Shown: piece by piece, positions 1-64,000 of the stretch
How positions within the stretch are numbered: position 1 is the first letter of the stretch
How the letters are laid out: every line of letters begins with the position of its first letter
Origin: an uncultured Chloroflexia bacterium
GTDB taxonomy: Bacteria > Chloroflexota > Anaerolineae > Anaerolineales > UBA11858
NCBI GenBank assembly: GCA_963751575.1
Contig: CAVVUX010000002.1
Coordinates: 367,984-431,983, forward strand
DNA length: 64,000 nt
Reading direction: 5' to 3'
Translations under genes and position numbers: made by a program
Notes under the pieces: generated by a model
Seen by the model: only the letters and a program-made list of their open reading frames with translations
What the model was told of the DNA's origin: nothing
Database searches by the model: none

Positions 1-2031
1 TCCTTCAACAGCTAATCTGCAAAATGCCAAACCTAAACCTAGACCTTTGATCCTCTCATCTGGATGGATCCGGGTATATTTGTCAAATATCCGGTCGATA
101 TATTCTGGATCTACACCAGAACCAGAATCAAGAACCCAGAAAAGAGTATCCGATCCATCTTTTTTCAATCCGAACTCAATTCTTCCATTAGTTGGTGTAA
201 ATTTGATCGCATTTTGGAATAAATTGATCAAAACCCGCTCGAGCATATCACGGTCGCCTGTGATTTTGGGGATCTTCCTGGCCAGGTTTAAGATAACCGA
301 GTGTGATTTTGCGTTTGCCTGGGTGATCAAAGCCTGGCGCGCATTGTTAATGAGATCTTCGGGATTGAGTAGTTCCAGATTCGTGACTTCCCGGCCACTT
401 TCAAGGCGGTTTATGTCCAGGAGAGATTTGGTTAATCGCTGAATCCTGATCGTTGACCGGTTGGCAATATCAAACAAAGACTGTATATCGGGATCATTCG
501 CGCCGGGCAATGAGGCTTGAATGACATCCAGGCTAGAGATCACGTTCGAGAGAGGTGATCTCAAATCATGGAAAATCATAGAGGTCAGGTCTTCCCGGAG
601 CTGATCGAGTTTTCTTCTTTCTGAAATATCCGTCAGGATCCATTGCAAACGGTTTTCGTTGGCGATCTGGATCAAGAAGACACTGACGCTGACTGGTATT
701 TCTACATCCTGACTCGTTTTCAGGCTGGATTCATACGTGCATGAGTGAGCTTCCTGAAGGTTGATAAACTCCGGACCAACAACTTCCCAGTTAACCTCAT
801 GAATATCGGTGATCGTTAATGAGTCAAGGTTAGATTGGGAGTATTGGCTGGTTGTCAGGGTTCGGTTATTGGTTTCGATAATCTTTCCCGAAAGATCCGT
901 GATGATGATCGGATCACCGCTGTTTTCGAATAAGTCATGATAACGAATATGGGCGGTCTGAAGCTCTTCATAAAGCTGGGCATTTTGAATAAATGAGCCT
1001 GCAAGGCTTCCAATTCCTGAAATGACCTGGAGAGCGTCGGATTCAAAATGACCTGCTTTGGGATTGATCGCCTCTACAACGCCTATTAGCTTATCGGGGA
1101 TGAAAATTGGCGCAGCTATGATGGACTGGATAGATAAGTCTGGATAAAACTTGGAGGTTATTGTTATCCGCTTGTCTGATCCGGGATCTGTGACGATCTC
1201 TCCCTCACATTTTTCAGCTACTGATCCTGTAAAACCCTCACCTACCTTGAATTTTTTTCCGATGAGAGAGGAATGCAGATCAAGCGTGGTGTGGATAGCA
1301 GCTTTATATTCCAGGAAATCTTGATTTCGGTCAACTAGTGAAAGAGTTACTGCTTCTACTCGCAGTGCTTCCTGGATCTCATGAAGTATGGTCTCAAGCA
1401 CGGTTTCCAGACGTAATGTGGAGGACAGGGCTGTCGCGCTGTTCGCCAGAGCGGTCATCACCCGCGCTTGCCGCTGGCTCTCACCATAAAGCTGTGCGTT
1501 AAGCACTGCAATTCCAGCCTGATCGGCAATTGCCTGAACGAGGGATATGTGTTCCCGTTGAAGGTGGTTTCTTTCTGGATGGGTGAGAGTGATCACACCA
1601 ACCAGGTCGTTTCTGACCATGATTGGCAGCGCAATCACAGATTTTGCCCACGTTGAAGAATCATCATTGTCCGGACGGCGTAGCCAGCGCTGATCTTTGC
1701 TTGTATCTGGGATATTTACCGGTTCACGATTTTTGACCACCCAACCTGCGAGGCCATTTTCTAGGGTTGATCGCAGCTGTTCATTGGTGTGCGTAATTAC
1801 CTGATCCTGGATGATAATCGTAGATTCCACCGGATTCTCATTTTCGTCCAAGATGATAATGCTGCCGCTGGTTGCTCCAATTGTTTTTAGTGAAAGGCTT
1901 AAAACGCGCTCCAGAATAGTCGCTAGGTCCAGAGTGGTCGCAATCTCCCGACTGATTCGATATAACAGCTCAAGAGATGCTCTGGGTGTAGTTTTATGAA
2001 ACTGGTTTGGTTGTATTTTATCAGCGGTCAT
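1..2031 (-). CDS. sensor histidine kinase, GAF-GAF-PAS-HisKA-HATPase_c architecture (3' end runs off the window start)
   Basis: Not in the ORF track because it has no in-window stop. My reverse-strand translation from the ATG at 2031..2029 stays open for 677 codons to nt 1. Motifs: H-box MIFHDLRSPLSNV, N-box LINLFQNAIKFTP, G1 DSGSGVDPEYIDRIFDKY, G2 GLGLGLAFC. Two GAF-like blocks (LVGVITLTHP, LIGVVEAINP) and a PAS-like block (FENSGDPIIITDLSGKIIETN). Confidence 0.85.
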   Translation of the reverse strand, partial: MTADKIQPNQFHKTTPRASLELLYRISREIATTLDLATILERVLSLSLKTIGATSGSIIILDENENPVESTIIIQDQVITHTNEQLRSTLENGLAGWVVKNREPVNIPDTSKDQRWLRRPDNDDSSTWAKSVIALPIMVRNDLVGVITLTHPERNHLQREHISLVQAIADQAGIAVLNAQLYGESQRQARVMTALANSATALSSTLRLETVLETILHEIQEALRVEAVTLSLVDRNQDFLEYKAAIHTTLDLHSSLIGKKFKVGEGFTGSVAEKCEGEIVTDPGSDKRITITSKFYPDLSIQSIIAAPIFIPDKLIGVVEAINPKAGHFESDALQVISGIGSLAGSFIQNAQLYEELQTAHIRYHDLFENSGDPIIITDLSGKIIETNNRTLTTSQYSQSNLDSLTITDIHEVNWEVVGPEFINLQEAHSCTYESSLKTSQDVEIPVSVSVFLIQIANENRLQWILTDISERRKLDQLREDLTSMIFHDLRSPLSNVISSLDVIQASLPGANDPDIQSLFDIANRSTIRIQRLTKSLLDINRLESGREVTNLELLNPEDLINNARQALITQANAKSHSVILNLARKIPKITGDRDMLERVLINLFQNAIKFTPTNGRIEFGLKKDGSDTLFWVLDSGSGVDPEYIDRIFDKYTRIHPDERIKGLGLGLAFCRLAVEG

Positions 2032-2280
2032 AATCGGGATCTCATCACCATTATTTTAACTCAAATTCAGGTTTAAATTCATTGGTTTGTTCACAAGCAC
2101 TAAAAGGCGATTTTTCGCAGCTTTGTTCTCAAATATTCCTGTTTAGAATGGATATAGTGATGAACAACCAGATAGTGATATTCAGGTCTGATAACATCAC
2201 TGAGTATAGCACATCATCCAGCCCAATCAATGAGGGTGTCCACTGACATGCTTGCTGTCATCAATCCGAAAGCTGGCTAA

Positions 2281-3273
2281 TTAGAGCTTTAATATTGGCA
2301 GCTGGAGAAAGAGGTCTTCAATTGTAAGTTTGAGATTGGCATTTTTGACTAATAATCCTTGAGCCCGTTTAATTAAGCCCAAGGTCCTTTTTGCCGCTGC
2401 CAGGTCGATCTCCATACAAATCGATCTCAAATCAGATTCCCTGTCAATATTGTTGATTGGTGAGCTTGCTCCACTCGTTTTAATCAAAATATCATGCCAG
2501 AGAGAGAACCAGACATCGATCAGTTCCTGAACATGCTGGCTATCGGATGTTATATCGGCTGCAAATGCAAATCTGTCGACAGAATTTCCTGCCAGAATCT
2601 GGAGGTGATCATCTAGCAGGATCGATCTGCGTTCTAGGACTGAAGGATCTTGATGATACAGCAGGGCATTTTCTGGTTTTCCTCCCGAAATGTGGGCCAG
2701 TAAATTTGCCTGATCTGAGGGGATTTCATATAACCGTTCGAGACCCAGGGCTGTTGCCCTGATTGGCACAGGATTAAGTTTGATTTCCTCGCATCTTGAA
2801 ATAATTGTTTCCAGGACCGAATCAATTGACGATGCTGTCAGGATCAAAATCACTGGATCAGGTGGTTCTTCAAGGGTTTTTAGCAGAGCATTTTGGGTAT
2901 TGGTGCTGGCTTTCTCTATATTAATAATTAATCCGATCTTTCGCTTTGCTTCGTAGGGAGAAAGGGAGAGGCTATGCATCAACTCCCGGACTTGGTCCAC
3001 CTTTATTTGTGAGCTGCCATCTTCAACCGATACCGGAAATAAATCTGGATGCTCAAGTTTTCCCAGGCGTTGACAGGTAGAACACTTAAGACAAGGATCA
3101 CCAGATCCACCGCCATTCTGGCACTGGATCGCCTGGATGAATTTCAGCGCCAGTGCCTTCTTGCCAATACCCCGAGGACCTGTAAACAAGTAGGCTTGCC
3201 GGAGGGACCGGTTTTTGATGTGTCCCTGTAAAAGTTGAACAGCCCATTCATGGCCGATCAGATTCCAATTCAT
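2281..3273 (-). CDS. holB: DNA polymerase III delta-prime subunit (clamp-loader AAA+ protein)
   Basis: 330-aa ORF with a P-loop-like FTGPRGIGKK and the clamp-loader zinc module CLKCSTCQRL. Size and layout are typical of HolB. Confidence 0.8.
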   Translation of the reverse strand: MNWNLIGHEWAVQLLQGHIKNRSLRQAYLFTGPRGIGKKALALKFIQAIQCQNGGGSGDPCLKCSTCQRLGKLEHPDLFPVSVEDGSSQIKVDQVRELMHSLSLSPYEAKRKIGLIINIEKASTNTQNALLKTLEEPPDPVILILTASSIDSVLETIISRCEEIKLNPVPIRATALGLERLYEIPSDQANLLAHISGGKPENALLYHQDPSVLERRSILLDDHLQILAGNSVDRFAFAADITSDSQHVQELIDVWFSLWHDILIKTSGASSPINNIDRESDLRSICMEIDLAAAKRTLGLIKRAQGLLVKNANLKLTIEDLFLQLPILKL

Positions 3274-3313
3274 GTCTAAATTCTAAGCCAGGGTAGGCAT
3301 TTCCGCAATGTTG

Positions 3314-3342
3314 TTGACATGTATCTGTCAACCCAGTAGAAT
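3314..3342 (+). promoter_or_regulatory. sigma70-like promoter upstream of pcrA
   Basis: TTGACA (3314-3319), 17-nt spacer, TAGAAT (3337-3342), 10 nt before the ATG region at 3352. The -35 hexamer is one arm of the inverted repeat TTGACA-N6-TGTCAA (3314-3331). Confidence 0.55.
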
Positions 3343-3351
3343 GAGCCCAGT

Positions 3352-5529
3352 ATGAATATCTTGAAATCACTAAACCCCCAGCAAACCAAAGCCGTGACTG
3401 CACCTCCCGGTCCAGTCCTGGTTCTGGCAGGACCGGGCTCAGGTAAAACCCGGGTGCTGACCTATCGCGCAGCGTACTTGATAGCAGAGCAGGATATTGA
3501 GCCCTATCATTTAATGGCAGTCACATTTACCAATAAAGCTGCCACAGAGATGGGTGAGCGGGTGGCAGATCTGCTCGGTCATCAAACCCAAGGACTGACT
3601 CTGGGAACTTTTCACGCTACCTGTGCCCGGATCCTGCGCATTGAATCAGCACATCTTCCGGTGGATGCGAATTACGTGATATTTGATGCAGATGACCAGG
3701 TTAAAGTAGTCCGCCAGGTTCTCCAGGATCAAAATCTTGATGATAAGCGGTATCGCCCGCAAAGTATCCACGGTTCAATCTCTGCTGCAAAAAACGAATT
3801 ATATCTCCCAGAGGATTTTCCAATCTCGACTTACCGGGATGAAATTGTAGCCAGAGTCTACCAGGATTACCAAAAAATATTACTTACCAGTAATGCTTTT
3901 GATTTTGATGATTTGCTGCTTTGGACGGCACTCTTATTAGGAGAGAATGAAACAATCAGGGATAAGTATTCCCGACGATACCAGCAGATCCTGGTTGATG
4001 AATTTCAAGATACGAACATGGCTCAGTACACCCTCTTGAATCACCTGGCTTCTTACCATCAGAATATTTTTGTTGTTGGTGATTCAGATCAATCCATTTA
4101 CCGCTGGAGGGGAGCTGATTACCGGAATGTCCGCAGATTTGAAGAGGATTATCCTGACGCAAAAGTGATCCTGCTGGAACAAAACTACCGCTCGACCCAA
4201 AATATCCTCGATACAGCGATGGCTATCATTGATAAAAACTCCAACAGGACCCCTAAAAAATTGTTCACTGAACGGGGTCCAGGGGAAAAGATCATCATCC
4301 AGGAAGCTTATGATGAAAGGGAGCAAGCTCAGCTTGTTGTGAATACTATCACCAGCCAGCTTAAGGATAAAAAAGCGAATCCCGCTGATTTTGCAGTCAT
4401 GTACCGGACAAATGCCCAATCCAGGCAGATCGAGGAAGCGTTCCTGTCGGCAAATCTGCCCTATAAACTTGTCGGAGCGCAGAGGTTTTATGGCAGGCGT
4501 GAGGTAAAGGATGTCATAGCATATTTGAGACTGGTAGCCAACCCGGACGATAGTTTCAGCCTCGCCAGAATTATTAATACTCCCAGCCGGAAGATTGGAA
4601 CTAAAACATATGCTGAACTGATTACTGTCGCCCAGAAATTTGAGCTTGGACCAGGGCATTTACTGCTGCGCCTTGCTGAGCCAGAATCTCCCGAATTGGA
4701 ATTTTTCTCAACAGCTCCTGCCAAAAGACTCGCTGGATTTGGCTCTATGTTTTTAAAGTGGCGTAATGAAATAGAAAATCTACCCCCTGTTGAGATTCTG
4801 GATCTAATCCTCGAGGATACTACTTACAGGAGATATATTGAGGATGGCAGCGAAGATGGTTTCGAACGCTGGGAAAATATCGTCGAATTAAAAAGGCTCG
4901 CATCTGAGTACCAGACGGTTGGTTTGTTATCTTTCCTGCAAGATATTGCTTTAGTTTCAGATCAGGATACTCTGGATCCTGATCTGGAAGTACCTACCTT
5001 GCTGACATTACATTCAGCAAAAGGTTTGGAATTTGGTCAAGTCTTGATTATCGGTTTGAATGAGGGAATCCTGCCCCACCAAAGATCTTTTGACGATCCG
5101 GAGTCAATGGAAGAAGAACGGAGATTGTTTTATGTTGGAGTTACCAGGGCGAAGGATCGGTTGCATTTGTTTCACTCCCTCAATCGATCCAATTTTGGCT
5201 ATTTTGAACCCTTGCAAGCATCAAGGTATTACCATGACATACCACCTGGTTTGAGAGCAGAAGATGACTTGATGTATCAAGCTGGATTTCCGATCAGTGG
5301 ACCGCCTCAACCGCGCACCTGGAAGGACCTTCAGAAAAAAAACATCCGCCCCGTGAGTTTGGAAAATCAGTATCACCCCGGTCAGAAAGTCCGCCATTCT
5401 AAGTGGGGTGAAGGTTTGGTTCTTAATAGTTTGCTCCAGGATGATGATGAAATCGTGGATGTGTTCTTTGAGGGAGTAGGAAAGAAAAAGATGATCGCCT
5501 CCCTGGCTGATCTGAAAACTATCAGCTGA
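3352..5529 (+). CDS. pcrA: ATP-dependent DNA helicase, UvrD/PcrA family (SF1)
   Basis: 725-aa ORF with Walker A GPGSGKTRVL, motif II LVDEFQDTN, QNYRSTQNIL and motif VI FYVGVTRAKDRL. Confidence 0.9.
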   Translation: MNILKSLNPQQTKAVTAPPGPVLVLAGPGSGKTRVLTYRAAYLIAEQDIEPYHLMAVTFTNKAATEMGERVADLLGHQTQGLTLGTFHATCARILRIESAHLPVDANYVIFDADDQVKVVRQVLQDQNLDDKRYRPQSIHGSISAAKNELYLPEDFPISTYRDEIVARVYQDYQKILLTSNAFDFDDLLLWTALLLGENETIRDKYSRRYQQILVDEFQDTNMAQYTLLNHLASYHQNIFVVGDSDQSIYRWRGADYRNVRRFEEDYPDAKVILLEQNYRSTQNILDTAMAIIDKNSNRTPKKLFTERGPGEKIIIQEAYDEREQAQLVVNTITSQLKDKKANPADFAVMYRTNAQSRQIEEAFLSANLPYKLVGAQRFYGRREVKDVIAYLRLVANPDDSFSLARIINTPSRKIGTKTYAELITVAQKFELGPGHLLLRLAEPESPELEFFSTAPAKRLAGFGSMFLKWRNEIENLPPVEILDLILEDTTYRRYIEDGSEDGFERWENIVELKRLASEYQTVGLLSFLQDIALVSDQDTLDPDLEVPTLLTLHSAKGLEFGQVLIIGLNEGILPHQRSFDDPESMEEERRLFYVGVTRAKDRLHLFHSLNRSNFGYFEPLQASRYYHDIPPGLRAEDDLMYQAGFPISGPPQPRTWKDLQKKNIRPVSLENQYHPGQKVRHSKWGEGLVLNSLLQDDDEIVDVFFEGVGKKKMIASLADLKTIS

Positions 5530-5586
5530 TAGTGAATGGTAAAATTGTTTTAGAACTCTCTTACTTGCCGGAGAGGGAAAAATTCC

Positions 5587-6081
5587 ATGGCCGTAATTGA
5601 AAAAGGCTCTTTTGAGGTTATCAGCCGAAGTCCAACCCAAACCCGCCGGATTGGAATGAGATTGGGGGAATTATTACAACCGGGAGATATTGTCTGCCTG
5701 GAAGGAAATCTGGGTGCCGGAAAAACAACTATTGCTCAGGGCATCGCATCTGGTTGGGGATCCTACGATTCAGTGACAAGTCCCACATTTGTTTTGGTGA
5801 ATGTTTACCGGAGATTGGATCAGAACCAATTATTCCATCTGGATGCCTACCGGCTGTCCGGTCCTGAGGAAGCCCTGGACCTGGATATTGACGCAATGCT
5901 TGCCGAAGGACCCCTGGTCGTAGAGTGGGCTGACCGGATTTATGCAGCTTTGCCAGAAGATTATATCTCGATCAAAATGAAATTGATCAATGATGAACAG
6001 CGGGATTTCATAGTTAATGCCCGTGGAGAAAGGCATAAATACCTCCTCGAAAAGTTTCGGGGTGATATTTACGGAGCTTGA
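5587..6081 (+). CDS. tsaE: tRNA t6A37 threonylcarbamoyltransferase complex ATPase TsaE
   Basis: 164 aa with P-loop GNLGAGKTT. The size and the TsaB gene immediately downstream fit TsaE/YjeE. Confidence 0.8.
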   Translation: MAVIEKGSFEVISRSPTQTRRIGMRLGELLQPGDIVCLEGNLGAGKTTIAQGIASGWGSYDSVTSPTFVLVNVYRRLDQNQLFHLDAYRLSGPEEALDLDIDAMLAEGPLVVEWADRIYAALPEDYISIKMKLINDEQRDFIVNARGERHKYLLEKFRGDIYGA

Positions 6082-6083
6082 CA

Positions 6084-6749
6084 ATGTTATTAGCGATCGA
6101 TACCTCAACCAAATCCGTGGGCATTTCAATTTTTGATGGTTCTCAATTTCTTTGTGAAGAAAGCTGGATTTCCCGCAGATATCATACAGTTGAATTAGCC
6201 AAGGCTGTCAAAGTCAACCTGGTCCGGGCAGGTTTAGCAGCCAAGGACCTCCAGGTTCTGGGCGTTGCAATTGGTCCGGGTTCATTTACTGGCCTCCGGA
6301 TTGGTCTTGCGTTGGTCAAGGGTATTGCTTATACCCACCAGCTACCCGTGATAGGGATACCTACCCTGGATATTACCGCTCGTGCAATTCCAGTTGGAGA
6401 CCATCTCCTGGCAGCAGTTTTAAAAGCGGGACGAGATCGGCTGGCGGTTGGAATGTATAGCAATCAAAGCGGTGTTTGGAAACAAGTAGGGAATCTTGAG
6501 AATATGTCTCTTGCAGAGCTGCTGATCAAAATAGATGAACCTTGCCTGATGACTGGAGAATTGTCATCGGAATTGCGGCAGGCGATCGCAGAACATAAAT
6601 ACCTAACAGCGGTGAAACCGACCTCGGCCATGCGCAGTCCCAGATACCTGGCAGAACTTGCCTGGGAACGCTGGAAGAATGGAGACGTGGACGAAGTCTT
6701 GGGATTAAGTCCGTTCTATCTGCATAAAGGGGATCCAATCCCCGACTGA
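6084..6749 (+). CDS. tsaB: tRNA t6A37 threonylcarbamoyltransferase complex dimerization subunit TsaB
   Basis: MLLAIDTSTKSVGISI is a typical TsaB/YeaZ N-terminus, and GPGSFTGLRIG is present. The ORF is open from TTG 6078, but ATG 6084 is the likely start. It abuts the tsaE stop. Confidence 0.8.
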   Translation: MLLAIDTSTKSVGISIFDGSQFLCEESWISRRYHTVELAKAVKVNLVRAGLAAKDLQVLGVAIGPGSFTGLRIGLALVKGIAYTHQLPVIGIPTLDITARAIPVGDHLLAAVLKAGRDRLAVGMYSNQSGVWKQVGNLENMSLAELLIKIDEPCLMTGELSSELRQAIAEHKYLTAVKPTSAMRSPRYLAELAWERWKNGDVDEVLGLSPFYLHKGDPIPD

Positions 6750-6778
6750 TCTTTCCATTATTGAAGATTTGGATTTGT

Positions 6779-7411
6779 ATGATGTCTATTGAACAATCAT
6801 TGAGACGCATAGCAGATGAGGTCTCTGCTTGTAAAAAATGTCAGCTTTTCCACTCGCGGGAAAAAGGTGTACCCGGCGAAGGACCTCCAGATGCTGAGAT
6901 CATGTTCATCGGGGAAGGACCCGGGTATCACGAGAACATGCAAGGCCGTCCTTTTGTAGGAGCTGCTGGACAATTCCTGGAAGAGTTATTAGACAATATC
7001 GGCTTAAAACGAGGGAATGTTTTTATCACCAATGTTGTCAAATGCAGGCCTCCCGGCAACCGGGATCCAGCAGCGGGAGAATTAGCAGCCTGTGATCCGT
7101 ATCTGGAAAGACAAATCCAGCTGATCAATCCCAGGGTAATTGTCACCCTGGGAAGATACTCCATGGCCCGGTTCATTCCAAATGCAAAGATTAGTGAAAT
7201 CCACGGCCAGGCTATCAAGTCGAAGGGCAGGTTGGTAGTGCCTTTTTATCATCCGGCAGCAGCTCTTCACCGACCGTCTCTCAGGTCAATCATCGAAGAG
7301 GACTTTGCGAAGCTACCAGAGATAATTCAGCAGGCAGATAGTGCGCCTGCAATCCTGAATGAAGACCCCCCGGATGAGAGCAACCAGCCGGAACAATTAA
7401 GTTTATTTTGA
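6779..7411 (+). CDS. uracil-DNA glycosylase, family 4
   Basis: CKKCQLFHSREKGVPGEGPPDAEIMFIGEGPG is the family-4 UDG Fe-S/active-site signature, and HPAAALH lies near the C-terminus. The ORF is open from 6761; ATG 6779 is the likely start. Confidence 0.85.
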   Translation: MMSIEQSLRRIADEVSACKKCQLFHSREKGVPGEGPPDAEIMFIGEGPGYHENMQGRPFVGAAGQFLEELLDNIGLKRGNVFITNVVKCRPPGNRDPAAGELAACDPYLERQIQLINPRVIVTLGRYSMARFIPNAKISEIHGQAIKSKGRLVVPFYHPAAALHRPSLRSIIEEDFAKLPEIIQQADSAPAILNEDPPDESNQPEQLSLF

Positions 7412-7486
7412 ATGGATGATTAAATTGTTATGATAGGAAGATGGTAATTGGTCCAAAAATTATTGTTAATGTCATAGGGTTATGAA

Positions 7487-8464
7487 ATGAAAAAATACTT
7501 GATAACAGGTGCGGCGGGTTTTATTGGATCTGTCGTGGCAAAAAAGCTGCTGGAATCAGGTGCCGAAGTGGTCGGTTTGGATAATTTGAACAGCGCTTAC
7601 GACCCACGGATGAAAGAGTACCGACTAAACAAACTTAAGCAAAAACAGAAATTTTCTTTCCTGAAATTAGATGTCAGTGACCGGTCCATCATAGAAAACC
7701 AACAGCTTGCGGGCAGGAATTTTGATGCGGTTATCAACCTGGCAGCCAGAGCGGGTGTCCGGGACAGCTTGAAAGATCCCTGGTTATATCTGGATACGAA
7801 TGCTACAGGCACATTAAACTTGTTGGAATTTTGCCGTCAGGAGGGCATTCAAAAATTCTTATTGGCTTCTACATCAAGTATTTATGGACAAGATGCTCCA
7901 TTGCCAACACCTGAAACTGCATCCAGCGATCTTCCTTTGCAATCATATGCTGCCAGCAAAAAAGCCGCTGAAACGCTAGCCCACGCTTATCATTACCTCT
8001 ATGGAATTGATGTGTCAGTGGTTCGTTATTTTACGGTTTATGGACCTGCTGGCAGGCCCGATATGGTTATGTACCGATTTGCCAAGTGGATTATTGAAGA
8101 TATGCCAGTCCATTTAAATGGTGATGGAAAACAATCACGTGGTTTTACTTATGTTGATGATATTGCAGAGGGTACGATTGCGGCGTTAAAACCACTTGGC
8201 TATGAGATTATTAATCTTGGCGGGCATGAGGTGATATCTATTAATGAACTCATATCAAAAATGCAAAAAATTATTGGCAATAAAGCAGAGGTTGTTTTCC
8301 ATCCCAGGCATCCAGCTGATATGTTGACCAATCAGGCGGATATCAGTAAAGCTAAAGAACTCCTGAGCTGGGAGCCGGAAATAAACCTTGATGAAGGTAT
8401 TAGAAGAACAGTTAATTGGTATCTAGAAGAGCGTAATTGGGCAAAGGATATTGTCACAGAGTAG
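7487..8464 (+). CDS. NAD-dependent nucleotide-sugar epimerase/dehydratase (extended SDR; UDP-glucuronate/UDP-glucose 4-epimerase-like)
   Basis: Rossmann motif GAAGFIGS and catalytic YAASKKAAE (YxxxK). At 325 aa it marks the first gene of the glycan locus. Confidence 0.75.
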   Translation: MKKYLITGAAGFIGSVVAKKLLESGAEVVGLDNLNSAYDPRMKEYRLNKLKQKQKFSFLKLDVSDRSIIENQQLAGRNFDAVINLAARAGVRDSLKDPWLYLDTNATGTLNLLEFCRQEGIQKFLLASTSSIYGQDAPLPTPETASSDLPLQSYAASKKAAETLAHAYHYLYGIDVSVVRYFTVYGPAGRPDMVMYRFAKWIIEDMPVHLNGDGKQSRGFTYVDDIAEGTIAALKPLGYEIINLGGHEVISINELISKMQKIIGNKAEVVFHPRHPADMLTNQADISKAKELLSWEPEINLDEGIRRTVNWYLEERNWAKDIVTE

Positions 8465-8516
8465 TATAAATTCTGCAGCTGGTGATTTATTATTTAAAAC
8501 GCATTCTACAATCTAA

Positions 8517-10538
8517 ATGACTATTGTAATAATCCTGTTTTTTCTTCTTGTATTTATGTATCTGGCTTCATTTCAATTGTTGACCAGAAGAGAAAGTGCC
8601 GTCAAGGCGTTCCTGATCACGTTTGGCTGTACAGCGGTGATAACAGAATTCTTGTCCCTATTTGACCTGCTGACTGTCCAGGCAGTTTTCGCTTCCTGGT
8701 GTGGTCTGATTGGATTGCTGGGAATACTGTTCCTTCGAAAGCTGAAGGATGGTAATTGGAAATTTACCAGAGTCAGATCTATCTTTAATCTCGCTGGGTT
8801 GAAAGATCTCTCCCTCCTTGAGAAATTCATTATTCTATCTATTTTGAGCATCTTGATCTTGACTTTTCTGATTGCTATTTATTCACCTCCGAACAATTTT
8901 GACTCGATGACCTATCATATGGCTCGAGTTGTCCATTGGATTCAACAGAAAAGTGTAAGTTTTTATCCAACATCGATCCCAAGGCAAAATCATTCCATGC
9001 CTCTGGTTGAGTATTTGATACTTCATCTTCAACTGTTAAGTAAATCTGATCAGTATGCCAACCTGGTCCAGTGGGCAGGTTTTGTGATCTTGATATTGCT
9101 TGGATCAGAATTTACACGATTATTTCAGGTATCCAGGAAGGGGCAATTGCTGGCAGCTCTCTTCGCAGCCACCATACCGATGGCAATCCTGCAGAGCAGC
9201 AGTACCCAAAACGATCTGATTGTGAGCGTATTTTGTGTAAGTTTTGCTTATTATTTATCACGGATCCTACAATCACCGACGAGGGATGAGACTGTTTTTG
9301 GTGGTCTGGCCTTGGGTCTGGCACTTTTAACCAAGGGAACAGCTTATATATTTTGTGCAAGTATAGGTCTGGTCTATGGTTCAGTCAGTTTAATCAGGCA
9401 AACACAGGAAATCAGAATTAAACTCATCAAGAGTTATTTCCTGATGATTATGTTGGCACTGATATTGAATGTTGGTTTCTATCAAAGAAATTTCAACCTT
9501 TACGGGAATCCCCTTTCCACTGAAACTGAAAGGATAACAGTTGATAATCTAACACTTGGAGGATTATATTCTAATCTGGTCAGGAACTATTCCGCGCACC
9601 TGGCTGTTCCGATTCCAGCCCTAAATGAGAAACTCTCAAGTGAGGTGTCCACTTTACTCGGTGATCTTGCTGACCATCCGGCTTATACATTTTCTGGCAC
9701 ACAATTTAAGATCCACTTCTTAATTAATGATGATCATTCTGGCAACCCGATCCATTTATTATTGATCTCGCTCCTAATCTTGCTGATTCTAGCGAACAGG
9801 AAAAAAAGGATCAGGATATTGATACGCACATTGGAGCAGTAATTCTTTCTGTCCTGCTCTTTTCATTACTTTTAAAATGGCAGCCTTGGGGCACCCGGCT
9901 TCAATTGCCGATCTTTTTTCTGGGAGCTCCACTCTTTGGTATTTTCTATGACAAAACGCACCGCTCTAAATATCTACCCTATTTGCTTTGTTTGCTATTG
10001 ACGCTTTATTCACTGCCGTTCGTTTTCTTAAATGCTTCCAGACCGTTGATACCTTTATTTAGCCAGGAATCACCCCTGAGGTCAAATCGAATCAAACGGT
10101 TCTTTTCAGATCGACCTAACAGGTATACAGAATATTATGAGATCATCCGTCCGTTTTTAAGAGATATTGGTATTCTCCACACGGATCGGACAGATTCCTC
10201 TACTTTTCTGGGACCAAATGGGATTATTAGAAGACTATCTCCTAGTGATGGATGCGGTAAACGTGATTGAATGAAGATTATTATGGATTGTATCTGGGTG
10301 AAAATGATTGGGAGTATCCAATCTGGGTTTTGTCTGAGCAGACTGATCCCAGCAGGATTTCCAAAATTCATTCACGTCAGATGTTGGGGATTTATCTCCC
10401 GCACCTTGAACAGGCGATTCTGATTTTTATCCGGATTATGTCATATCGACCGAGCAATCAGGGTCTGATTGGTTAGATGCCAATCAGTATGAAATTATTG
10501 TAGATACAAAATCGATCGATCTTTATCAGAAGCGCTGA
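8517..10538 (+). pseudogene. polytopic GT-C-like membrane glycosyltransferase (PMT_2/GT39-like), frame-disrupted
   Basis: The frame-0 ORF 8517-9842 is multi-TM and contains NNFDSMTYHMARVVHW. The protein-like sequence continues in frame 2 from the A7 run 9801-9807 (..KDQDIDTHIGAVILSVLLFSLLLKWQPWGTRLQLPIFFLGAPL). It moves to frame 0 after T5 10154-10158 (LLFWDQMGLLEDYLLVMDAVNVIE), then to frame 1 (EDYYGLYLGENDWEYPIWVL). It returns to frame 0 after T5 10424-10428 (FYPDYVISTEQSGSDWLDANQYEIIVDTKSIDLYQKR, stop 10536-10538). Confidence 0.65.
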
Positions 10539-10570
10539 GTTAGGGACTCTTGAAGAATTAGTTATCGAGC

Positions 10571-10622
10571 TTGACACGATGTGAAAACACTCTATAATTC
10601 AATTATTGAATTTTAGAGTGTT
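10571..10622 (+). promoter_or_regulatory. near-consensus promoter with overlapping palindromic operator upstream of wzm
   Basis: TTGACA (10571-10576), 16-nt spacer, TATAAT (10593-10598). The inverted repeat AACACTCTATAATTCAA / TTGAATTTTAGAGTGTT (10586-10602 / 10606-10622) pairs at 16 of 17 positions around a 3-nt centre and includes the -10 hexamer. Confidence 0.7.
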
Positions 10623-10651
10623 CGTTTTCAAGGAACCACGATGATTTTCTG

Positions 10652-11521
10652 GTGTACAACAAAAAAATAGGTAATCTTATGGCACAGTCTGATCTAAAAA
10701 TACCCCAAATAATTATCGATGCCGATCAAGAGAACCGGAAAATTATCAATTGGCGGGAACTTTGGCAGTATAAGGACCTGTTCTTTTTTTTGGTCTGGCG
10801 GGATATTAAGACCAGGTATGCCCAATCGATCCTGGGAGTGGGTTGGGCTATTATCCAGCCGGTATTTTCAATGATTGTGTTTACTATTGTTTTTGGAAAT
10901 TTAGCAAAAGTCAATTCGGAGGGGGTACCCTATGCAATCTTCAGCTTTACAGCCTTGGTGCCCTGGACTTTTTTCTCTACATCGCTAACAAGTGCCAGTG
11001 GAAGCCTGATCAGCTCTCAACGCTTGCTTACCAAAGTCTATTTCCCAAGATTAGTGATCCCAATTGCACCTGTCCTGGGGAAGCTGGTCGATTTTGGGAT
11101 AGCTTTTCTGATACTGCTCGGTTTAATGGTTTGGTACAAAGTGACACCAACGATCTGGTCCTTACTTGTCCCGGTCTTTGTGCTCTTAATGGCGCTAACT
11201 GCTGCCGGAGTGGGAATGTGGCTGACAGCCCTGTCGATCCAATACAGGGATATTCGGTATGGCGCTGATTTTTTTGTTCAGTTGTTATTATACGCTTCGC
11301 CCGTTATCTATGCGACCAGTATCATTCCTGAAAAATTCCAAATCCTGTACGCTTTGAATCCTATGGTAGGAGTAATCGAAGGTTTTCGAGCTGCCCTGCT
11401 GGGTACTCGGTCTATGCCTTGGGAGTTTTTAGGAATTGGCACCTTAATGTCAATCGCATTTTTCCTCAGCGGGGCATTGTATTTTCGATCGATGGAACGC
11501 TATTTTGCTGATGTAGCCTGA
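10652..11521 (+). CDS. wzm: ABC-2 type polysaccharide/O-antigen export permease
   Basis: 289-aa multi-TM ORF with an ABC-2 permease layout, directly followed by an ABC ATPase gene. The alternative start ATG 10679 (MAQSDL) is plausible. Confidence 0.8.
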   Translation: MYNKKIGNLMAQSDLKIPQIIIDADQENRKIINWRELWQYKDLFFFLVWRDIKTRYAQSILGVGWAIIQPVFSMIVFTIVFGNLAKVNSEGVPYAIFSFTALVPWTFFSTSLTSASGSLISSQRLLTKVYFPRLVIPIAPVLGKLVDFGIAFLILLGLMVWYKVTPTIWSLLVPVFVLLMALTAAGVGMWLTALSIQYRDIRYGADFFVQLLLYASPVIYATSIIPEKFQILYALNPMVGVIEGFRAALLGTRSMPWEFLGIGTLMSIAFFLSGALYFRSMERYFADVA

Positions 11522-11546
11522 TTATCAAGTATACAGAAGAATTTTT

Positions 11547-12839
11547 ATGTCCAAAAACGTTATCAAAGTTGCCAATTTATCTAAACGGTACCGGATCGGA
11601 TCTGAAAAACTGTCCCGGGATACGCTGGCTGAAGTTTTCTCAGATTGGGTGACCAGACCAATCAAAAATTTACGCAGGTTGAGAAAGCTGACCCAATTCG
11701 ATCAAGTTGATCAGCAAGAAGATGATATTGTCTGGGCTCTTAAGGATGTCAATTTTGAAGTGAAGCCTGGAGAGGTAATTGGAGTTATTGGTAAAAATGG
11801 AGCCGGGAAGAGCACATTATTAAAGATCCTCAGCAGGATCACGTATCCGACGCAGGGCAGGGTAGAGCTGAACGGAAGGGTCTCAAGTTTGCTGGAAGTG
11901 GGAACCGGATTTCATCCAGAATTGACTGGTCGGGACAATGTTTATTTAAATGGAACGATCCTGGGGATGACCAGGACAGAGATCGATCGGAAATTTGATG
12001 AAATAGTCGAATTCTCAGGAATTAAAAAGTTCATCGACACACCGGTCAAGTTTTATTCAAGCGGGATGGGCGTCAGGCTGGCATTTTCAGTCGCAGCTCA
12101 CCTAGAGCCTGAAATATTATTAATCGATGAGGTTCTTTCCGTTGGTGATGCAGCCTTCCAAAAGAAATCCCTGGGTAAAATGGAAGAGGTATCCGAACAA
12201 GGTAGAACGGTGTTATTTGTCAGCCACAACATGGGTGCTGTCCGGTCACTTTGTACCCGGGGATTACTGCTAGAAGATGGTTGTCTGACCCTGGACGCAG
12301 ATGTGGACAACGTGATCAATACCTACTTATCAAGCAAAGATGTATCTTCATCCGGGAGCTTAGCCTGGACCGAGGCGGATGCTCCGCGAGATGCAGAATT
12401 AATCCTATTTGGGATACAGGTTGTATCTGAATCGGGAGATGTCAAGACTGCATATCAGATCGATGAGGGTTTTAAGATCAAAATTCATTACCAGATCCTG
12501 GAGGAAGTAAAAAACCTCCGCTTGTATCTCCGTTTTAAATCAACCATGAGCGAAACTATCTTTGCCACTTATGAGGATTCGCAGATCCAGGAAGGGTTTA
12601 ACCGCAAGCCTGGACATTACACAGCAGTCTGTAAGATTCCACCCAATATTCTTAATAATCTGACCTACCGGATCTATATTGGTTTTGATTCTCCGGGCAA
12701 TAAAGTGTTGATACCCGGGAAAGAATATCTGGAGGTTGATATTGTCGATACATCGGATGGCTATCGTTATGACAGGGATGCTTTTGATGGACCTGTCCGT
12801 CCGGTATTCGATTGGCATGTTGAAGAACGAGGCAGGTAA
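11547..12839 (+). CDS. wzt: polysaccharide/O-antigen export ABC ATPase with C-terminal carbohydrate-binding-type domain
   Basis: Walker A GKNGAGKST, signature-like YSSGMGVRLAF and Walker B LLIDEVLSVGD. About 175 extra C-terminal residues (after ~aa 255) are beta-rich, as in Wzt_C-type domains. Confidence 0.85.
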   Translation: MSKNVIKVANLSKRYRIGSEKLSRDTLAEVFSDWVTRPIKNLRRLRKLTQFDQVDQQEDDIVWALKDVNFEVKPGEVIGVIGKNGAGKSTLLKILSRITYPTQGRVELNGRVSSLLEVGTGFHPELTGRDNVYLNGTILGMTRTEIDRKFDEIVEFSGIKKFIDTPVKFYSSGMGVRLAFSVAAHLEPEILLIDEVLSVGDAAFQKKSLGKMEEVSEQGRTVLFVSHNMGAVRSLCTRGLLLEDGCLTLDADVDNVINTYLSSKDVSSSGSLAWTEADAPRDAELILFGIQVVSESGDVKTAYQIDEGFKIKIHYQILEEVKNLRLYLRFKSTMSETIFATYEDSQIQEGFNRKPGHYTAVCKIPPNILNNLTYRIYIGFDSPGNKVLIPGKEYLEVDIVDTSDGYRYDRDAFDGPVRPVFDWHVEERGR

Positions 12840-12860
12840 GGATCAGGGAAAGAATAAGCC

Positions 12861-13751
12861 ATGAAAATCATTTATTTTACTAAAGGTGTCAGGGGCAGCA
12901 AATGCCTGGAGCATATCCTGGAAAATGGTTTCCAGATTGGTGCGGTGATCGGAGTTATTCCCGAAATCGAGATCCAAAAACTGAGTGAACAGTTTGATTT
13001 TCCGGTTATATTCCTGGACAAGATCAATTCACCCGAATCCGTTGCCCGCCTAAAAGTATTAGAGGGGGATTTATTTGTCCTCTGTGGTTATAACAAAATC
13101 ATCAAAAACCAGGTAATCGGGATACCGCCACTGGGAACGATAAATTTGCATGGTGGAAAATTGCCAGAATACAGGGGTGCAGCTCCAATCAACTGGCAGA
13201 TCATCAACGGGGAAAAGACCGGAGGTTGCGCCATCATCTTCGTCGATGAGGGCATAGATACAGGGGCTATCATCACTCAGGAGATGTATCCTATCTCTGA
13301 TCAAGATACCCACGCCAGCATCCTTGCTAAAACTCTGAATATATTCCCCCGGTTGCTGGTTGATGTCCTGAGACAGGTTGAGGAAGGAACTGTGAATGCA
13401 GTTCCCCAAGACCCAAAAGCGGGTGGCTACTTTGGTCGGAGATATCCCAGTGACAGCCAGATCGATTGGGAAAATATGACAGATCTCCAAGTGCATAACC
13501 TTGTCCGCGGTATGCATGGGCCATACCCATCAGCTTATAGTTTCAGGGAAAGGCAAAAAATCGAAATTGAAAAAACGGAATTACTGATTGATTCTGTATC
13601 AGGATCACCAGGGACAGTAGCCCAGATCCGGGGCACTGGAGCGATTATCACAGCGTGTAATAGGGGATTATTGGTCAAGGATTTACGAGTCAATGGAGAA
13701 AAATTCGACCCCGCTGCAATCTTGAATGCAGGGGATAAGTTAATTTATTAG
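12861..13751 (+). CDS. formyltransferase (Fmt/ArnA-N-like; probable sugar N-formyltransferase)
   Basis: Formyl_trans_N signature INLHGGKLPEYRGAAPINWQIINGE and FVDEGIDTGAII, followed by a C-terminal Fmt-like subdomain. It lies next to DegT aminotransferase and SDR genes. Confidence 0.8.
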   Translation: MKIIYFTKGVRGSKCLEHILENGFQIGAVIGVIPEIEIQKLSEQFDFPVIFLDKINSPESVARLKVLEGDLFVLCGYNKIIKNQVIGIPPLGTINLHGGKLPEYRGAAPINWQIINGEKTGGCAIIFVDEGIDTGAIITQEMYPISDQDTHASILAKTLNIFPRLLVDVLRQVEEGTVNAVPQDPKAGGYFGRRYPSDSQIDWENMTDLQVHNLVRGMHGPYPSAYSFRERQKIEIEKTELLIDSVSGSPGTVAQIRGTGAIITACNRGLLVKDLRVNGEKFDPAAILNAGDKLIY

Positions 13752-13771
13752 CAAAACAGAGGATGGATTAG

Positions 13772-14749
13772 ATGAGTAAAGTGCTGATAACAGGTGGAGC
13801 AGGGTTTATTGGATCCTATGTGAGCAGAAAACTGCTCGATCAAGGCCATGAAGTAATTATCTATGATGCTTTTGTCCACTATATATCGCCCTTAAAGAGC
13901 GTTTTAAAGGATTTCACAGAACTGCGTTTCGAGGGGATAGCCGACCAGATCGATTTCCGGCGGGGCGACACACGGGATAAAGCGCATCTTCGCAGGATTA
14001 TTCTCGAAACCAAACCGGATCATATCCTTCATTTAGCAGCATTACCGATTGCAGATCTATCCAACAGGCACTCAGAAGAAGCCCTTGCCAGCATTCTTGA
14101 AGGAGCTGTGAATGTTCTGGAGGTACTTAGGGATGTAGATTTCGTGAATAGATTTGTCTATATATCATCATCTATGATTTATGGTGATTTTGAACAGGTT
14201 CCTGCTCCGGAGGATCATCCCAAGCGGCCGAAAGATATCTATGGTGGAACCAAATATGCTGGAGAAATACTGACCGAAACATACAGCAGGCGCTATAACA
14301 TCCCCTACAGCATCATCCGTCCCTCAGCAGTTTACGGCCCCTTCGACGTCAATCGCAGAGTAAGCCAGATCTTTGTGGAGAATGCCTTACTTGGAAAACC
14401 GATTACTCTTTATGGTGGCGGGCGCCAGGTACTGGATTTCACTTTTGTGGAAGACATAGCAGATGGGATCATCAAGGTTATGTTTTCTAAGAAAGGTTTG
14501 GGAGAAGCGTTTAATATTACTTACGGTTTGGGATACACTTTGCGGGAACTGGCTGATATCTTGCTAACTCATTTTGAGGATCTTGAAATAAAAATTGTTG
14601 AAGAAGAAGATGTATTCCGTCCCAAACGCGGTGCGCTGTCGATTGAAAAAGCAAAATCTCTGGTCGGATATGACCCCCAATATTCGCTTGATGCTGGCAT
14701 TCAGCGCTACCTGGATGTTTATCAAAACCTTGCGGTGTTCAAGAAATAA
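13772..14749 (+). CDS. NAD-dependent epimerase/dehydratase (extended SDR)
   Basis: GGAGFIGS Rossmann motif and YGGTKYAGE (YxxxK); 325 aa. Confidence 0.75.
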   Translation: MSKVLITGGAGFIGSYVSRKLLDQGHEVIIYDAFVHYISPLKSVLKDFTELRFEGIADQIDFRRGDTRDKAHLRRIILETKPDHILHLAALPIADLSNRHSEEALASILEGAVNVLEVLRDVDFVNRFVYISSSMIYGDFEQVPAPEDHPKRPKDIYGGTKYAGEILTETYSRRYNIPYSIIRPSAVYGPFDVNRRVSQIFVENALLGKPITLYGGGRQVLDFTFVEDIADGIIKVMFSKKGLGEAFNITYGLGYTLRELADILLTHFEDLEIKIVEEEDVFRPKRGALSIEKAKSLVGYDPQYSLDAGIQRYLDVYQNLAVFKK

Positions 14750-14774
14750 TATCAGTGAATCTCAGGAAAAATCT

Positions 14775-15905
14775 ATGCGAAAAATTCCCTTATGCATTCC
14801 CTATACAGGGCAGGAAGAGAAAGATGCTGTTTCTCAAGTCATCGATTCAGGTTGGTATGCCCACGGACCCAAGAACCATGAGTTTGAAGAAGGTTTTGCA
14901 AAATATCTTGGTGTAAAGTATGCCTTTTCTATGAATTCATGTACATCGGCTTTACACCTGGCAGTAGAAGGCCTGGGGATAACCGGAGAGGTGATCGTTC
15001 CCAGTTTTACTTTTGTTGCTTCAGCAAATGCAATCATAACTGGTGGCGCTCGTCCAGTTTTTGCAGACATTAATTACGACACATGCAATATTAGTACAGA
15101 ATCTATCGAAAGATTGATCAATCCTGACACCCAGGCAATTATGCCAGTTCATTACGGGGGACAGAGTGCCGATATGACGGCGATCATGCAGCTTGCAGAA
15201 AAATATAAATTACACGTTATTGAAGATTCGGCTGAGACAATTGGCGGTACTCATCATGGAAAAATGGCTGGTTCCTTTGGTGTGGGCTGTTTCTCGTTTT
15301 ATCCCACAAAGAACCTCACCACCGGCGAGGGGGGGATGCTGACCACAGATAACGACGATCTTGCCGGTAAGGTCAAAGCCCTCCTGGCACACGGTATTGA
15401 CAAATCAACCTATGAGCGGGAGGCTAAGGAAAAATCATGGTTCAGAGCTGCGAGTCTGATCGGCTATAACTTCAGGATGTCAAATATCCTGGCTGCTATC
15501 GGTGTTGAACAGCTTAAAAAACTTCCCGAGATGAATCGGAAGAGACAGGTTAATTCGGACACTCTGACCAAGGGATTAAGTTCGATTCCAGGCGTTCAGG
15601 TCCCGACTGAAAAACCAGAAAACAAGCATGTCTATCAGATGTATACCATTCGAGTGAACCCGGACATCAGGGATGATTTTGTGCGGCAGCTGAATTCCCG
15701 GGATATTGGGGCCTCGATCCATTTCTTCCCGCCCGTGCACGAAATGGTCCCGTACAGGGGACCAGAATTCAGGAAAGATGATTTGCCAGTGACAGAAAAG
15801 GTAATCAGAGAGATCGTTACCCTGCCTATGTATCCCCAGATGGAAGAAGAGGATATTTCTTATCTGGTTGATTCTGTCAAAGAAACACTTTTAAATCTGG
15901 GGTAA
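14775..15905 (+). CDS. DegT/DnrJ/EryC1/StrS-family sugar aminotransferase
   Basis: MRKIPLCIPYTGQEEKDAV is a typical N-terminus, and FSFYPTKNLTTGEGGM contains the PLP lysine. The track ORF begins at 14595, but that extension overlaps the previous gene, so ATG 14775 is preferred. Confidence 0.85.
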   Translation: MRKIPLCIPYTGQEEKDAVSQVIDSGWYAHGPKNHEFEEGFAKYLGVKYAFSMNSCTSALHLAVEGLGITGEVIVPSFTFVASANAIITGGARPVFADINYDTCNISTESIERLINPDTQAIMPVHYGGQSADMTAIMQLAEKYKLHVIEDSAETIGGTHHGKMAGSFGVGCFSFYPTKNLTTGEGGMLTTDNDDLAGKVKALLAHGIDKSTYEREAKEKSWFRAASLIGYNFRMSNILAAIGVEQLKKLPEMNRKRQVNSDTLTKGLSSIPGVQVPTEKPENKHVYQMYTIRVNPDIRDDFVRQLNSRDIGASIHFFPPVHEMVPYRGPEFRKDDLPVTEKVIREIVTLPMYPQMEEEDISYLVDSVKETLLNLG

Positions 15906-15907
15906 TT

Positions 15908-17206
15908 ATGCGGGTATTGCATGTTAATACAACCTCTCACTTGGGGGGGGCAGCTCGGGCGATGAGGAGATTCAGCCAGGCCCTGATCAAAAAGGGACAC
16001 CAGTCTCAGTTCCTTGTGGGACGAAGCAAATATCCTGAAGACCCTGACATTCACTTGATCTGGAATCAGGTTAGCGAATACCGCACTCTGCCTAACAGCC
16101 TGATCTCCAGGATTGGAAACCAGCTCGAAAAATATATAGGAATCAATTCCTGGTCCAACCGTCCCAATCTAAGATTACCTGATACCGACCTTTACAAGTG
16201 GTCAGATATCATCGATCTGCGCAATTTATTCGGTGGTTATTTCAATCTCTGGGTTTTGCCTCTATTAACAACTGGAAAACCAGTTGTTTGGAGGCTGCCA
16301 GATATGTGGGCAGTCACAGGACACTGCTCTTATCCTTATGATTGTGAACGCTGGAAATCAGGCTGTCATGATTGTCCATTATTGACAGCTCAAGGCCGGC
16401 TGAAGGTAGAACCTCCACCAACTCATTGGGATGGAACAAAGCGTGTTTGGCGCGCAAAAAAGGCCTTATATCAGGAGTCACAACTGCACATCATTGTCAC
16501 CACGGAATGGATGCGCGACCAGGTTTCCCAGAGCATACTTGGGAACGCAAGATCGATCAGCGTCATCTCGAATGGTGTGGATCTGGATGTTTATCAGCCC
16601 ATCAATAAAAAACAAGCCCGAGCAGATTTGGGACTTCCGCTTGATGAGAAGATCTTGCTTTGGTCAGCTCATAGAAAGGGAGCCTATCGGAAAGGTTTTC
16701 GGGTGGCAAATGAGGCAATGAAGATCCTACAGAATAATAATCCATTCGCACCGATGTTTATTACCATGGGCAGTCAGGAAAGATGGAACGAACCTGAGAT
16801 GCTGAGTAAATATAAACATTTTGGATTTGTCGAAGAACCTGAAAATCAAGCTTTAATTTATGCTGCTGCTGATGCGTTCTTATGCACCACGCTTGCTGAC
16901 GGGCAACCTCAAACGGCTTTGGAATCTATGGCTTGTGGAACCCCTGTGATCGCATTTGATCTTGGGCCAATGCCAGAAGAAGTTATTGACGGGAGAACAG
17001 GATTCATAGTTCAAACTCAGGATCCAGAGTCCCTTGTAGTTGGTATTGAAAGATTTCTAGATAATTTTGATAGGCTTCCGGTTCTGCAAACTAACTGCCG
17101 CCAGCAGGCTCTCGAGAAATATGATCTTGATCAGCAGGCAGAAAAATACATCAGCCTGTATTCTAGGATCTTGAAAGAGTACCCAAGCATAAATGGCCAA
17201 AGCTAA
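15908..17206 (+). CDS. glycosyltransferase, GT-B fold (GT4-like)
   Basis: MRVLHVNTTSHLGGAARA is a typical N-terminus. The C-terminal donor-binding block is ADGQPQTALESMACGTPVIAFDLGPMPEEV. Confidence 0.75.
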   Translation: MRVLHVNTTSHLGGAARAMRRFSQALIKKGHQSQFLVGRSKYPEDPDIHLIWNQVSEYRTLPNSLISRIGNQLEKYIGINSWSNRPNLRLPDTDLYKWSDIIDLRNLFGGYFNLWVLPLLTTGKPVVWRLPDMWAVTGHCSYPYDCERWKSGCHDCPLLTAQGRLKVEPPPTHWDGTKRVWRAKKALYQESQLHIIVTTEWMRDQVSQSILGNARSISVISNGVDLDVYQPINKKQARADLGLPLDEKILLWSAHRKGAYRKGFRVANEAMKILQNNNPFAPMFITMGSQERWNEPEMLSKYKHFGFVEEPENQALIYAAADAFLCTTLADGQPQTALESMACGTPVIAFDLGPMPEEVIDGRTGFIVQTQDPESLVVGIERFLDNFDRLPVLQTNCRQQALEKYDLDQQAEKYISLYSRILKEYPSINGQS

Positions 17207-17249
17207 ACCGGGGAAAAAACTTGATCTGCAATAGGATTCTAGTCCGAAG

Positions 17250-18329
17250 ATGAATATTCTTGTCACAGGTGGAGCAGGGTTTATTGGATCGAACTTTATC
17301 AGATATTCGCTGGCAAATCAATCTGCTAGCCAGCTTGTTAACCTCGATTGTTTGACTTATGCAGGAAATGTATCTAATCTGGCGGATATATCAGATCGGT
17401 ACACTTTCGTGGAGGGGGATATCTGTGATGAAGCCCTGGTGACAGATATATTGTACGAATACCGAATTGACCTGCTAGTCCATTTTGCTGCTGAGACCCA
17501 TGTCGATAAATCCAATAGGTATCCTGAGCTTTTTCACAAAACTAATTTTACAGGCACATTGACATTATTAGAGGCATTCCGGAAATATTCCCTCACCCTC
17601 GATAAAGCTGATCTGGCCCGGTTGCATTTTCACCACATTTCAACAGATGAGGTTTTTGGATCTTTAGCTCCTGAAGATGCCCCGTTTTCTGAATCCAGTC
17701 CCTTTAGACCAAACTCCATCTATGCGGCCACAAAAGCTGCCAGTGATGTTTTAGCAAGATCCTATTATCATGCTTTTGACCTTCCTGTCACGATCACAAA
17801 CTGTTCGAATAATTACGGTCCCTATCAATATCCAGAAAAACTACTTCCCTTGCTGATTATCAATGCCCAGGCAGGAAAATTATTACCAGTTTATGGTGAC
17901 GGCCTTCAAATACGAGATTGGATTTATGTCACAGATCACTGCCGAGCGATCTGGAAGGTAATCCAATTTGGAGCCGCCGGTGAGGTTTTCCTCGTTGGAG
18001 GTAATAATCAATTCACGAATCTGGAGATCGTTAACAATCTATGCGGTTTGATGGATAAAAAGCTTTCTGGTTCCAGCGATTCTCCGTATCGAAACCTTGT
18101 TCATCATATTGGTGATCGGCCTGGTCACGACCGACGTTATGCTGTGAGTACTGCTAAGATCTTGAAGGAATTAGGTTGGGAACCAGATATCACACTCGGA
18201 GAAGGGCTGGAACTGACCTTAAATTGGTACCTAGAGCATCCTGAATGGTTAGATCAGGTAATAAAACAACCGGGATATCAGCAGTGGATAAAAGAACACT
18301 ATTCCCAGAATGATAATTATCAGGCGTAA
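17250..18329 (+). CDS. rfbB: dTDP-glucose 4,6-dehydratase
   Basis: VTGGAGFIGSNF, DCLTYAGN, HFAAETHVD, HISTDEVFG and YAATKAASD are classical RmlB blocks. Confidence 0.85.
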   Translation: MNILVTGGAGFIGSNFIRYSLANQSASQLVNLDCLTYAGNVSNLADISDRYTFVEGDICDEALVTDILYEYRIDLLVHFAAETHVDKSNRYPELFHKTNFTGTLTLLEAFRKYSLTLDKADLARLHFHHISTDEVFGSLAPEDAPFSESSPFRPNSIYAATKAASDVLARSYYHAFDLPVTITNCSNNYGPYQYPEKLLPLLIINAQAGKLLPVYGDGLQIRDWIYVTDHCRAIWKVIQFGAAGEVFLVGGNNQFTNLEIVNNLCGLMDKKLSGSSDSPYRNLVHHIGDRPGHDRRYAVSTAKILKELGWEPDITLGEGLELTLNWYLEHPEWLDQVIKQPGYQQWIKEHYSQNDNYQA

Positions 18330-18370
18330 GGCAGACCCCCAGCAGGGATCAGCGGCAGAGTCAGCAGTTC

Positions 18371-18415
18371 TTGACCTGATACCAATCTAGTGTATAATTC
18401 AGTGACTGAATTATA
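18371..18415 (+). promoter_or_regulatory. promoter with overlapping perfect palindrome upstream of the MarR-like regulator
   Basis: TTGACC (18371-18376), 16-nt spacer, TATAAT (18393-18398). The perfect inverted repeat TATAATTCAGT-G-ACTGAATTATA (18393-18415) starts at the -10 hexamer. An RBS TAGGAG lies at 18421-18426. Confidence 0.7.
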
Positions 18416-18435
18416 GATTATAGGAGCGATTGTAA

Positions 18436-18924
18436 ATGGATCTTTCTCAGGAAGACAGGGAGCTCATTCTTTTAGAGAAAATTGCCAATGACCCTGATGT
18501 AAATCAGGCGACCCTGGCAGAACTTCTTGATGTAGCAGTGGGTACTGTCAACTGGCATATTAAGCGGTTGGTATCCAAAGGTTATGTCAAAGCTAAGAGA
18601 GCCCAACGAAAAAAACTTCGCTACATCATCACTCCGGAAGGTATTGCCCTCAGAGCAAAACTGACTGTTCAGTATATCGAAAACCAAATGCGTATGTATC
18701 GGGAGACCCGCCAGAATGTAAAAAAACTTCTGGCTGAGATCAGGGAAGATGGTTTTAATGAAGTGAGAATATCCGGGAAAAGTGAAATTGCAGATGTGTG
18801 CCAGCTTACCTGCCTCGAACAAGGATTTAATGTGGTTGAGAGGGGCGATATACCTGTTTTAGAAGTATCAGGTTATTCAGTTGTCTTGAAAAAAGAACCT
18901 GCCAGGGAAAACCAGGCAGCTTGA
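18436..18924 (+). CDS. winged-helix transcriptional regulator, MarR-like (EPS-locus-associated type)
   Basis: 162 aa with wHTH segment NQATLAELLDVAVGTVNWHIKRLVSKGYVKAKR. It is embedded in the polysaccharide locus. Confidence 0.65.
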   Translation: MDLSQEDRELILLEKIANDPDVNQATLAELLDVAVGTVNWHIKRLVSKGYVKAKRAQRKKLRYIITPEGIALRAKLTVQYIENQMRMYRETRQNVKKLLAEIREDGFNEVRISGKSEIADVCQLTCLEQGFNVVERGDIPVLEVSGYSVVLKKEPARENQAA

Positions 18925-18972
18925 TTATACAAAGATTAGTGCCAGAGTGTAAGTTGCAGAAAAGGAATTGAA

Positions 18973-20040
18973 ATGAAAAAAGCGATCATTACTGGAATTA
19001 CAGGGCAGGATGGATCATATCTGGCTGAGCTGCTGCTCCACAAGGGATATGAAGTGCATGGTGTGATTCGGAGAGCCTCAACCTTTAATACCAACAGGCT
19101 GGATCATCTTTATCGGGACCCTCACAATGGGGAGGAGGTTAAACTTTATCTTCATTATGGTGATCTCACGAGTTCAGATAGCCTTGAACGGGTGATCCAT
19201 GAAGTTCACCCGGATGAGGTTTACCATCTCGCTGCTCAAAGTCATGTTCGGGTTAGTTTTGACCTACCAGAGTATACCGGAGATGTTTCAGGTTTAGGTA
19301 CGATCAGGATCCTGGAAGCTATCCGCCGGTCAGGAATCAAGACCCGCTTCTATCAGGCTTCTACAAGTGAATTATTTGGAAGTGCTGACCCTCCTCAAAG
19401 CGAGCTGACACCATTTCAACCTCAGAGCCCGTACGCAGCGGCTAAATTATATGCGTTTTGGGTTACCAGGAATTACTCAGAGGGTTATGGTCTATTTGCC
19501 TGTAATGGAATTTTGTTTAACCACGAATCTCCCCGCAGGGGCGAGACCTTTGTTACCAGGAAAATAACCAGGGCAGTAGCAAGGATTAAGGCAGGAGTCC
19601 AGAAAAAACTTTACTTGGGAAACCTGGAGTCTAAACGAGATTGGGGCTATGCCCCGGAATATGTTGAAGCGATGTGGTCTATGCTCCAGCAAGAACAACC
19701 CTATGACATCGTGATCGGGACAGGAGAAGCACATACAGTTCGCGAATTTGTAGAGGAAGCGTTCAGTTATGTTGATCTCAATTACAAAGATTATGTAGAG
19801 ATCGATCCACGCTACTTCCGACCTACAGAAGTTGATTATCTGGAAGCTGATCCCGGCAAAGCAAAAAGAATCCTCAACTGGGATCCAAAAGTCCGGTACC
19901 ACGACCTGGTCAGGATCATGATGGATGCAGATCTTGAGTTGATTGGTTTGGACTCACCCGGCTTTGGAAAAAAGATTATAGATGAAAAATTTGATGTCTG
20001 GCATAAATGGGAAGACCAGGTAGTCAGCATGGGGAGATGA
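18973..20040 (+). CDS. gmd: GDP-mannose 4,6-dehydratase
   Basis: [34 protein letters not shown] and [17 protein letters not shown] are classical Gmd blocks. Confidence 0.9.
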
Positions 20041-21020
20041 AAATGATGAATCCAGATCAATTTCCTGATCCATTTGAATTTTGGTTGGATAAGACAGTTT
20101 GTGTCACCGGCGGTGATGGATTCCTGGGCAGCTTTGTCCAAAAAACCCTTCGGGAGCGAGGCGTTGAGAATATTTTTATTCCCCTGATCGATGATTACGA
20201 TCTTACTGAAACTGACAATATCCGGCGCATGTTATCAGACGCAAAACCAGATATTATCATTCACCTGGCTGCCTTAGCTGGCGGCATTGGTGCTAATCGA
20301 GCTCGTCCGGCGGAATTTTTCTACAAGAATCTGATGATGGGGGTTCCGCTGATGCATGAAGCCTGGAAATTTGGTGTTAGTAAATTTGTGGCTATTGGAA
20401 CAATCTGTGCTTATCCAAAATACACCCCGGTTCCCTTTAAAGAAGAAAACCTCTGGGAAGGATATCCCGAAGAAACAAACGCACCATATGGATTGGCGAA
20501 AAAAATGTTATTGGTTCAGGCTCAAGCCTATCGTGAACAATATGGCTTTAATGCAATCTACCTGCTTCCGGTAAATCTTTATGGCCCCCGGGATAATTTT
20601 AACCTTGAAACATCCCATGTCATCCCTGCCTTGATCAGAAAGATGGTCGATGCAGCAGATCAGGGGATTGATGAAGTTGTATTGTGGGGTGATGGATCCC
20701 CGACCCGGGAATTTTTCTATGCCGGAGATGCAGCCAGGGGCATCGCGATGGCTGCTGAAAGGTACGATGGCAGCGATCCAGTTAATCTTGGCGCAGGAAT
20801 GGAGATCAGCATCAAGGATCTGGCAGAATTAATTGCCCGCTCAGTTGGCTATACGGGTCGGATAGTGTGGGATTCAAGCAAACCTAATGGCCAACCAAGA
20901 AGAGCCCTTGATACCCAACGGGCCAAAGAATATTTTGGATTTGAATCAGAAATGCCGTTTGAGGATGGAATTGTGAAAACGATCGAATGGTACAGGGCAA
21001 ACAAAGATCAAATTGTATAG
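20037..21020 (+). CDS. fcl: GDP-L-fucose synthase (GDP-4-keto-6-deoxymannose 3,5-epimerase/4-reductase)
   Basis: [21 protein letters not shown] and [12 protein letters not shown] 20037 overlaps the gmd stop (ATGA). The track start at 20007 is an upstream extension. Confidence 0.85.
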
Positions 21021-21040
21021 AGCTGATCCGGAATTCCTGA

Positions 21041-21104
21041 TTATTCCACAGCTTATCCCCAATATCAGCCGAGTTATCACAAATTATCAACAGATTTATC
21101 CACA
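21041..21104 (+). repeat. array of five same-orientation TTATC-core 9-10-mers, including a perfect DnaA-box sequence
   Basis: TTATTCCACA 21041-21050, TTATCCCCA 21053-21061, TTATCACAA 21074-21082, TTATCAACA 21084-21092 and TTATCCACA 21096-21104. Spacings are about 12, 21, 10 and 12 nt. The array lies in the fcl / next-gene intergenic region. Confidence 0.6.
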
Positions 21105-21151
21105 GGATCTTGACCAGGAAGATAGCATCAAGGAACTAAAACTGATCAGTA

Positions 21152-22039
21152 ATGAGTAAAATTACGATTTTTTCAGCTCCGAAACCATTCTCGGATCCTC
21201 AGATCCGGATCATTCAAAGGAATGCTATTAAATCCTGGAAAATGCTGGGACCCGACGCTGATGTATTCCTGATTGGAGATGAGCTTGGGATCCAGGAAGA
21301 GGCAAGCCTTCTGGATGTAGGACACATCCCAAATGTAGAAGTCAATAGCCTGGGAACACCGTTGGTAAATTCAATTTTTTCTCTTGCCAGGCAGGCATCG
21401 AGATGTGAAATTCTCATTTATTTGAATGCTGATATCATCCTGCTTCCAGATACGCTTGAAATCATTCAGCAAATCAACCAGGGTAAAGAGGACTATCTGA
21501 TAGTAGGTCGGCGCTGGGATCTTGACCTATCCGCAGAGATTGTTTTTAACAAGAAATGGGCCGACGAGGTAAAGAATAGCGCTCTGATCCAAGGGAGAAT
21601 TCATGGACCGACTGCAATGGATTATTTTGTTTTCCCAAAACATTTATACCAAGATCTGCCGCCATTTGCAGTCGGGAGAGCTGGTTGGGATAACTGGATG
21701 ATCTATCACGGAATGCAGCAGCCCTGGCCGGTTATTGATGCTACACCAGTTTTAATGGTGATTCACCAGAATCATGATTACAGCCATCTCCCGGGTGGAA
21801 AACCCCATTTCGATCTTGACGAGTCAAATCAGAATGTGGCAATGGGGGGAGGATATACAAAAAGCTTTGATCTGTTGGATGTCCAGCACGAATTCAGGGG
21901 AGGGAAGATCAGGAGGATCCCGCTTTCTCTCCCGATCATATTAAGGAAATTAGAGCGTTTCATAAATCCGCGACTCATGGAAGGATGGCGGTGGGAGCTC
22001 ACTCGAAAATTACGGAAATTACGCAGAAAAATTAGTTGA
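21152..22039 (+). CDS. hypothetical protein, possible GT-A-like glycosyltransferase
   Basis: 295-aa ORF whose only recognisable feature is a DxD-like block (LNADIILLPD). The glycan-locus context is the main support. Confidence 0.4.
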   Translation: MSKITIFSAPKPFSDPQIRIIQRNAIKSWKMLGPDADVFLIGDELGIQEEASLLDVGHIPNVEVNSLGTPLVNSIFSLARQASRCEILIYLNADIILLPDTLEIIQQINQGKEDYLIVGRRWDLDLSAEIVFNKKWADEVKNSALIQGRIHGPTAMDYFVFPKHLYQDLPPFAVGRAGWDNWMIYHGMQQPWPVIDATPVLMVIHQNHDYSHLPGGKPHFDLDESNQNVAMGGGYTKSFDLLDVQHEFRGGKIRRIPLSLPIILRKLERFINPRLMEGWRWELTRKLRKLRRKIS

Positions 22040-22080
22040 ACAGCCAAGATCATTTGATCTTGCCTTAGCGAGAAAATATC

Positions 22081-23058
22081 ATGAGAGTTGGGGCTAATCC
22101 CGTAAAAAATAAACAGCCAGCGATCTCCCCACCGAAACCTGTAACGGTTGTGGTGATTTGCTATATACCTTATTTGAGCGGATATTTCCAGCACAGCCTG
22201 GATGTGTTAAAACTATCCCTTACCAGCATCCGGGAAAATACTGCTGATGAAGCATATGATTTGCTGGTATTTGACAATGGCAGTTGTGAACAGGTCAAGG
22301 ATTATCTGACAAAATTAAAAAATGAGAATAAGATCCAATACCTGATTCTATCAAGCACTAATGTTGGTATTCCGGGTGCCTGGAATATTTCATTTAATGC
22401 GGCTCCCGGCAAATATGTTGCATTTTCTGATTATGATATTTATTTTTATCCTGGTTGGCTGACCGAGCATTTGAGAATATTTGATAAATTCCCCCATGTT
22501 GGCATGGTTACCGGCACTCCTATTCGCCCTCCGTTAAAATATTCTTCAGCGACGCTGGAATGGGCTGAAGCACAATCGGAGCTGGAGATTAAACGCGGTG
22601 TTCTGCAATCGTGGGAGGATTTTCGGACCCATACCAAAAGCTTGGGAATGTCGGAGATTGAATCTGAAGAATCCTATCACCATGGTGAAGATATCCTGCT
22701 TAAATTGGGGGAAAATGAGGTATTTATTGGTGCAGGACACTTCCAATTTGTTGCTTTAAAGGAAGTATTAGAAAAAGTGACTCCATTTCCGAATAAGATC
22801 GCGATGGGAAATGAGCGATTATTGGACCAGAGGATCAATGAGTTGGGATTATTAAGACTGACATTAAATCGGAAATTTGTTCAGCATCTGGGAAATGTAC
22901 CCTCCCCGGAATTTTTAGAGCAAAATGATGGTTTATGGAGAAAATACTCAACGATAGGATCTGTTGAAAGGAAGGCAGGTTTTTGGAATATTCCCATCAT
23001 AAAAAAGGTTCTCTTAAAAATATATAATTCAATCTTTGAGATATATTTCCACCAGTAA
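22081..23058 (+). CDS. glycosyltransferase family 2-like
   Basis: VTVVVICYIPYLSG...LLVFDNGSCEQV and FSDYDIYF (DxD-like) are typical of a GT-A/GT2 N-terminal domain. Confidence 0.7.
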   Translation: MRVGANPVKNKQPAISPPKPVTVVVICYIPYLSGYFQHSLDVLKLSLTSIRENTADEAYDLLVFDNGSCEQVKDYLTKLKNENKIQYLILSSTNVGIPGAWNISFNAAPGKYVAFSDYDIYFYPGWLTEHLRIFDKFPHVGMVTGTPIRPPLKYSSATLEWAEAQSELEIKRGVLQSWEDFRTHTKSLGMSEIESEESYHHGEDILLKLGENEVFIGAGHFQFVALKEVLEKVTPFPNKIAMGNERLLDQRINELGLLRLTLNRKFVQHLGNVPSPEFLEQNDGLWRKYSTIGSVERKAGFWNIPIIKKVLLKIYNSIFEIYFHQ

Positions 23059-23081
23059 TCAAAATCAATAAGGCATTAAGA

Positions 23082-24510
23082 ATGGAAAAGCGAATATTTT
23101 TAGTAGCAAACCATGGACTTTCGATCATATATTTTTTACAAAGTGATGTGCTAGCTACTCTAGTTAAATCAGGAATTAAGGTTGTTATTTTCACCGACGA
23201 TGAAGTGATTCCGAAGATCCAAAAAATGATCGAGTATCCGAATGTTGCTGTGGAGAGCATGCGCTTAACAGAGGTAGATAAATTTTGGAAAACGAAATAT
23301 CCATCTCTCCAGTATTGGATCGATTTTCTCCGCCGGGCTGGTGCATCAAAAAAAATAAATCTCGAAGCGGTTCAATCATATATTGAACAGGTTGAATATG
23401 AAGCCCATACCAAGCGAAAATTGATTTTTCCCCTGATCAAAGTCTTAGTATTGATCCTTCGAAATTCACGTTTGGCCAGGAAAATGCTGGTTAGGGCCCA
23501 GCAATTTTTTACTCCCGAGATTTATTCTGACCTATTTGATAAATACAAACCAGAGTTGGTTGTCTCAATTACACCGGGCTGGCGGCAAGATCGATATCTG
23601 CTCAGGGAAGCGAAAAAACGAGGTGTGATAACAAGCTCCATCATTCTTGGATGGGACAATTCCAGCAGCTACAGCCTGCCAGGTGCAGATGTGGACTGGG
23701 TCTCTTGCTGGTCGGAGATCCAAAAAGAGGAGTTGGTCAAAGGATCCGATTGGAATCCTGACAGGGTAAATATTGGCGGGATCCCGTCCTATGATGGTTA
23801 TTTTAATGAGATCTGGAAAATGCCCCGGGGTGATTATTATAAATCGCATAATCTCGATCCGGACCGAAAATTAATTTCTTACGCCTGTAGTTTTATAACA
23901 TTTTCCCCAAATATTCAAAATATTAAAGCGTTGGAAAGTATTATCAGCTCTGACAGCTTGATCGAGCCTTGCCAATTATTGATCAGATTGCATCCGAACC
24001 ATTTCCTGGAAGATCCCCGGTTTAAGGATGAAATGATAATGATCAATGAGTTAGCCCAGAATAATAACCATGTCCATCTGGTTGAACCGGTCGCCCTTGG
24101 CGGAGACCTGGGATACTATTCAGGGGAGGATATGCCGGAAAAATCCTCCATGATGGCCCATTCTGATGTGATGGTGACCGTTTACTCTACCATGGCACTA
24201 GAGGCAACTATCCATGAAACTCCTGTGATCAGCCTCTGTATTGATTCGGAGTCTGGCTGGCCAGAATAATTTTTCCCTGCAATTGTCGCAAATTGGAGGG
24301 TGGCCAACCCATGAAAGGTTCATTGCTTCAGGAGCAGGAAGAGAAGCAAGCAACCGGGAAGAATTAGTGGAGGCTCTTAATTATTATTTGAAAGAACCAG
24401 ACCAAGATCATGAGCTCAGGCGGGCGTTTATCACTCGGGAATGTACCTATATAGATGGCAGCGCAGGAAAACACACTGGCGAATTTTTAGCATCCCTGGT
24501 TGTGGAATAA
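23082..24510 (+). pseudogene. GT-B-fold protein (glycosyltransferase or sugar-nucleotide epimerase-like), one frame disruption
   Basis: ORF 23082-24269 ends ..ISLCIDSESGWPE*. It continues in the +1 frame from ~24260 (..NNFSLQLSQIGGWPTHERFIASGAGREASNREELVEALNYYLK..). The GT-B-type donor block is SDVMVTVYSTMALEATIHETPVISL. Confidence 0.55.
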
Positions 24511-24556
24511 CGAATTACCAAACTTAGGTTAAGTTTTTGGAATAGTACAGGTGACC

Positions 24557-25552
24557 ATGAAATTTCTTATAGCTGGTTTTGGGTCCATTGGAAGAAGACA
24601 CTTCAGGAATTTACTTCACCTGGGTGAAGAGGATATTCTGTTCTACAGTACCAATCAGAGTACGATTGACAAAGATGAGATCGCTGGATACATCATTGAA
24701 CCAAGCTTGGATCAAGCCCTGGCCCATAAACCAGATGCGGTGATTGTTTCCAATCCTACTTCACTCCACCTGGATGTTGCTATTCCAGCAGCCAGGGCGG
24801 GCTGCCATCTATTAATAGAAAAGCCCCTTTCCCACGATCTGGGGCGGATTGATGAATTAGCAATGATAGTTGACCAAACAGGCAAGAATGTCCTAGTAGG
24901 ATTCCAGTTCAGATATCATCCAGGCTTACAGGAAATTAGAAAGCTAATCAGTGATGGAGTGATAGGTAAACCGTTATCTGTCCGGGCTCATTGGGGTGAA
25001 TACCTGCCCAATTGGCATCCCTGGGAAGATTACCAGACTGGTTATAGCGCTAGAGCAGATCTCGGAGGGGGGGTGCTGCTAACTCTCTGCCATCCACTAG
25101 ACTATCTACGGTGGCTGTTTGGGGAGATCAACGAAGTCCAGGGCTTTTTGGGCTGCAGTGGAGTCTTGGGTTTAACAGATGTTGAGGATACCGCTGAAAT
25201 AAACCTGAAGTTTGCAAACGACATGCTTGGCAGTGTCCACCTCGATTACAATCAACGCCCGCCTGCTCATAGATTGGAAATAATCGCTTCTGAAGGAACT
25301 GTACATTGGAATGGCATAAATGGCGAACTGTCAGTATTCCAGGCTTCAACAGGCAAATGGAAAGACTATCCCCTTCCTTTGGATTTTGACAGAAATGACT
25401 TATTCTTAGCCGAAATGGCTCACTTTTTGGAAATCACAAAGACAGATCAGATCCCAAGATGTTCTCTTGCAGATGGGATTACTGTCCAGCAAATTATTCA
25501 ATCTGTGAATAAATCCCACAGAGAGGGTGCCGTAGTAAGTATAACAATTTAA
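24557..25552 (+). CDS. Gfo/Idh/MocA-family NAD(P)-dependent oxidoreductase
   Basis: MKFLIAGFGSIGRRHFRNL is the Rossmann N-terminus, and LLIEKPLS matches the EKP motif of this family. Confidence 0.75.
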   Translation: MKFLIAGFGSIGRRHFRNLLHLGEEDILFYSTNQSTIDKDEIAGYIIEPSLDQALAHKPDAVIVSNPTSLHLDVAIPAARAGCHLLIEKPLSHDLGRIDELAMIVDQTGKNVLVGFQFRYHPGLQEIRKLISDGVIGKPLSVRAHWGEYLPNWHPWEDYQTGYSARADLGGGVLLTLCHPLDYLRWLFGEINEVQGFLGCSGVLGLTDVEDTAEINLKFANDMLGSVHLDYNQRPPAHRLEIIASEGTVHWNGINGELSVFQASTGKWKDYPLPLDFDRNDLFLAEMAHFLEITKTDQIPRCSLADGITVQQIIQSVNKSHREGAVVSITI

Positions 25553-25666
25553 CAACACAGGCGAATAGATTCCATTTTGGAAATCTATCAGGATCAGGAA
25601 CAAATTTGGAGAGATAGTTTTGATGCCCGATCGTTAGTTCAGTAAAGATTATTGAGGACTGAAACC

Positions 25667-25843
25667 ATGGTTAATAAATTAAGGAAAAACTGGCTTTTGA
25701 TTTTAGTAGTGATCTTGTTTGCAATCTACATGGGTGTGTATATTTTTCAGACCAGTTTTGTTATAGATGGAACGCGCTATTTTGTGCTGTTCGATGACGC
25801 GATGATTTCGATGCGATTTGCCAAGAATTTTGCTAAAGGATGA
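25667..25843 (+). pseudogene. truncated 5' remnant of a paralog of the membrane-protein gene at 27078
   Basis: The ~58-aa fragment [51 protein letters not shown] aligns almost residue-for-residue with the N-terminus of ORF 27078 ([51 protein letters not shown]). Similarity is lost at ~25855. Confidence 0.7.
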
Positions 25844-26755
25844 GGCTTATGAACAATAAAAAAATTACTGAACCTATCTATTGGGATTTTACAAACTATA
25901 TGCTCAAAGAAGCAATGGATGCTATGGATCACAGAGCAGACAATGAATTCAAAAGAATTTCTAGAGGGGAATCCTTAGAGATTGTCCACGGACAAGCTGT
26001 GAGGGATTATATATATTTTGTAGAATTTAATTGAAGGAGCTATATTTTTTTTAAACAAAATCGGATATCCGGTTACAGGATCAGCAATTGACATAGGATC
26101 AGGTACAGGAATTGGTGCATCGATCCTTTCTAACTATAAAGGTTTGAATAAGATTTTCGCCTTAGAATTTTCAGAAAGATTTGTTAAAAATATAATGCCA
26201 CTTGTGTTTGAGGAATTCTCTTCCCATCCGGGAAAAATTCAGAGAGTAGTAGGTGATTTCAACAATCTTAATGTCGAAGATGGTTCCATCGATTTAATAC
26301 TTGATATCGATTCATTGCATCATGCAGAGGATTTAGAAATTACTCTGAAGGAATGTAATCGAGCATTAAAACCAGGTGGAGTTCTAATTGCAATTGATAG
26401 GGCATGGGACGATTCTTACACAGATCTGCAACTGCAGGATATGCTGGATAAAGAACTGAATGATAATTTAAAGCGAAAATATAATATCCCCGAAAATCAA
26501 AGTTACACCCGCCGAGATTTTGGAGAACATGAATATACTATGAAACAATGGGAAAATGCTTTTTTAAATCAGGGGTTTGAAACTAACATTTTTTCACAGA
26601 AACATCCACCAGGTCTTATTAGTATCTTCGATAATATTCCAACATTTAAATTTTCAATTTGGATTTCTTCACTTATGTATAATTTAGGAATGAGAAGACA
26701 TATTATTTATGGATTTAACAAAACCAGAAGATTGTTTGTTTGTATTAAAACTTAA
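25840..26755 (+). pseudogene. class I SAM-dependent methyltransferase, one frame disruption, in AT-rich cassette
   Basis: ORF 25840-26034 (frame 1) is followed in frame 2 from ~26024 by NLIEGAIFFLNKIGYPVTGSAIDIGSGTGIGASILS (SAM motif I). That runs into track ORF 26144-26755 (LKPGGVLIAIDR, motif-IV-like). Confidence 0.6.
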
Positions 26756-27077
26756 TTTAACTTTAGAATCTTTCTTGGTGTGTTTATTAACAATTTATGT
26801 AGAGAGTTTCCTTTACTAAATATGCTGATTATCCAATGATGGAATAATCTTCTATAAAAAAGATTATCAATATTGGAATGGCAAATTTATTTATACACAA
26901 AAGATATTGACCACAGATGAGATAAAAGTCATTAATTAACGAAATAATTTTTCCTAATCATTTGAATTACATTAGGCGCCACATAATCGAGAATGGAAAT
27001 ATGAAAACTCTTGTCTCAAGAAGAAGAAAATTACCTGCTCTGACCAGGAAAAATATTACTTTATAAAAGGAAAAACC

Positions 27078-28705
27078 ATGGTGGACATCATAAAGAAAAA
27101 TTGGCTATTTATAATATTATTGTCGATTATAGCTGTTTATATGGGTGTGTACATTTTCCAATCCAGTTTTATTTCAGATGGCACTCGCTATTTTGTGCTG
27201 TTTGACGACGCTATGATCTCAATGCGTTTCGCTAAGAACTTTGCCGAGGGACTTGGGTTAGTGTGGAATCCTGGAGAAACGCCAATAGAAGGTTATACCA
27301 ACCCTCTCTGGGTAGTTTTTATGTCTTTTTTCCATCTTTTCCCGATTCCGTGCCTCAAAAATCAGCTTATTTATTCAAATCAGTGGCGCGTTGTTTTTGC
27401 TGGCTAATCTCGTGTTTGTAAAAAAGATCACTGAGGAAATTTCAGAAGACTTCTCTTACTCCCTATCTGGCAGTGATCCTCACGGGTTTATATATCCCGC
27501 TGAATGATTGGGGCCTACAGGGAATGGAAGTCAGTGGGCTTGTCTTATTGGTTTCAGCGGTAAGTTTTTTGGCAATCCGATCACTTAAGAATGAGATGTT
27601 TTCTAAATGGATCTACATTTTATTGTTTGTAGGTACGTTAGTTCGGATGGATATCGTAGTACCCTACCTGGTTTTCTGGGGATTTCTGGTGATCTTTGAT
27701 GCAAAAAACAGGAAACAGCATCTTATTTGGGGTTTTGGACTGCTTGGCATTCTCCCTGATTGGTCAAACCCTGTTTCGTCATTTTTACTATGGAGATTTG
27801 CTGCCAAATACCTACTACCTGAAGATGACAGGGATATCCCTCGTTCTGCGAGTAAAAAGAGGGCTTTTTGTTCTTTATCATTTTATTCGGGATTTTAATT
27901 GGGTCCTGTTCATCCTGCCCTTTTTGGTTATCTTTATTCCGATTAAACTTATCAAAACTTCTGCTCGCATTGGTCTTTTCTGCCCAGATTGCGTACAGTG
28001 TTTACGTTGGTGGTGATGCATGGGAGCATATCGGGGGAGCCAATCGTTATCTATCAATAGCGATCCCCTTATTCTTTATCCTGTTTGCCTCTGGATGGGA
28101 ACAGATCAGGAATTCCCTGTTCGCAGCTGTGAAGGATCAAAAATCCATCATAAAAATCACGGGAAATATTGGGTTTGGTCTGGTTGTTTTGCTAAGTCTG
28201 CTGAACTTTAATTTCATGAAGGAGAACCAAAATAATAACAAGATAATATCGCTCCAAAATAATATCAAGAGAATGTTTTTATTGTATGAACCCCATTTTA
28301 TAGAAGGCAACAAATGGAATTTGGAGATCGTTCAGGCGGTTAATAAGGTCACAACACCCGAATGCTGTAATTGCTGTCACAGGAGCAGGATCAATTCCAT
28401 ATTTTACTGAGCGCCATGCCTATGATGTTTTGGGAAAGATCGATTCCTATATTGCCCATTTACCAAACCATATACCCACTGGTGGTTTAGTGAATATTCG
28501 TCCTGGGCATATGAAATGGGATTATGAATATACTTTTGGACAGTTAAGGCCGGATATGATCCTTGGTATTTGGGAAAACCGGGAAGAAGCAGAACCGATC
28601 CTCGCTGAATACTATACAACAATTAGTGTGAACGGAATGAATTATCTTGTTCTCAAGGGCTCTCCAGAAATACTCTGGGATCAGGTTGACCAGGAGGTTT
28701 ATTGA
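27078..28705 (+). pseudogene. polytopic GT-C-like membrane protein, at least five frame disruptions
   Basis: There are successive +1 shifts. Frame 0 reads ..[47 protein letters not shown]. Frame 1 from ~27345 reads [32 protein letters not shown]. Frame 2 from ~27450 reads SLTPYLAVILTGLYIPLNDWGLQGMEV... Frame 0 from ~27750 reads FSLIGQTLFRHFYYGDLLPNTYYLKMTG... Frame 1 from ~27930 reads ..AQIAYSVYVGGDAWEHIGGANRYLSIAIPLFF... Frame 2 from ~28370 reads ..GKIDSYIAHLPNHIPTGG..GHMKWDYEY.., with the stop at 28703-28705. Confidence 0.6.
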
Positions 28706-28848
28706 CGGTTTTGATCACCGGAAAAAAGGAATTTCCAAGAGAAAAAAATGAAAAAATCCTGCAAATCTGTGTGGTATCATATGCAGTCGATTTTTTCAGA
28801 AATATTAATCATTTTTCAATTTTGGAGAATGAAATCAATAAAAATTAG

Positions 28849-30594
<1,746 letters not shown>

Positions 30595-30666
30595 TGGGCT
30601 AATTGCAGTTGGATCTGATTTTAGAGCCATGGATTCTTCCAGTTGGATATTCCAAGGGAGCAAAAC

Positions 30667-31489
30667 ATGAACGGAATTCAAGAGTTATTTGACCTGACGG
30701 GAAGGGTTGCAATTGTAACTGGTGGAGCGGGGTTTCTTGGACAGCAGTTCTCAGAAGCATTAACTGAAGCTGGTGCCTCGATCGTTGTGGCTGATATCAA
30801 TCAAAAAGACGCTAGTCATTTTGCTGCAAAACTGGAAGACAAAGGTGGCAAAGCCATGGGTATTTCCGTGGATGTCACGGACCCTTACTCAGTTCAGAGC
30901 TTAATGGAAGAAACCCTGAAGAAATTTGGCAGATTGGATATTTTGGTTAATTCTGCCGCGCTGGACCCCAAATTTGAGGGAATTTCTTCTGAAAAACATG
31001 CCACGTCATTTGAAGAATTTTCACTTGATTCCTGGAAAGAAGCCCTTGATGTGAACTTGACTGGTATGTTCCTGATCTGTCAGGCAGGCGGCAAAGATCA
31101 TGAAGATCTCAGGCAAAGGATCGATCATCAATATATGTTCGACCTACGGCATAACTGGACCAGATCAGCGGTTATATGAGTCCCTTGGTGAACCCAGGCT
31201 CTACAAACCTGTCTACTACACAGTCAGCAAAGCTGGTGTATTGGGTCTAACAAAATATATCGCGACCTATTATGAAGGCACAGAGATCCGCTGTAATGCA
31301 CTCACACCGGGGGGAGTGGAACGAGAGCATGCTCAGGCATTTAAGGAAGCCTACAGCAGCAGAACAGTGCTGGGCAGGATGGCATATCCCCATGAGATGA
31401 AAGGAGCGGTTGTATTCCTCGCTTCTGAAGCATCGAGCTATATGACAGGATCTAATCTGGTTGTAGATGGAGGATGGACCGCATGGTAG
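30667..31489 (+). pseudogene. short-chain dehydrogenase/reductase, one frame disruption
   Basis: TGGAGFLGQ Rossmann motif, NSAA, then a +1 shift at ~31095-31100 (..CQAGGK | IMKISGKGSIINICS). The catalytic YTVSKAGVLGLTK (YxxxK) lies in the second frame. Confidence 0.7.
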
Positions 31490-32266
31490 AAGTACTGACA
31501 TTTATCCCGGCCCGGGGAGGATCAAAGGGTATTCCCCGGAAAAATATCAAGAATCTGGCTGGACATCCCTTGATTGCCTACAGCATAGCTGCATCCTTAG
31601 AGGCAGAATTGGTTAAGAGAACTATTGTCACCACTGATGATCCTGAAATAGCCGAGATTGCCCGGAAGTATGGGGCAGAAGTGCCTTTTCTACGGCCTGA
31701 AGAACTGGCGCAGGATGATACCCGGGATCTGCCGGTTTTTCAGCATGCATTGACCTGGCTAAAAGAGCAGGAGGGTTATCAGCCAGACCTGGTTGTCCAG
31801 CTCCGGCCAACCAGTCCCTTCCGTCCACCAGGCTTGATTGATGAAGCGATCAATATACTGTTGGATAACCCCGAGGCAACCTCTGTTCGAGGAGTTGTTC
31901 CTTCAAATCAGAATCCTTATAAAATGTGGCAGATCCTGGAAAATGGTGCAATGCGGCCAATTCTGGCATCTGGATCAATCAGAACCTTATAATATGCCCC
32001 GCCAGGAATTGCCGCAGACTTATTGGCAGACCGGTCACATTGATGTGATCAGGACTGAGACAATTCTCAATGGATCAATGACTGGCGATAATGTCTATGC
32101 TTGTCTGATTGACCCGATTTACTCGATAGATCTGGATAGTGCCCTGGATTGGGAGCAAGCAGAATCCCGGATCCCGGATTTGGGAACGAAAATCACGTTT
32201 CCTGGCTCCACAAAGATTGGATCCCTAAAGATATATCTCTGGTCGTTCTGGATTTTGATGGTGTGA
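31474..32266 (+). pseudogene. neuA: N-acylneuraminate (nonulosonate) cytidylyltransferase, one frame disruption
   Basis: FIPARGGSKGIPRKNIKNLAGHPLIAYSI is the CTP_transf_3 N-terminal signature, followed by LRPTSPFR. A +1 shift at ~31960 precedes ..EPYNMPRQELPQTYWQTGHIDVI. The 3' end overlaps, and may be fused to, the HAD phosphatase ORF. Confidence 0.75.
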
Positions 32267-32715
32267 TAACTGATGATCGGGTCTATGTCAATCAGCATGG
32301 CGAAGAATCTGTGGCTGCCCACCGGGGAGATGGCATGGGTATAGCCATGCTAAAGAAGACTGGTGTTGAAGTGATTATTTTGTCCACGGAAAAGAATCCA
32401 GGTCGTTCAGGCCCGGGCGATAAGTTGGGTGTTGAAGCTTTTCAGGGCATTGATGACAAAAAAAGCTACCTGGAATCTATTCTTACAGAGAAGAAAAGTC
32501 CGGGCAGCCAGGTTGCCTATGTGGGTAATGATTTGAATGATTTGGCTTGTTTTTCGCTGGTTGGTTGGGCTGTGGCTGTTGCTGATGCCCATCCTGACCT
32601 GCTTAATCAAGCTCAGCTCATTTTAAAAAAGAAAGGTGGTCATGGGGCAGTCCGGGAATTATGTGATTTGATTATTAATGATAAGAAACAATCTGAAACA
32701 AGAATTAAGGAGTGA
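32149..32715 (+). CDS. HAD-superfamily phosphatase, KdsC / nonulosonate-9-phosphate phosphatase type (start uncertain; possibly fused to neuA)
   Basis: LVVLDFDGVITDD is HAD motif I, and YVGNDLNDL is motif IV (GDxxND-like). The size and layout resemble KdsC. Confidence 0.7.
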   Translation: MGASRIPDPGFGNENHVSWLHKDWIPKDISLVVLDFDGVITDDRVYVNQHGEESVAAHRGDGMGIAMLKKTGVEVIILSTEKNPGRSGPGDKLGVEAFQGIDDKKSYLESILTEKKSPGSQVAYVGNDLNDLACFSLVGWAVAVADAHPDLLNQAQLILKKKGGHGAVRELCDLIINDKKQSETRIKE

Positions 32716-32717
32716 AT

Positions 32718-33622
32718 ATGACCAGAGAAGTAATGCTGGGTAATCGCCCGGTGGGAGATGGCCATCCAGTTTATATTATTGCTGAGATTGGGATTAACCA
32801 TAATGGTGATCTGGATGTAGCCAAACAACTGATTGATGCCGCAGTGGAAGCTGGTTGTGATGCAGTAAAATTCCAAAAGCGAACACCAGAATTATGTGTT
32901 CCGGAGGACCAGAGGGATAAAATGCGCCATACTCCCTGGGGATATATCAGCTATATGGAATATCGTGAAAAAGTGGAATTTGATCACGACCAGTTCAGTG
33001 AAATTGTAGATTATTGTGCCAAAAATCAAATAGATTGGCAGGCCTCCGCCTGGGACGAACTATCGGTGGATTTCCTGGAACAATTTAATCCTATTGCTCA
33101 TAAGGTAGCTTCAGCATCCCTGACAGATGCAGACCTGTTAAAGAAGATGCGCGATCAGGGAAGGCCTATCATTCTCTCGACGGGTATGTCCGAGATGGAG
33201 CAGATCGAAGCTGCTGTCGAAATGTTGGAACGGATGATTTGATCCTGGCCCACTGCACCAGCTCATACCCCTGTCCTCCAGGGGAATTGAACTTGAGAAT
33301 GATTCAAACATTGCGGAATATATATCCCTGTCCGATTGGATATTCAGGGCATGAAGTTGGATTACCAACAACCGTTGCAGCTGTGACTCTTGGTGCCTCG
33401 TTGATTGAACGCCATATTACACTCGATAGGGCTATGTGGGGTTCTGATCAGGCTGCATCTGTTGAACCGGCAGGCCTGAGACGACTGGTGAAATATATCC
33501 GCGTAGTGGAGGAAGCTCTTGGTGATGGAGTCAAAACTGTTTATGAGAGTGAAAAAACCAGTCTTGATAAATTGCGCCGAGTGGATTCTTTACCGATTAG
33601 GGGCAGGATCAAGAAGAATTAG
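32718..33622 (+). pseudogene. neuB: N-acetylneuraminate/nonulosonate synthase (NeuB family), one frame disruption
   Basis: PVYIIAEIGINHNGDLDVAKQLIDAAVEAGCDAVKFQ is the NeuB N-terminal block. A -1 shift at ~33215-33225 (..EAAVE | NVGTDDLILAHCTSSYPCPP) leads to GYSGHEVG and LIERHITLDR. Confidence 0.8.
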
Positions 33623-33662
33623 CCAAAGTGCAACTGATAGAAAGTGAGGAAACTCAGATAAT

Positions 33663-35212
33663 ATGAGACCCCTCTTGAAAAAACTTAATAGGGGAATACA
33701 AAAACTGCGCTTATTCTACCTGGTTGGTCAGTCTAAACAGGAAAATAGCCGCAGAAGTAGATCCGGATCGATCTGAAAAACCGGTCGTGTTTTTTAACGC
33801 CTCAGCCAGGTTGGAAGGATTGAATCAAAACGGGGCCTTTAATCTGATCTCAAGCTGGGGTATCCAATTAGCTGGCAGACAGGTTTATCATTTTTCTTGC
33901 CGATCCGGAATGAGCCAGTGTGTTATGGGAGCAGGGCTGGGTGATCCCATGGATCCTCCTCCCTGTCAGGGATGCATTCAATACACCAAACTCTTTACTG
34001 GCGCTGCCAAAAGTTTCTGGTTTGATTATTCAGAAGATCCCCAATTACGGGAAATCTTCAAGGTAAATCTGTATCTGATCTGCATAAAGATTGAATATAA
34101 AGGACGTCCCCTTGGTGAGCTTGTTACGGCAAGCGCTCGCTGGATCCTTCGCAGGCATCATTTAGAGGAAGACCAGGTCACTCGTTATATATTGTGTGAA
34201 TTCATTCTTTCAGCGAACTCTATTGCTGACGCTTTTTCTAGGTTTTTGATTGAAGTAACACCTGAAGTAATTGTCTTGTTTAACGGATTAATGTTTCCAG
34301 AGGCAGTAGTCAGTTGGGTCGCGAAAACAGAAGCAATCAGAGTAATCACCTATGAAGTGAATTTGCAGCCTTTCTCGGCTTTTTTTACGTCCTAACCAGG
34401 CAACCAGCTATCCAATGGATATTCCCCCGGATTTTAGACTCTCTGATCCACAAAATCAGCTTCTGGACCATTATCTGGAAAAACGGTTTCAAGGGGGATT
34501 TTAAAATGGCTGGAATTAAATTCTGGCCAGCTATGGACCAATTACCAGCTGATTTCTTAGCTCATGCAGACCAATTCGACCAGCTGGTTCCTGTCTTTAC
34601 TAATGTGATCTTTGATACCAGTCAGGCCTTTGCCAATGTGATCTTTTCGAGATATGTTCGATTGGCTTGACCATGTGATCGGGACAGCAGGCAGATATCC
34701 GGATACTCTTTTTGTGATCAGGGCCCATCCGGATGAGATGAGAAAAGGTAAAAGCAGCCAGGAAAGTGTCCTTTCCTGGGCAGCAGGTATTGATCTTGCC
34801 GAGCTTGCCAAATGTCATGATTATTGGACCGAATGAGACATTAAGTTCTTATGAGCTTATCCAACGGCTCAAGTTTGTCATGGTTTATAACTCTTCGATC
34901 GGTCTAGAAGCTTCTTTGTTAGGCCGTCCCGTCCTCTGTGCGGGAAAGGCCCGTTATACTCAATATCCAACCGTTTTCTTTCCGGATTCGTTGGCGCAGT
35001 ATGAAGATTTGTTGGATAACTTCCTCAGTTCGCCTTCGATCTTCCTTCCTGAAGATTTTAAAGAAAACGCACGCAAGTTCTTATTTTATCAACTGTACAG
35101 AACATCGCTTCCTTTTGGTGAATTTCTAACAGAACATACAACTCCTGGATATGTCCAGATTAAGAAATATTCCTTTGGAAAAACTAAAACCCGGAAGTTC
35201 AAAGGTCATTGA
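33663..35212 (+). pseudogene. capsule-biosynthesis (KpsS/KpsC, Capsule_synth-like) glycosyltransferase, four to five frame disruptions
   Basis: Segments occupy frames 0>1>2>0>1>2, with shifts at ~33720, ~34390, the G5 run 34493-34497, ~34650 and ~34800. Family-like blocks are VPVFTNVIFDTSQAF, LFVIRAHPDE and VMVYNSSIGLEASLLGRPVLCAGKARY. Confidence 0.55.
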
Positions 35213-35270
35213 CACAGTTGTAAATGGTATCCTTGCAGGTGAGAGAATTTATTTTGGAGACCGACGAATT

Positions 35271-36137
35271 ATGAAACTCTATTATCGGATCAAGCGCAAA
35301 CTCAAGTTGTTGAGGTTGAAATTCAGGAGATTTCAAGCAGCCAGGCGCTGGGGCAGAGATGCCCTGGCACAAGCTCCTCCTGTGCTTGGATTTGCAATTC
35401 CTAAAGCGGGCTCTCATCTGATAATCCAGATCTTATATGGGTTAACCAGGATTGGCCCATTTGTTAAACCAGGCTTGCCGCCGGTAAATCGATTTGAGGA
35501 TAATACAAAACAGATTGAAGCAACCATTCTCGATGAAATTACTGGGATGCGTTCTGGAGAGATCCGGTACGGATATTTGCACTCGAAAGAGCCCTACCTC
35601 TCTGCAATCACCGCTCCTGGTAGGGCATCAATTTTTGTCTACCGAGATCCCCGAGACCAATTGGTCTCCCTTGTTTTTTATGCAAAAGATATGCAGCTTG
35701 ATCATCACATGCATAAATATTTCGATCAAGGATTATCGACCATGGAAGAACGCTTAAATGTTGTGATAGAAGGTAGTGATCTTCCTGAACTGCTGATGGT
35801 GAACGTCCGGGAGAGATATGAGGATTATCTGGGCTGGTTTGAAGAGGACGATGTTCTCTGCCTGAAATTTGAGGATCTTATTCTTGATCAGGAAAACACC
35901 CTGGGGAACATTCTTGATTATATTGAACAATTTGGAGTTTCTCTTTCAGTATCCAGACCTGAGGCAATCAAGGTATTAATGGACGCTATACAACCAAAAG
36001 ACTCAGGTACTTTTCGTAAAGGCGAGCCTGGCAGTTGGAAAGATCACTTTACTGAGGAAAATAAACGACGATTCAAAGCGGTTGCAGGAGACTTGTTATC
36101 CAGATTGGGATACGAGGAAAATGACCAGGATTGGTGA
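35271..36137 (+). CDS. sulfotransferase
   Basis: GFAIPKAGSHLI is 5'-PSB-like and FVYRDPRDQLVS is 3'-PB-like. The ORF is open from 35151, but ATG 35271 (MKLYYRIKRKLK) is the likely start. Confidence 0.7.
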   Translation: MKLYYRIKRKLKLLRLKFRRFQAARRWGRDALAQAPPVLGFAIPKAGSHLIIQILYGLTRIGPFVKPGLPPVNRFEDNTKQIEATILDEITGMRSGEIRYGYLHSKEPYLSAITAPGRASIFVYRDPRDQLVSLVFYAKDMQLDHHMHKYFDQGLSTMEERLNVVIEGSDLPELLMVNVRERYEDYLGWFEEDDVLCLKFEDLILDQENTLGNILDYIEQFGVSLSVSRPEAIKVLMDAIQPKDSGTFRKGEPGSWKDHFTEENKRRFKAVAGDLLSRLGYEENDQDW

Positions 36138-36155
36138 ACTTAAGCTGAGTGAATT

Positions 36156-37124
36156 ATGAATACTTCTAAACCTCTCTGTTCAATTGTGATCCGGGCTTTT
36201 AATGAAGAAAAGCACATTGGAAAGCTGCTTGCAGGTATCCAACTGCAGACCTATCCGGCAGTTGAGATAATCTTGGTAGATTCTGGTTCGAGAGACAACA
36301 CGCTGAAAATAGCCAGTAAGTATCCCGTTAAAATAGTTCCAATTGCTTCTTCTGAGTTTACGTTTGGGCGATCTCTTAATCGCGGTATTGCTGCCGCAGC
36401 TGGTGATCTGATTGTCATCATCAGTGCCCATTGTTATCCGGTTTATCCAGATTGGTTGGAAAAAATGCTTGACCCATTTGAGGATGATCTGATTGCCGTC
36501 AGTTATGGAAAGCAGCGGGGTGGTGAAAGCAACCATTTCTCTGAGCATCAATTTTTCAGAACCTATTTTCCCGATATCAGCCAACCCGATCAGGGTCAGC
36601 CATATACCCACAATGCCAATGCTGCAATTCGCAGATCGATTTGGGAGCAGCATCACTACGATGAAGGCATAACAGGACTGGAAGATCTGGCTTGGAGTAG
36701 TTGGGCGAAGGAGGAGGGTTATAAAATCGCCTACGTGGCCGAAGCCGAGATTATTCATATTCACGATGAAACTTACGGTCAGGTTCAGAACCGCTATCAA
36801 AGGGAAGCCATTGCTATGAAGCAGATCCTGCCCGAGAGCAAATTTTCTTGGCGAAACATGATCAGTATGCTGCTGAGAAAGGTCGCCAGGGATTTTTCTC
36901 AATCAAAGAGGGAGGGGAGGTTTTTTAAAGAGTTCTGGGGAATTATTCGCTTTCGTTTTATGCAATATCTGGGTACCTGGCAAGGATACCGCTATTCTGG
37001 CAAGATCGATCAGAATCTTCACACAAAGTTTTACTATCCTCCTGGTATCTTGACTGAAAAAATACCTATTTCTCGGCCTGTAGAACCCATTCAGTATCCA
37101 CAAGATGCTGATGAGGAGAACTGA
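36156..37124 (+). CDS. glycosyltransferase family 2
   Basis: CSIVIRAFNEEKHIGKLL...ILVDSGSRDNT plus a DxD-like region. The ORF is an intact 322 aa. Confidence 0.75.
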   Translation: MNTSKPLCSIVIRAFNEEKHIGKLLAGIQLQTYPAVEIILVDSGSRDNTLKIASKYPVKIVPIASSEFTFGRSLNRGIAAAAGDLIVIISAHCYPVYPDWLEKMLDPFEDDLIAVSYGKQRGGESNHFSEHQFFRTYFPDISQPDQGQPYTHNANAAIRRSIWEQHHYDEGITGLEDLAWSSWAKEEGYKIAYVAEAEIIHIHDETYGQVQNRYQREAIAMKQILPESKFSWRNMISMLLRKVARDFSQSKREGRFFKEFWGIIRFRFMQYLGTWQGYRYSGKIDQNLHTKFYYPPGILTEKIPISRPVEPIQYPQDADEEN

Positions 37125-37129
37125 TATTT

Positions 37130-37798
37130 ATGACAAAATTAGCAGCCCTTGTTCCCATGAAACATAATTCCCAACGCGTTCCAGAAAAGAATTATCGGGA
37201 TCTAAGCGGAAAACCATTATTCCATCATATTTTGTTGACTTTATTATCCGTTCCGGAAATTGATCTGATTTGTGTTGACACTGATAGCATAGTGATAAAA
37301 CAAGGCATATTGGAACACTTTCCAGCTGTCACTGTAATTGACCGCCCGCTGGACTTGAGGGCTGATACCATCCCTATGAACCGGATTATCGAACATGATA
37401 TGTCAGTGATCCAGGCTGATTTATATCTGCAAACTCACAGTACCAATCCATTGTTAAAGGCCGAGACTATATCCAGGTCCATCAGGTTGTATCATGATCT
37501 AAAAGATCAATCTGACTCTTTATTCTCGGTTACTCGTTTGCAAAAACGGCTTTACAGCAGGGCAGGTAAGGCATTAAACCATGACCCTTCAGAATTGGTC
37601 CAAACCCAGGATTTACCACCTTTGTACGAAGAAAATTCATGCATCTACCTTTTTTCTGAGGCTGGAATGAAAAAATCTGGCCATAGGATCGGCAGCAATC
37701 CTTTGATGTTTGAAATTGACCCTTCTGAAGCCTGGGATATAGATACACCGCTGGATTTTAAGATTGTCCAATGTTTGATGAATCAGAAAGGTAGGTGA
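37130..37798 (+). CDS. acylneuraminate cytidylyltransferase-family (CTP_transf_3) nucleotidyltransferase, second copy
   Basis: LAALVPMKHNSQRVPEKNYRDLSGKPLFHHIL matches the N-terminal CTP_transf_3 pattern. The ORF is an intact 222 aa. Confidence 0.7.
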   Translation: MTKLAALVPMKHNSQRVPEKNYRDLSGKPLFHHILLTLLSVPEIDLICVDTDSIVIKQGILEHFPAVTVIDRPLDLRADTIPMNRIIEHDMSVIQADLYLQTHSTNPLLKAETISRSIRLYHDLKDQSDSLFSVTRLQKRLYSRAGKALNHDPSELVQTQDLPPLYEENSCIYLFSEAGMKKSGHRIGSNPLMFEIDPSEAWDIDTPLDFKIVQCLMNQKGR

Positions 37799-37801
37799 AT
37801 T

Positions 37802-38770
37802 ATGCCGATAGTTTTGTTTTCAGCGCCCTACATGATTCCATTTCTTGACAGGTTTCAACCTGTTCTGGCCAGATTTGGGGTAGAGTTGATCGTCCCCGAG
37901 GTTGAAGAGCGACTTGAAGAGGAACAGATTCTGGAATTTGCAGGAAAATTTGATGGGGTGATTTGTGGAGATGACCGGTTTTCCCGCCAGGTTATAGAGG
38001 CCTGCCTGCCAAGATTGAAGGTGATCTCCAAATGGGGTACGGGGATCGATTCGATCGATAAAGAGGCCTGTCAGGAGTTAGGAGTTGTTCTCGGTAATAC
38101 ACCAAATGCCTTTACAATTCCTGTTGCAGATTCGATTCTGGGTTATATGCTCAGCTTCGCCCGCCAGCTTCCCCAAATGGATCGAGCCATGAAAGAAGGA
38201 AACTGGAAAAAGATTCCGGGAAAGTCTTTGAGTGAATGTATCCTTGGCGTCATAGGTATCGGCAATATTGGTAGTGCAGTCGTTACCCGGGCCCATGCTT
38301 TTAATATGAAAATTCTTGGTACTGATATTCGCCAGATCGATTCGGATTTTGTCAAAAAATATTCCTTGGAAATGGTCAGTTTGAAGGAGTTGCTGGAAAA
38401 ATCAGATTTCATCAGCATCAACTGCGATTTGAATCCATCCAGCCATCACATCATTGATAAAACTGCTCTTTCGATTATCAAACCTGGAGCAATCCTGATC
38501 AACACTGCCCGGGGTCCATTAGTGGATGAGAAAGCCTTAATAGAGGCTTTGCAATCTGGGCGATTGGCTGGAGCAGCCCTGGATGTTTATGAGTTTGAAC
38601 CTTTGCGAGAGGACAATCGGCTGAGGACATTTGCCAACGTGTTGTTAGCGCCTCATAACTCCAATTCAAGTCCGGGTGCCTGGGAGAAGGTTCACTGGAA
38701 TACAATCAAGAATTTGTTGGATGGTTTGGATATACGTTACCAGATCAATGAAAAGGGTGAAATCTCATGA
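37802..38770 (+). CDS. D-isomer-specific 2-hydroxyacid dehydrogenase family protein
   Basis: GVIGIGNIGSAV is the NAD-binding motif. LINTARGPLVDEKAL and APHNSN match the catalytic R/E/H pattern of the family. Confidence 0.8.
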   Translation: MPIVLFSAPYMIPFLDRFQPVLARFGVELIVPEVEERLEEEQILEFAGKFDGVICGDDRFSRQVIEACLPRLKVISKWGTGIDSIDKEACQELGVVLGNTPNAFTIPVADSILGYMLSFARQLPQMDRAMKEGNWKKIPGKSLSECILGVIGIGNIGSAVVTRAHAFNMKILGTDIRQIDSDFVKKYSLEMVSLKELLEKSDFISINCDLNPSSHHIIDKTALSIIKPGAILINTARGPLVDEKALIEALQSGRLAGAALDVYEFEPLREDNRLRTFANVLLAPHNSNSSPGAWEKVHWNTIKNLLDGLDIRYQINEKGEIS

Positions 38771-39525
38771 AAAATAAAAGTGTCGTGATTACAGGCGCGG
38801 CTGGCGGAATAGGTCAAGCATCGGTCAAAGTATTCATTAAAGATGACTGGTTTGTTTTTGGTATAGATCGATCATCTTATCCGGGTAAGTTTCCAGATTC
38901 CGGTTTATTTATTAAAGCTGATGTCGCCGAGGAAGAAGATTGGAATGAAATTCATTCTAAGATCTCCAAACTCACAAACAATATTGATGGATTGATTAAC
39001 AATGCTGCTATTCAGATTACTAAACCGCTGGTAGAAACATCAGTTGAAGAGTGGGACAAAGTATTGAACGCAAACTTGAGATCAGTATTTCTCAGTGTGA
39101 AAATGCTCTATCCATTATTGAAATTGGGTAGAGGAGGCGCAATAGTCAATGTTTCATCGGTCCATGCAGTAGCAACATCGAAAGATATCGCAGCTTATGC
39201 TGCTTCAAAGGGCGGCATGCTGGCCCTGACCAGGGCCCTGGCTGTTGAATTAGCGGAAGACAATATCAGGGTCAATGCGGTTCTGCCGGGAGCAGTCGAT
39301 ACCGGAATGCTCAGGGCTGGTTTAAACAGGGATCATGCAGGCGGAGGTTCCGCCGAGGAACGCCTGGAAAATTTAGCCCGCAGAACGGTCAGCGGGAAGA
39401 TCGGAACACCGGAAGAGATTGCCCGGGCAATCCTTTTTCTGACTGATAATGATAGGTCGTCCTTTATAACCGGCCAGCCATTGATCATTGATGGTGGTGC
39501 CACCGCAAGATTGAGCACAGAATAA
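38767..39525 (+). CDS. short-chain dehydrogenase/reductase
   Basis: TGAAGGIGQ, NNAA, YAASKGGMLALTR (YxxxK) and IIDGG. The start overlaps the upstream stop (ATGA). Confidence 0.8.
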   Translation: MKNKSVVITGAAGGIGQASVKVFIKDDWFVFGIDRSSYPGKFPDSGLFIKADVAEEEDWNEIHSKISKLTNNIDGLINNAAIQITKPLVETSVEEWDKVLNANLRSVFLSVKMLYPLLKLGRGGAIVNVSSVHAVATSKDIAAYAASKGGMLALTRALAVELAEDNIRVNAVLPGAVDTGMLRAGLNRDHAGGGSAEERLENLARRTVSGKIGTPEEIARAILFLTDNDRSSFITGQPLIIDGGATARLSTE

Positions 39526-39529
39526 GTCT

Positions 39530-40382
39530 ATGACTTCTTTTAAGCAATCTCTCCGGGATATGCTCCCACCTGAACTTTACCAGTCTCTCCAGAATGGCAG
39601 AGATGCCATTGTTCGTCTGGCTGACATTCCAGGTGTATATCTTCATCCCTGGAAATTGGATTCCAATCGCAGGATCATCAAATATCAAAACAGGTATTCT
39701 GGACAACGCTGTTTTGTGATCGGCAATGGTCCAAGTTTGAACAAGATGGACCTATCTTACCTGAAGAATGAAATCACCTTTGGTATGAACAGGGTTTATC
39801 TTGCATTTAATGAGTGGAAATTCCAAACAAGTTTTTTGGTGTCAATAAACGATCTGGTGATTGAACAGAGCCGGGAGGAATTACGTGAATCTGACCATGC
39901 CCAAATTCTTTTCATGGCGGTCACGAGAGCTGCTGTACCCGGAACGGCCAACCGGATGAGCATACTCATTTTTTGCATACACATCCTATACCGGACCAAA
40001 ATTTTCTGATCACCTGCGGGCACGTTTTTGGGAGGGAGCTACAGTGACTTATATCTGTCTCCAGCTGGCCTATTGTATGGGTTTCCAGGAAGTTTATTTG
40101 ATCGGCGTGGATCATAATTTTGATACAAAAGGAAAAGCCAATCAGACAATTACATCAAAAGGAAATGACCCCAATCATTTTAGTCCTGATTATTTTGGGA
40201 AAGGTTTCCGCTGGCAGCTGCCGGACCTGGAGACCTCAGAAAGAGCGTATCGCCTGGCAGATCAAAAATATTTGCAAAATGGTCGGCAAATTTTTGATGC
40301 TACGCTTGGTGGAAAATTATCAGTCTTCCCAAAGGTAGATTATAAAGGACTATTCAGCGGAGATCGGAGGGGCATCATATAA
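39530..40382 (+). pseudogene. CstII (GT42)/Maf (DUF115)-like putative nonulosonic-acid transferase, frame shift plus in-frame TGA
   Basis: CFVIGNGPSLNKMDLSYLKNEITFGMNRVYLAF parallels the GNGPSL block of CstII/Maf proteins, and TVTYICLQLAYCMGFQEVYLIGVDHNF parallels the second conserved block. The frame moves 2>0 between 39861 and 39897, and there is an in-frame TGA at 39957-39959. Confidence 0.55.
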
Positions 40383-40384
40383 TA

Positions 40385-41824
40385 ATGGTAATGAAGAAAT
40401 CAATCTTAGCTCCCACACGATTCTGGTATATAGTCCTCCTGGCAGTGGTCCTGGTCTGCGGCCTGGTGACCAGACTCTACGATCTGACCGATCCCCCCTG
40501 GATTTTGCTTCAACGCGCCAGCTCAGGTCAGCTTTAATTGCTCGAGGTATGTACTATCCCAAATTGGATGACGCCCCGGATTGGCAGCAGGAGATCGCGG
40601 AAAAACAAGGCAGACACAGTATGATCGAACCGACCATATTGGAGTCAATCGTAGCGGGAACGTATTTTCTAGTTGGCGCAGAATATATTTGGATAGCTCG
40701 GATTTACTCATCGATTATTCTGGGTCCTGGGTGGGCTGGCATTGTTTTTTCTTGTTGAAGAATTGGTTTCAACCGATGCTGCGTTTTTTGGGCTCGCCTA
40801 TTATTTATTTGTTCCTTTTGGCATTATCGCCAGCAGGAGTTTTCAACCCGATCCGCTTTTAACGGCTTGATCATTGTTTCCTGGTGGACATTCTTCAAAT
40901 GGTATCGATCATCGACCTGGAAATGGGCTCTGATTGCAGGTCTTTCTTCCGGTGCGGCAATGATCGTAAAGTCAACAGCAGTCTTCTTCCTGTTATTTGC
41001 TTTTGCATTTTTGGTTCTTCAGAAAGATCAATTTCAAGAAATTGATCCGTGACAAGCAGGTCTGGACAATTTTGACCCTTTCTGGGCTTCCAGTCCTGGC
41101 CTATCATATTTATGGTGTTTTTATCGTTGGATCGTTGGGGGAACAATTCCAGGGCCGTTTCTTCCCTCAAATGTTGAGTGACCCTCGTTATTATCTGCAG
41201 TGGAAGAACGCCATTTCATCTGTTTCAGGTCACTATTTGATCCTGATCGCAGCCATCGTGGGTTTGGCCCTGTATTTCCGGAAAGCGAAACTTTGGTATC
41301 TTCTGGGGATAGGATTCGGATATATTCTTTACTGTTTATTCTTTACCTACCATATCACAACCCACTACTATTATCATCTGCCGCTGATTCCATTTGTCGG
41401 CATCCTGTTGGCCGGTTTATATGAATTCATTATCAAATTCTTCCAGCACAAAGTCTTTTCGACGTTAATCCGGGTTGTTTTGGGCTTGATCCTGCTTGCG
41501 GGGGTTAGCGGAGGCTACTATATCCTGCATCAGGAAGATTACAGCAATGTACCGTACTATTACAGCAAGGTTGCCGGTTTTGTTGAGTGGGATGCAAAAA
41601 TAATTACCTTAAGCCAGGATTATGGAAATCGGATAGCTTTTTATGGTTGGATCATTCCCAGGCAGTGGAAGAACATTGGTGACACTGCCTATGACCAACT
41701 CCGCGGCGCTGAATCGGACCCATTCCTGGAAAAATTTGAGGAGTACACGGATGGTTATGATTATTTCCTGATCACACAGCTGAACCAGCTGGAAAAGCAG
41801 GAAGAGTTATTCAACCATCTATAA
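40385..41824 (+). pseudogene. GT-C-like membrane glycosyltransferase (ArnT/PMT_2-like), four frame disruptions
   Basis: ATG 40385 opens MVMKKSILAPTRFWYIVLLAVVLVCGLVTRLYDLTDPP. A -1 shift at the C6 run 40493-40498 gives LDFASTRQLRSALIARGMYY... A +1 shift at ~40715 gives WVLGGLALFFLVEELVSTDAAFFGLAYYLFVPFGIIASRSFQPDPLLTA. A -1 shift at ~40865 gives IIVSWWTFFKWYRSSTWKWALIAGLSSGAAMIVKS... A +1 shift at ~41020 reaches the end at 41824. Confidence 0.6.
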
Positions 41825-41898
41825 TAATACCTTTATCGTTCATGTCGAAGGTGGAGGTTATATTATCTATGATCTCAACCAGAGAAAATGACTAAATT

Positions 41899-42803
41899 AT
41901 GAGCTGGCAGCCGTTAGTTTCCATTGTGACACCCTCCTATAACCAGGTAAATTATCTTGGAAGTACTATTAAATCAGTCCTGGAGCAGGATTATCCAAAG
42001 ATTGAATATGGAGTTGTGGATGGTGGCTCAGATGATGGCAGTATTAATGTTATCAAGAAGTATGAGAAACAATTAAGTTGGTGGGTCTCTGAACCTGATC
42101 AAGGCCAAAGCCATGCGATTAATAAAGGCATTAACCGCAGCCATGGTGAAGTGGTTGCGCTGGTTGAATTCCGATGATATCTATCTTCCGAACGCGGTAT
42201 CTCAGGCAATTGATTGCATGGAACGATATCAAGTGGACCTGGTTTTTGGAAATGCGATTATTATCGATGAAACTGGAAATCCTCTGGGTGATTTGAGGTT
42301 TGAGGATTGGGGGTTGGAGGATTTTTTGCGTTTCAGGGTTATTTGCCAGCCTGCGGTTTTTATGAAACGGCATGTCTGGGACGAAGTATCAGGTTTGGAT
42401 AATGATTTTCATTATATGCTCGATCATCAGCTCTGGATCAAGATTTCCCACTTGTTCTCCGTGAAATTCATACCTTCCTTTTGGGCAGCGTCGAGATATC
42501 ATAAACAGGCAAAAAATGTTGCCCAGGCAGCGGGATTCTCAGAGGATATTCTCGAGTTGCTGGATTGGATCAAGAAAGACCAGGCGCTTAGTAAATTTTA
42601 TGATCAAGATCAGGATCATATTAGAGGTGGTGCCTATCGGTTGAGCGGTCGGTATCTGTTGGATGGAGACTTTCCGTTCAAGGCCCTGATTGATTATTGC
42701 CGTGCCATCAGGTATTGGCCAGTCCTATGCATTAAAACATTGGCGCAGGATTTTGTTTTCCCTGATCAGTCTGATCACTCCCCTTAAAATTAGATCAGTT
42801 TAG
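41899..42803 (+). pseudogene. glycosyltransferase family 2, one to two frame disruptions
   Basis: [42 protein letters not shown], then a +1 shift at ~42157-42162 (GEVVA | WLNSDDIYL). A possible second +1 shift at ~42720 gives the C-terminus SYALKHWRRILFSLISLITPLKIRSV, with the stop at 42801-42803. Confidence 0.7.
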
Positions 42804-42886
42804 CAAGGTGCCCCTCAAATCGACCCCTGAGGATTGGGGAAATTTATCCAAGCTGGCCGGGAATTAATCTTGATCGAGGACCTCCC

Positions 42887-43835
42887 ATGAGTAGATACTC
42901 GTGATCTGACTCCGATCCTGATCACTGGTGCCCACCGATCCGGAACAACCTGGGTTGGTAAAGTGATCGCGCAGGATCCTTCCGTTGCTTATATAGGTGA
43001 ACCGCTTCATCTTAATCATTCCCTTGGTGTTCTATCCCAACCGGTTGAGTGCCTGGTACCAATATATATCTGACGAAAATGGAGAACAATTCTATAACGC
43101 ATACCAGAATACAATCAGGCACAGGTACCAGCTGAAGAACGAAATCTTGAATATCAAAAATATTAATTCTGCAGGAAAATTGGTGCGAGATCAGATTTCC
43201 TTTCTGTCAAATCGGATATCAAATCGGAGAGCTTTGCTTAAGGATCCGTTTGCAGTGCTGTCAGTCCCCTGGTTTCTTAAACAATTGGATGCTAAAGTTG
43301 TGATCATGATCAGACATCCGTTATCATTCATTAGCAGCCTTCAGCGCTTGGAATGGCCGTTTGATTTTGATAATATCCTCCAGCAACCATTATTAATGCG
43401 TGATTATTTTGAGCCGTTTCGGCAGGAGATGCTGCAGATTAATCAAAAAAAAGAGGATATCATTGGTCAGGGCATCTTATTATGGAGAATGATCTACTCA
43501 GTTGTAGATCGATTTCAACAACAGGATCTAAATATGATGATCGTCAGGCATGAGGATATATCTCGGACCCCGACAGGATTATTTTCTGAGATCTGTGATT
43601 ATTTGAAACTGGAATTCTCTGAGAATATCGAAGTAGCGATCCTGCGTTCCACTCACGATACAAAACCCAACCGAGGTTTCAGATCAAAACGAACATGCTG
43701 TTTTATTAGACAGTCTGAAAAATCTATCGCAACTGGAAAAAAAGGCTGACTGAAGATGAGGTCACTAGGATTATTTCCGGCAGCCAGGATATTGCCGATA
43801 TTTACTACCCGCGAGAGGAATGGAAAGAATGGTAG
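42887..43835 (+). pseudogene. sulfotransferase (paralog of 51488-52410), about four frame disruptions
   Basis: The ATG at 42887 is followed by shifts at ~42900, ~43050, ~43665 and the A7 run 43737-43743. Segments are LTPILITGAHRSGTTWVGK, WYQYISDENGEQF...KVVIMIRHPLSFISSLQRLEWPF, ..NPTEVSDQNEHAVLLDSLKNLS and WKKRLTEDEVTRIISGSQDIADIYYPREEWKEW (stop 43833-43835). It aligns along its whole length with the 51488 protein. Confidence 0.65.
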
Positions 43836-44612
43836 AGCAACCTTTGGTTTCCATCGTGACTCCATCCTATAATCAGGCTGAATTTCTACCCTGAAACAAT
43901 CAATTCTGTTCTTAATCAAGATTATCCGCGGATAGAATATGTTATTGTGGATGGTGGATCAACAGATGGAAGTGTGGGATCATCAAAGAATACCAGGACA
44001 GAATTTCCTGGTGGGTGTCGGAAAAAGACCAGGGCCAGACAGATGCGATTAACAAAGGTTTCCAAAAAACGACAGGGCAGATCTATGCCTGGTTAAACTC
44101 TGATGATTTGCTCAAACCCGGGGCAGTTTCAGAAGCTGTCAATTTCTTACTCAGAAATCCGGAAATAGGACTGGTTTATGGTGATCTCCACTACATCAAT
44201 GGTAAAGGCAAATATATCGGCAATTTTAATGCCAGGCAGACTGACCTGCAAAAATTGCGGAGGGGCTACGTCCATATTCCTCAACCGGCAGCATTTTGGC
44301 GGGCTGAGATCTGGAATCAAGTGGGACCATTAGATCCCAGCTTATTTTTTGCGATGGATTATGATCTCTGGATCAAAATCGCCACTGTGACACAAATTCA
44401 CTATCATAAAGGGTCTTATTGGGCTGATTTCCGGATCCATGGTGGATCAAAAACGATTAGCAGCTGACGAACAATGCTGGGATGATATGCTCAAGATCCA
44501 CCGCCGTGATGGGGGCAGCTGGTTGTCGATCCTTGTTGTTAAATACTGGCTTAGAAAGCTGGCAGGTCCGATCTGGCGCTGGGTCAAACTGCTAAAATAT
44601 AAATCTTCTTAA
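43829..44612 (+). pseudogene. glycosyltransferase family 2 (paralog of 41899-42803), three frame disruptions
   Basis: [20 protein letters not shown], then a shift at ~43888 to ETINSVLNQDYPRIEYVIVDGGSTDGSV. A shift at ~43975 gives IIKEYQDRISWWVSEKDQGQTDAINKGFQKTTGQIYAWLNSDD... A shift at ~44460 gives AADEQCWDDMLKIHRRDGG...KLLKYKSS (stop 44610-44612). Confidence 0.65.
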
Positions 44613-44638
44613 CCGACCATTTTCAGGAGAATCACCTT

Positions 44639-45697
44639 ATGGAAGAGTGGAGATTTCAAGAGAAAATTATCAAGTTCATCAAGACCTGGCCGAATATGGT
44701 CCTTGTTTTTATCGGATCAGGAATGCTCGCTGGTCTACTGGTATTATTTATTTCCCTCCAGTTCAAAAGGCGACAGCAGAATTTTATCTTGGGATAGATA
44801 TGACCCGGGTATATGATGTCTCATCCCTGGCATCTTACGCGAAATCTGAACCATTTAATATTGACGACTATAAAAATTGGCAGCTTTCTCAGGTTGATTC
44901 TATCGCTACGTCAGATTGGATTGCCGATCAGGTCCTTGAGGAACTCAAGAATCAGGACCTCTACTGGGAAGATCTAACGGTTACCGATTTTATTAGTATG
45001 CAGGATATTGATTGGTATGATGTGGGGGTTTGGAAATTGAGGATTCATGACCGGGATGGAAAATTGGCCTTGGATGGAGTTGAGGCTTGGAGGGATGTCC
45101 TGCTCAAGGAGTTAAATGTTCTGATCATAGAAAGTGAGGATGTTCTCGCTATTGATGGTCGCCTGAGGGCTGTAAATCAAGAACTTGTCAATCTTGCGAT
45201 CCGACGGAGTGAGTTAGAGCAGCTTGATGAGAAATCTAGAATCCACCCTAGCTATCTTGGAGGCACTGAATCCTGAGGAAAAATTACCTGAACCAACGAG
45301 AGAGGATTTGTGGGATCTGGTCGCAGTCAGCGCATCCGATGACCTTCTGTGGGAAAAGACCATGCTGGAATTTCCTGCTCCAGGACAACCTGTCGCGGCC
45401 ATGACTGATTGGCTGATTGTGGTTTTAGCCCGGGGTATGAAGGAGAAAGACCAGAATCTAGAAATCAGATTATCTCTGGAAAATGATCTGGAGGTTATTT
45501 TGGGGGATTACAGGGAAGAAATTGAACAAGCTCAAGGCTTGTCATCCAGCTTATATGTTGAGAAACAGGCTGCAGATCCATATTTGGAGACCTATTACCC
45601 CGCCAGTGTTGTGGGCCTGATTGGCAGTTTCGTTGGTTTACTCGTCTATATCATCGTTTGGGTGATGCAGTCTGAAATGCGAGCGGAAAAGAAATGA
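44639..45697 (+). pseudogene. Wzz-like polysaccharide chain-length determinant (PCP) protein, two frame disruptions
   Basis: The RBS CAGGAGA precedes ATG 44639: MEEWRFQEKIIKFIKTWPNMVLVFIGSGMLAGLLVLFISL (TM1). A -1 shift at ~44755 gives VQKATAEFYLGIDMTRVY.. and a coiled-coil-like middle. A +1 shift at ~45235 leads to the C-terminal TM VVGLIGSFVGLLVYIIVWVM. Confidence 0.5.
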
Positions 45698-47184
45698 TCA
45701 AGAAGTTAGCTAGATCGATCTCTGTGATACTGATGGCTGGCGTTTTCCTTTCTTTGCCAGTTACGAATTTTCCGTACTTCCCGTCCAGTATTGGTGGGAA
45801 CTCTGTTCTTGTCAGACCTTTGCTTATCTATCCTCTCGCGGGTCTTGTCCTACTGCTCGTGATTCCCCGATTGATATCTAAGGCAGTCCCACGGCCGGTG
45901 CTGATAATAATCTTGTTTTTCATTTGGGGAGTGGTTGTTTCAATCCTGCCGATATTATTGGGGGTAACTTCGCCTTGGAAAGAAGTTTCCCTGATTCCGA
46001 GAGAGATCAGAACAATATTCACTCTGGTGTTGGGAATATTGCTTTACTTGTCAATTAGTCTCTACCCACAGACTAGATCAGATCTTCGAACATCCCTGAA
46101 ATGGCTCTATGGCGGATTGCTGCTGGTCTTAATTTGGGGAACGATGCAGGCCCTCTATACGCTGGATCTTGTGCCAGGATGGTTTGAGCTGATGAGTAAT
46201 GCGCAGCAATTCATTTCTGCAAAATCTCTTAACCCCGACCGAATTTCTGGAATGACTTATGAACCAAGCGCATTTGCAGATCAATTGGTTGTGATCTGGC
46301 TGCCATGGATAAGCGCAGCCAGCTTGAATAATTACACTGTATATGTTTGGCGGTGGAAATGGATAACCATTGAAAGGATATTAAGCGCCTGGACTTTAAT
46401 TATCCTCGCCTTTACTCTTTCTCGGACGGGTTTAATTCTCGGTGTGGGAACCATACTATTTGGGGTTTTGATCAGTTTCAGAAAAATCCCGCAAGGGGAT
46501 GAACAACATGACTGCAACTCACAAAAAGACCCTCCTTTGTTAAGGATGGTAAGAGAATACCGAATCCTACTTATCCTATTTGGCGTTGTTGGTTTTTTAA
46601 TAATATTCTATTTGTTGGGTACCCAGGTTGCTTATATTAATCGGGTGTGGGAATACTTTTCGCTGAACAGGGAGTTTGACTTAAGGAAGTATTTCAACTA
46701 TATTGGTTTTGGTGCGAGGGTTACCTACTGGGAAACCGCCTGGCGGATATTTTTAGATTTTCCTATTTTTGGTGTTGGACTGGGAAATTTCGCAATTTAT
46801 TTTTCAGATTATGTCCCCTTCCAACATCTGGTAATAACACCAGAACTTTTACTTCGCCTGGTTCCATCGAGCGGACGGTCCCGGGTAGTCTCTGTAAAAC
46901 ACTTTCTGATCCGGATCCTGGCAGAAATGGGCTTGGTTGGATTTGGGATCTTTATGGTATTTTTGATAGTCCTGGGGTTAATGGGATTGTATTTATGGCG
47001 GTCCAGGAATGAAGAAGACCATTTTTGGGGCACAGCGGCACTGATTGGTCTTGTTGCGTTTATTGGAGATACTTTCTCTTTCGATTCATTTGCTATTCCA
47101 AATCCCTGGGTATTGTTTGGACTGATAACTGCCGCATTTTCAGTCCTGAAAAATAAAATTATCACTGTGAGAGGAAATGGATAA
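45694..47184 (+). CDS. O-antigen ligase/polymerase-family membrane protein (Wzy_C-like)
   Basis: 496 aa and multi-TM, with a loop containing AFTLSRTGLILGVGT, typical of the O-antigen ligase family. The start overlaps the upstream stop. Confidence 0.7.
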   Translation: MIKKLARSISVILMAGVFLSLPVTNFPYFPSSIGGNSVLVRPLLIYPLAGLVLLLVIPRLISKAVPRPVLIIILFFIWGVVVSILPILLGVTSPWKEVSLIPREIRTIFTLVLGILLYLSISLYPQTRSDLRTSLKWLYGGLLLVLIWGTMQALYTLDLVPGWFELMSNAQQFISAKSLNPDRISGMTYEPSAFADQLVVIWLPWISAASLNNYTVYVWRWKWITIERILSAWTLIILAFTLSRTGLILGVGTILFGVLISFRKIPQGDEQHDCNSQKDPPLLRMVREYRILLILFGVVGFLIIFYLLGTQVAYINRVWEYFSLNREFDLRKYFNYIGFGARVTYWETAWRIFLDFPIFGVGLGNFAIYFSDYVPFQHLVITPELLLRLVPSSGRSRVVSVKHFLIRILAEMGLVGFGIFMVFLIVLGLMGLYLWRSRNEEDHFWGTAALIGLVAFIGDTFSFDSFAIPNPWVLFGLITAAFSVLKNKIITVRGNG

Positions 47185-49201
47185 ACAACAGAAAATTATT
47201 GGTTTGATCGTTATTGGTATCGTCTTGTTTAGCTGCATATGTCTGGCTTGCGGTCTGAGCATATTTGGATTGACCAGTTGGCTGGGGATTAAAGAATACT
47301 CAACATCAGAAACGACAGAGGTTGAGGTGATATCTCCTGCAGCACCTAACCTGGCTCATGATTCTGAACAATCTGGTGAGGTTTATTCATCAACCTTGGA
47401 AACTCTAAATAATGTTGAGATTCCAGTCAATGATCCCTTGGATATTGCTCAGCGCTTGGAAGGAAAGGAAAATATACCCCTGACGCTGCCTGTTGAGAAT
47501 CTCAATCGCCAGGTAGGCGAAAAAGAAAGTTTCTGGGTCACCAATACAGACAGTGCAGAAAACTTCCAGGTCCAGACGACATTGGCCGCTGTTACAGATC
47601 ACCTGTATTTTTGGATTGAAGATGGTGTGGATTATTCCCAGAACGCCCTGGACAAATTAGCCAGAGAATTTGAGGATGTCATCTATCCAATTAATCAGGA
47701 ATTTTTTGGCTCGGAGTGGTTTCCGGGAGTGGATGAAGATCCGCACCTCTATGTGATTTATGCCCGGGGTTTAGGAAATAACCTGGCAGGATACTACTCT
47801 TCGATTGATGAATATCATCCCCTGGTTCATGAATTCTCCAATGCTCATGAAACCTTTATGCTCAGTGCGGATAATGCCGGATTGTCTGAAGATTATACTT
47901 ATGGTGTCTTGGCCCACGAATTCCAGCACATGATCCATTGGTATCGAGACCGCAATGAGACTTCCTGGCTTAATGAAGGGTTTTCTGAACTTTCTACTTT
48001 GTTAACAGGACAGCGAGACGGGCCAACTCACGATTATTATTTTGCGGATAATCCAGACACTCAGCTTAATGACTGGCCGAATAATCCCAACGAAACCATA
48101 CCCCATTATGGGAATGCGTTCTTATTCGTGACCTATTTTATGGACAGGTTTGGCAGTGACGCTACCAAAGCCCTGGTCGCCCATAAACTAAATGGACTTC
48201 AGAGCATTGATAATGTACTGGAAAGTATGGGTATGTTCGATCCGGATACTGGAAATCTCATCACTGCCGATGATGTTTTTTTGGATTGGGTGGTCACAAA
48301 CTATCTCAAAGATCAATATAACGTTACAGAGCGGTTCAGCTATTCATCTTATCCTGCTGCTCCGAGCTTCTACCCCACTGAGACTATAGAAAGCTGCTCA
48401 ACCGATGAACTCAAGCGAGATGTGCATCAATACGCTGCTGACTATATCGAATTGTCCTGCCTGGAGGATTTTTCACTCCACTTCACAGGCCAGCAAAGTG
48501 TTCAAGTCATTCCGGAAAATCCATACTCTGGTTCCTTTGCATACTGGTCTAATAAGGGTGATCATTCGGACATGCGTCTGACCCGTGAATTTGATTTCAG
48601 TGATGTCAGCGGACCGATCACGCTCAAGTATTGGACCTGGTATGATCTGGAAGAGGATTATGATTATGTTTTCCTTGAGGTTTCCAGCAATGGCGGTGAT
48701 TGGAGAATCATCAGGACTCCCTCAAGTACTTCTGATAACCCATCAGGGAACAGCTATGGTTGGGGTTACAACGGCCTTTCAGGGGGAGATGGAAGCTGGA
48801 TCCAGGAAGAAGTGGATCTATCAAGGTATGCGGGCGAAATCATTAAAATCCGGTTTGAATATATAACAGATGCCGCAGTCCATGGTGAAGGATTGCTGCT
48901 GGATTCGATCTCAGTACCTGAAATTTCTTATTTCACTGATTTTGAAACTGATAGTGGTGGATGGATACCAGAGGGGTTTGTGAGGATTGAAAATAAACTT
49001 CCCCAGACTTATCGTTTGGCTCTCCTTCATCTGGGTGCTGTTCCCCGGGTCGAGTACTTATCAATAACCGATGGAAACGATGTTGAAATACCCGTATCAC
49101 CGGGAGCCACCGGATCCAGTTCCACTATTTTAGTTGTTACAGGAACTACCCGCTTCACCAGGCAAACAGCCAGTTACTGGTTTGAGCTCACAGAAAAATA
49201 A
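47177..49201 (+). CDS. membrane-anchored gluzincin-type zinc metalloprotease with C-terminal beta-sandwich domain
   Basis: N-terminal TM IIGLIVIGIVLFSCICLACGLSIF, and zinc site VLAHEFQHMIHWYRDRNETSWLNEGFSE (HExxH ... NEG..E). The C-terminal block WTWYDLEEDYDYVFLEVSSNGGDWRII...IKIRFEYITD resembles InhA/MAM-like domains. It overlaps the ligase-like gene by 8 nt. Confidence 0.65.
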   Translation: MDKQQKIIGLIVIGIVLFSCICLACGLSIFGLTSWLGIKEYSTSETTEVEVISPAAPNLAHDSEQSGEVYSSTLETLNNVEIPVNDPLDIAQRLEGKENIPLTLPVENLNRQVGEKESFWVTNTDSAENFQVQTTLAAVTDHLYFWIEDGVDYSQNALDKLAREFEDVIYPINQEFFGSEWFPGVDEDPHLYVIYARGLGNNLAGYYSSIDEYHPLVHEFSNAHETFMLSADNAGLSEDYTYGVLAHEFQHMIHWYRDRNETSWLNEGFSELSTLLTGQRDGPTHDYYFADNPDTQLNDWPNNPNETIPHYGNAFLFVTYFMDRFGSDATKALVAHKLNGLQSIDNVLESMGMFDPDTGNLITADDVFLDWVVTNYLKDQYNVTERFSYSSYPAAPSFYPTETIESCSTDELKRDVHQYAADYIELSCLEDFSLHFTGQQSVQVIPENPYSGSFAYWSNKGDHSDMRLTREFDFSDVSGPITLKYWTWYDLEEDYDYVFLEVSSNGGDWRIIRTPSSTSDNPSGNSYGWGYNGLSGGDGSWIQEEVDLSRYAGEIIKIRFEYITDAAVHGEGLLLDSISVPEISYFTDFETDSGGWIPEGFVRIENKLPQTYRLALLHLGAVPRVEYLSITDGNDVEIPVSPGATGSSSTILVVTGTTRFTRQTASYWFELTEK

Positions 49202-49210
49202 GAGATAGCA

Positions 49211-49236
49211 TAAACTCCCTGGAAACAGGGAGTTTA
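49211..49236. terminator. hairpin between convergent genes (putative bidirectional terminator)
   Basis: TAAACTCCCTG-GAAA-CAGGGAGTTTA forms a perfect 11-bp stem with a 4-nt loop and is followed by TTATTATT. It lies between the protease stop (49201) and the minus-strand ytxH-like stop (49294). Confidence 0.6.
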
Positions 49237-49293
49237 TTATTAACCAGGATTTGTGATCTTCTGGTTTAGCAAAAGTTCGGAATCAAGATCAGA

Positions 49294-49506
49294 TCAATCG
49301 GCCTTGATTAATTCATCCAGATACAGCTCAAGTTCTTCTCGTTTTTTCTGGGCAGCGTCCTTGATCTCAAGCTGGATTTGATCAGCCTGTTTTTTTATCG
49401 AGAACCTTAACTCTTCCCCAGAATAGGGAGCGAACAGCAGAGCAGCTAAACCACCTAAAACTCCTCCCAGTACTGCGCCAAGTGTAAATGCCAATGCTTT
49501 TCTCAT
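49294..49506 (-). CDS. YtxH-domain small membrane-anchored protein
   Basis: 70 aa, with a Gly-rich N-terminal helix LGAVLGGVLGGLAALLFAPYSGEELR followed by a charged amphipathic helix. Confidence 0.6.
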   Translation of the reverse strand: MRKALAFTLGAVLGGVLGGLAALLFAPYSGEELRFSIKKQADQIQLEIKDAAQKKREELELYLDELIKAD

Positions 49507-49597
49507 CTAACAATCTCCTTTCAACAATCTAATCAATGTTAATTATAATTGGTCTTGAGGAAAAAGGGACCTCCGCTTCCCGCTTTTGGAGTTATTG

Positions 49598-50614
49598 ATG
49601 ATAGATAATAAACTTCCGCTATTGGATCTTCACCGGCATCTGGATGGGAGCATACGCCTCGAAACCATTCTGGATTTGGGTAGAAAACACAAGATTGATT
49701 TGCCTGCTGATAACCTGGAGGGTTTGCGTCCCTTTGTCCAGGTCACAGATCCCCGGCCGGGAGTGATGGCATTTATTGATAAATTTCAATATATGGTAGG
49801 AGTCTTGGCAGATTATGATGCCTGCAGACGGGTTGCCTATGAAAATGTCGAGGATGCCTACCTGGAGGGTATTGATTATATTGAACTCAGGTTCAGCCCG
49901 TTGTTTATGGCTGAACCACATGGCTTGGACCCCGCAGGCGTTGTTGAAGGAATTCTCGAAGGCGTCCATCAGGGCCGGGCTGATTTTGATATCAAAGTAA
50001 ACTTAATAGGTATCATCAGCAGAACCTATGGACCTGATCGGGGATGGCAGGAACTGGAGGCTTTATTGGCGTATAAAGATCAAATTATTGCTCTGGATCT
50101 GGCAGGAGATGAAGTAAACTTTCCGGGAAAGCTGTTTGTTGATCATTTCCGGGAAGGTCAGGATGCTGGTTGGTATATTACTGTGCACGCCGGAGAAGAA
50201 TCTGGCCCGGACAGCATCTGGCAGGCAGTAGAGGAATTGAATGCGGTTCGGATCGGACACGGAGTGAGCGCCGCCAAAGATCCGCAATTGATGGATTTCC
50301 TCGCCGACAACGAAATAGGCATTGAATCAAATCTAACTAGCAATCTGCAAACCAGGGTAATTGATAATTATCTGGCCCATCCTTTAAGGAAATTTCTTGA
50401 AAACGGGATTTTGGCGACAATTAACACCGATGATCCAGGGATCAGTGCGATTGATCTGAAATATGAATATGACCATGCTGCTCCAGCTGCTGGCCTCTCA
50501 CCGGATATGATCCAGCAAGCTCAGCAAAATGCAGTCAAGATTGCCTTCCTCGAACAGGAAGATAAAATTACCTTACAGAAAAAAGCTATTGGGAGAACGA
50601 ATTCGAATGAGTAA
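49598..50614 (+). CDS. add: adenosine deaminase
   Basis: LPLLDLHRHLDGSIRLETILDLG is the metal-binding HxH N-terminal motif, with HAGE and TINTDDPG also present. The ORF is open from TTG 49586; ATG 49598 is the likely start. Confidence 0.85.
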   Translation: MIDNKLPLLDLHRHLDGSIRLETILDLGRKHKIDLPADNLEGLRPFVQVTDPRPGVMAFIDKFQYMVGVLADYDACRRVAYENVEDAYLEGIDYIELRFSPLFMAEPHGLDPAGVVEGILEGVHQGRADFDIKVNLIGIISRTYGPDRGWQELEALLAYKDQIIALDLAGDEVNFPGKLFVDHFREGQDAGWYITVHAGEESGPDSIWQAVEELNAVRIGHGVSAAKDPQLMDFLADNEIGIESNLTSNLQTRVIDNYLAHPLRKFLENGILATINTDDPGISAIDLKYEYDHAAPAAGLSPDMIQQAQQNAVKIAFLEQEDKITLQKKAIGRTNSNE

Positions 50615-51356
50615 ACAAGTTATTCTGTCGGTGGGTATGCCCCGGGCAGGTTCAGGATGGTACTACAATCTAACCCAGGACCTGGTGATTGCAGCTGGCG
50701 GTGTCGACGCCAAAATAATTCGATCCAGATATGGTTTGAATAAACTCTTAACACAAGTGAATTGCAATCTGGGAACATTGAGCAGTTATCGCCTGATCCC
50801 GGTTCTCGCCCCCTTGATCTTTGAACCCGGCTATGTGATTAAACTGCATGCTGGAAGACGCCCTCTCGCAGATCAGCTCATCAAATTAGGAGTGATAAAA
50901 CCAACCTTCATCTTTCGGGATCCGAGAGACTGTTTGCTTTCAGCATATGAAAATGGCCAGCTGATGTCTTCCCAAGGAATGACCAATGCATTTACACCTT
51001 TAAAGACTCTGGATGATGCAATTATGTTCATGGATTTTTATGTCAAAGTAGCCCGGGAGTGGATTGCCCAACCAGATACAATGGTTGTGAAATACGAGGA
51101 TTTAAAGGGTAATTACGATCAGGAAACTAGCCGCCTGATTGCTTTCCTGGGAGTTGACCCAGGCGATGTGAATGTTAAACGCATTCTCAATCAGTATCGT
51201 CCAGATCAGAAACCAAACAAGAAGCCGGGACTTCATTTTTCCAAGGGAAAGGTAGGCCGCTACCAGGAAGCATTCACGCCGGATCAACTGAATTTGTGTG
51301 AAAAGTTATTCGGTGATTTTTTGGTAGAGCACGGATATGAAAACTCACTCAGTTAA
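50607..51356 (+). CDS. sulfotransferase
   Basis: MSKQVILSVGMPRAGSGWYYNL is 5'-PSB-like and FIFRDPRDCLLSAY is 3'-PB-like. ATG 50607 overlaps the add stop by 8 nt. The track start at 50529 is an upstream extension. Confidence 0.75.
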   Translation: MSKQVILSVGMPRAGSGWYYNLTQDLVIAAGGVDAKIIRSRYGLNKLLTQVNCNLGTLSSYRLIPVLAPLIFEPGYVIKLHAGRRPLADQLIKLGVIKPTFIFRDPRDCLLSAYENGQLMSSQGMTNAFTPLKTLDDAIMFMDFYVKVAREWIAQPDTMVVKYEDLKGNYDQETSRLIAFLGVDPGDVNVKRILNQYRPDQKPNKKPGLHFSKGKVGRYQEAFTPDQLNLCEKLFGDFLVEHGYENSLS

Positions 51357-51487
51357 ATACGATCGGATCTGGTGCCTTATCAACTTCGGATGCCGAGTGG
51401 ATTTAAACGATAATAGAAAGCTGCAATTAAAACCTGCAGTGAAGCAGATCCAGGACCATTTGATGATGAATATGGAGATTACTTGGG

Positions 51488-52410
51488 ATGAATGAGAATA
51501 ATGTGAAACCTATATTAGTGACTGGAGCACATCGTTCTGGGTCTACCTGGGCGGGAAATATGATTTCATCACCCCCGGACATCGCTTATGTGAATGAACC
51601 TTTCAATATCCTGTATAAACCTGGTTCTTGCCGACCGCATTTCACTCATTGGTACACATACGTCTGCGACGAGAATGAATCCCTCCATTTTAAGTATATT
51701 GAGGACTGTCTGAGTTATAAACCGCGCATGTTTAACAAAGTTCTCAAACACGGGTCTCTGAGAGATCTGCCGAGGATATCAAAATTCCAGATTGAGTGTT
51801 ATAAAGCCCGGTTGCTGGGTAAAAGGCCCCTGATGAAGGATCCATTGGCAGTTCTCTCCAGTGAATGGCTGGCGAACGTTTTAATATGGATGTCGTCATC
51901 CTGATCAGACATCCAGCCGCATTTGTTGGTAGTCTGAAAGTTGCAAACTGGCCATTTCCTTTTTCCGATTTATTAAATCAACCACTTCTGATTGAACAGC
52001 ATTTTTCAAGGTATGAATCAGAAATATCGGAATACGCAGAAAATGAACGTGATCTAATCGATCAGGCTATTTTCCTCTGGAACTTGATCTATTCGATGGT
52101 ACTGAAATATAAGGTGAAGCATGGAGATGATTGGATCTTCATCACTCATGAGGACCTATCACGCTCTCCCCTCGATGAATTCAAGAAAATATTTAAGAAA
52201 CTTGAAATACCATTTACGGAACAGGCAGAAGGCAGAATTACCAAATATTCTTATGCAGATTCAAGAAATGAAGACAGCAGTATTCGTGACAGCAAATCCA
52301 ATATTTGGAAGTGGAAGAAAAGACTAACGGATGATGAAATTACTCGGGTTAGAGAGCGGACGTTCGAGATCTCAAAAAATTTTTATGCTGAGGATGACTG
52401 GCTCAGCTGA
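51488..52410 (+). pseudogene. sulfotransferase (paralog of 42887-43835), one frame disruption
   Basis: KPILVTGAHRSGSTWAGNMI, then a -1 shift at ~51872 (..LSSEWLA | ERFNMDVVILIRHPAAFVGSLKVANWPF). The C-terminus is WKWKKRLTDDEITRVRERT. Confidence 0.7.
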
Positions 52411-52531
52411 TCTTCAAACTGGATCTCGCCTATCCACCCAGCAAGATGGAAATTTGTTATCAAAATCGAGGATATAATCGAGATCTTGTTAATCTCATAA
52501 AAATCCTATCAGGCATCGGAGAATAATCTAA

Positions 52532-53572
52532 ATGCTGCAAAAATTTACTCGGCTGTTTTCCAGGGAAAAATTAGTGCGGAAATCTCTGGCACCGCTATTG
52601 GTTGGTCTTGAGCAAATTTTCTCCCGTTTCAAGAAGAACAGGTTGATAGTTTTATATGCTCATCTCTATCCTGACCATAATTCCAAGTTCGATCAAATCA
52701 ATATTGAAAACAATCTTAAATACTTGAAAGAACACTGCCAGGTGCTTCCGCTTCCTGAAGCTTTGGACCTGATTTCTGCTGAACAAAAATTGCCGGAACG
52801 GGCCATTGCAATTATTGTAGATGATGCCACTCGGTCGTTTTTTCAATTTGGGCGAAAATTACTCTCAGATGCGGGGCTACCTTACACGTTGGCAGTCATT
52901 CCAGGATTGATTAGAAGTCAAACAAACGAACATTTGCTGGCCAGGTTGATGAGAATTGCGGGGCACTCTTACTGGCTGTCAAACCAGGAAATGCTGGAAA
53001 GGGCATATGCCTGGTTTGGCTCTCCTGATAAACATGAGCCTGTGACTTTTGCTACCATATTTTCCAGGGCTTCGAAATTAAGTGAACCCCAATTGTTGCT
53101 TCTGCTAGATCATATTAGGGCCCTGGATCACGATTTTATGACCTGGGAGGAGCTTAAAGAAATAAAAGCTCAGGATCCAGTTGATTTTGCTAGCCATACA
53201 ATGTCTCATCCGCAGCTTCGATATGCTGCAGGTGAGTGGTTGGATTGGGAATTAAACAGATCGAAACAATTAATAGAAAAAAATTTAGGGGTGACTGTAA
53301 ATTCCCTGGTAGTGCCATACGGCCATCAATCTCATTTCACACCTGACCTCCACCTTGCTTTAGAACGATCAGGCTACCAATATAATTTTTTTACTGAGAA
53401 AGGCAGTATTGCCTCAGATACTTTCCCGTTTCAGCTTCCCCGTTTACCTTTGGAAGATGAGTATTGGCGATTACGAATCCATTCCTGCCCGAGCGTCTGC
53501 TCGGTCATTTATCCAGGCCTCCGGACTGAAATCAACCAGAAATTATCAAATCAAAAATATCTCTCGCTCTGA
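52532..53572 (+). CDS. polysaccharide deacetylase (CE4/NodB-homology) family protein
   Basis: AIAIIVDDATRSF is a DD-type motif 1, FASHTMSHPQL is an H..H-type motif 2, and LVVPYG is also present. The ORF is an intact 346 aa. Confidence 0.65.
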   Translation: MLQKFTRLFSREKLVRKSLAPLLVGLEQIFSRFKKNRLIVLYAHLYPDHNSKFDQINIENNLKYLKEHCQVLPLPEALDLISAEQKLPERAIAIIVDDATRSFFQFGRKLLSDAGLPYTLAVIPGLIRSQTNEHLLARLMRIAGHSYWLSNQEMLERAYAWFGSPDKHEPVTFATIFSRASKLSEPQLLLLLDHIRALDHDFMTWEELKEIKAQDPVDFASHTMSHPQLRYAAGEWLDWELNRSKQLIEKNLGVTVNSLVVPYGHQSHFTPDLHLALERSGYQYNFFTEKGSIASDTFPFQLPRLPLEDEYWRLRIHSCPSVCSVIYPGLRTEINQKLSNQKYLSL

Positions 53573-53732
53573 CTTGGCCCGGTTCGAATATGAGCTGTCC
53601 TAAATATTTACTTGCTTTCCCTGAATTTTTAAGAGATAATTAGGCCAGCCCGGATTTGAGATCAAACCGGGACTGAAAACCGAATAAGACAGCAGGTTCA
53701 TTTATTGGCCCCTACCAGTTAAGGAGGGTACC

Positions 53733-54611
53733 ATGTCACAATCTTCCCCAGATCAAAATAGAATTACGACTCACTCTTTTCGCTTAAAAAAACAGCGAGG
53801 AGAGCGTATCACCATGTTAACTGCCTATGATTATTTGACTTCCCGGGCAGTGGACCAGGCTGGTATTGATTCAATACTTGTAGGGGATTCTCTTGGTATG
53901 GTGATGCTGGGATATGAGAATACGCTACCTGTCACAATGGATGAAATGATCCATCACTGCAAAGCAGTCTCCCGGGGAGCAAACCGGGCTTTGAAAATTG
54001 GTGATATGCCGTTCCTTTCTTATCAAGTTAGCCCTGATGAAGCAGTCCGTAATGCGGGAAGATTTCTCCAGGAGGGCGGCATGGATGCTGTTAAGTTGGA
54101 AGGGGGAAGGGAAAGAAAAGAGGCGGTCGACGCGATTGTTGGATCAGGAATTCCGGTTCTTGGTCATTTGGGATTGACTCCGCAGAGCGTCCATCAACTG
54201 GGGGGATTTAAAACCCAAGCTAAAACTGCTGATGCAGCGGAAAATTTGCTCGAAGACGCCCTGACGCTGGAACAAGCCGGATGCTTTGGTATTGTACTGG
54301 AATCAGTTCCCGATCGCGTAGCAGCTTTCATTTCGGAAAAACTTAAAATTCCTACCATTGGTATTGGCGCAGGGGTTGGATGTGATGGCCAGGTCCTTGT
54401 CACTCATGACCTGCTGGGATTGTTCGATAAATTTACCCCAAAATTTGTGAAACAATATGCGGTCCTGCATCGGGAAGTCAGTCAGGCATTGCTGAACTAT
54501 CAAAATGATGTTGTAGCCGGAGATTTTCCGGGTCCAGAACATTCATTCACAATCCATGAAGATGAGTGGAAATTATTCCTGGACCAGGTAGGAGAACCAG
54601 CAGATGACTGA
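53733..54611 (+). CDS. panB: 3-methyl-2-oxobutanoate hydroxymethyltransferase
   Basis: ITMLTAYDY, ILVGDSLGMV, VKLEGG and IGIGAG are classical PanB blocks. Confidence 0.9.
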   Translation: MSQSSPDQNRITTHSFRLKKQRGERITMLTAYDYLTSRAVDQAGIDSILVGDSLGMVMLGYENTLPVTMDEMIHHCKAVSRGANRALKIGDMPFLSYQVSPDEAVRNAGRFLQEGGMDAVKLEGGRERKEAVDAIVGSGIPVLGHLGLTPQSVHQLGGFKTQAKTADAAENLLEDALTLEQAGCFGIVLESVPDRVAAFISEKLKIPTIGIGAGVGCDGQVLVTHDLLGLFDKFTPKFVKQYAVLHREVSQALLNYQNDVVAGDFPGPEHSFTIHEDEWKLFLDQVGEPADD

Positions 54612-55512
54612 GATATTAATTGTGGGAACTGGTGCAATGGCACTCTTATTTGGCAGCAGGTTAGCCCGGGCAGGGTACGAGGTGTGTTTTCTCGGTACCT
54701 GGGAGGATGGGATCAAAGCCATCAATGAGAAAGGAATCAGGGTTAATGGCCCGGATGGACAGCAGGTCATTTCAGCCCGTGCATTCAGCGATCCCGGGGA
54801 ACTTGATCAAGTAAAAACTGCCTTGATCCTTGTTAAATCATGGCAAACAAAGCGCGCAGCCATGCAATTATCCCAGGTTCTCAGCCCGGATGGTGTGGCT
54901 CTTTCCATGCAAAACGGATTGGGCAATATTGAAATATTGACAGAAATCCTTGGAGCAGAGCGTGTTGCCCAGGGAGTCACTACTTACGGAGCAACTCTGT
55001 TAGGACCCGGAGAGATACGCTTGGGGGGTGAGGGATTGATTTCTATTCAGGACCACAAAGGCTTGGTGGGTTTGTTCGATTACCTGAAGCATTCAGGTTT
55101 AGCAGTTCAAAATCTGCCAGAATTATCCAGTCTGATCTGGGGCAAGCTGGTGATCAATGTTGCCATAAACCCGCTGACTGCTTTGCTAGGTGTAAAAAAT
55201 GGATATTTATTAAAAAGCAAATCAGCCAGGCAAGTGATGGGACAGGCAGCTAACGAAGCAGCGGATGTCGCCCGGGCCTTGGGAATTATGCTGGGTTTCT
55301 CTGACCCACTCTTGGCTGTAGGAGCAGTTGCAGAAGCTACTGCAGAAAACGAATCTTCCATGCTGCAGGATATAAATCGGGGTGCACCAACGGAAATCGA
55401 TATGCTGTGCGGTGCTGTCACCAGAGTGGGTCAGGAGTGCCAGGTAGAGACTCCCACTAATCAATTGCTTTGGAATCTGGTCAAAGCCCGGGTGGAAATT
55501 GCCAATGACTGA
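54604..55512 (+). CDS. panE: 2-dehydropantoate 2-reductase
   Basis: ILIVGTGAMALLFGSRLA is the Rossmann motif, with KSWQT and a SMLQDINRGAPTEID block typical of ApbA/PanE. Confidence 0.85.
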   Translation: MTEILIVGTGAMALLFGSRLARAGYEVCFLGTWEDGIKAINEKGIRVNGPDGQQVISARAFSDPGELDQVKTALILVKSWQTKRAAMQLSQVLSPDGVALSMQNGLGNIEILTEILGAERVAQGVTTYGATLLGPGEIRLGGEGLISIQDHKGLVGLFDYLKHSGLAVQNLPELSSLIWGKLVINVAINPLTALLGVKNGYLLKSKSARQVMGQAANEAADVARALGIMLGFSDPLLAVGAVAEATAENESSMLQDINRGAPTEIDMLCGAVTRVGQECQVETPTNQLLWNLVKARVEIAND

Positions 55513-56359
55513 GTCAATCAAAATTGTGACGACATTTCCTGAATTACATCAGGCTCTTGCAGATCTCAATCGACCTGTTGGATTTGTACCAACCATGGGA
55601 TATTTACATGCGGGACATCTCTCCCTGGTTCGCAGGGCGAAAGAACTTGATCAATCAACTGTTGTCAGTATTTTTACCAATCCAACCCAGTTCGGACCTG
55701 GTGAGGATCTTGAGAATTATCCTGTAAACTTGGAACGTGATTTGAAATTTCTTACTGAAGAAGGCACAGATCTGGTCTGGCTGCCAACAGCGACTGATAT
55801 GTATCCGGATCAATTTCAAACCTGGGTTGATGTTGGTCAGTTAACAGTGTTGCTTGAAGGTCAGTACCGGCCTACCCATTTTCGTGGCGTTACAACTGTG
55901 GTGGCAAAACTATTCAATGCTGTTAATCCGGATCGGGCATATTTCGGACAGAAAGATGCCCAGCAGGTCGCTGTTATCAAGCAAATGGTCAGGGATTTGA
56001 ATTATCCAATAGAGATCGTTGTCTGTCCGACAATTCGGGAAGAGGATGGGTTGGCTATGTCCAGCCGCAACAGCTATCTCTCCAAGCCGGAAAGGAAGGC
56101 AGCCGTTTGTCTCTCACGGGGCTTGCTAGCAGCCCGGAATGCTTATGAAAATGGTGAAAGAAGAGCTGACAATCTGCGAAACCAGGTCCGTTTTGAAATT
56201 GAAAAAGAAGATCTTGCCACGATCCAGTATATCTCTTGTTCTCTACCGCTCACGCTTGAAGAGCTTGATGATGATGTTACAGGCTGCTTGATATCAATGG
56301 CGGTTTATATAGGAAAAACGCGGTTGATCGATAATATCGTACTGCCTGTGCCTGAGTGA
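55505..56359 (+). CDS. panC: pantoate--beta-alanine ligase
   Basis: GFVPTMGYLHAGHLSLV, IFTNPTQFG, FRGVTTVVAKLFN and YFGQKDAQQ. The start overlaps the panE stop. Confidence 0.9.
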   Translation: MTESIKIVTTFPELHQALADLNRPVGFVPTMGYLHAGHLSLVRRAKELDQSTVVSIFTNPTQFGPGEDLENYPVNLERDLKFLTEEGTDLVWLPTATDMYPDQFQTWVDVGQLTVLLEGQYRPTHFRGVTTVVAKLFNAVNPDRAYFGQKDAQQVAVIKQMVRDLNYPIEIVVCPTIREEDGLAMSSRNSYLSKPERKAAVCLSRGLLAARNAYENGERRADNLRNQVRFEIEKEDLATIQYISCSLPLTLEELDDDVTGCLISMAVYIGKTRLIDNIVLPVPE

Positions 56360-56407
56360 TGATTATCGAATCAGACAATTATTGAAAAGGAATCAGCGAG
56401 GAAAGTT

Positions 56408-56767
56408 ATGTACAGGAAGATGTTGAAATCAAAGATCCATCGGGCCGTTGTTACCGGGTCCTCCTTGAATTATATTGGCAGTATCACGATTGATAAGGAT
56501 TTATTGGATCAAGCCGGAATTAAGGAATACGAATTGGTCCAGGTTGTGAACATCAACAATGGTGCCAGGCTTGAAACATACGCTGTAAAGGGAGCTGAAG
56601 GATCAGGTGTGATCGAGATGAATGGCGCAGCAAGCCGAATGGCCGAGATTGGAGACAGGATAATTATCATGACTTATGCATATGTTGAAGAGCCTTTACC
56701 AGATCAATGGCAGCCATGCATTCTGCTGGTTAATGATCAGAATCAGGTGGAGAAAATCCTATGTTAA
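56408..56767 (+). CDS. panD: aspartate 1-decarboxylase
   Basis: MLKSKIHRAVVTGSSLNYIGSITID contains the Gly-Ser self-processing site context; 119 aa. Confidence 0.9.
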   Translation: MYRKMLKSKIHRAVVTGSSLNYIGSITIDKDLLDQAGIKEYELVQVVNINNGARLETYAVKGAEGSGVIEMNGAASRMAEIGDRIIIMTYAYVEEPLPDQWQPCILLVNDQNQVEKILC

Positions 56768-57537
56768 TGACAATTGATATTGGCAATACAAATATCACCC
56801 TGGGTGTTTACAGGGATGATAAACTCGGACCAAGCTGGCGAGTCTCAACTGATCACCATCGTATGCCAGATGAATATGGGTTGCAGATCGACGGTTTGTT
56901 GCGCCATGAAGGCCTCTCACCAAAGGATATTAGTGGGATTTGTCTGGCATCGGTTGTCCCACCACTGACCGGGGCTTTTACGCAGGCGTGCCGGGAATAT
57001 CTTGGACAGGACCCCCTGGTCGTTGACGCAGGAGTGAAAACAGGTGTGAAAATATTATATGAGACTCCCCGGTCGGTAGGTGCGGACCGGATCGTAGATG
57101 CCGCAGCGGTCCAGAAACTATATGGCGGTCCTGCCTGTGTGGTGGATTTTGGTACAGGAACGACATTTGATGCGATCTCTGGGGAAGGGGATTATCTGGG
57201 AGGTGCAATAGCCCCCGGAATTGGTATTGCTGCCGAAGCATTATTTCAGCGGGCTGCCAAATTGCCCCGGGTTGAGTTGACCACGCCACCTTCAGTTATA
57301 GGCCGGAATACACCGGAATCCATGCAGTCAGGATTGATCTATGGTTATGTTGGTTTGGTTGAAGGCATGGTAGCCCGTTTTCGAAATGAATTGGGTCCGG
57401 ATATGAAAGTGATCGCTACAGGTGGATTAACTGACATTATTGCCCGTGAAACAGATGTGATCGATATCGTGGCTCCCTGGTTAACTTTAGATGGATTAAA
57501 GATCATCTGGGAGATGAACCATTCAGCTGTGGATTAG
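56761..57537 (+). CDS. coaX: type III pantothenate kinase
   Basis: TIDIGNTNITLG, VDFGTGTTFD and GGAIAPG are CoaX/ASKHA signatures. Confidence 0.85.
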   Translation: MLMTIDIGNTNITLGVYRDDKLGPSWRVSTDHHRMPDEYGLQIDGLLRHEGLSPKDISGICLASVVPPLTGAFTQACREYLGQDPLVVDAGVKTGVKILYETPRSVGADRIVDAAAVQKLYGGPACVVDFGTGTTFDAISGEGDYLGGAIAPGIGIAAEALFQRAAKLPRVELTTPPSVIGRNTPESMQSGLIYGYVGLVEGMVARFRNELGPDMKVIATGGLTDIIARETDVIDIVAPWLTLDGLKIIWEMNHSAVD

Positions 57538-57574
57538 AACCTGATGAATATAGATAAAGAGTAAAGGATTTAAA

Positions 57575-58789
57575 ATGAGTGTATTGGAAGGAAAACGTAT
57601 CGTATTGGGAGTCACAGGATCAATAGCAGCCTATAAATCTGTCGACCTGGCATCTCAATTAACCAAGGCAGGCGCTATGGTGGATGTGATCCTGACCGAG
57701 TCTGCTGCAAAATTAATTGCTCCAATCACTTTTTCTTCAGTTACCGGCAGAAGAGCATACCAGGATAGTGACCTCTGGCAGGTCGATGATCATGTTCTGC
57801 ATATAGATCTGGGAGAACATAACCAGGTATTTCTGATCGCACCTGCCACAGCCAATACCATTGCAAAATTAGCCCACGGAATTGCAGATAATATGGTAAC
57901 CGTAACTGCCCTGGCATCTCGCACTAATATCATTGTTGCTCCAGCCATGGATGGAGGTATGTATTCAAACCCTGCTACTCAAGAAAATCTTGCCATATTA
58001 AAAAAGCGGGGAGTTGAGATCTGGGGACCAGCGGCCGGCCACCTGGCATCAGGGCTAGCAGGAAAGGGCAGAATGCTGGAACCAAGTCAACTGCTCGGTC
58101 ATCTCCGCCACAGGCTGGGAAGAGAGGGAACATTGGCTGGGAAAAAGGTAGTGATAACAGCTGGGGGGACTCGCGAGCCCATTGACCCTGTCAGGGTCAT
58201 TTCAAATCGATCCTCCGGAAAACAGGGTTATGCTTTAGCTCAGGCGGCTATAGATCAGGGAGCAGCTGTTGTCCTGATCTCAGGACCAAGCTGTTTGAAT
58301 CCTCCTCATGGGGTGGAGGTGATCATGATCCAGACTGCAGAGCAATTGTCTAAAGCTACCTTGAGGGAAACAGAAGAAGCTGACCTGCTGATCATGGCTG
58401 CGGCAGTAGCGGATTATAAACCTGCTAAAGTTTCGCCTCAAAAGATGAAAAAAAATCGGGGAGGATTATCTGATCTAAAACTTGAGAACACGCCAGATAT
58501 CCTGAATGAAGTCGCCGAACGAAAAAAGAAATCTGGCCTTGGACCAGGTGTGACAGTAGGTTTTGCAGCTGAAACTGAGAACCTGTTGGAAAATGCTCGG
58601 GAAAAACTGGTAGGAAAAGACCTGGACCTGATTGCCGCCAATGATATCAGCCGGGCAGATTCAGGAATTGGAGCAGATCAGAACGAGGCAACTTTGATCT
58701 GGAAAGATGGCAGAACGCGGGAAATTCCGTTGATGGATAAAGAACTGCTCGCAGAAATTTTGATCGAGGAATGTGCCAGATTGATGTAA
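57575..58789 (+). CDS. coaBC: bifunctional phosphopantothenoylcysteine decarboxylase / phosphopantothenate--cysteine ligase
   Basis: GVTGSIAAYKS and PATANTIAKLAHGIADN belong to the flavoprotein CoaC half. ITAGGTREPIDPVRVISNRSSGKQG and AAAVADY belong to the CoaB half. Confidence 0.9.
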   Translation: MSVLEGKRIVLGVTGSIAAYKSVDLASQLTKAGAMVDVILTESAAKLIAPITFSSVTGRRAYQDSDLWQVDDHVLHIDLGEHNQVFLIAPATANTIAKLAHGIADNMVTVTALASRTNIIVAPAMDGGMYSNPATQENLAILKKRGVEIWGPAAGHLASGLAGKGRMLEPSQLLGHLRHRLGREGTLAGKKVVITAGGTREPIDPVRVISNRSSGKQGYALAQAAIDQGAAVVLISGPSCLNPPHGVEVIMIQTAEQLSKATLRETEEADLLIMAAAVADYKPAKVSPQKMKKNRGGLSDLKLENTPDILNEVAERKKKSGLGPGVTVGFAAETENLLENAREKLVGKDLDLIAANDISRADSGIGADQNEATLIWKDGRTREIPLMDKELLAEILIEECARLM

Positions 58790-58855
58790 AATCCTATTAA
58801 GTTTGTGTACAGATGTTAGCCTATCCTTGGGGGAATAATAGCGAGGAATAGATAT

Positions 58856-59899
58856 ATGAGCAATTATAAGAAGTTAGCTGAAAAACTTGACCAGACCCCC
58901 AATCGTTTCACTGCTACACAAAGTGGAATTGAAATCCGTTTGCTTGAAAAAATCTTTTCAGCAGAGGAAGCTGTTATAGCAGCGGAAATGAATTTCAAAA
59001 AAGAACCAGCTTCTTTGATCGCTTCCCGGGTGGGTTTACCAGAAAAAGATGTCAATCAGATCCTTAAGGCAATGGTCAGGAAAAAAATGATCTTGTTTTC
59101 AAAAGGTGAATCTGGACTTGTCTTTGGATTGATGCCTTTTGTAGTTGGTTTTTATGAGGAGCTGCTGCCCCGCTTAACCAGGGAAATCGCGGAACTATTC
59201 GAGCAGTATTTCCAGGAAACTAATGGCAGGATTACTGGAACAGGTCTCTCCGTTCACAGAGTTGTTCCGGTCCAGGAAGCAATAGATTTCGAATTGGAAG
59301 TATTTCCATTTGAAAAAGCATCGGATTTGCTGGAAAACGCCAAATCTTGGGGCGTGAGAGATTGTATCTGCCGGGTTCAGAAGGAACTGATCGGCGAGCC
59401 CTGTGACCATCCCAAGGAGAATTGCCTTGTTTTTGCGCCGATTGAAGGGGCTTTTGATAACAGCGAAGTTGATCGGGCGATCGATAAACAGGAAGCGCTG
59501 AAAATCCTCCATGAAGCGGAAGATGCCGGGCTGGTGCATACCACCGGAAATTATCAGGATCCAATTTACTATATTTGCAACTGCTGCACTTGCAGCTGTG
59601 GAATACTCAGGAGCGTGGCTGAATTCAATAACCTGACTGGAATTGCCAAATCGGATTTCCTGGCTGTTGTCGATGAAGATCTGTGTATTGCCTGTGGAGA
59701 TTGCCTTGAGCGCTGCCAGTTCAATGCCCTGAACGTCGATGCAATGTGCGAGGTGGATTCTGCTTTTTGTGTGGGTTGTGGATTGTGTGTCCCGATCTGT
59801 CCCGAAGATGCCCTGGTATTGATCCGCCGCCAACAGGGAGAAGTACCTTTACCTCCGGAAAACCTTAAAACCTGGGGCAAGTACCGCACAGAGGTTTAA
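58856..59899 (+). CDS. 4Fe-4S dicluster-domain protein with additional Cys-rich motif
   Basis: Two ferredoxin-type motifs, CIACGDCLERC and CVGCGLCVPICP, plus CICRV...C and YYICNCCTCSCG. The N-terminal ~80 aa are helical and wHTH-like. Confidence 0.6.
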   Translation: MSNYKKLAEKLDQTPNRFTATQSGIEIRLLEKIFSAEEAVIAAEMNFKKEPASLIASRVGLPEKDVNQILKAMVRKKMILFSKGESGLVFGLMPFVVGFYEELLPRLTREIAELFEQYFQETNGRITGTGLSVHRVVPVQEAIDFELEVFPFEKASDLLENAKSWGVRDCICRVQKELIGEPCDHPKENCLVFAPIEGAFDNSEVDRAIDKQEALKILHEAEDAGLVHTTGNYQDPIYYICNCCTCSCGILRSVAEFNNLTGIAKSDFLAVVDEDLCIACGDCLERCQFNALNVDAMCEVDSAFCVGCGLCVPICPEDALVLIRRQQGEVPLPPENLKTWGKYRTEV

Positions 59900-60125
59900 C
59901 AAAGCTAAAATTTTCTTATTCCTAGCAAGCTAAATAAAATCCCGGGAGTTGCATAATGTGATTCCCTGGACTGGTTTTGTGGTTTTATCTCCCAAGTTGA
60001 TTTCCTGATCTAGGGCAGGATTGTCCTGGATGATAACTATTCAGCATCTCAAGTTTACTGGGATCGACTCCGATGGTAGAATTAGCGAGGTTTTAATTAA
60101 AAGTGATAAGGAGTTTTTACTGGCT

Positions 60126-62276
60126 ATGATGAATTTCAGAGAGTCTATTCCTAATAATTTTCGTTTGCCAAACCGGATCAACCGTTTGGGCGAGCTTGCC
60201 TATAACCTGTGGTGGACCTGGAACGTAGATGTCCAGCGCTTGTATCAGCAGATCGACAGCGATCTCTGGGAACAGACTTCTCATAATCCGATAAAATTTT
60301 TACGCGCGGTTGAGCGGGCTAAATTGAATGCTGTCACGCACGATAGTTTCTATCTGGATATTTATGACTCTTCGCTCTTAGCATTCGATGCGTATTTAGA
60401 ACGGGACGACACCTGGTATCAGATAAATCATGGTCATATCACCAAAGAAATCATCGCTTACTTCTCATCGGAATACGGATTACATGAAACCCTGCCTATC
60501 TATGCCGGAGGTTTAGGTGTTTTATCCGGTGACCATTTGAAAGAATCCAGCGATCTGGGACTCCCGCTGGTTGCGATGGGTTTTCTTTATACGAACGGTT
60601 ATTTTACCCAGCGCATCAGTGAAGATGGATGGCAGGAAGCACATTACGCAAGTCTGGATTTCGATGAATTACCTATTGTTTCTTTGATCGATGAAAATGA
60701 TAAACCACTCGTGGTTTCTGTGGAGCTGGCTGGCAGAATTGTGCTGGTGAGAATCTGGAAAATCCAGGTTGGCCGGATTCCCCTTTATTTGCTTGATACC
60801 AATGTGGATGGTAATTCCATTCAAGACCGGCAGCTGACATCCCGGCTTTACAGCAGCGACCTGGATATGAGAATATCCCAGGAAATCATCCTTGGTATTG
60901 GTGGTGTCAGAGCTCTGAGGCAATTGGGTCATTCGCCGGCTGTCTGGCATATGAATGAAGGGCACTCCGCATTTTTAGCATTGGAACGCATCCGGGAGTT
61001 AATCGAGAAAGGATCGACCCTGGATGAAGCAGTAGATTATGTAAAGAATAAAACAGTCTTCACAACTCATACTCCAGTTCCAGCTGGGAATGATGAGTTT
61101 CCTGATTGGCTGATTGATAAGTATTTTGGGGGTTTAAAACAGCAATTGGGTTTATCCCGCGATGAATTTTTTGATCTCGCCCGGCATAAAGTTTCCTGGG
61201 GTGAAACTTTTAGTATGCCGGTCTTAGCAATGCGCATGTCTAGTTTGAGAAATGGTGTATCTCAACTTCATGGGGAAGTTGCCAGGGAGATGTGGAGTCA
61301 TCTCTGGCCGGAAAGAAAACCAGAGGATACTCCTATTAGCCACATAACAAATGGTATTCACACTGGAACCTGGCTGGCCAGGCGCTTGAGCCTTCTCTAT
61401 GATAAGTATCTGGGATCAGACTGGCTTGAGAATATTGATGATCCAGAAATATGGTCAGCTATCAATAAGATCCCGGATGATGAGATCTGGTCTGTCCGCC
61501 GTCACTTAAAAAGAAAACTAGTTTTTTATATGAGGGAAAGAGTTCGATCCCAATGGCAAAATGATAATCTTCATCCTGTCCAGGTGATAGCTTCAGGGTC
61601 TTTACTAAACCCATACGCCCTAACGATTGGTTTTGCCAGACGTTTTGCCACATACAAAAGAGCGGATCTGGTACTAAGTGATTTCGAGCGGTTGTTAAAA
61701 ATCATCAATAAACCCAATATGCCTGTCCAGATCATCTTTGCTGGCAAAGCACATCCAGCTGATGAGCCTGGAAAACTGCTGATCCAGAGCGTTTACAGAA
61801 AAGTTAAACTTGCTGAAAGTGGAGGCAGGTTGGTTTTCCTGGATGATTACGATATGAATCTTGCCCGCTATCTAATTCAGGGTGTTGATGTCTGGTTGAA
61901 CACTCCCAGGCGTCCAAATGAAGCTTCTGGAACATCTGGACAAAAAGCAGCCCTTAATGGAGTCCTGAATTTTTCGATCCTTGATGGCTGGTGGAGGGAG
62001 GGTTATAACGGAAAGAATGGCTGGGCAATTGGAAGTGATGACAGCCATCCGGACTATAAATTCCAAGATAATTTGGATGCTGCAAGTCTGTACGATACAC
62101 TTGAAAATGAGATCATCCCACTGTTTTATGATCGAGAAGCAAATAATATGCCAGTTGAATGGATTGCTAGAATGAAAGAATCTATCCGCACCTTAGCTCC
62201 TGATTTCAGCATGCGGCGGATGGTAAAATCCTACGCGAAAGATATGTATTTTGAATTAATGGATTTAGAAAAATAA
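60126..62276 (+). CDS. glgP: alpha-glucan phosphorylase (GT35; maltodextrin/glycogen phosphorylase type with DUF3417-like N-terminus)
   Basis: LGELAYNLWWTWN is the N-terminal block, with GGLGVLSGDHLKESSDLGLPLV and TTHTPVPAGND also present. EASGTSGQKAALNGVLN is the PLP-lysine block. The ORF is open from 60021, so the start is uncertain (ATG 60030 or 60126). Confidence 0.85.
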   Translation: MMNFRESIPNNFRLPNRINRLGELAYNLWWTWNVDVQRLYQQIDSDLWEQTSHNPIKFLRAVERAKLNAVTHDSFYLDIYDSSLLAFDAYLERDDTWYQINHGHITKEIIAYFSSEYGLHETLPIYAGGLGVLSGDHLKESSDLGLPLVAMGFLYTNGYFTQRISEDGWQEAHYASLDFDELPIVSLIDENDKPLVVSVELAGRIVLVRIWKIQVGRIPLYLLDTNVDGNSIQDRQLTSRLYSSDLDMRISQEIILGIGGVRALRQLGHSPAVWHMNEGHSAFLALERIRELIEKGSTLDEAVDYVKNKTVFTTHTPVPAGNDEFPDWLIDKYFGGLKQQLGLSRDEFFDLARHKVSWGETFSMPVLAMRMSSLRNGVSQLHGEVAREMWSHLWPERKPEDTPISHITNGIHTGTWLARRLSLLYDKYLGSDWLENIDDPEIWSAINKIPDDEIWSVRRHLKRKLVFYMRERVRSQWQNDNLHPVQVIASGSLLNPYALTIGFARRFATYKRADLVLSDFERLLKIINKPNMPVQIIFAGKAHPADEPGKLLIQSVYRKVKLAESGGRLVFLDDYDMNLARYLIQGVDVWLNTPRRPNEASGTSGQKAALNGVLNFSILDGWWREGYNGKNGWAIGSDDSHPDYKFQDNLDAASLYDTLENEIIPLFYDREANNMPVEWIARMKESIRTLAPDFSMRRMVKSYAKDMYFELMDLEK

Positions 62277-62324
62277 CATGTTCACACATCGAGCTTGGAT
62301 CACATCCCGGAGGAAAACCTGAAA

Positions 62325-62858
62325 ATGCTCACATTTCAGCTCACACAGCAAGGCATTCTGATTGCATTATCGATTTTTGTAGTACGTGTTATAGCCACCA
62401 GCCTTGACACGATCCGGGTAATCCTGACAATGAGAAGCAGAAAGGGTTGGGTCTGGATCCTGGGCTTTTTAAACTCGATGATCTGGGTAATGACGTTTGC
62501 TTTTGTCCTGTCAGATATCGATAATTTTGTAAATGTGATCTTTTATGCTGCTGGTTTCGCCACCGGCAATGTTATGGGAATGTGGTTAGAAGACAAATTG
62601 GCAGTTGGTTTTTCGGAAGTCAGGGTGATCAGTTCCAAATGGGGAGCAGCCATTCTGGAAGAACTTAGATCAAATAGGTTTGCAGTCACCGAGATCCCGG
62701 GCAGGGGAAAAGATGGTACAGTGTCTGTCATCACTACCAGTGTCAGGAGAAACCAGGTTCATGATGTTGAAAAACATGTCCGCGAAATCGATCCAGAAGC
62801 TTTCATCACGACAGAGGATGTGATTGCGGTCAGAAGTGGTTTTTGGAGAGCGAAATAA
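62325..62858 (+). CDS. UPF0316/DUF2179-family membrane protein
   Basis: Three N-terminal TM helices precede a soluble C-terminal domain (ITEIPGRGKDGTVSVITTSVRRNQ..FITTEDV), as in YebE/UPF0316 proteins. ATG 62325 is the likely start. Confidence 0.55.
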   Translation: MLTFQLTQQGILIALSIFVVRVIATSLDTIRVILTMRSRKGWVWILGFLNSMIWVMTFAFVLSDIDNFVNVIFYAAGFATGNVMGMWLEDKLAVGFSEVRVISSKWGAAILEELRSNRFAVTEIPGRGKDGTVSVITTSVRRNQVHDVEKHVREIDPEAFITTEDVIAVRSGFWRAK

Positions 62859-62870
62859 TTCAACCTGTTG

Positions 62871-62900
62871 AAAAAAACCGGGAGCTTCCCGGTTTTTTTT
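62871..62900. terminator. bidirectional rho-independent terminator
   Basis: The A7 run (62871-62877), stem CCGGGA (62878-62883) pairing with TCCCGG (62887-62892) and the T8 run (62893-62900) lie between convergent genes ending at 62858 (+) and 62904 (-). Confidence 0.75.
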
Positions 62901-62903
62901 ATC

Positions 62904-63458
62904 CTATATTATTTCTTGTCTGGGGATTGGATTGGATTCAAGAGAAAATTGCCAGGCGCAATAAAAGTCTGCGGGATGTGGATCAGGGGGACAACAAATA
63001 AGTTTGGTTCTGATTCGATCATCGATGGTGTAAGCGAAGTAAGCATATTCAACGATGCCAACTGATTTGCAGGGAAAATCATCCAAACCCTTCCGTTTGC
63101 GTGCACTTTGAACTCGGCAATCATTCATCTCGAATCTAAGTGTGTTTTGATCAATCTCGATCAGTGTCTGTTCATTAATCCTGGCATAGAGGCGAAATTG
63201 CAGGGCTTGTTTCAATGCTTGGATACCACCCCCGGGCTGAATATCAAGACGATTCATAATCCTCTTTGCTTCGATCTGTGTAAAATGCATCCAGGCCTCT
63301 GTATCGAGCGCGATCGCTTTTTCCATTCCATATTGGTTCTCTACTGCCTGGAACCACAAACCATCATGAGCCAACCAGTTTTTTGCCTGGTCTTCCAGCA
63401 GATCAATTAACGTTTCCTTTGATAATGATTTCAGGATTTCTCTGTCAGACATAGTCAC
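62904..63458 (-). CDS. hypothetical cytosolic protein (conserved-looking, function unknown)
   Basis: 184-aa ORF with good coding appearance (WLAHDGLWFQAVENQYG..., C-terminal CPPDPHP). I cannot assign a family with confidence. Confidence 0.5.
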   Translation of the reverse strand: MTMSDREILKSLSKETLIDLLEDQAKNWLAHDGLWFQAVENQYGMEKAIALDTEAWMHFTQIEAKRIMNRLDIQPGGGIQALKQALQFRLYARINEQTLIEIDQNTLRFEMNDCRVQSARKRKGLDDFPCKSVGIVEYAYFAYTIDDRIRTKLICCPPDPHPADFYCAWQFSLESNPIPRQEII

Positions 63459-63467
63459 CTCGTAATC

Positions 63468-64000
63468 TCAGACCCGCATGATTGATTGTACATTATCAAC
63501 AGTCGAAGTTAATGAATGGATCCAGCGATTAGACAAGACGCGTTTTAGGCCTAAGGCAGCAGTGACAATCTCCTGAACCAGGACCATGGGATAAACCAAG
63601 TAGATCGGTAAATGAAAAACAAAGGCTCCCAGTAAGGCAAGCGGCACACCGATCAACCAAACCATTCCTGCGTCGACAATAAAGGCAAAGCGGGTATCAC
63701 CTCCACTGCGCAGGATCCCTACTAAAATGATTAAATTTATGGATCTCACAGGAAGGGATATAGCCATGGCGATCAGGATCCGATAGGTATATTGAATTGT
63801 CTCAGCAGATACCTTATAAAGGGATAGCAAAGGAGTGGCAAAAACTAGCATGATCGCCCCCAGCATGATTGCGCCAAAAACTCCCAGAATCAGAAATTTC
63901 CTGCTGTACTCTATAGCCAGATCATTCTCGTCAGCACCAATCCGATTCCCGAGCATGATCGCGCAGGCATTGCCTAACCCGATGAAAACCACAAATATGA
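63468..64000 (-). CDS. MATE-family efflux transporter, C-terminal part (5' end beyond window)
   Basis: Highly hydrophobic multi-TM sequence with MATE-like blocks (GLGNACAIMLGNRIGA, ILRSGGDTRFAFIVD). The reading frame is open to the window edge. Confidence 0.65.
   Translation of the reverse strand, partial: IFVVFIGLGNACAIMLGNRIGADENDLAIEYSRKFLILGVFGAIMLGAIMLVFATPLLSLYKVSAETIQYTYRILIAMAISLPVRSINLIILVGILRSGGDTRFAFIVDAGMVWLIGVPLALLGAFVFHLPIYLVYPMVLVQEIVTAALGLKRVLSNRWIHSLTSTVDNVQSIMRV

Follow-up and report, generated by a model that had tools for sequence, protein, structure and literature searches.

The window, a stretch of 64,000 nucleotides, carries a cell-envelope glycan cluster that is common to hundreds of Anaerolineae genomes. 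An intact locus, L001, is syntenic with the cluster, whose genes are as follows:

28864–30594, + strand: bifunctional ATP sulfurylase/APS kinase (PAPSS; PAPS supply), intact 576-aa ORF, 95% identity to the L001 gene
30667–31489, + strand: SDR1, short-chain dehydrogenase, first gene of module 1, with a single frameshift; matched to the L001 short-chain dehydrogenase in two tblastn segments
31474–32715, + strand: first cytidylyltransferase, joined in one protein with a HAD phosphatase of the KdsC/YrbI type, frameshifted; L001 orthologue of 412 aa with CTP_transf_3 and Hydrolase_3
32712–33622, + strand: nonulosonic acid synthase of the NeuB family, a short 301-aa version with a single frameshift; PF03102 in L001
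33663–35274, + strand: ORF A, 534-aa modified GT-B enzyme resembling KpsC/WbbB and candidate transferase for a CMP-(non)ulosonic acid; frame-corrected, the window having about 10 indels that shift its frame
35271–36137, + strand: Sulfotransfer_1 sulfotransferase (PF00685 at 1e-13), 84% identity to the L001 gene, 4-nt overlap with ORF A
36156–37124, + strand: GT2a, family 2 glycosyltransferase, intact (PF00535 at 1.6e-25), conserved position between both modules
37130–37798, + strand: CTP2, second cytidylyltransferase, 222 aa, intact (PF02348 at 1e-25)
37802–38770, + strand: D-2-hydroxyacid dehydrogenase (2HADH), phosphoglycerate dehydrogenase/glyoxylate reductase-like, intact (PF02826 at 7e-59)
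38767–39525, + strand: SDR2, short-chain dehydrogenase, glucose-1- or aldose dehydrogenase-like, intact (PF13561 at 2e-51)
39530–40382, + strand: ORF B, 282 aa, a DUF115/MptE-like domain that stands alone, candidate transferase for a CMP-sugar; frame-corrected
40385–41891, + strand: PMT_2 (GT-C type) membrane glycosyltransferase, frameshifted; PF13231 in L001, tblastn segments
41869–44612, + strand: GT2b, second sulfotransferase and GT2c, all frameshifted; conserved downstream part of the cluster by L001 comparison and tblastn

ORF A and ORF B are real genes, relatives of acidic-sugar transferases, each located beside its own sugar-activating module. Both are split over several frames in the window. 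The intact 534-aa orthologue of A (P0001/P0002) matched 33663–35271 in seven tblastn segments, and DNA alignment to two intact loci located the same single-base indels, removal of which yields a 534-aa A and a 282-aa B; the extra bases in B lie at 39886, 39943 and 39976–39977. The corrected ORF A stops at 35274, not at 35212, and its final ~20 codons overlap the apparent start of the ORF at 35151–36137. The KpsS/KpsC-like and GNGPSL/YLIGVDH blocks quoted in the preliminary description were all found on the + strand: NVIFDTSQ in ORF 34506–34670, VIRAHPDEMRKGK in ORF 34654–34836, VYNSSIGLEASLLGRPVLCAGKARY in ORF 34766–35212, CFVIGNGPSLNK in ORF 39530–40009, and EVYLIGVDHNF in ORF 40044–40382. 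Its assignment of A to the KpsS/KpsC type, of B to the Maf/DUF115 relatives, and of cytidylyltransferases to positions 31474 and 37130, both real PF02348-type proteins, likewise held.

The corrected ORF B passed the PF01973 MptE-like/DUF115 profile with 45.3 bits against a gathering cutoff of 34.6 (orthologue P0121, 46.6 bits; Bellilinea orthologue, 42.4 bits), the match spanning profile positions 15–169 of 171; homologues along the full length gave E = 4.5e-163. The model (pLDDT 88) retrieved Maf 5mu5 as the best fold with the whole protein aligned (287 columns), followed by MptE and GT29 sialyltransferases, and the fold matches also included pyrophosphokinases. The B profile reached CstII (GT42) at E ~4e-4 via the GNGPSL and LGYKEIYLSGID blocks, the latter following the pattern (L/M)G(Y/F)xE(I/V)xLxG(I/V)D; no MptE or Maf sequence was matched in the profile search. 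By fold, ORF B comes nearest to Maf, and by sequence profile to CstII; it may represent a DUF115 domain in minimal form, corresponding to the Maf catalytic core and related to the GT42/GT29 sialyltransferases. It differs from Maf 5mu5, a 632-aa protein with N- and C-terminal flanking domains, in comprising the central domain only, and no gene for flagellin, the Maf acceptor, was present among the annotated genes of the window.

The main motifs of ORF B are GNGPSL (65–70), LIGVDH (D193-H194), and H215; G65-N66-G67-P68-S69-L70 is invariant in 66/66 homologues and aligns to CstII residues 8–13. ORF B failed the Pfam CST-I profile PF06002 (13 bits, E = 0.07, cutoff 25). The residue comparison suggested in the preliminary description also turned out negative for B. 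CstII His188, which we take to be the catalytic base, and Tyr156 and Tyr162, which we take to bind phosphate, are not conserved in the HMMER profile alignment; in this low-confidence part of it they correspond to K223 (a K/E/R column), a variable S/N column, and Lys, respectively. Invariant E167, D193, D212, D231, E236, and D255 are candidates for the Maf catalytic acids (residues 324 and 415 in the M. magneticum protein). The invariant H194 and H215 lie near the position aligned to CstII His188.

ORF B directly follows module 2. The nearest solved relatives of CTP2 are NeuA/CMP-Neu5Ac synthetases, with KdsB behind. The D-2-hydroxyacid dehydrogenase is nearest to the phosphoglycerate dehydrogenase 1wwk (1.5e-51), then to glyoxylate and 2-ketogluconate reductases, and SDR2 to the glucose 1-dehydrogenase 3vtz, scoring 183 bits against the NCBIfam glucose 1-dehydrogenase cutoff of 215. 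No role in ulosonic acid synthesis is known for this dehydrogenase pair. We hypothesize that the three enzymes make a second CMP-activated acid, which ORF B would transfer.

A different function for ORF B, in which it would not be a glycosyltransferase but would phosphorylate or pyrophosphorylate a small molecule like MptE or the thiamin pyrophosphokinases, appears unlikely. On such a route, the dehydrogenases would produce a hydroxy-acid or polyol, B would phosphorylate it, CTP2 would form a CDP- or CMP-linked donor, and another enzyme would move the phospho-substituent, as in CDP-glycerol/CDP-ribitol pathways. PF01973 is indeed named for MptE, the orthologues are publicly annotated as ‘MptE-like protein’, the MptE HPPK (8sd5) is the second-best fold with thiamin pyrophosphokinases among the matches, and both the loss of the CstII His and Tyr positions and the resemblance of the dehydrogenases to enzymes acting on small acids and sugars would suit it. 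However, the alignment to MptE covers only 173–190 columns, fewer than that to the glycosyltransferase Maf, and it is CstII that the B profile finds. CTP2 is a member of the CMP-ulosonic acid synthetases and not of the CDP-alcohol families, and in the literature consulted all function-tested DUF115 proteins, the bacterial Maf, are nonulosonic-acid or Kdo transferases (bioRxiv 10.1101/2020.06.03.131540).

The corrected ORF A passed PF05159 Capsule_synth with 27.4 bits against a gathering cutoff of 20 (P0002, 33.6 bits; Bellilinea orthologue, 34.5 bits), in a match that spans only profile positions ~150–267 of 310 and falls in the C-terminal half of A; homologues along the full length gave E = 3e-259. 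For both A and B, these scores are better than chance would give. AF2 modeling (pLDDT 91) retrieved WbbB with CMP-Kdo (8csb) and KpsC (6mgc, 8fux) as the best PDB folds, with modest TM-scores to KpsC and WbbB (0.41–0.53 on target) and generic GT-B enzymes ranking lower. The protein carries TNVIFDTSQ (N313xxxD317), AHPDE (H354-P355), YNSSIGLE (S409-S410), and a Cys4 set. In a profile-to-KpsC alignment (HMMER), N313/D317 paired with Q156/D160 of KpsC, and H354-P355 with its HP motif, which binds and protonates the CMP phosphate. KpsC D160 is the proven nucleophile in the numbering of the KpsC peptide (PMC10148158), and QxxxD and HP are elements conserved across GT99, GT107, and GT140 (PMC10148158; PMC12887879).

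D317 was invariant in 64/64 homologues, and H354-P355 were invariant too. Position 313 was Asn in 64/64, giving NxxxD where the retaining Kdo transferases have QxxxD, a motif whose carboxylate-binding Gln is described as absolutely conserved in all three known families (PMC12887879). The residue comparison proposed in the preliminary description thus showed the Asp nucleophile and the HP His to be kept but the Gln to be replaced. Invariant E213 and E231 are candidates for the general-base Glu of the N-terminal domain.

ORF A resembles KpsC/KpsS (GT107), WbbB (GT99), and KrkA (GT140) in its weak Capsule_synth match and its modified GT-B fold. Within the C-terminal Rossmann domain, the Asp of an xxxD motif likewise follows the first strand and HP the next one, and the donor is likely a CMP-activated acidic sugar here too. 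In contrast to these enzymes of Gram-negative capsule/O-antigen loci, with which it shares only 12–18% identity in structural alignments, ORF A is a single 534-aa module of Chloroflexota with four invariant cysteines in the N-terminal half (C79, C86, C101, C104), and its genomic neighbors are NeuB and a NeuA-like::phosphatase fusion, not Kdo genes. Its best named profile was the NCBIfam BFO_1060 family NF046086 (45.9 bits, E = 4e-12, residues 321–470 only); as this score is far under the cutoff of 200, ORF A is no member of that family. Transfer of a Pse/Leg derivative was shown genetically for the Tannerella forsythia representatives Tanf_01245/TFUB4_00887 (PMC5420450). Both they and ORF A have the HP motif and lie directly 3' of a nonulosonic acid biosynthesis locus, but the Tannerella proteins are shorter (~445 aa), and the match covers the CMP-binding half only.

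Within module 1, SDR1 had the PRK09186 oxidoreductase as its best NCBIfam match, with a score under the cutoff. The first cytidylyltransferase gave a PseF-like match (1e-43, NCBIfam), and the phosphatase part of the fusion passed the YrbI subfamily (126.9 bits against 107); PDB relatives of the fusion are CMP-Neu5Ac synthetases and KdsC/Kdn-9-P phosphatases. The synthase matched NeuB_NnaB at 4e-81, under the equivalog cutoff, with 6ncs, SpsE, PseI, and NeuB as PDB relatives. Module 1 probably makes a nine-carbon ulosonic acid, possibly Kdn-like, via a phosphorylated intermediate, followed by CMP activation.

The preliminary description assigned CMP-Kdo to ORF A as the donor. Because a NeuB-type synthase and a NeuA-like::KdsC-type fusion adjoin A, and the annotated genes of the window and of L001 include no KdsA, KdsB, or KdsD, we consider this unlikely; the donor is probably a CMP-nonulosonic acid, possibly Kdn-like. 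It is very improbable that ORF A is a genuine β-Kdo transferase like KpsS/KpsC, with the NeuB module supplying another enzyme: Capsule_synth membership, the best solved folds, all Kdo transferases, and the kept Asp and HP motif speak for it, but both cytidylyltransferases score far higher against PseF/NeuA than against KdsB, A stands directly 3' of NeuB in most loci, an invariant Asn takes the place of the Gln that binds the donor carboxylate, and the closest of the named profiles describes a family of Pse/Leg transferases. Judging from motifs and fold, ORF A would most likely transfer the module 1 sugar with retention, through double displacement as in the KpsC/WbbB enzymes, with Asp317 of the invariant NxxxD as the nucleophile and His354 of the HP motif protonating the CMP phosphate.

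A relative of B was present in at least 576 species genomes. Across loci from 80 species genomes, a CTP2, 2-hydroxyacid dehydrogenase, and SDR set was found just upstream of B in 61 of 67 loci, and A lay within 10 kb of B in 42 of 57. Seen from the A side, NeuB was located just upstream, within 2.5 kb, in 44 of 56 loci, and a sulfotransferase was the gene directly 3' of A in 21 of 59. This conserved gene order supports the pairing of one transferase with each cytidylyltransferase module, so that the earlier proposal that A and B act on the CMP-sugars of the two cytidylyltransferases stands in its pairing but hardly in its choice of CMP-Kdo for A. The co-occurrence of A and B in one locus, initially described as unusual, is the rule in the Anaerolineae clade. 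The sulfotransferase that overlaps ORF A, together with the PAPS synthase, whose L001 counterpart has PUA_2, ATP-sulfurylase, and APS_kinase domains, suggests that the product may be sulfated.

The frame disruption of both genes, correctly noted in the preliminary description for this sequence, is most likely a sequencing or assembly artefact. Most of the indels insert a single base and lie outside homopolymers (11 insertions to 4 deletions among ~15 alignment indels in A), they also affect the neighbors SDR1, CTP-HAD, NeuB, PMT_2, GT2b, Sulfo2, and GT2c, frame projection left no in-frame stop in A or B, and dN/dS came to 0.114 in A and 0.090 in B, inside the neighbors' range of 0.04–0.16 and like that of the intact ones. 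Gene decay in bacteria is usually deletion-biased. A ~20-kb block of recent pseudogenes in this strain, including A and B, has little probability: the frameshifts are strongly clustered (25.6–45.7 kb and 50.5–52.4 kb) and absent from PAPSS, GT2a, CTP2, 2HADH, and SDR2, long intact ORFs occupy 3–25 kb and 53–62 kb, and a search found no near-identical independent assembly that could contradict the frames, but at least 10 independent frameshifts in one gene with zero nonsense substitutions are unlike neutral decay.

Together, we regard it as reasonably likely that the window holds an Anaerolineae-type envelope-glycan cluster in which each of two donor-activation modules precedes a cytoplasmic CMP-sugar transferase of its own, the frame disruptions being sequence errors. 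A system-level analogy only may be drawn with the Kdn teichulosonic acids of Actinobacteria: in Streptomyces coelicolor, a monoderm filamentous bacterium, the single cluster SCO4873–SCO4882 specifies an anionic Kdn cell-wall glycopolymer (PMC13011467), and the Anaerolineae cluster could by analogy serve a nonulosonic-acid-centered anionic cell-wall glycopolymer of a monoderm filament. No sulfation is known for the Streptomyces polymer.

The best-supported reading of the locus is that ORF A and ORF B are two CMP-acid-sugar transferases within a conserved envelope-glycan cluster. The span from 7.5 to 53.6 kb of the window forms one large glycan locus, which also encodes an O-antigen-ligase-like protein and GDP-sugar enzymes. 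Its relevant features are as follows.

8517-9839, ORF matching PMT_2 (GT-C type)
10610-12836, ABC-2 exporter pair
28864-30594, + strand, PAPS synthase
33663-35274, + strand, ORF A, KpsC/WbbB-like candidate CMP-sugar transferase
35271-36137, + strand, sulfotransferase (Pfam and orthology)
39530-40382, + strand, ORF B, DUF115 candidate transferase
40385-41891, + strand, ORF matching PMT_2 (GT-C type)
42888-43835, + strand, sulfotransferase (Pfam and orthology)
about 50.5-52.4 kb, sulfotransferase-like ORFs (tblastn similarity only)

In the intact syntenic reference L001, an Anaerolineales metagenome contig, the gene order is PAPS synthase, SDR1, a cytidylyltransferase–phosphatase (CTP_transf_3::HAD) fusion, NeuB, A, Sulfotransfer_1, GT2a, CTP2, 2-Hacid_dh, SDR2, B, PMT_2, GT2b, sulfotransferase and GT2c. 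SDR1, the fusion and NeuB constitute module 1; CTP2, the 2-hydroxyacid dehydrogenase and SDR2 constitute module 2. In the window, the PAPS synthase and several sulfotransferase-like ORFs share the one glycan locus; sulfotransferases vary by lineage, with no match in the Bellilinea cluster, and in the homologous locus L019 a sulfatase-family membrane protein lies between CTP2 and the dehydrogenase.

Relatives of ORF B were scanned in one genome per species and were found in at least 576 genomes. Among the best 80 of these, 79 were titled Anaerolineales, Anaerolineae or other Chloroflexota, including the cultured Bellilinea caldifistulae along with MAGs classified as Pelolinea, Leptolinea, Longilinea and Brevefilum; the remaining contig, from a MAG labelled Nitrosomonadaceae (L011), carries a complete Anaerolineae-type cluster, and its label is probably a binning error. 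Within these best 80, module 2 lay immediately upstream of ORF B in 61 of the 67 loci with enough sequence, while an ORF A relative and NeuB were located no more than 10 kb upstream of ORF B in 42 and 40 of 57 loci, respectively. A second count, started from ORF A relatives in 80 metagenome loci, placed NeuB within 2.5 kb upstream in 44/56 and ORF B within 6 kb downstream in 12/29. Each transferase is tied to its own module, and the co-occurrence and adjacency counts indicate that possession of both is the norm in the class, although the preliminary description had considered the combination unusual. Its proposal that each ORF serves a cytidylyltransferase module agrees with the conserved gene order; the donors themselves we infer.

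Two metagenome loci (L127 and L158) have the ORF B relative right after ORF A, with no CTP2, dehydrogenase or SDR2 detected between them. In addition, two types of NeuB adjoin ORF A (L012-L014, L017, L018, L022, L030, L036, L038 and others), one 61-95% identical to the L001 enzyme and the other only 43-46%, the latter separated from ORF A by roughly 1 kb of additional sequence, a hint that the sugar differs between lineages.

The motif blocks previously noted in ORF A and ORF B were all found on the + strand, scattered over ORF fragments in several frames. For ORF A, a rough concatenation of the fragments at 33663-35212 scored 25.5 bits against Pfam Capsule_synth (cutoff 20), and the frame-corrected protein 27.4 bits. 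A database search returned intact 534-aa homologues (top match E = 3e-259, 81% identity), all of them unnamed or 'hypothetical', those with names being from Anaerolineales/Chloroflexota. With tblastn, an intact homologue aligned to the window as seven segments spanning 33663 to about 35270; with the indels taken out, ORF A encodes 534 aa, and its stop overlaps the beginning of the following gene. The AlphaFold model of an intact orthologue (pLDDT 91) matched WbbB with CMP-beta-Kdo (8csb) and KpsC (6mgc, 8fux, 8fuw, 6mgb, 6mgd) best in the PDB, followed at lower ranks by generic GT-B enzymes such as UDP-GlcNAc 2-epimerases.

At the sequence level, a profile of 64 homologues reached KpsC with E = 0.002, aligning F-T-N313-V-I-F-D317-T-S-Q of ORF A onto V-D-Q156-T-F-N-D160-M-S of KpsC, and R-A-H354-P355-D-E onto the KpsC HP motif. 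All 64 homologues share N313, D317, H354, P355, S409 and S410. D160 of KpsC is the experimentally proven nucleophile (PMC10148158), and QxxxD and HP are common to GT99, GT107 and the new GT140 (PMC12887879). The alignment thus assigns to ORF A the nucleophile and the leaving-group His of retaining ulosonic-acid transferases, from which it differs in having Asn at the position of their donor-carboxylate-binding Gln. The earlier KpsS/KpsC assignment accordingly holds for the Capsule_synth match, the fold, the Asp and the HP motif, but not for the Gln; a retaining mechanism is predicted from motifs and model. The top named profile was NCBIfam 'BFO_1060 family glycosyltransferase' (E = 4e-12, far under the cutoff), a family that includes the Tannerella Pse/Leg-derivative transferases demonstrated by knockout and complementation (PMC5420450).

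In the N-terminal half of ORF A, C79, C86, C101 and C104 (HFSCRSGMSQC...PPPCQGC, window 33897-33974) are likewise invariant in 64/64 homologues, a pattern that suggests a structural metal site; no comparable Cys4 feature was found in the KpsC, WbbB and KrkA literature searched. The exporter pair at 10610-12836 consists of an ABC-2 permease and a 440-aa ATPase whose ABC domain ends near residue 206 and is followed by a long C-terminal extension, resembling O-antigen Wzt proteins, which read the chain-terminal cap. The idea that ORF A is a WbbB-like chain terminator coupled to this transporter is speculation, the pair lying 21 kb upstream of ORF A and outside the conserved core.

For ORF B, the rough concatenation of fragments scored 47.3 bits against Pfam MptE-like/DUF115 (cutoff 34.6), and the frame-corrected 282-aa protein 45.3 bits. 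The AlphaFold model of its orthologue (pLDDT 88) matched the Maf glycosyltransferase 5mu5 best, over the whole protein; behind it came the archaeal MptE HPPK, over about 180 columns, and human GT29 sialyltransferases. The family profile matched CstII (E ~4e-4), with GNGPSL falling on CstII residues 8-13 and MGFxEVxLIGVD on CstII LGYKEIYLSGID; the family keeps GNGPSL, N87, D193-H194, H215 and several acidic residues, E167, D231 and E236 among them, without exception. Of the GT42/DUF115 relationship suggested initially, PF01973, the CstII-like blocks and the Maf fold were recovered, but the CstII catalytic positions were not: His188 falls on a K/E/R column and conservation is also lacking at Tyr156/Tyr162, in a region where the alignment is weak. 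The main rival, that ORF B is a kinase, draws on the MptE fold match and on the public names of its orthologues ('MptE-like diphosphokinase', or 'MptE-like protein' in Bellilinea, whose intact protein is WP_082148913.1). It is less well supported than a transferase. The profile search returned no MptE or Maf sequence, even at E = 10. Nothing useful was found in the literature joining MptE, HPPK and sialyltransferase. Bellilinea orthologues of ORF A, among them WP_061913456.1, are named 'hypothetical protein' or 'UDP-GlcNAc 2-epimerase', and the public names of both families are probably misleading. Compared with Maf, the candidate transferase ORF B is the central domain alone, and no flagellin gene was found among the annotated window genes. 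The sugars that Maf enzymes can transfer include, besides Pse/Leg, Neu5Ac and Kdo (bioRxiv 10.1101/2020.06.03.131540).

The module 1 synthase is a NeuB/PseI-type enzyme. In the fusion, the cytidylyltransferase half is PseF/NeuA-like, and the phosphatase half is a YrbI/KdsC-family member that scores above the subfamily cutoff, with relatives that include Kdn-9-P phosphatases. The phosphatase implies a phosphorylated intermediate, so that a Kdn-type or Neu5Ac-9-P-type route is plausible, short of proof. In module 2, CTP2 is closest to NeuA enzymes, the dehydrogenase to short phosphoglycerate dehydrogenases and then glyoxylate and 2-ketogluconate reductases, and SDR2 to glucose 1-dehydrogenase. 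The Tannerella pathway paper offered no clue to a role for a dehydrogenase. Supporting genes were found neither for a glyceroyl- or hydroxybutyryl-tailoring role of both dehydrogenases nor for a phosphonate-type CMP pathway: PepM is missing, and the module contains no aminotransferase or acyltransferase. We infer a Kdn-like donor for ORF A, as well as the candidate donor of ORF B, both acceptors and sulfation of the product.

Sediments, soils and wastewater granules harbour abundant Anaerolineae, whose cell envelope chemistry has, to our knowledge, hardly been described; in the literature searched, their link with nonulosonic acids was limited to passing mention. The cluster unites two CMP-sugar modules and a pair of transferases with GT-C enzymes and, in many lineages, with sulfotransferases and a PAPS synthase. 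Conserved across hundreds of species, it points to an anionic glycoconjugate as a core part of the envelope. A far-reaching extension, which we regard as unlikely, is that it underlies a class-wide, sulfated, teichulosonic-acid-like anionic envelope polymer with two CMP-activated acidic sugars. ORF A would then represent a new retaining (beta-linking) nonulosonic-acid transferase family set by NxxxD in place of QxxxD, and module 2 a route to a CMP-activated 2-ulosonic acid independent of NeuB/KdsA: an aldonate produced by SDR2 oxidation of an aldose would be oxidized further by the 2-hydroxyacid dehydrogenase, and the resulting 2-keto-aldonate would be activated by CTP2 and transferred by ORF B, as a minimal DUF115 enzyme. 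On the main reading, ORF A would extend the small double-displacement ulosonic-acid transferase group past Kdo and probe whether the Gln-to-Asn change follows donor specificity. Kdn and sulfated glycoconjugates are plentiful in granular-sludge EPS, where their producers have not been identified (PMC10483923), and Actinobacteria produce Kdn-based teichulosonic acids (PMC13011467). Both are analogies, not evidence; by analogy, the cluster may offer candidate genes for the granular-sludge glycoconjugates.

The frame disruption described earlier for ORF A and ORF B is true of this sequence, but is not peculiar to them: breaks also occur in SDR1, the cytidylyltransferase–phosphatase fusion, NeuB, PMT_2, GT2b, the second sulfotransferase and GT2c, while PAPS synthase, GT2a, CTP2, the 2-hydroxyacid dehydrogenase and SDR2 are unbroken. 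DNA comparison with two intact loci, L001 (82% identity) and the homologous L002 (87.5%), put the same indels in the window, mostly single-base insertions away from homopolymers (insertion:deletion 11 to 4 in ORF A). Among the insertions are those at 33730, 34089, 34393, 34491, 34649, 34802 and 35159 in ORF A and at 39886, 39943 and 39976-39977 in ORF B. Projected onto the reference frame, neither ORF contains an in-frame stop, and dN/dS against L001 was 0.114 for ORF A and 0.090 for ORF B (neighbours 0.04 to 0.16). At least 10 frameshifts with zero nonsense substitutions and unchanged purifying selection point to sequence error rather than decay. A search of metagenome contigs for GAAAAACGGTTTN{0,1}AAGGGGGATTTT, a frameshift site with or without the extra base, gave zero matches, and the best contig in a protein-guided scan for a near-identical strain was only 76% identical, leaving no second assembly for an indel check.

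The frameshifting indels are concentrated at about 25.6-45.7 kb and 50.5-52.4 kb, with long, intact ORFs at 3-25 and 53-62 kb; the pattern may stem from local coverage, mixed strains or failed polishing. A 188-nt direct repeat (25662-25849 and 27073-27260, 73% identity) copies the 5' end of a membrane-protein gene and brackets an AT-rich insertion of ~1.2 kb (GC 0.31 at 26-27 kb), which bears a class I methyltransferase ORF (26024-26752) and is missing from L001.

Follow-up and report, generated by a model that had tools for sequence, protein, structure and literature searches.

CMP-activated acidic sugars, among them the sialic acids, Kdo, Pse and Leg, influence the recognition of cell surfaces by hosts, phages and immune systems. 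To our knowledge, every ulosonate pathway described so far forms its product through condensation of PEP or pyruvate with a smaller sugar. Canonical ulosonate modules, such as the Kdn pathway and the predicted Kdo pathway of CroV, contain a PEP-condensing synthase and a phosphatase, yield a 2-keto acid, and proceed through CTP activation and Maf/MptE-like transfer. Here, we describe a gene unit that appears to share the 2-keto acid, the CTP activation and the Maf/MptE-like transfer with these modules, but that has two dehydrogenases instead of the synthase and phosphatase. Judging from its sequences, the most likely role of this unit is the synthesis and attachment of an acidic sugar of an undescribed kind. 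None of its members is characterized in the literature searched, which included a review of giant-virus glycans and held no description of a GT2-CT-HADH-SDR unit. Its carriers are Chloroflexota, cultured marine Alphaproteobacteria and giant-virus-like contigs.

The unit was found in a 64,000-nt stretch of DNA from an uncultured Chloroflexia bacterium (the window). Three genes on the + strand (37130–39525) had been singled out as intact and tightly packed, which the ORF list and Pfam confirm: a cytidylyltransferase (CT2, 37130–37798, 222 aa), a 2-hydroxyacid dehydrogenase (HADH, 37802–38770, 322 aa) and a short-chain dehydrogenase (SDR2, 38767–39525, 252 aa). CT2 and HADH are separated by a 3-nt gap, while HADH and SDR2 overlap by 4 nt. 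The families originally proposed for them (CTP_transf_3, D-2-hydroxyacid dehydrogenase and SDR) agree with the Pfam assignments of all three genes. Five nucleotides upstream of CT2 lies a family-2 glycosyltransferase gene, GT2a (36156–37124, + strand; Pfam Glycos_transf_2, 1.6e-25), and 4 nt downstream of SDR2 starts an MptE-like/DUF115 (Maf-family) ORF (39530–40382, + strand), which encodes a putative CMP-ulosonate transferase and which, in the assembly, is interrupted by a frame change. These flanks had been described as a GT2 and a CstII/Maf-like gene; the GT2 and Maf/MptE assignments hold, but CstII (GT42) is without any support. In our reading, the surrounding 40 kb island encodes a cell-surface glycan.

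Directly upstream, at 30.6–35.2 kb, the window carries a canonical ulosonate module (NeuB/HAD/CT1, here module 1), in which NeuB scores 349 bits against NeuB_NnaB and CT1 is fused to a phosphatase of the KdsC/YrbI family; from these matches, it looks like a Kdn/Neu5Ac-9-P-type route. The trio (37130–39525) is also found in an independent assembly contig (L092), with 99.97% identity over window positions 36375–39333, and its sequence is therefore reproducible. At least 12 frame changes fall within 30.6–45.7 kb, none of them in the trio, the GT2 or the sulfotransferase gene, and the broken genes of the window have intact versions in orthologous loci. The original prediction set the intact trio against module 1, and this difference does exist in the assembly; however, a density of ~0.7 frame changes per kb would by itself leave 2.4 kb untouched in ~18% of cases, and the contrast thus lacks significance.

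The trio enzymes fall outside the canonical Neu5Ac, Pse, Leg and Kdo pathways, as had been suspected: none of them reaches an NCBIfam equivalog cut-off, and their PDB relatives are distant. CT2 belongs to PF02348 (CTP_transf_3; 1e-25, 91.3 bits, cut-off 22.6), with PseF as its top NCBIfam match (60.4 bits vs a cut-off of 205.7) and only 15–32 bits to the KdsB models (cut-offs 155–255). Its top PDB sequence match is the CMP-Kdn synthetase PpNeuA of Prymnesium parvum (9t4z, 8.8e-10). The same structure heads the Foldseek matches of the CT2 AlphaFold model (pLDDT 80.8) at 2.5e-19 and TM 0.76, and the leading matches (9t4z, 6ifd and N. meningitidis NeuA, 1eyr) span TM 0.72–0.77. CT2 thus shares Pfam family, fold, CTP-binding Lys/Arg and the metal Asp pair with CMAS and CMP-Kdn synthetases, but is only 21–24% identical to them. 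In the alignment, the P-loop K21, the cytosine-binding R71 and the metal-binding D209 and D211 of N. meningitidis NeuA (Nm) correspond to K20, R72, D203 and D205, which are conserved across the CT2 clade, and the P-loop residue Nm R12 is conservatively changed to K11. CT2 represents a distinct CTP_transf_3 subfamily with intact catalytic residues.

The sugar pocket offers hints about the substrate. The C5-pocket gatekeeper is hydrophobic in Neu5Ac enzymes and an Arg in Kdn-specific enzymes; in PpNeuA, Arg196 forms a hydrogen bond with O5 of Kdn, and its replacement in R196L flips the preference to Neu5Ac (PMC12934254). CT2 has R186 in this column, with Arg in every CT2-clade member aligned. 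As in PpNeuA, where this Arg selects 5-OH (Kdn) over 5-NHAc (Neu5Ac), the gatekeeper is in the Kdn-type and not the Neu5Ac/Pse/Leg-type state, which suggests a non-aminated substrate. Two other columns depart from CMAS throughout the clade: H103 replaces a strictly conserved sugar-binding Gln (Nm Q104/Pp Q110) and T159 replaces Nm R165, a conserved Arg that comes from the partner subunit in NmCMAS. Both the Gln and the Arg are kept in PpNeuA, NmNeuA and mouse CMAS, and the Gln contacts O8 and N5 of sialic acid (PMC12934254). Their loss points away from a standard 9-carbon substrate. CT2-clade domains also occur fused to GT29 sialyltransferase-like domains. These fusions, the retained CTP and Mg residues, the CMP-Kdn synthetase as nearest fold and top match, and the Maf transferases support a CMP-ulosonate product, and CT2 is predicted to be a CMP-ulosonate synthetase.

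HADH contains both domains of the 2-hydroxyacid dehydrogenases (PF02826, 2-Hacid_dh_C, 6.8e-59; PF00389, 2-Hacid_dh, 1.8e-16). With SerA/PHGDH and the GhrB/TkrA-type reductases, it shares the two-domain architecture, the Arg-Glu-His set and 2-hydroxy/2-keto chemistry. Its top NCBIfam match is PGDH (TIGR01327, 213.9 bits vs a cut-off of 454) and its top PDB match is 1wwk (1.5e-51); the matches also include 9m0t, one of the 2-ketogluconate reductases of this family, which act on sugar acids. The catalytic residues are retained in the motifs NTARGP, EFEP and APHN, which align with R236, E265 and H283 of PHGDH, where R236E and H283A each abolish activity (PMC8081924). Where PGDH has VRS, RAG, ER and H(I/L)G, the subfamily to which HADH belongs shows GDD, KWG, the loss of two residues and HN, with H(I/L)GA as a whole replaced by HN(S/A)N. 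The positions of PHGDH R135′ and of the VRS Arg54, which we take to be another residue that holds the 3-phosphate in PGDH, are gaps flanked by GDD, and the cleft carries Asp-Asp, Lys-Trp and Asn at the phosphate-contact positions of PGDH. R135′, contributed by the partner subunit, contacts the phosphate of 3-PG in PHGDH, and its loss costs only ~3-fold in Km (PMC8081924), so the missing phosphate contacts are supportive rather than decisive evidence against a PGDH role. HADH homologs directly follow CT2 homologs across phyla. HADH is a distinct, CT-linked D-2-hydroxyacid dehydrogenase subfamily with intact catalytic residues, and it is predicted to make a 2-keto group.

SDR2 is a classical NAD-type short-chain dehydrogenase by its motifs and Pfam matches (adh_short 5.9e-47, 160 bits; adh_short_C2 2.2e-51): its translation contains ITGAAGGIG (TGxxxGIG), INNAAI (NNAA), VSS (the Ser) and YAASK (YxxxK). 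The top PDB match is a glucose 1-dehydrogenase (3vtz, 1.2e-38). Among the NCBIfam models, glucose 1-dehydrogenase (PRK07231) ranks second with 176.5 bits (cut-off 215) and aldose dehydrogenase (PRK06398) fourth with 172.8 bits (cut-off 341), with another family on top. Similarity among classical SDRs is a poor predictor of substrate. The SDR domains fused to CT domains are 31–47% identical to SDR2, and two that were compared with both are ~24% identical to SDR1.

The original prediction treated the trio as a coupled unit, and a genome-neighborhood (co-occurrence) analysis bears this out: the trio is co-conserved in Anaerolineae, the CT-HADH pair extends across phyla, and fusions of CT to HADH or SDR are numerous. 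The unit is present in at least 579 loci of species-representative genomes, the best 80 of which are almost all from Chloroflexota. Of the 58 Anaerolineae loci whose sequence continues for at least 9 kb downstream, HADH is present in 53, SDR2 in 51 and the MptE-like gene in 48, in the same order. Across ~80 Anaerolineae species this order persists, including loci in which inserted genes for large membrane proteins interrupt the unit. Within the 150 best family representatives, 12 CT-HADH, 11 CT-SDR2-like and three GT2a-CT fusions were found. The trio is a real functional unit.

This unit exceeds the trio. GT2a equals HADH in conservation (present in 41 of the 53 Anaerolineae loci that extend at least 5 kb upstream), and P0244, P0248 and P0319 combine it with a CT2-clade domain in one protein (38–46% identity). 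A GT2a homolog (37–40% identity) lies directly upstream of the CT2 homolog in Thalassovita, Gemmobacter, Sulfitobacter, Phaeobacter and Paracoccus, making GT2-CT-HADH contiguous in five alphaproteobacterial genera, while in Pararhizobium it is located 3.3 kb downstream of the CT-HADH pair. The PDB matches of GT2a span the generic GT2 nucleotide-binding region only. Based on this linkage, we count GT2a as a core member of the unit and as a candidate for transferring what CT2 makes. Behind the trio there is usually the MptE-like gene. Its window copy is frameshifted and gives a sub-threshold PF01973 match (16–18 bits), and the intact ortholog in L002 (PF01973 1.8e-15, 57.6 bits vs a cut-off of 34.6) aligns to it by tblastn as two pieces in different frames (39530–39895 and 39876–40355). 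In E. coli strains that produce the nucleotide-sugar donor, Maf enzymes modify flagellin with Neu5Ac and Kdo (bioRxiv 10.1101/2020.06.03.131540), and by analogy the MptE-like product is a putative CMP-ulosonate transferase whose donor is predicted from the Maf family.

SDR is the least universal member of the trio. All seven alphaproteobacterial genera examined have the CT-HADH pair and four have an MptE-like gene, but Alphaproteobacteria lack an SDR2 ortholog. Instead, an XylB-like SDR and an SMP-30/gluconolactonase flank the core in Thalassovita, Sulfitobacter and Phaeobacter. This SDR scores best as a D-xylose 1-dehydrogenase (267–280 bits; next family 196–198 bits) and, at 28–33% identity, is not an ortholog of SDR2. 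On giant-virus-like contigs, a CT-SDR fusion is accompanied by separate HADH and MptE-like genes, and the fusion also occurs on GVMAG contigs.

The best explanation, which we consider about evenly balanced, is that GT2a, CT2, HADH, SDR2 and the MptE-like protein work as one glycan-building module. From the sequences, what such a module makes and passes on is probably a CMP-linked 2-keto sugar acid that carries no N-acyl group and differs from Neu5Ac, Pse, Leg and Kdo. More tentatively, the acid may arise by a specific route from aldose through aldonate to 2-ketoaldonate, in which the identity of the sugar is likewise a prediction. SDR2 would oxidize a free aldose at C1 to an aldonolactone that opens to the aldonate. 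HADH would then oxidize the 2-hydroxyl of the aldonate, giving a 2-ketoaldonate, that is, a 3-hydroxy ulosonic acid, which would cyclize to a hemiketal. CT2 would join the anomeric hydroxyl of this hemiketal to CMP using CTP, and GT2a and/or the MptE-like enzyme would transfer the sugar onto the cell-surface glycan encoded by the 40 kb island. On this route, a PEP-condensing synthase (NeuB or KdsA) would be unnecessary. HADH-type enzymes strongly favor reduction, and oxidation would need the pull of the CTP-driven step. SerA and PdxB work in the oxidation direction proposed for HADH, whose substrate would be an unphosphorylated sugar acid and whose pull would come from cytidylylation.

Several observations support this aldose route. 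HADH chemistry interconverts 2-hydroxy and 2-keto acids and the substrates of the CT family are 2-keto sugar acids, so the CT-HADH fusions fit consecutive steps. The XylB-like SDR and lactonase of the three alphaproteobacterial clusters form a classic aldose-to-aldonate pair, resembling the front end of the Weimberg/Dahms pathways (XylB and XylC), which leads from aldose via lactone to aldonate. These clusters differ from Weimberg/Dahms in lacking the aldonate dehydratase and in being biosynthetic glycan clusters rather than catabolic operons. The nearest solved relative of SDR2, glucose 1-dehydrogenase, was also counted in favor. Against the route, the SDR2 of the window belongs to a different SDR subfamily from the XylB-like enzyme, and no lactonase was seen in the window or in other Anaerolineae contexts, nor in giant-virus-like ones. 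In the literature searched, 2-ketoaldonate residues were not documented as common glycan parts, and only a trace was found, a mention of hexulosonic acid among E. coli K antigens (PMC4702918). Somewhat doubtful, in turn, is the broadest form of the proposal: a CMP-activated 2-ketoaldonic acid (3-hydroxy, non-3-deoxy), made via two aldose dehydrogenations, as a nucleotide sugar of an undescribed class and a widespread yet overlooked component of surface glycans in Anaerolineae, marine Alphaproteobacteria and giant viruses. If true, such a condensation-free route would be a source of a new nucleotide sugar for glycobiology, could explain unassigned α-keto-acid signals in environmental ulosonic acid surveys, and would provide a handle on giant-virus glycans and on the envelope glycans of Anaerolineae, a group abundant in sediments and in the sludge of wastewater.

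Alternatively, the unit could be a tailoring branch, which we regard as unlikely but the most serious competitor. Here, a NeuB/KdsA module would make a Kdn- or Kdo-like acid, SDR2 and HADH would alter it (by epimerization, keto formation or side-chain oxidation) and CT2 would activate the altered acid, so that the glycan bears both plain and modified ulosonic acids. In keeping with this, in three unrelated lineages the unit neighbors a complete canonical ulosonate module that has a CT of its own: NeuB/HAD/CT1 in the window, resembling a Kdn/Neu5Ac-9-P route, kdsA/kdsB in Thalassovita, and KdsC-KdsA with a KdsB-like gene in L099, where a NanM-like mutarotase occurs in the same context. CT2 is nearest in sequence and fold to a 9-carbon Kdn enzyme and keeps its gatekeeper Arg, and a CT with the same H/T/R signature, found on E. 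coli and Enterobacter plasmids, is paired with NeuB and a phosphatase and lacks HADH; the neighboring modules, the 9-carbon Kdn enzyme as nearest fold and the plasmid CT also count against the aldose route. However, HADH acts next to the carboxylate, and in ulosonic acids this carbon is already the keto/anomeric center that CT2 needs, leaving no obvious site for HADH. In several alphaproteobacterial clusters, no NeuB or KdsA lies within reach of GT2-CT-HADH, although these hosts still make Kdo for LPS, and the Gln and Arg165 of CMAS are missing from CT2. CMAS genes are tied to a NeuB-type synthase and a phosphatase, whereas CT2 is linked or fused to a 2-hydroxyacid dehydrogenase and an SDR. 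Of the keto/hydroxy interconversion envisaged in the original prediction, creation of the sugar acid's 2-keto group seems likelier than tailoring of a pre-made ulosonic acid.

Improbable, in our view, is that HADH is a true phosphoglycerate/hydroxypyruvate dehydrogenase supplying a C3 block (glycerate or hydroxypyruvate), which would either be condensed by an aldolase to a 3-hydroxy ulosonic acid or serve as a substituent or aglycone, CT2 then activating the acid formed. PGDHs are indeed the top family and PDB matches of HADH, but it remains far under the family cut-off (214 vs 454), and the phosphate-contact positions are missing from the CT-linked subfamily in every lineage except Acuticoccus. 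In that genus, an HpcH-type aldolase, CT, PGDH-like HADH and HAD hydrolase stand in one row, which suggests a different entry route there; elsewhere in the CT2 clade, P0245 carries an additional HMGL-type aldolase domain and P0287 an additional HAD domain. No aldolase was found in Anaerolineae, most alphaproteobacterial or giant-virus-like contexts. The weak match of GT2a to glucosyl-3-phosphoglycerate synthase (GpgS, 4.9e-10) would fit such a block, but is no better than those to many GT2 families. The earlier suggestion that the trio activates a hydroxy-acid substituent is likewise disfavored. Finally, that generic glycan or housekeeping genes are adjacent by chance is very improbable: their family names are generic, and classical SDRs and 2-hydroxyacid dehydrogenases are ubiquitous, but this reading is contradicted by repeated independent fusions of exactly these families, by the gene order that persists despite inserted membrane-protein genes, and by the co-occurrence of the CT2 and HADH subfamily signatures in bacteria and giant-virus-like contigs.

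The trio had been proposed as a candidate for undescribed sugar chemistry; database comparison found no characterized pathway that matches it, and the candidacy is supported. Phaeobacter, Thalassovita, Sulfitobacter and Paracoccus all include cultured carriers, for example Phaeobacter italicus, Thalassovita gelatinovora and Sulfitobacter sp. D7, and for enzymology the natural fusion proteins offer convenient material.

The three genes of the trio lie on the + strand and encode a cytidylyltransferase (CT2, 37130-37798, 222 aa, Pfam CTP_transf_3), a D-2-hydroxyacid dehydrogenase (HADH, 37802-38770, 322 aa, Pfam 2-Hacid_dh and 2-Hacid_dh_C) and a classical SDR (SDR2, 38767-39525, 252 aa, Pfam adh_short). 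CT2 and HADH are separated by a 3-nt gap and HADH overlaps SDR2 by 4 nt, while the family-2 glycosyltransferase GT2a (36156-37124) ends 5 nt from CT2 and the ORF of an MptE-like (DUF115) protein (39530-40382) starts 4 nt from SDR2. ORF coordinates and Pfam families thus bear out the original prediction of three intact, tightly packed genes, and an independent assembly contig matches 36375-39333 with 99.97% identity. The flanking genes had been read as a GT2 and a CstII/Maf-like gene; the GT2 and Maf/MptE-like assignments stand (PF01973, with an intact orthologue scoring 57.6 bits), but CstII (GT42) is without any support. Two corrections follow from the comparisons described here: the unit takes in GT2a and the MptE-like gene, and the SDR is its least universal member. 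A scan for promoters and terminators gave matches at chance level.

We regard this module as a widespread, uncharacterised nucleotide-sugar branch that works like CMP-ulosonate supply-and-transfer modules. None of the three proteins reaches an NCBIfam equivalog cut-off: CT2 scores best against PseF (60 bits versus 206), HADH against PGDH (214 versus 454) and SDR2 against generic SDR models. Assignment to a known pathway was rejected, as searches of NCBIfam, Pfam and PDB sequences returned generic or sub-threshold matches only. A unit that couples a cytidylyltransferase with a 2-hydroxyacid dehydrogenase and an SDR is not described in the literature searched, which covered the gene combination, DUF115/MptE, ulosonic acids of Anaerolineae, CMP-sugar plus aldonate chemistry, and giant-virus glycans. 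A comprehensive review of the latter discusses only a predicted Kdo pathway (PMC9614988). For glycans containing hexulosonic acids, a partly poorly targeted search returned only a passing mention among the E. coli K antigens. The family, PDB and literature comparisons therefore support the earlier view that the unit is non-canonical and may represent undescribed sugar chemistry.

Species-representative genomes contain at least 579 loci with CT2 relatives, of which the best 80 were used for context. Nearly all of these 80 belong to Anaerolineae or other Chloroflexota, and the closest named relatives of CT2 come from Anaerolineales MAGs. The order CT2, HADH, SDR2, MptE-like is kept in these best 80 loci, with rearranged strands in L084. 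Where at least 9 kb of downstream sequence is available, HADH is present in 53 of 58 loci, SDR2 in 51 and the MptE-like gene in 48. Just 16 of the 80 have the three genes directly adjoining, the arrangement seen in the window. Roughly two-thirds of the loci (L015-L085) carry 1.5-7 kb of polytopic membrane-protein genes inserted among CT2, HADH and SDR2 with the order undisturbed, an unusual operon expansion that draws on transmembrane plus sulfatase/LtaS-like proteins, a 676-aa family and PMT_2-like GT-C proteins. The inserted genes were dropped as pathway clues because they encode polytopic membrane proteins rather than soluble enzymes. In L084 (Anaerolineales MAG JAIXKJ010000008.1), the upstream canonical ulosonate module (module 1) and an SDR2-MptE-like-GT2-PMT_2 block are inverted onto the opposite strand around a core of the Capsule_synth-like gene, GT2a, CT2 and HADH, showing that the island can be reshuffled while CT2 and HADH remain together.

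Seven alphaproteobacterial genera (Thalassovita, Gemmobacter, Sulfitobacter, Pararhizobium, Phaeobacter, Paracoccus and Acuticoccus) also carry CT2 homologues (42-46% identity), on plasmids or contigs. An HADH homologue (37-39% identity) immediately follows in all seven. A GT2a homologue (37-40% identity) is found in every genus except Acuticoccus, directly upstream in five and 3.3 kb downstream in Pararhizobium, and MptE-like genes are present in four of the seven. Cultured carriers include Phaeobacter italicus, Thalassovita gelatinovora (pAge77), Sulfitobacter sp. D7 (p4SUD7) and Paracoccus sp. MC1854. Orthology of the SDRs across phyla was ruled out, as the alphaproteobacterial proteins are merely 28-33% identical to SDR2.

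Gene fusions join the same families. Searched exhaustively, 1.8 billion cluster representatives yielded 7,626 CT2 relatives, and the best 150 of these include 12 CT-HADH, 11 CT-SDR and 3 GT2-CT fusions, besides one fusion to a HAD phosphatase, one to an HMGL-type aldolase domain and three to a GT29 domain. Identities of 30-64% to HADH, 31-47% to SDR2 (against about 24% to the other SDR of the island for the two domains also compared with it) and 38-46% to GT2a place the fused domains in the same families as the window genes. Co-conservation in this genome-neighbourhood comparison, together with the CT-HADH and CT-SDR fusions, upholds the proposal that the genes form a coupled unit. The CT-SDR fusion family is large and extends to giant-virus MAG contigs (IMG/VR). 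Three virus-like contigs that we inspected carry, no more than a few kb from the CT-SDR fusion, a separate, signature-bearing HADH together with an MptE-like gene, and one of their fusion proteins is the same protein as on GVMAG contigs. A DUF218 gene recurs in these three contexts. A member of the fusion family is also annotated in the annelid Owenia fusiformis, on a scaffold of 42 Mb; horizontal transfer, a viral insertion or contamination could account for it.

By sequence (8.8e-10) and by predicted fold (Foldseek 2.5e-19, TM 0.76) alike, CT2 matches best with PpNeuA, a CMP-Kdn synthetase from Prymnesium parvum. Arg196 of PpNeuA hydrogen-bonds O5 of Kdn and is confined to Kdn-specific synthetases, and the R196L variant switches preference to Neu5Ac (PMC12934254). 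R186 of CT2 falls in the same alignment column, which holds Arg in all 12 CT2-clade sequences aligned, Phe in NmNeuA, Leu in mouse CMAS and Met in CT1, the cytidylyltransferase of module 1. In the multiple alignment the CTP-binding and metal-binding residues of CT2 are conserved, and the clade has His (H103 in CT2) in place of a strictly conserved CMAS Gln and Thr (T159 in CT2) in place of a conserved CMAS Arg (Nm R165). The gatekeeper Arg, the retained CTP and metal residues and the two replacements mark CT2 as a distinct subfamily; it departs from CMAS at these two positions and scores below all equivalog thresholds. Judged by these residues, its substrate is very probably a sugar acid whose C5-equivalent position bears a hydroxyl instead of an N-acyl group.

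HADH retains the catalytic Arg-Glu-His set of its family. PHGDH R54 and R135' have no counterpart in it, as both positions are deleted, and GDD stands there in the subfamily signature; R135' touches the phosphate of 3-PG (PMC8081924). 'KWG' replaces the 'RAG' of PGDH, and 'HN(S/A)N' replaces 'H(I/L)GA'. This signature is common to the Anaerolineae, alphaproteobacterial, CT-fused and virus-like-contig copies, and is absent in Acuticoccus. Without the phosphate-contact positions of PGDH and below its equivalog cut-off, HADH is unlikely to be a serine-pathway PGDH, and its Asp, Trp, Asn and Lys would be residue types typical of sugar binding. SDR2 is a standard classical SDR whose nearest solved relative is glucose 1-dehydrogenase, and its best sub-threshold model matches include glucose 1-dehydrogenase and aldose dehydrogenase. 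PDB searches gave generic GT2 matches only for GT2a, and designed-protein noise only for the MptE-like protein.

The hemiketal hydroxyl of 2-keto sugar acids is the site at which cytidylyltransferases of this family act, and D-2-hydroxyacid dehydrogenases interconvert 2-hydroxy acids and 2-keto acids. Given the frequency of CT-HADH fusion, the two enzymes probably catalyze neighbouring steps. On the simplest reading, HADH would make the 2-keto group that CT2 activates next, so that the substrate would be an aldonic-type acid. For the module, gene linkage and residue patterns are what we observe; from these we infer a route in which the SDR would convert an aldose via a lactone into an aldonate, HADH would oxidize this to a 2-ketoaldonate, CT2 would form the CMP-sugar, and GT2a and/or the MptE-like enzyme would transfer the sugar residue. 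We favour this route as a whole only tentatively. XylB-type dehydrogenase and gluconolactonase are the classic aldose-to-aldonate pair. Next to the core in Thalassovita, Sulfitobacter and Phaeobacter lie an SDR that scores best as D-xylose 1-dehydrogenase XylB (267-280 bits, next family 196-198, under the 400-bit equivalog cut-off) and, beside it, an SMP-30/gluconolactonase-family protein. Several of these alphaproteobacterial clusters have no NeuB or KdsA nearby, and together with the dehydrogenase-lactonase context this argues for the aldonate route. Against it, SDR2 and the XylB-like SDRs are not orthologues, and the Anaerolineae and virus-like contexts showed no lactonase. For the final step, Maf-type MptE-like enzymes transfer Neu5Ac and Kdo (bioRxiv 10.1101/2020.06.03.131540), and the GT29-CT fusions point to a sialic-acid-like donor. 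These natural fusions (P0294, P0329 and P0374) pair the CT2 clade with an eukaryote-type sialyltransferase-like domain. If true, the aldonate route would yield a new class of CMP-sugar, made without condensation of PEP or pyruvate.

A branch in which the trio instead modifies a Kdn- or Kdo-like acid seems to us rather unlikely. It would suit the resemblance of CT2 to a Kdn enzyme and the repeated position of the module beside a full canonical ulosonate module that has a cytidylyltransferase of its own (in the window, in Thalassovita and on one virus-like contig), but it leaves HADH no obvious site of action. Enterobacterial plasmids also offer it some support, as they pair a cytidylyltransferase bearing the CT2 signature with NeuB in a CT-phosphatase-NeuB arrangement that lacks HADH; because of this different layout, we do not count these homologues as the same unit. 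The Acuticoccus variant (L087 plasmid, 8210-12662) has a PGDH-like HADH alongside an HpcH/HpaI-type aldolase and a HAD hydrolase; this variant and the aldolase-CT fusions suggest that more than a single entry route feeds the CT2 clade. CT2-clade or NeuA-like cytidylyltransferases repeatedly lie beside, or are fused to, pyruvate-aldolase-type domains (HpcH/HpaI in Acuticoccus, HMGL in P0245, and CroV crov266, whose 'demethylmenaquinone methyltransferase' domain we take to be RraA/aldolase-like), a hint that CMP-activated keto acids may be reached through aldolases, independently of NeuB. The crov266 protein is described as a NeuA-like cytidylyltransferase with that methyltransferase domain (PMC9614988). 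Two further readings were dropped: CDP-alditol logic (TarI/TarJ, Bcs1), as CT2 is of the CTP_transf_3 family and not IspD or TagD, and a phosphonate-type pathway of the kind seen in phosphinothricin biosynthesis, which uses a cytidylyltransferase and a PGDH-like enzyme, as none of the listed contexts contains a PEP mutase or another phosphonate gene.

Searches by tblastn with intact orthologues located at least 12 frame changes between 30643 and 45697, splitting SDR1, CT1-HAD, NeuB, the Capsule_synth-like gene, the MptE-like gene, GT2b, a sulfotransferase (three times), GT2c and a gene for a 351-aa unknown protein. The window outside 30.6-45.7 kb is mostly intact, and all split genes are intact in orthologous loci of other MAGs. 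Homopolymer errors were set aside as the general cause, since the junctions do not fall consistently at homopolymers; the frame changes may be real decay or consensus error in a strain-variable island. The truncated MptE ORF was looked up in other assemblies and nothing was found. The contrast drawn earlier between an intact trio and a broken module 1 is true of the assembly but uninformative, because a clean 2.4 kb is not statistically remarkable at this density of frame changes.

The trio sits in one large glycan island of about 40 kb (7487-49201) that encodes nucleotide-sugar dehydratases and epimerases and GT4, GT2 and several GT-C enzymes. It includes an ABC ATPase with a long C-terminal extension (11547-12839), a formyltransferase and epimerase resembling a split ArnA (12861-14749), a gmd/fcl-like pair (18973-21020), a PAPS synthase (28864-30594) and sulfotransferases. 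Module 1 (an SDR, a PseF-like cytidylyltransferase fused to a KdsC-type phosphatase, NeuB and a Capsule_synth-like transferase) is followed by the trio and then by PMT_2, Wzy_C and an InhA-like (MAM) protease. The gmd/fcl-like pair, PAPS synthase, sulfotransferases and other island genes imply a sulfated, probably deoxyhexose-containing surface glycan. CT1-HAD (31474-32715, split; 2738-3499 in L002, an intact Anaerolineae orthologue locus) is atypical as well: its PseF-like score of 163 bits lies under the 205.7 cut-off, and it carries Arg where CMAS has Gln104, Asp in place of Tyr179 and Met as the C5 gatekeeper. The NeuB that accompanies it is joined to an AP_endonuc_2 (xylose-isomerase-like) barrel in L002 and L003 and to a HAD domain in L005. 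The CT-HADH core of Gemmobacter (L088) and Pararhizobium (L091) likewise has gmd/fcl genes on its flanks, accompanied in Gemmobacter by a sulfotransferase.
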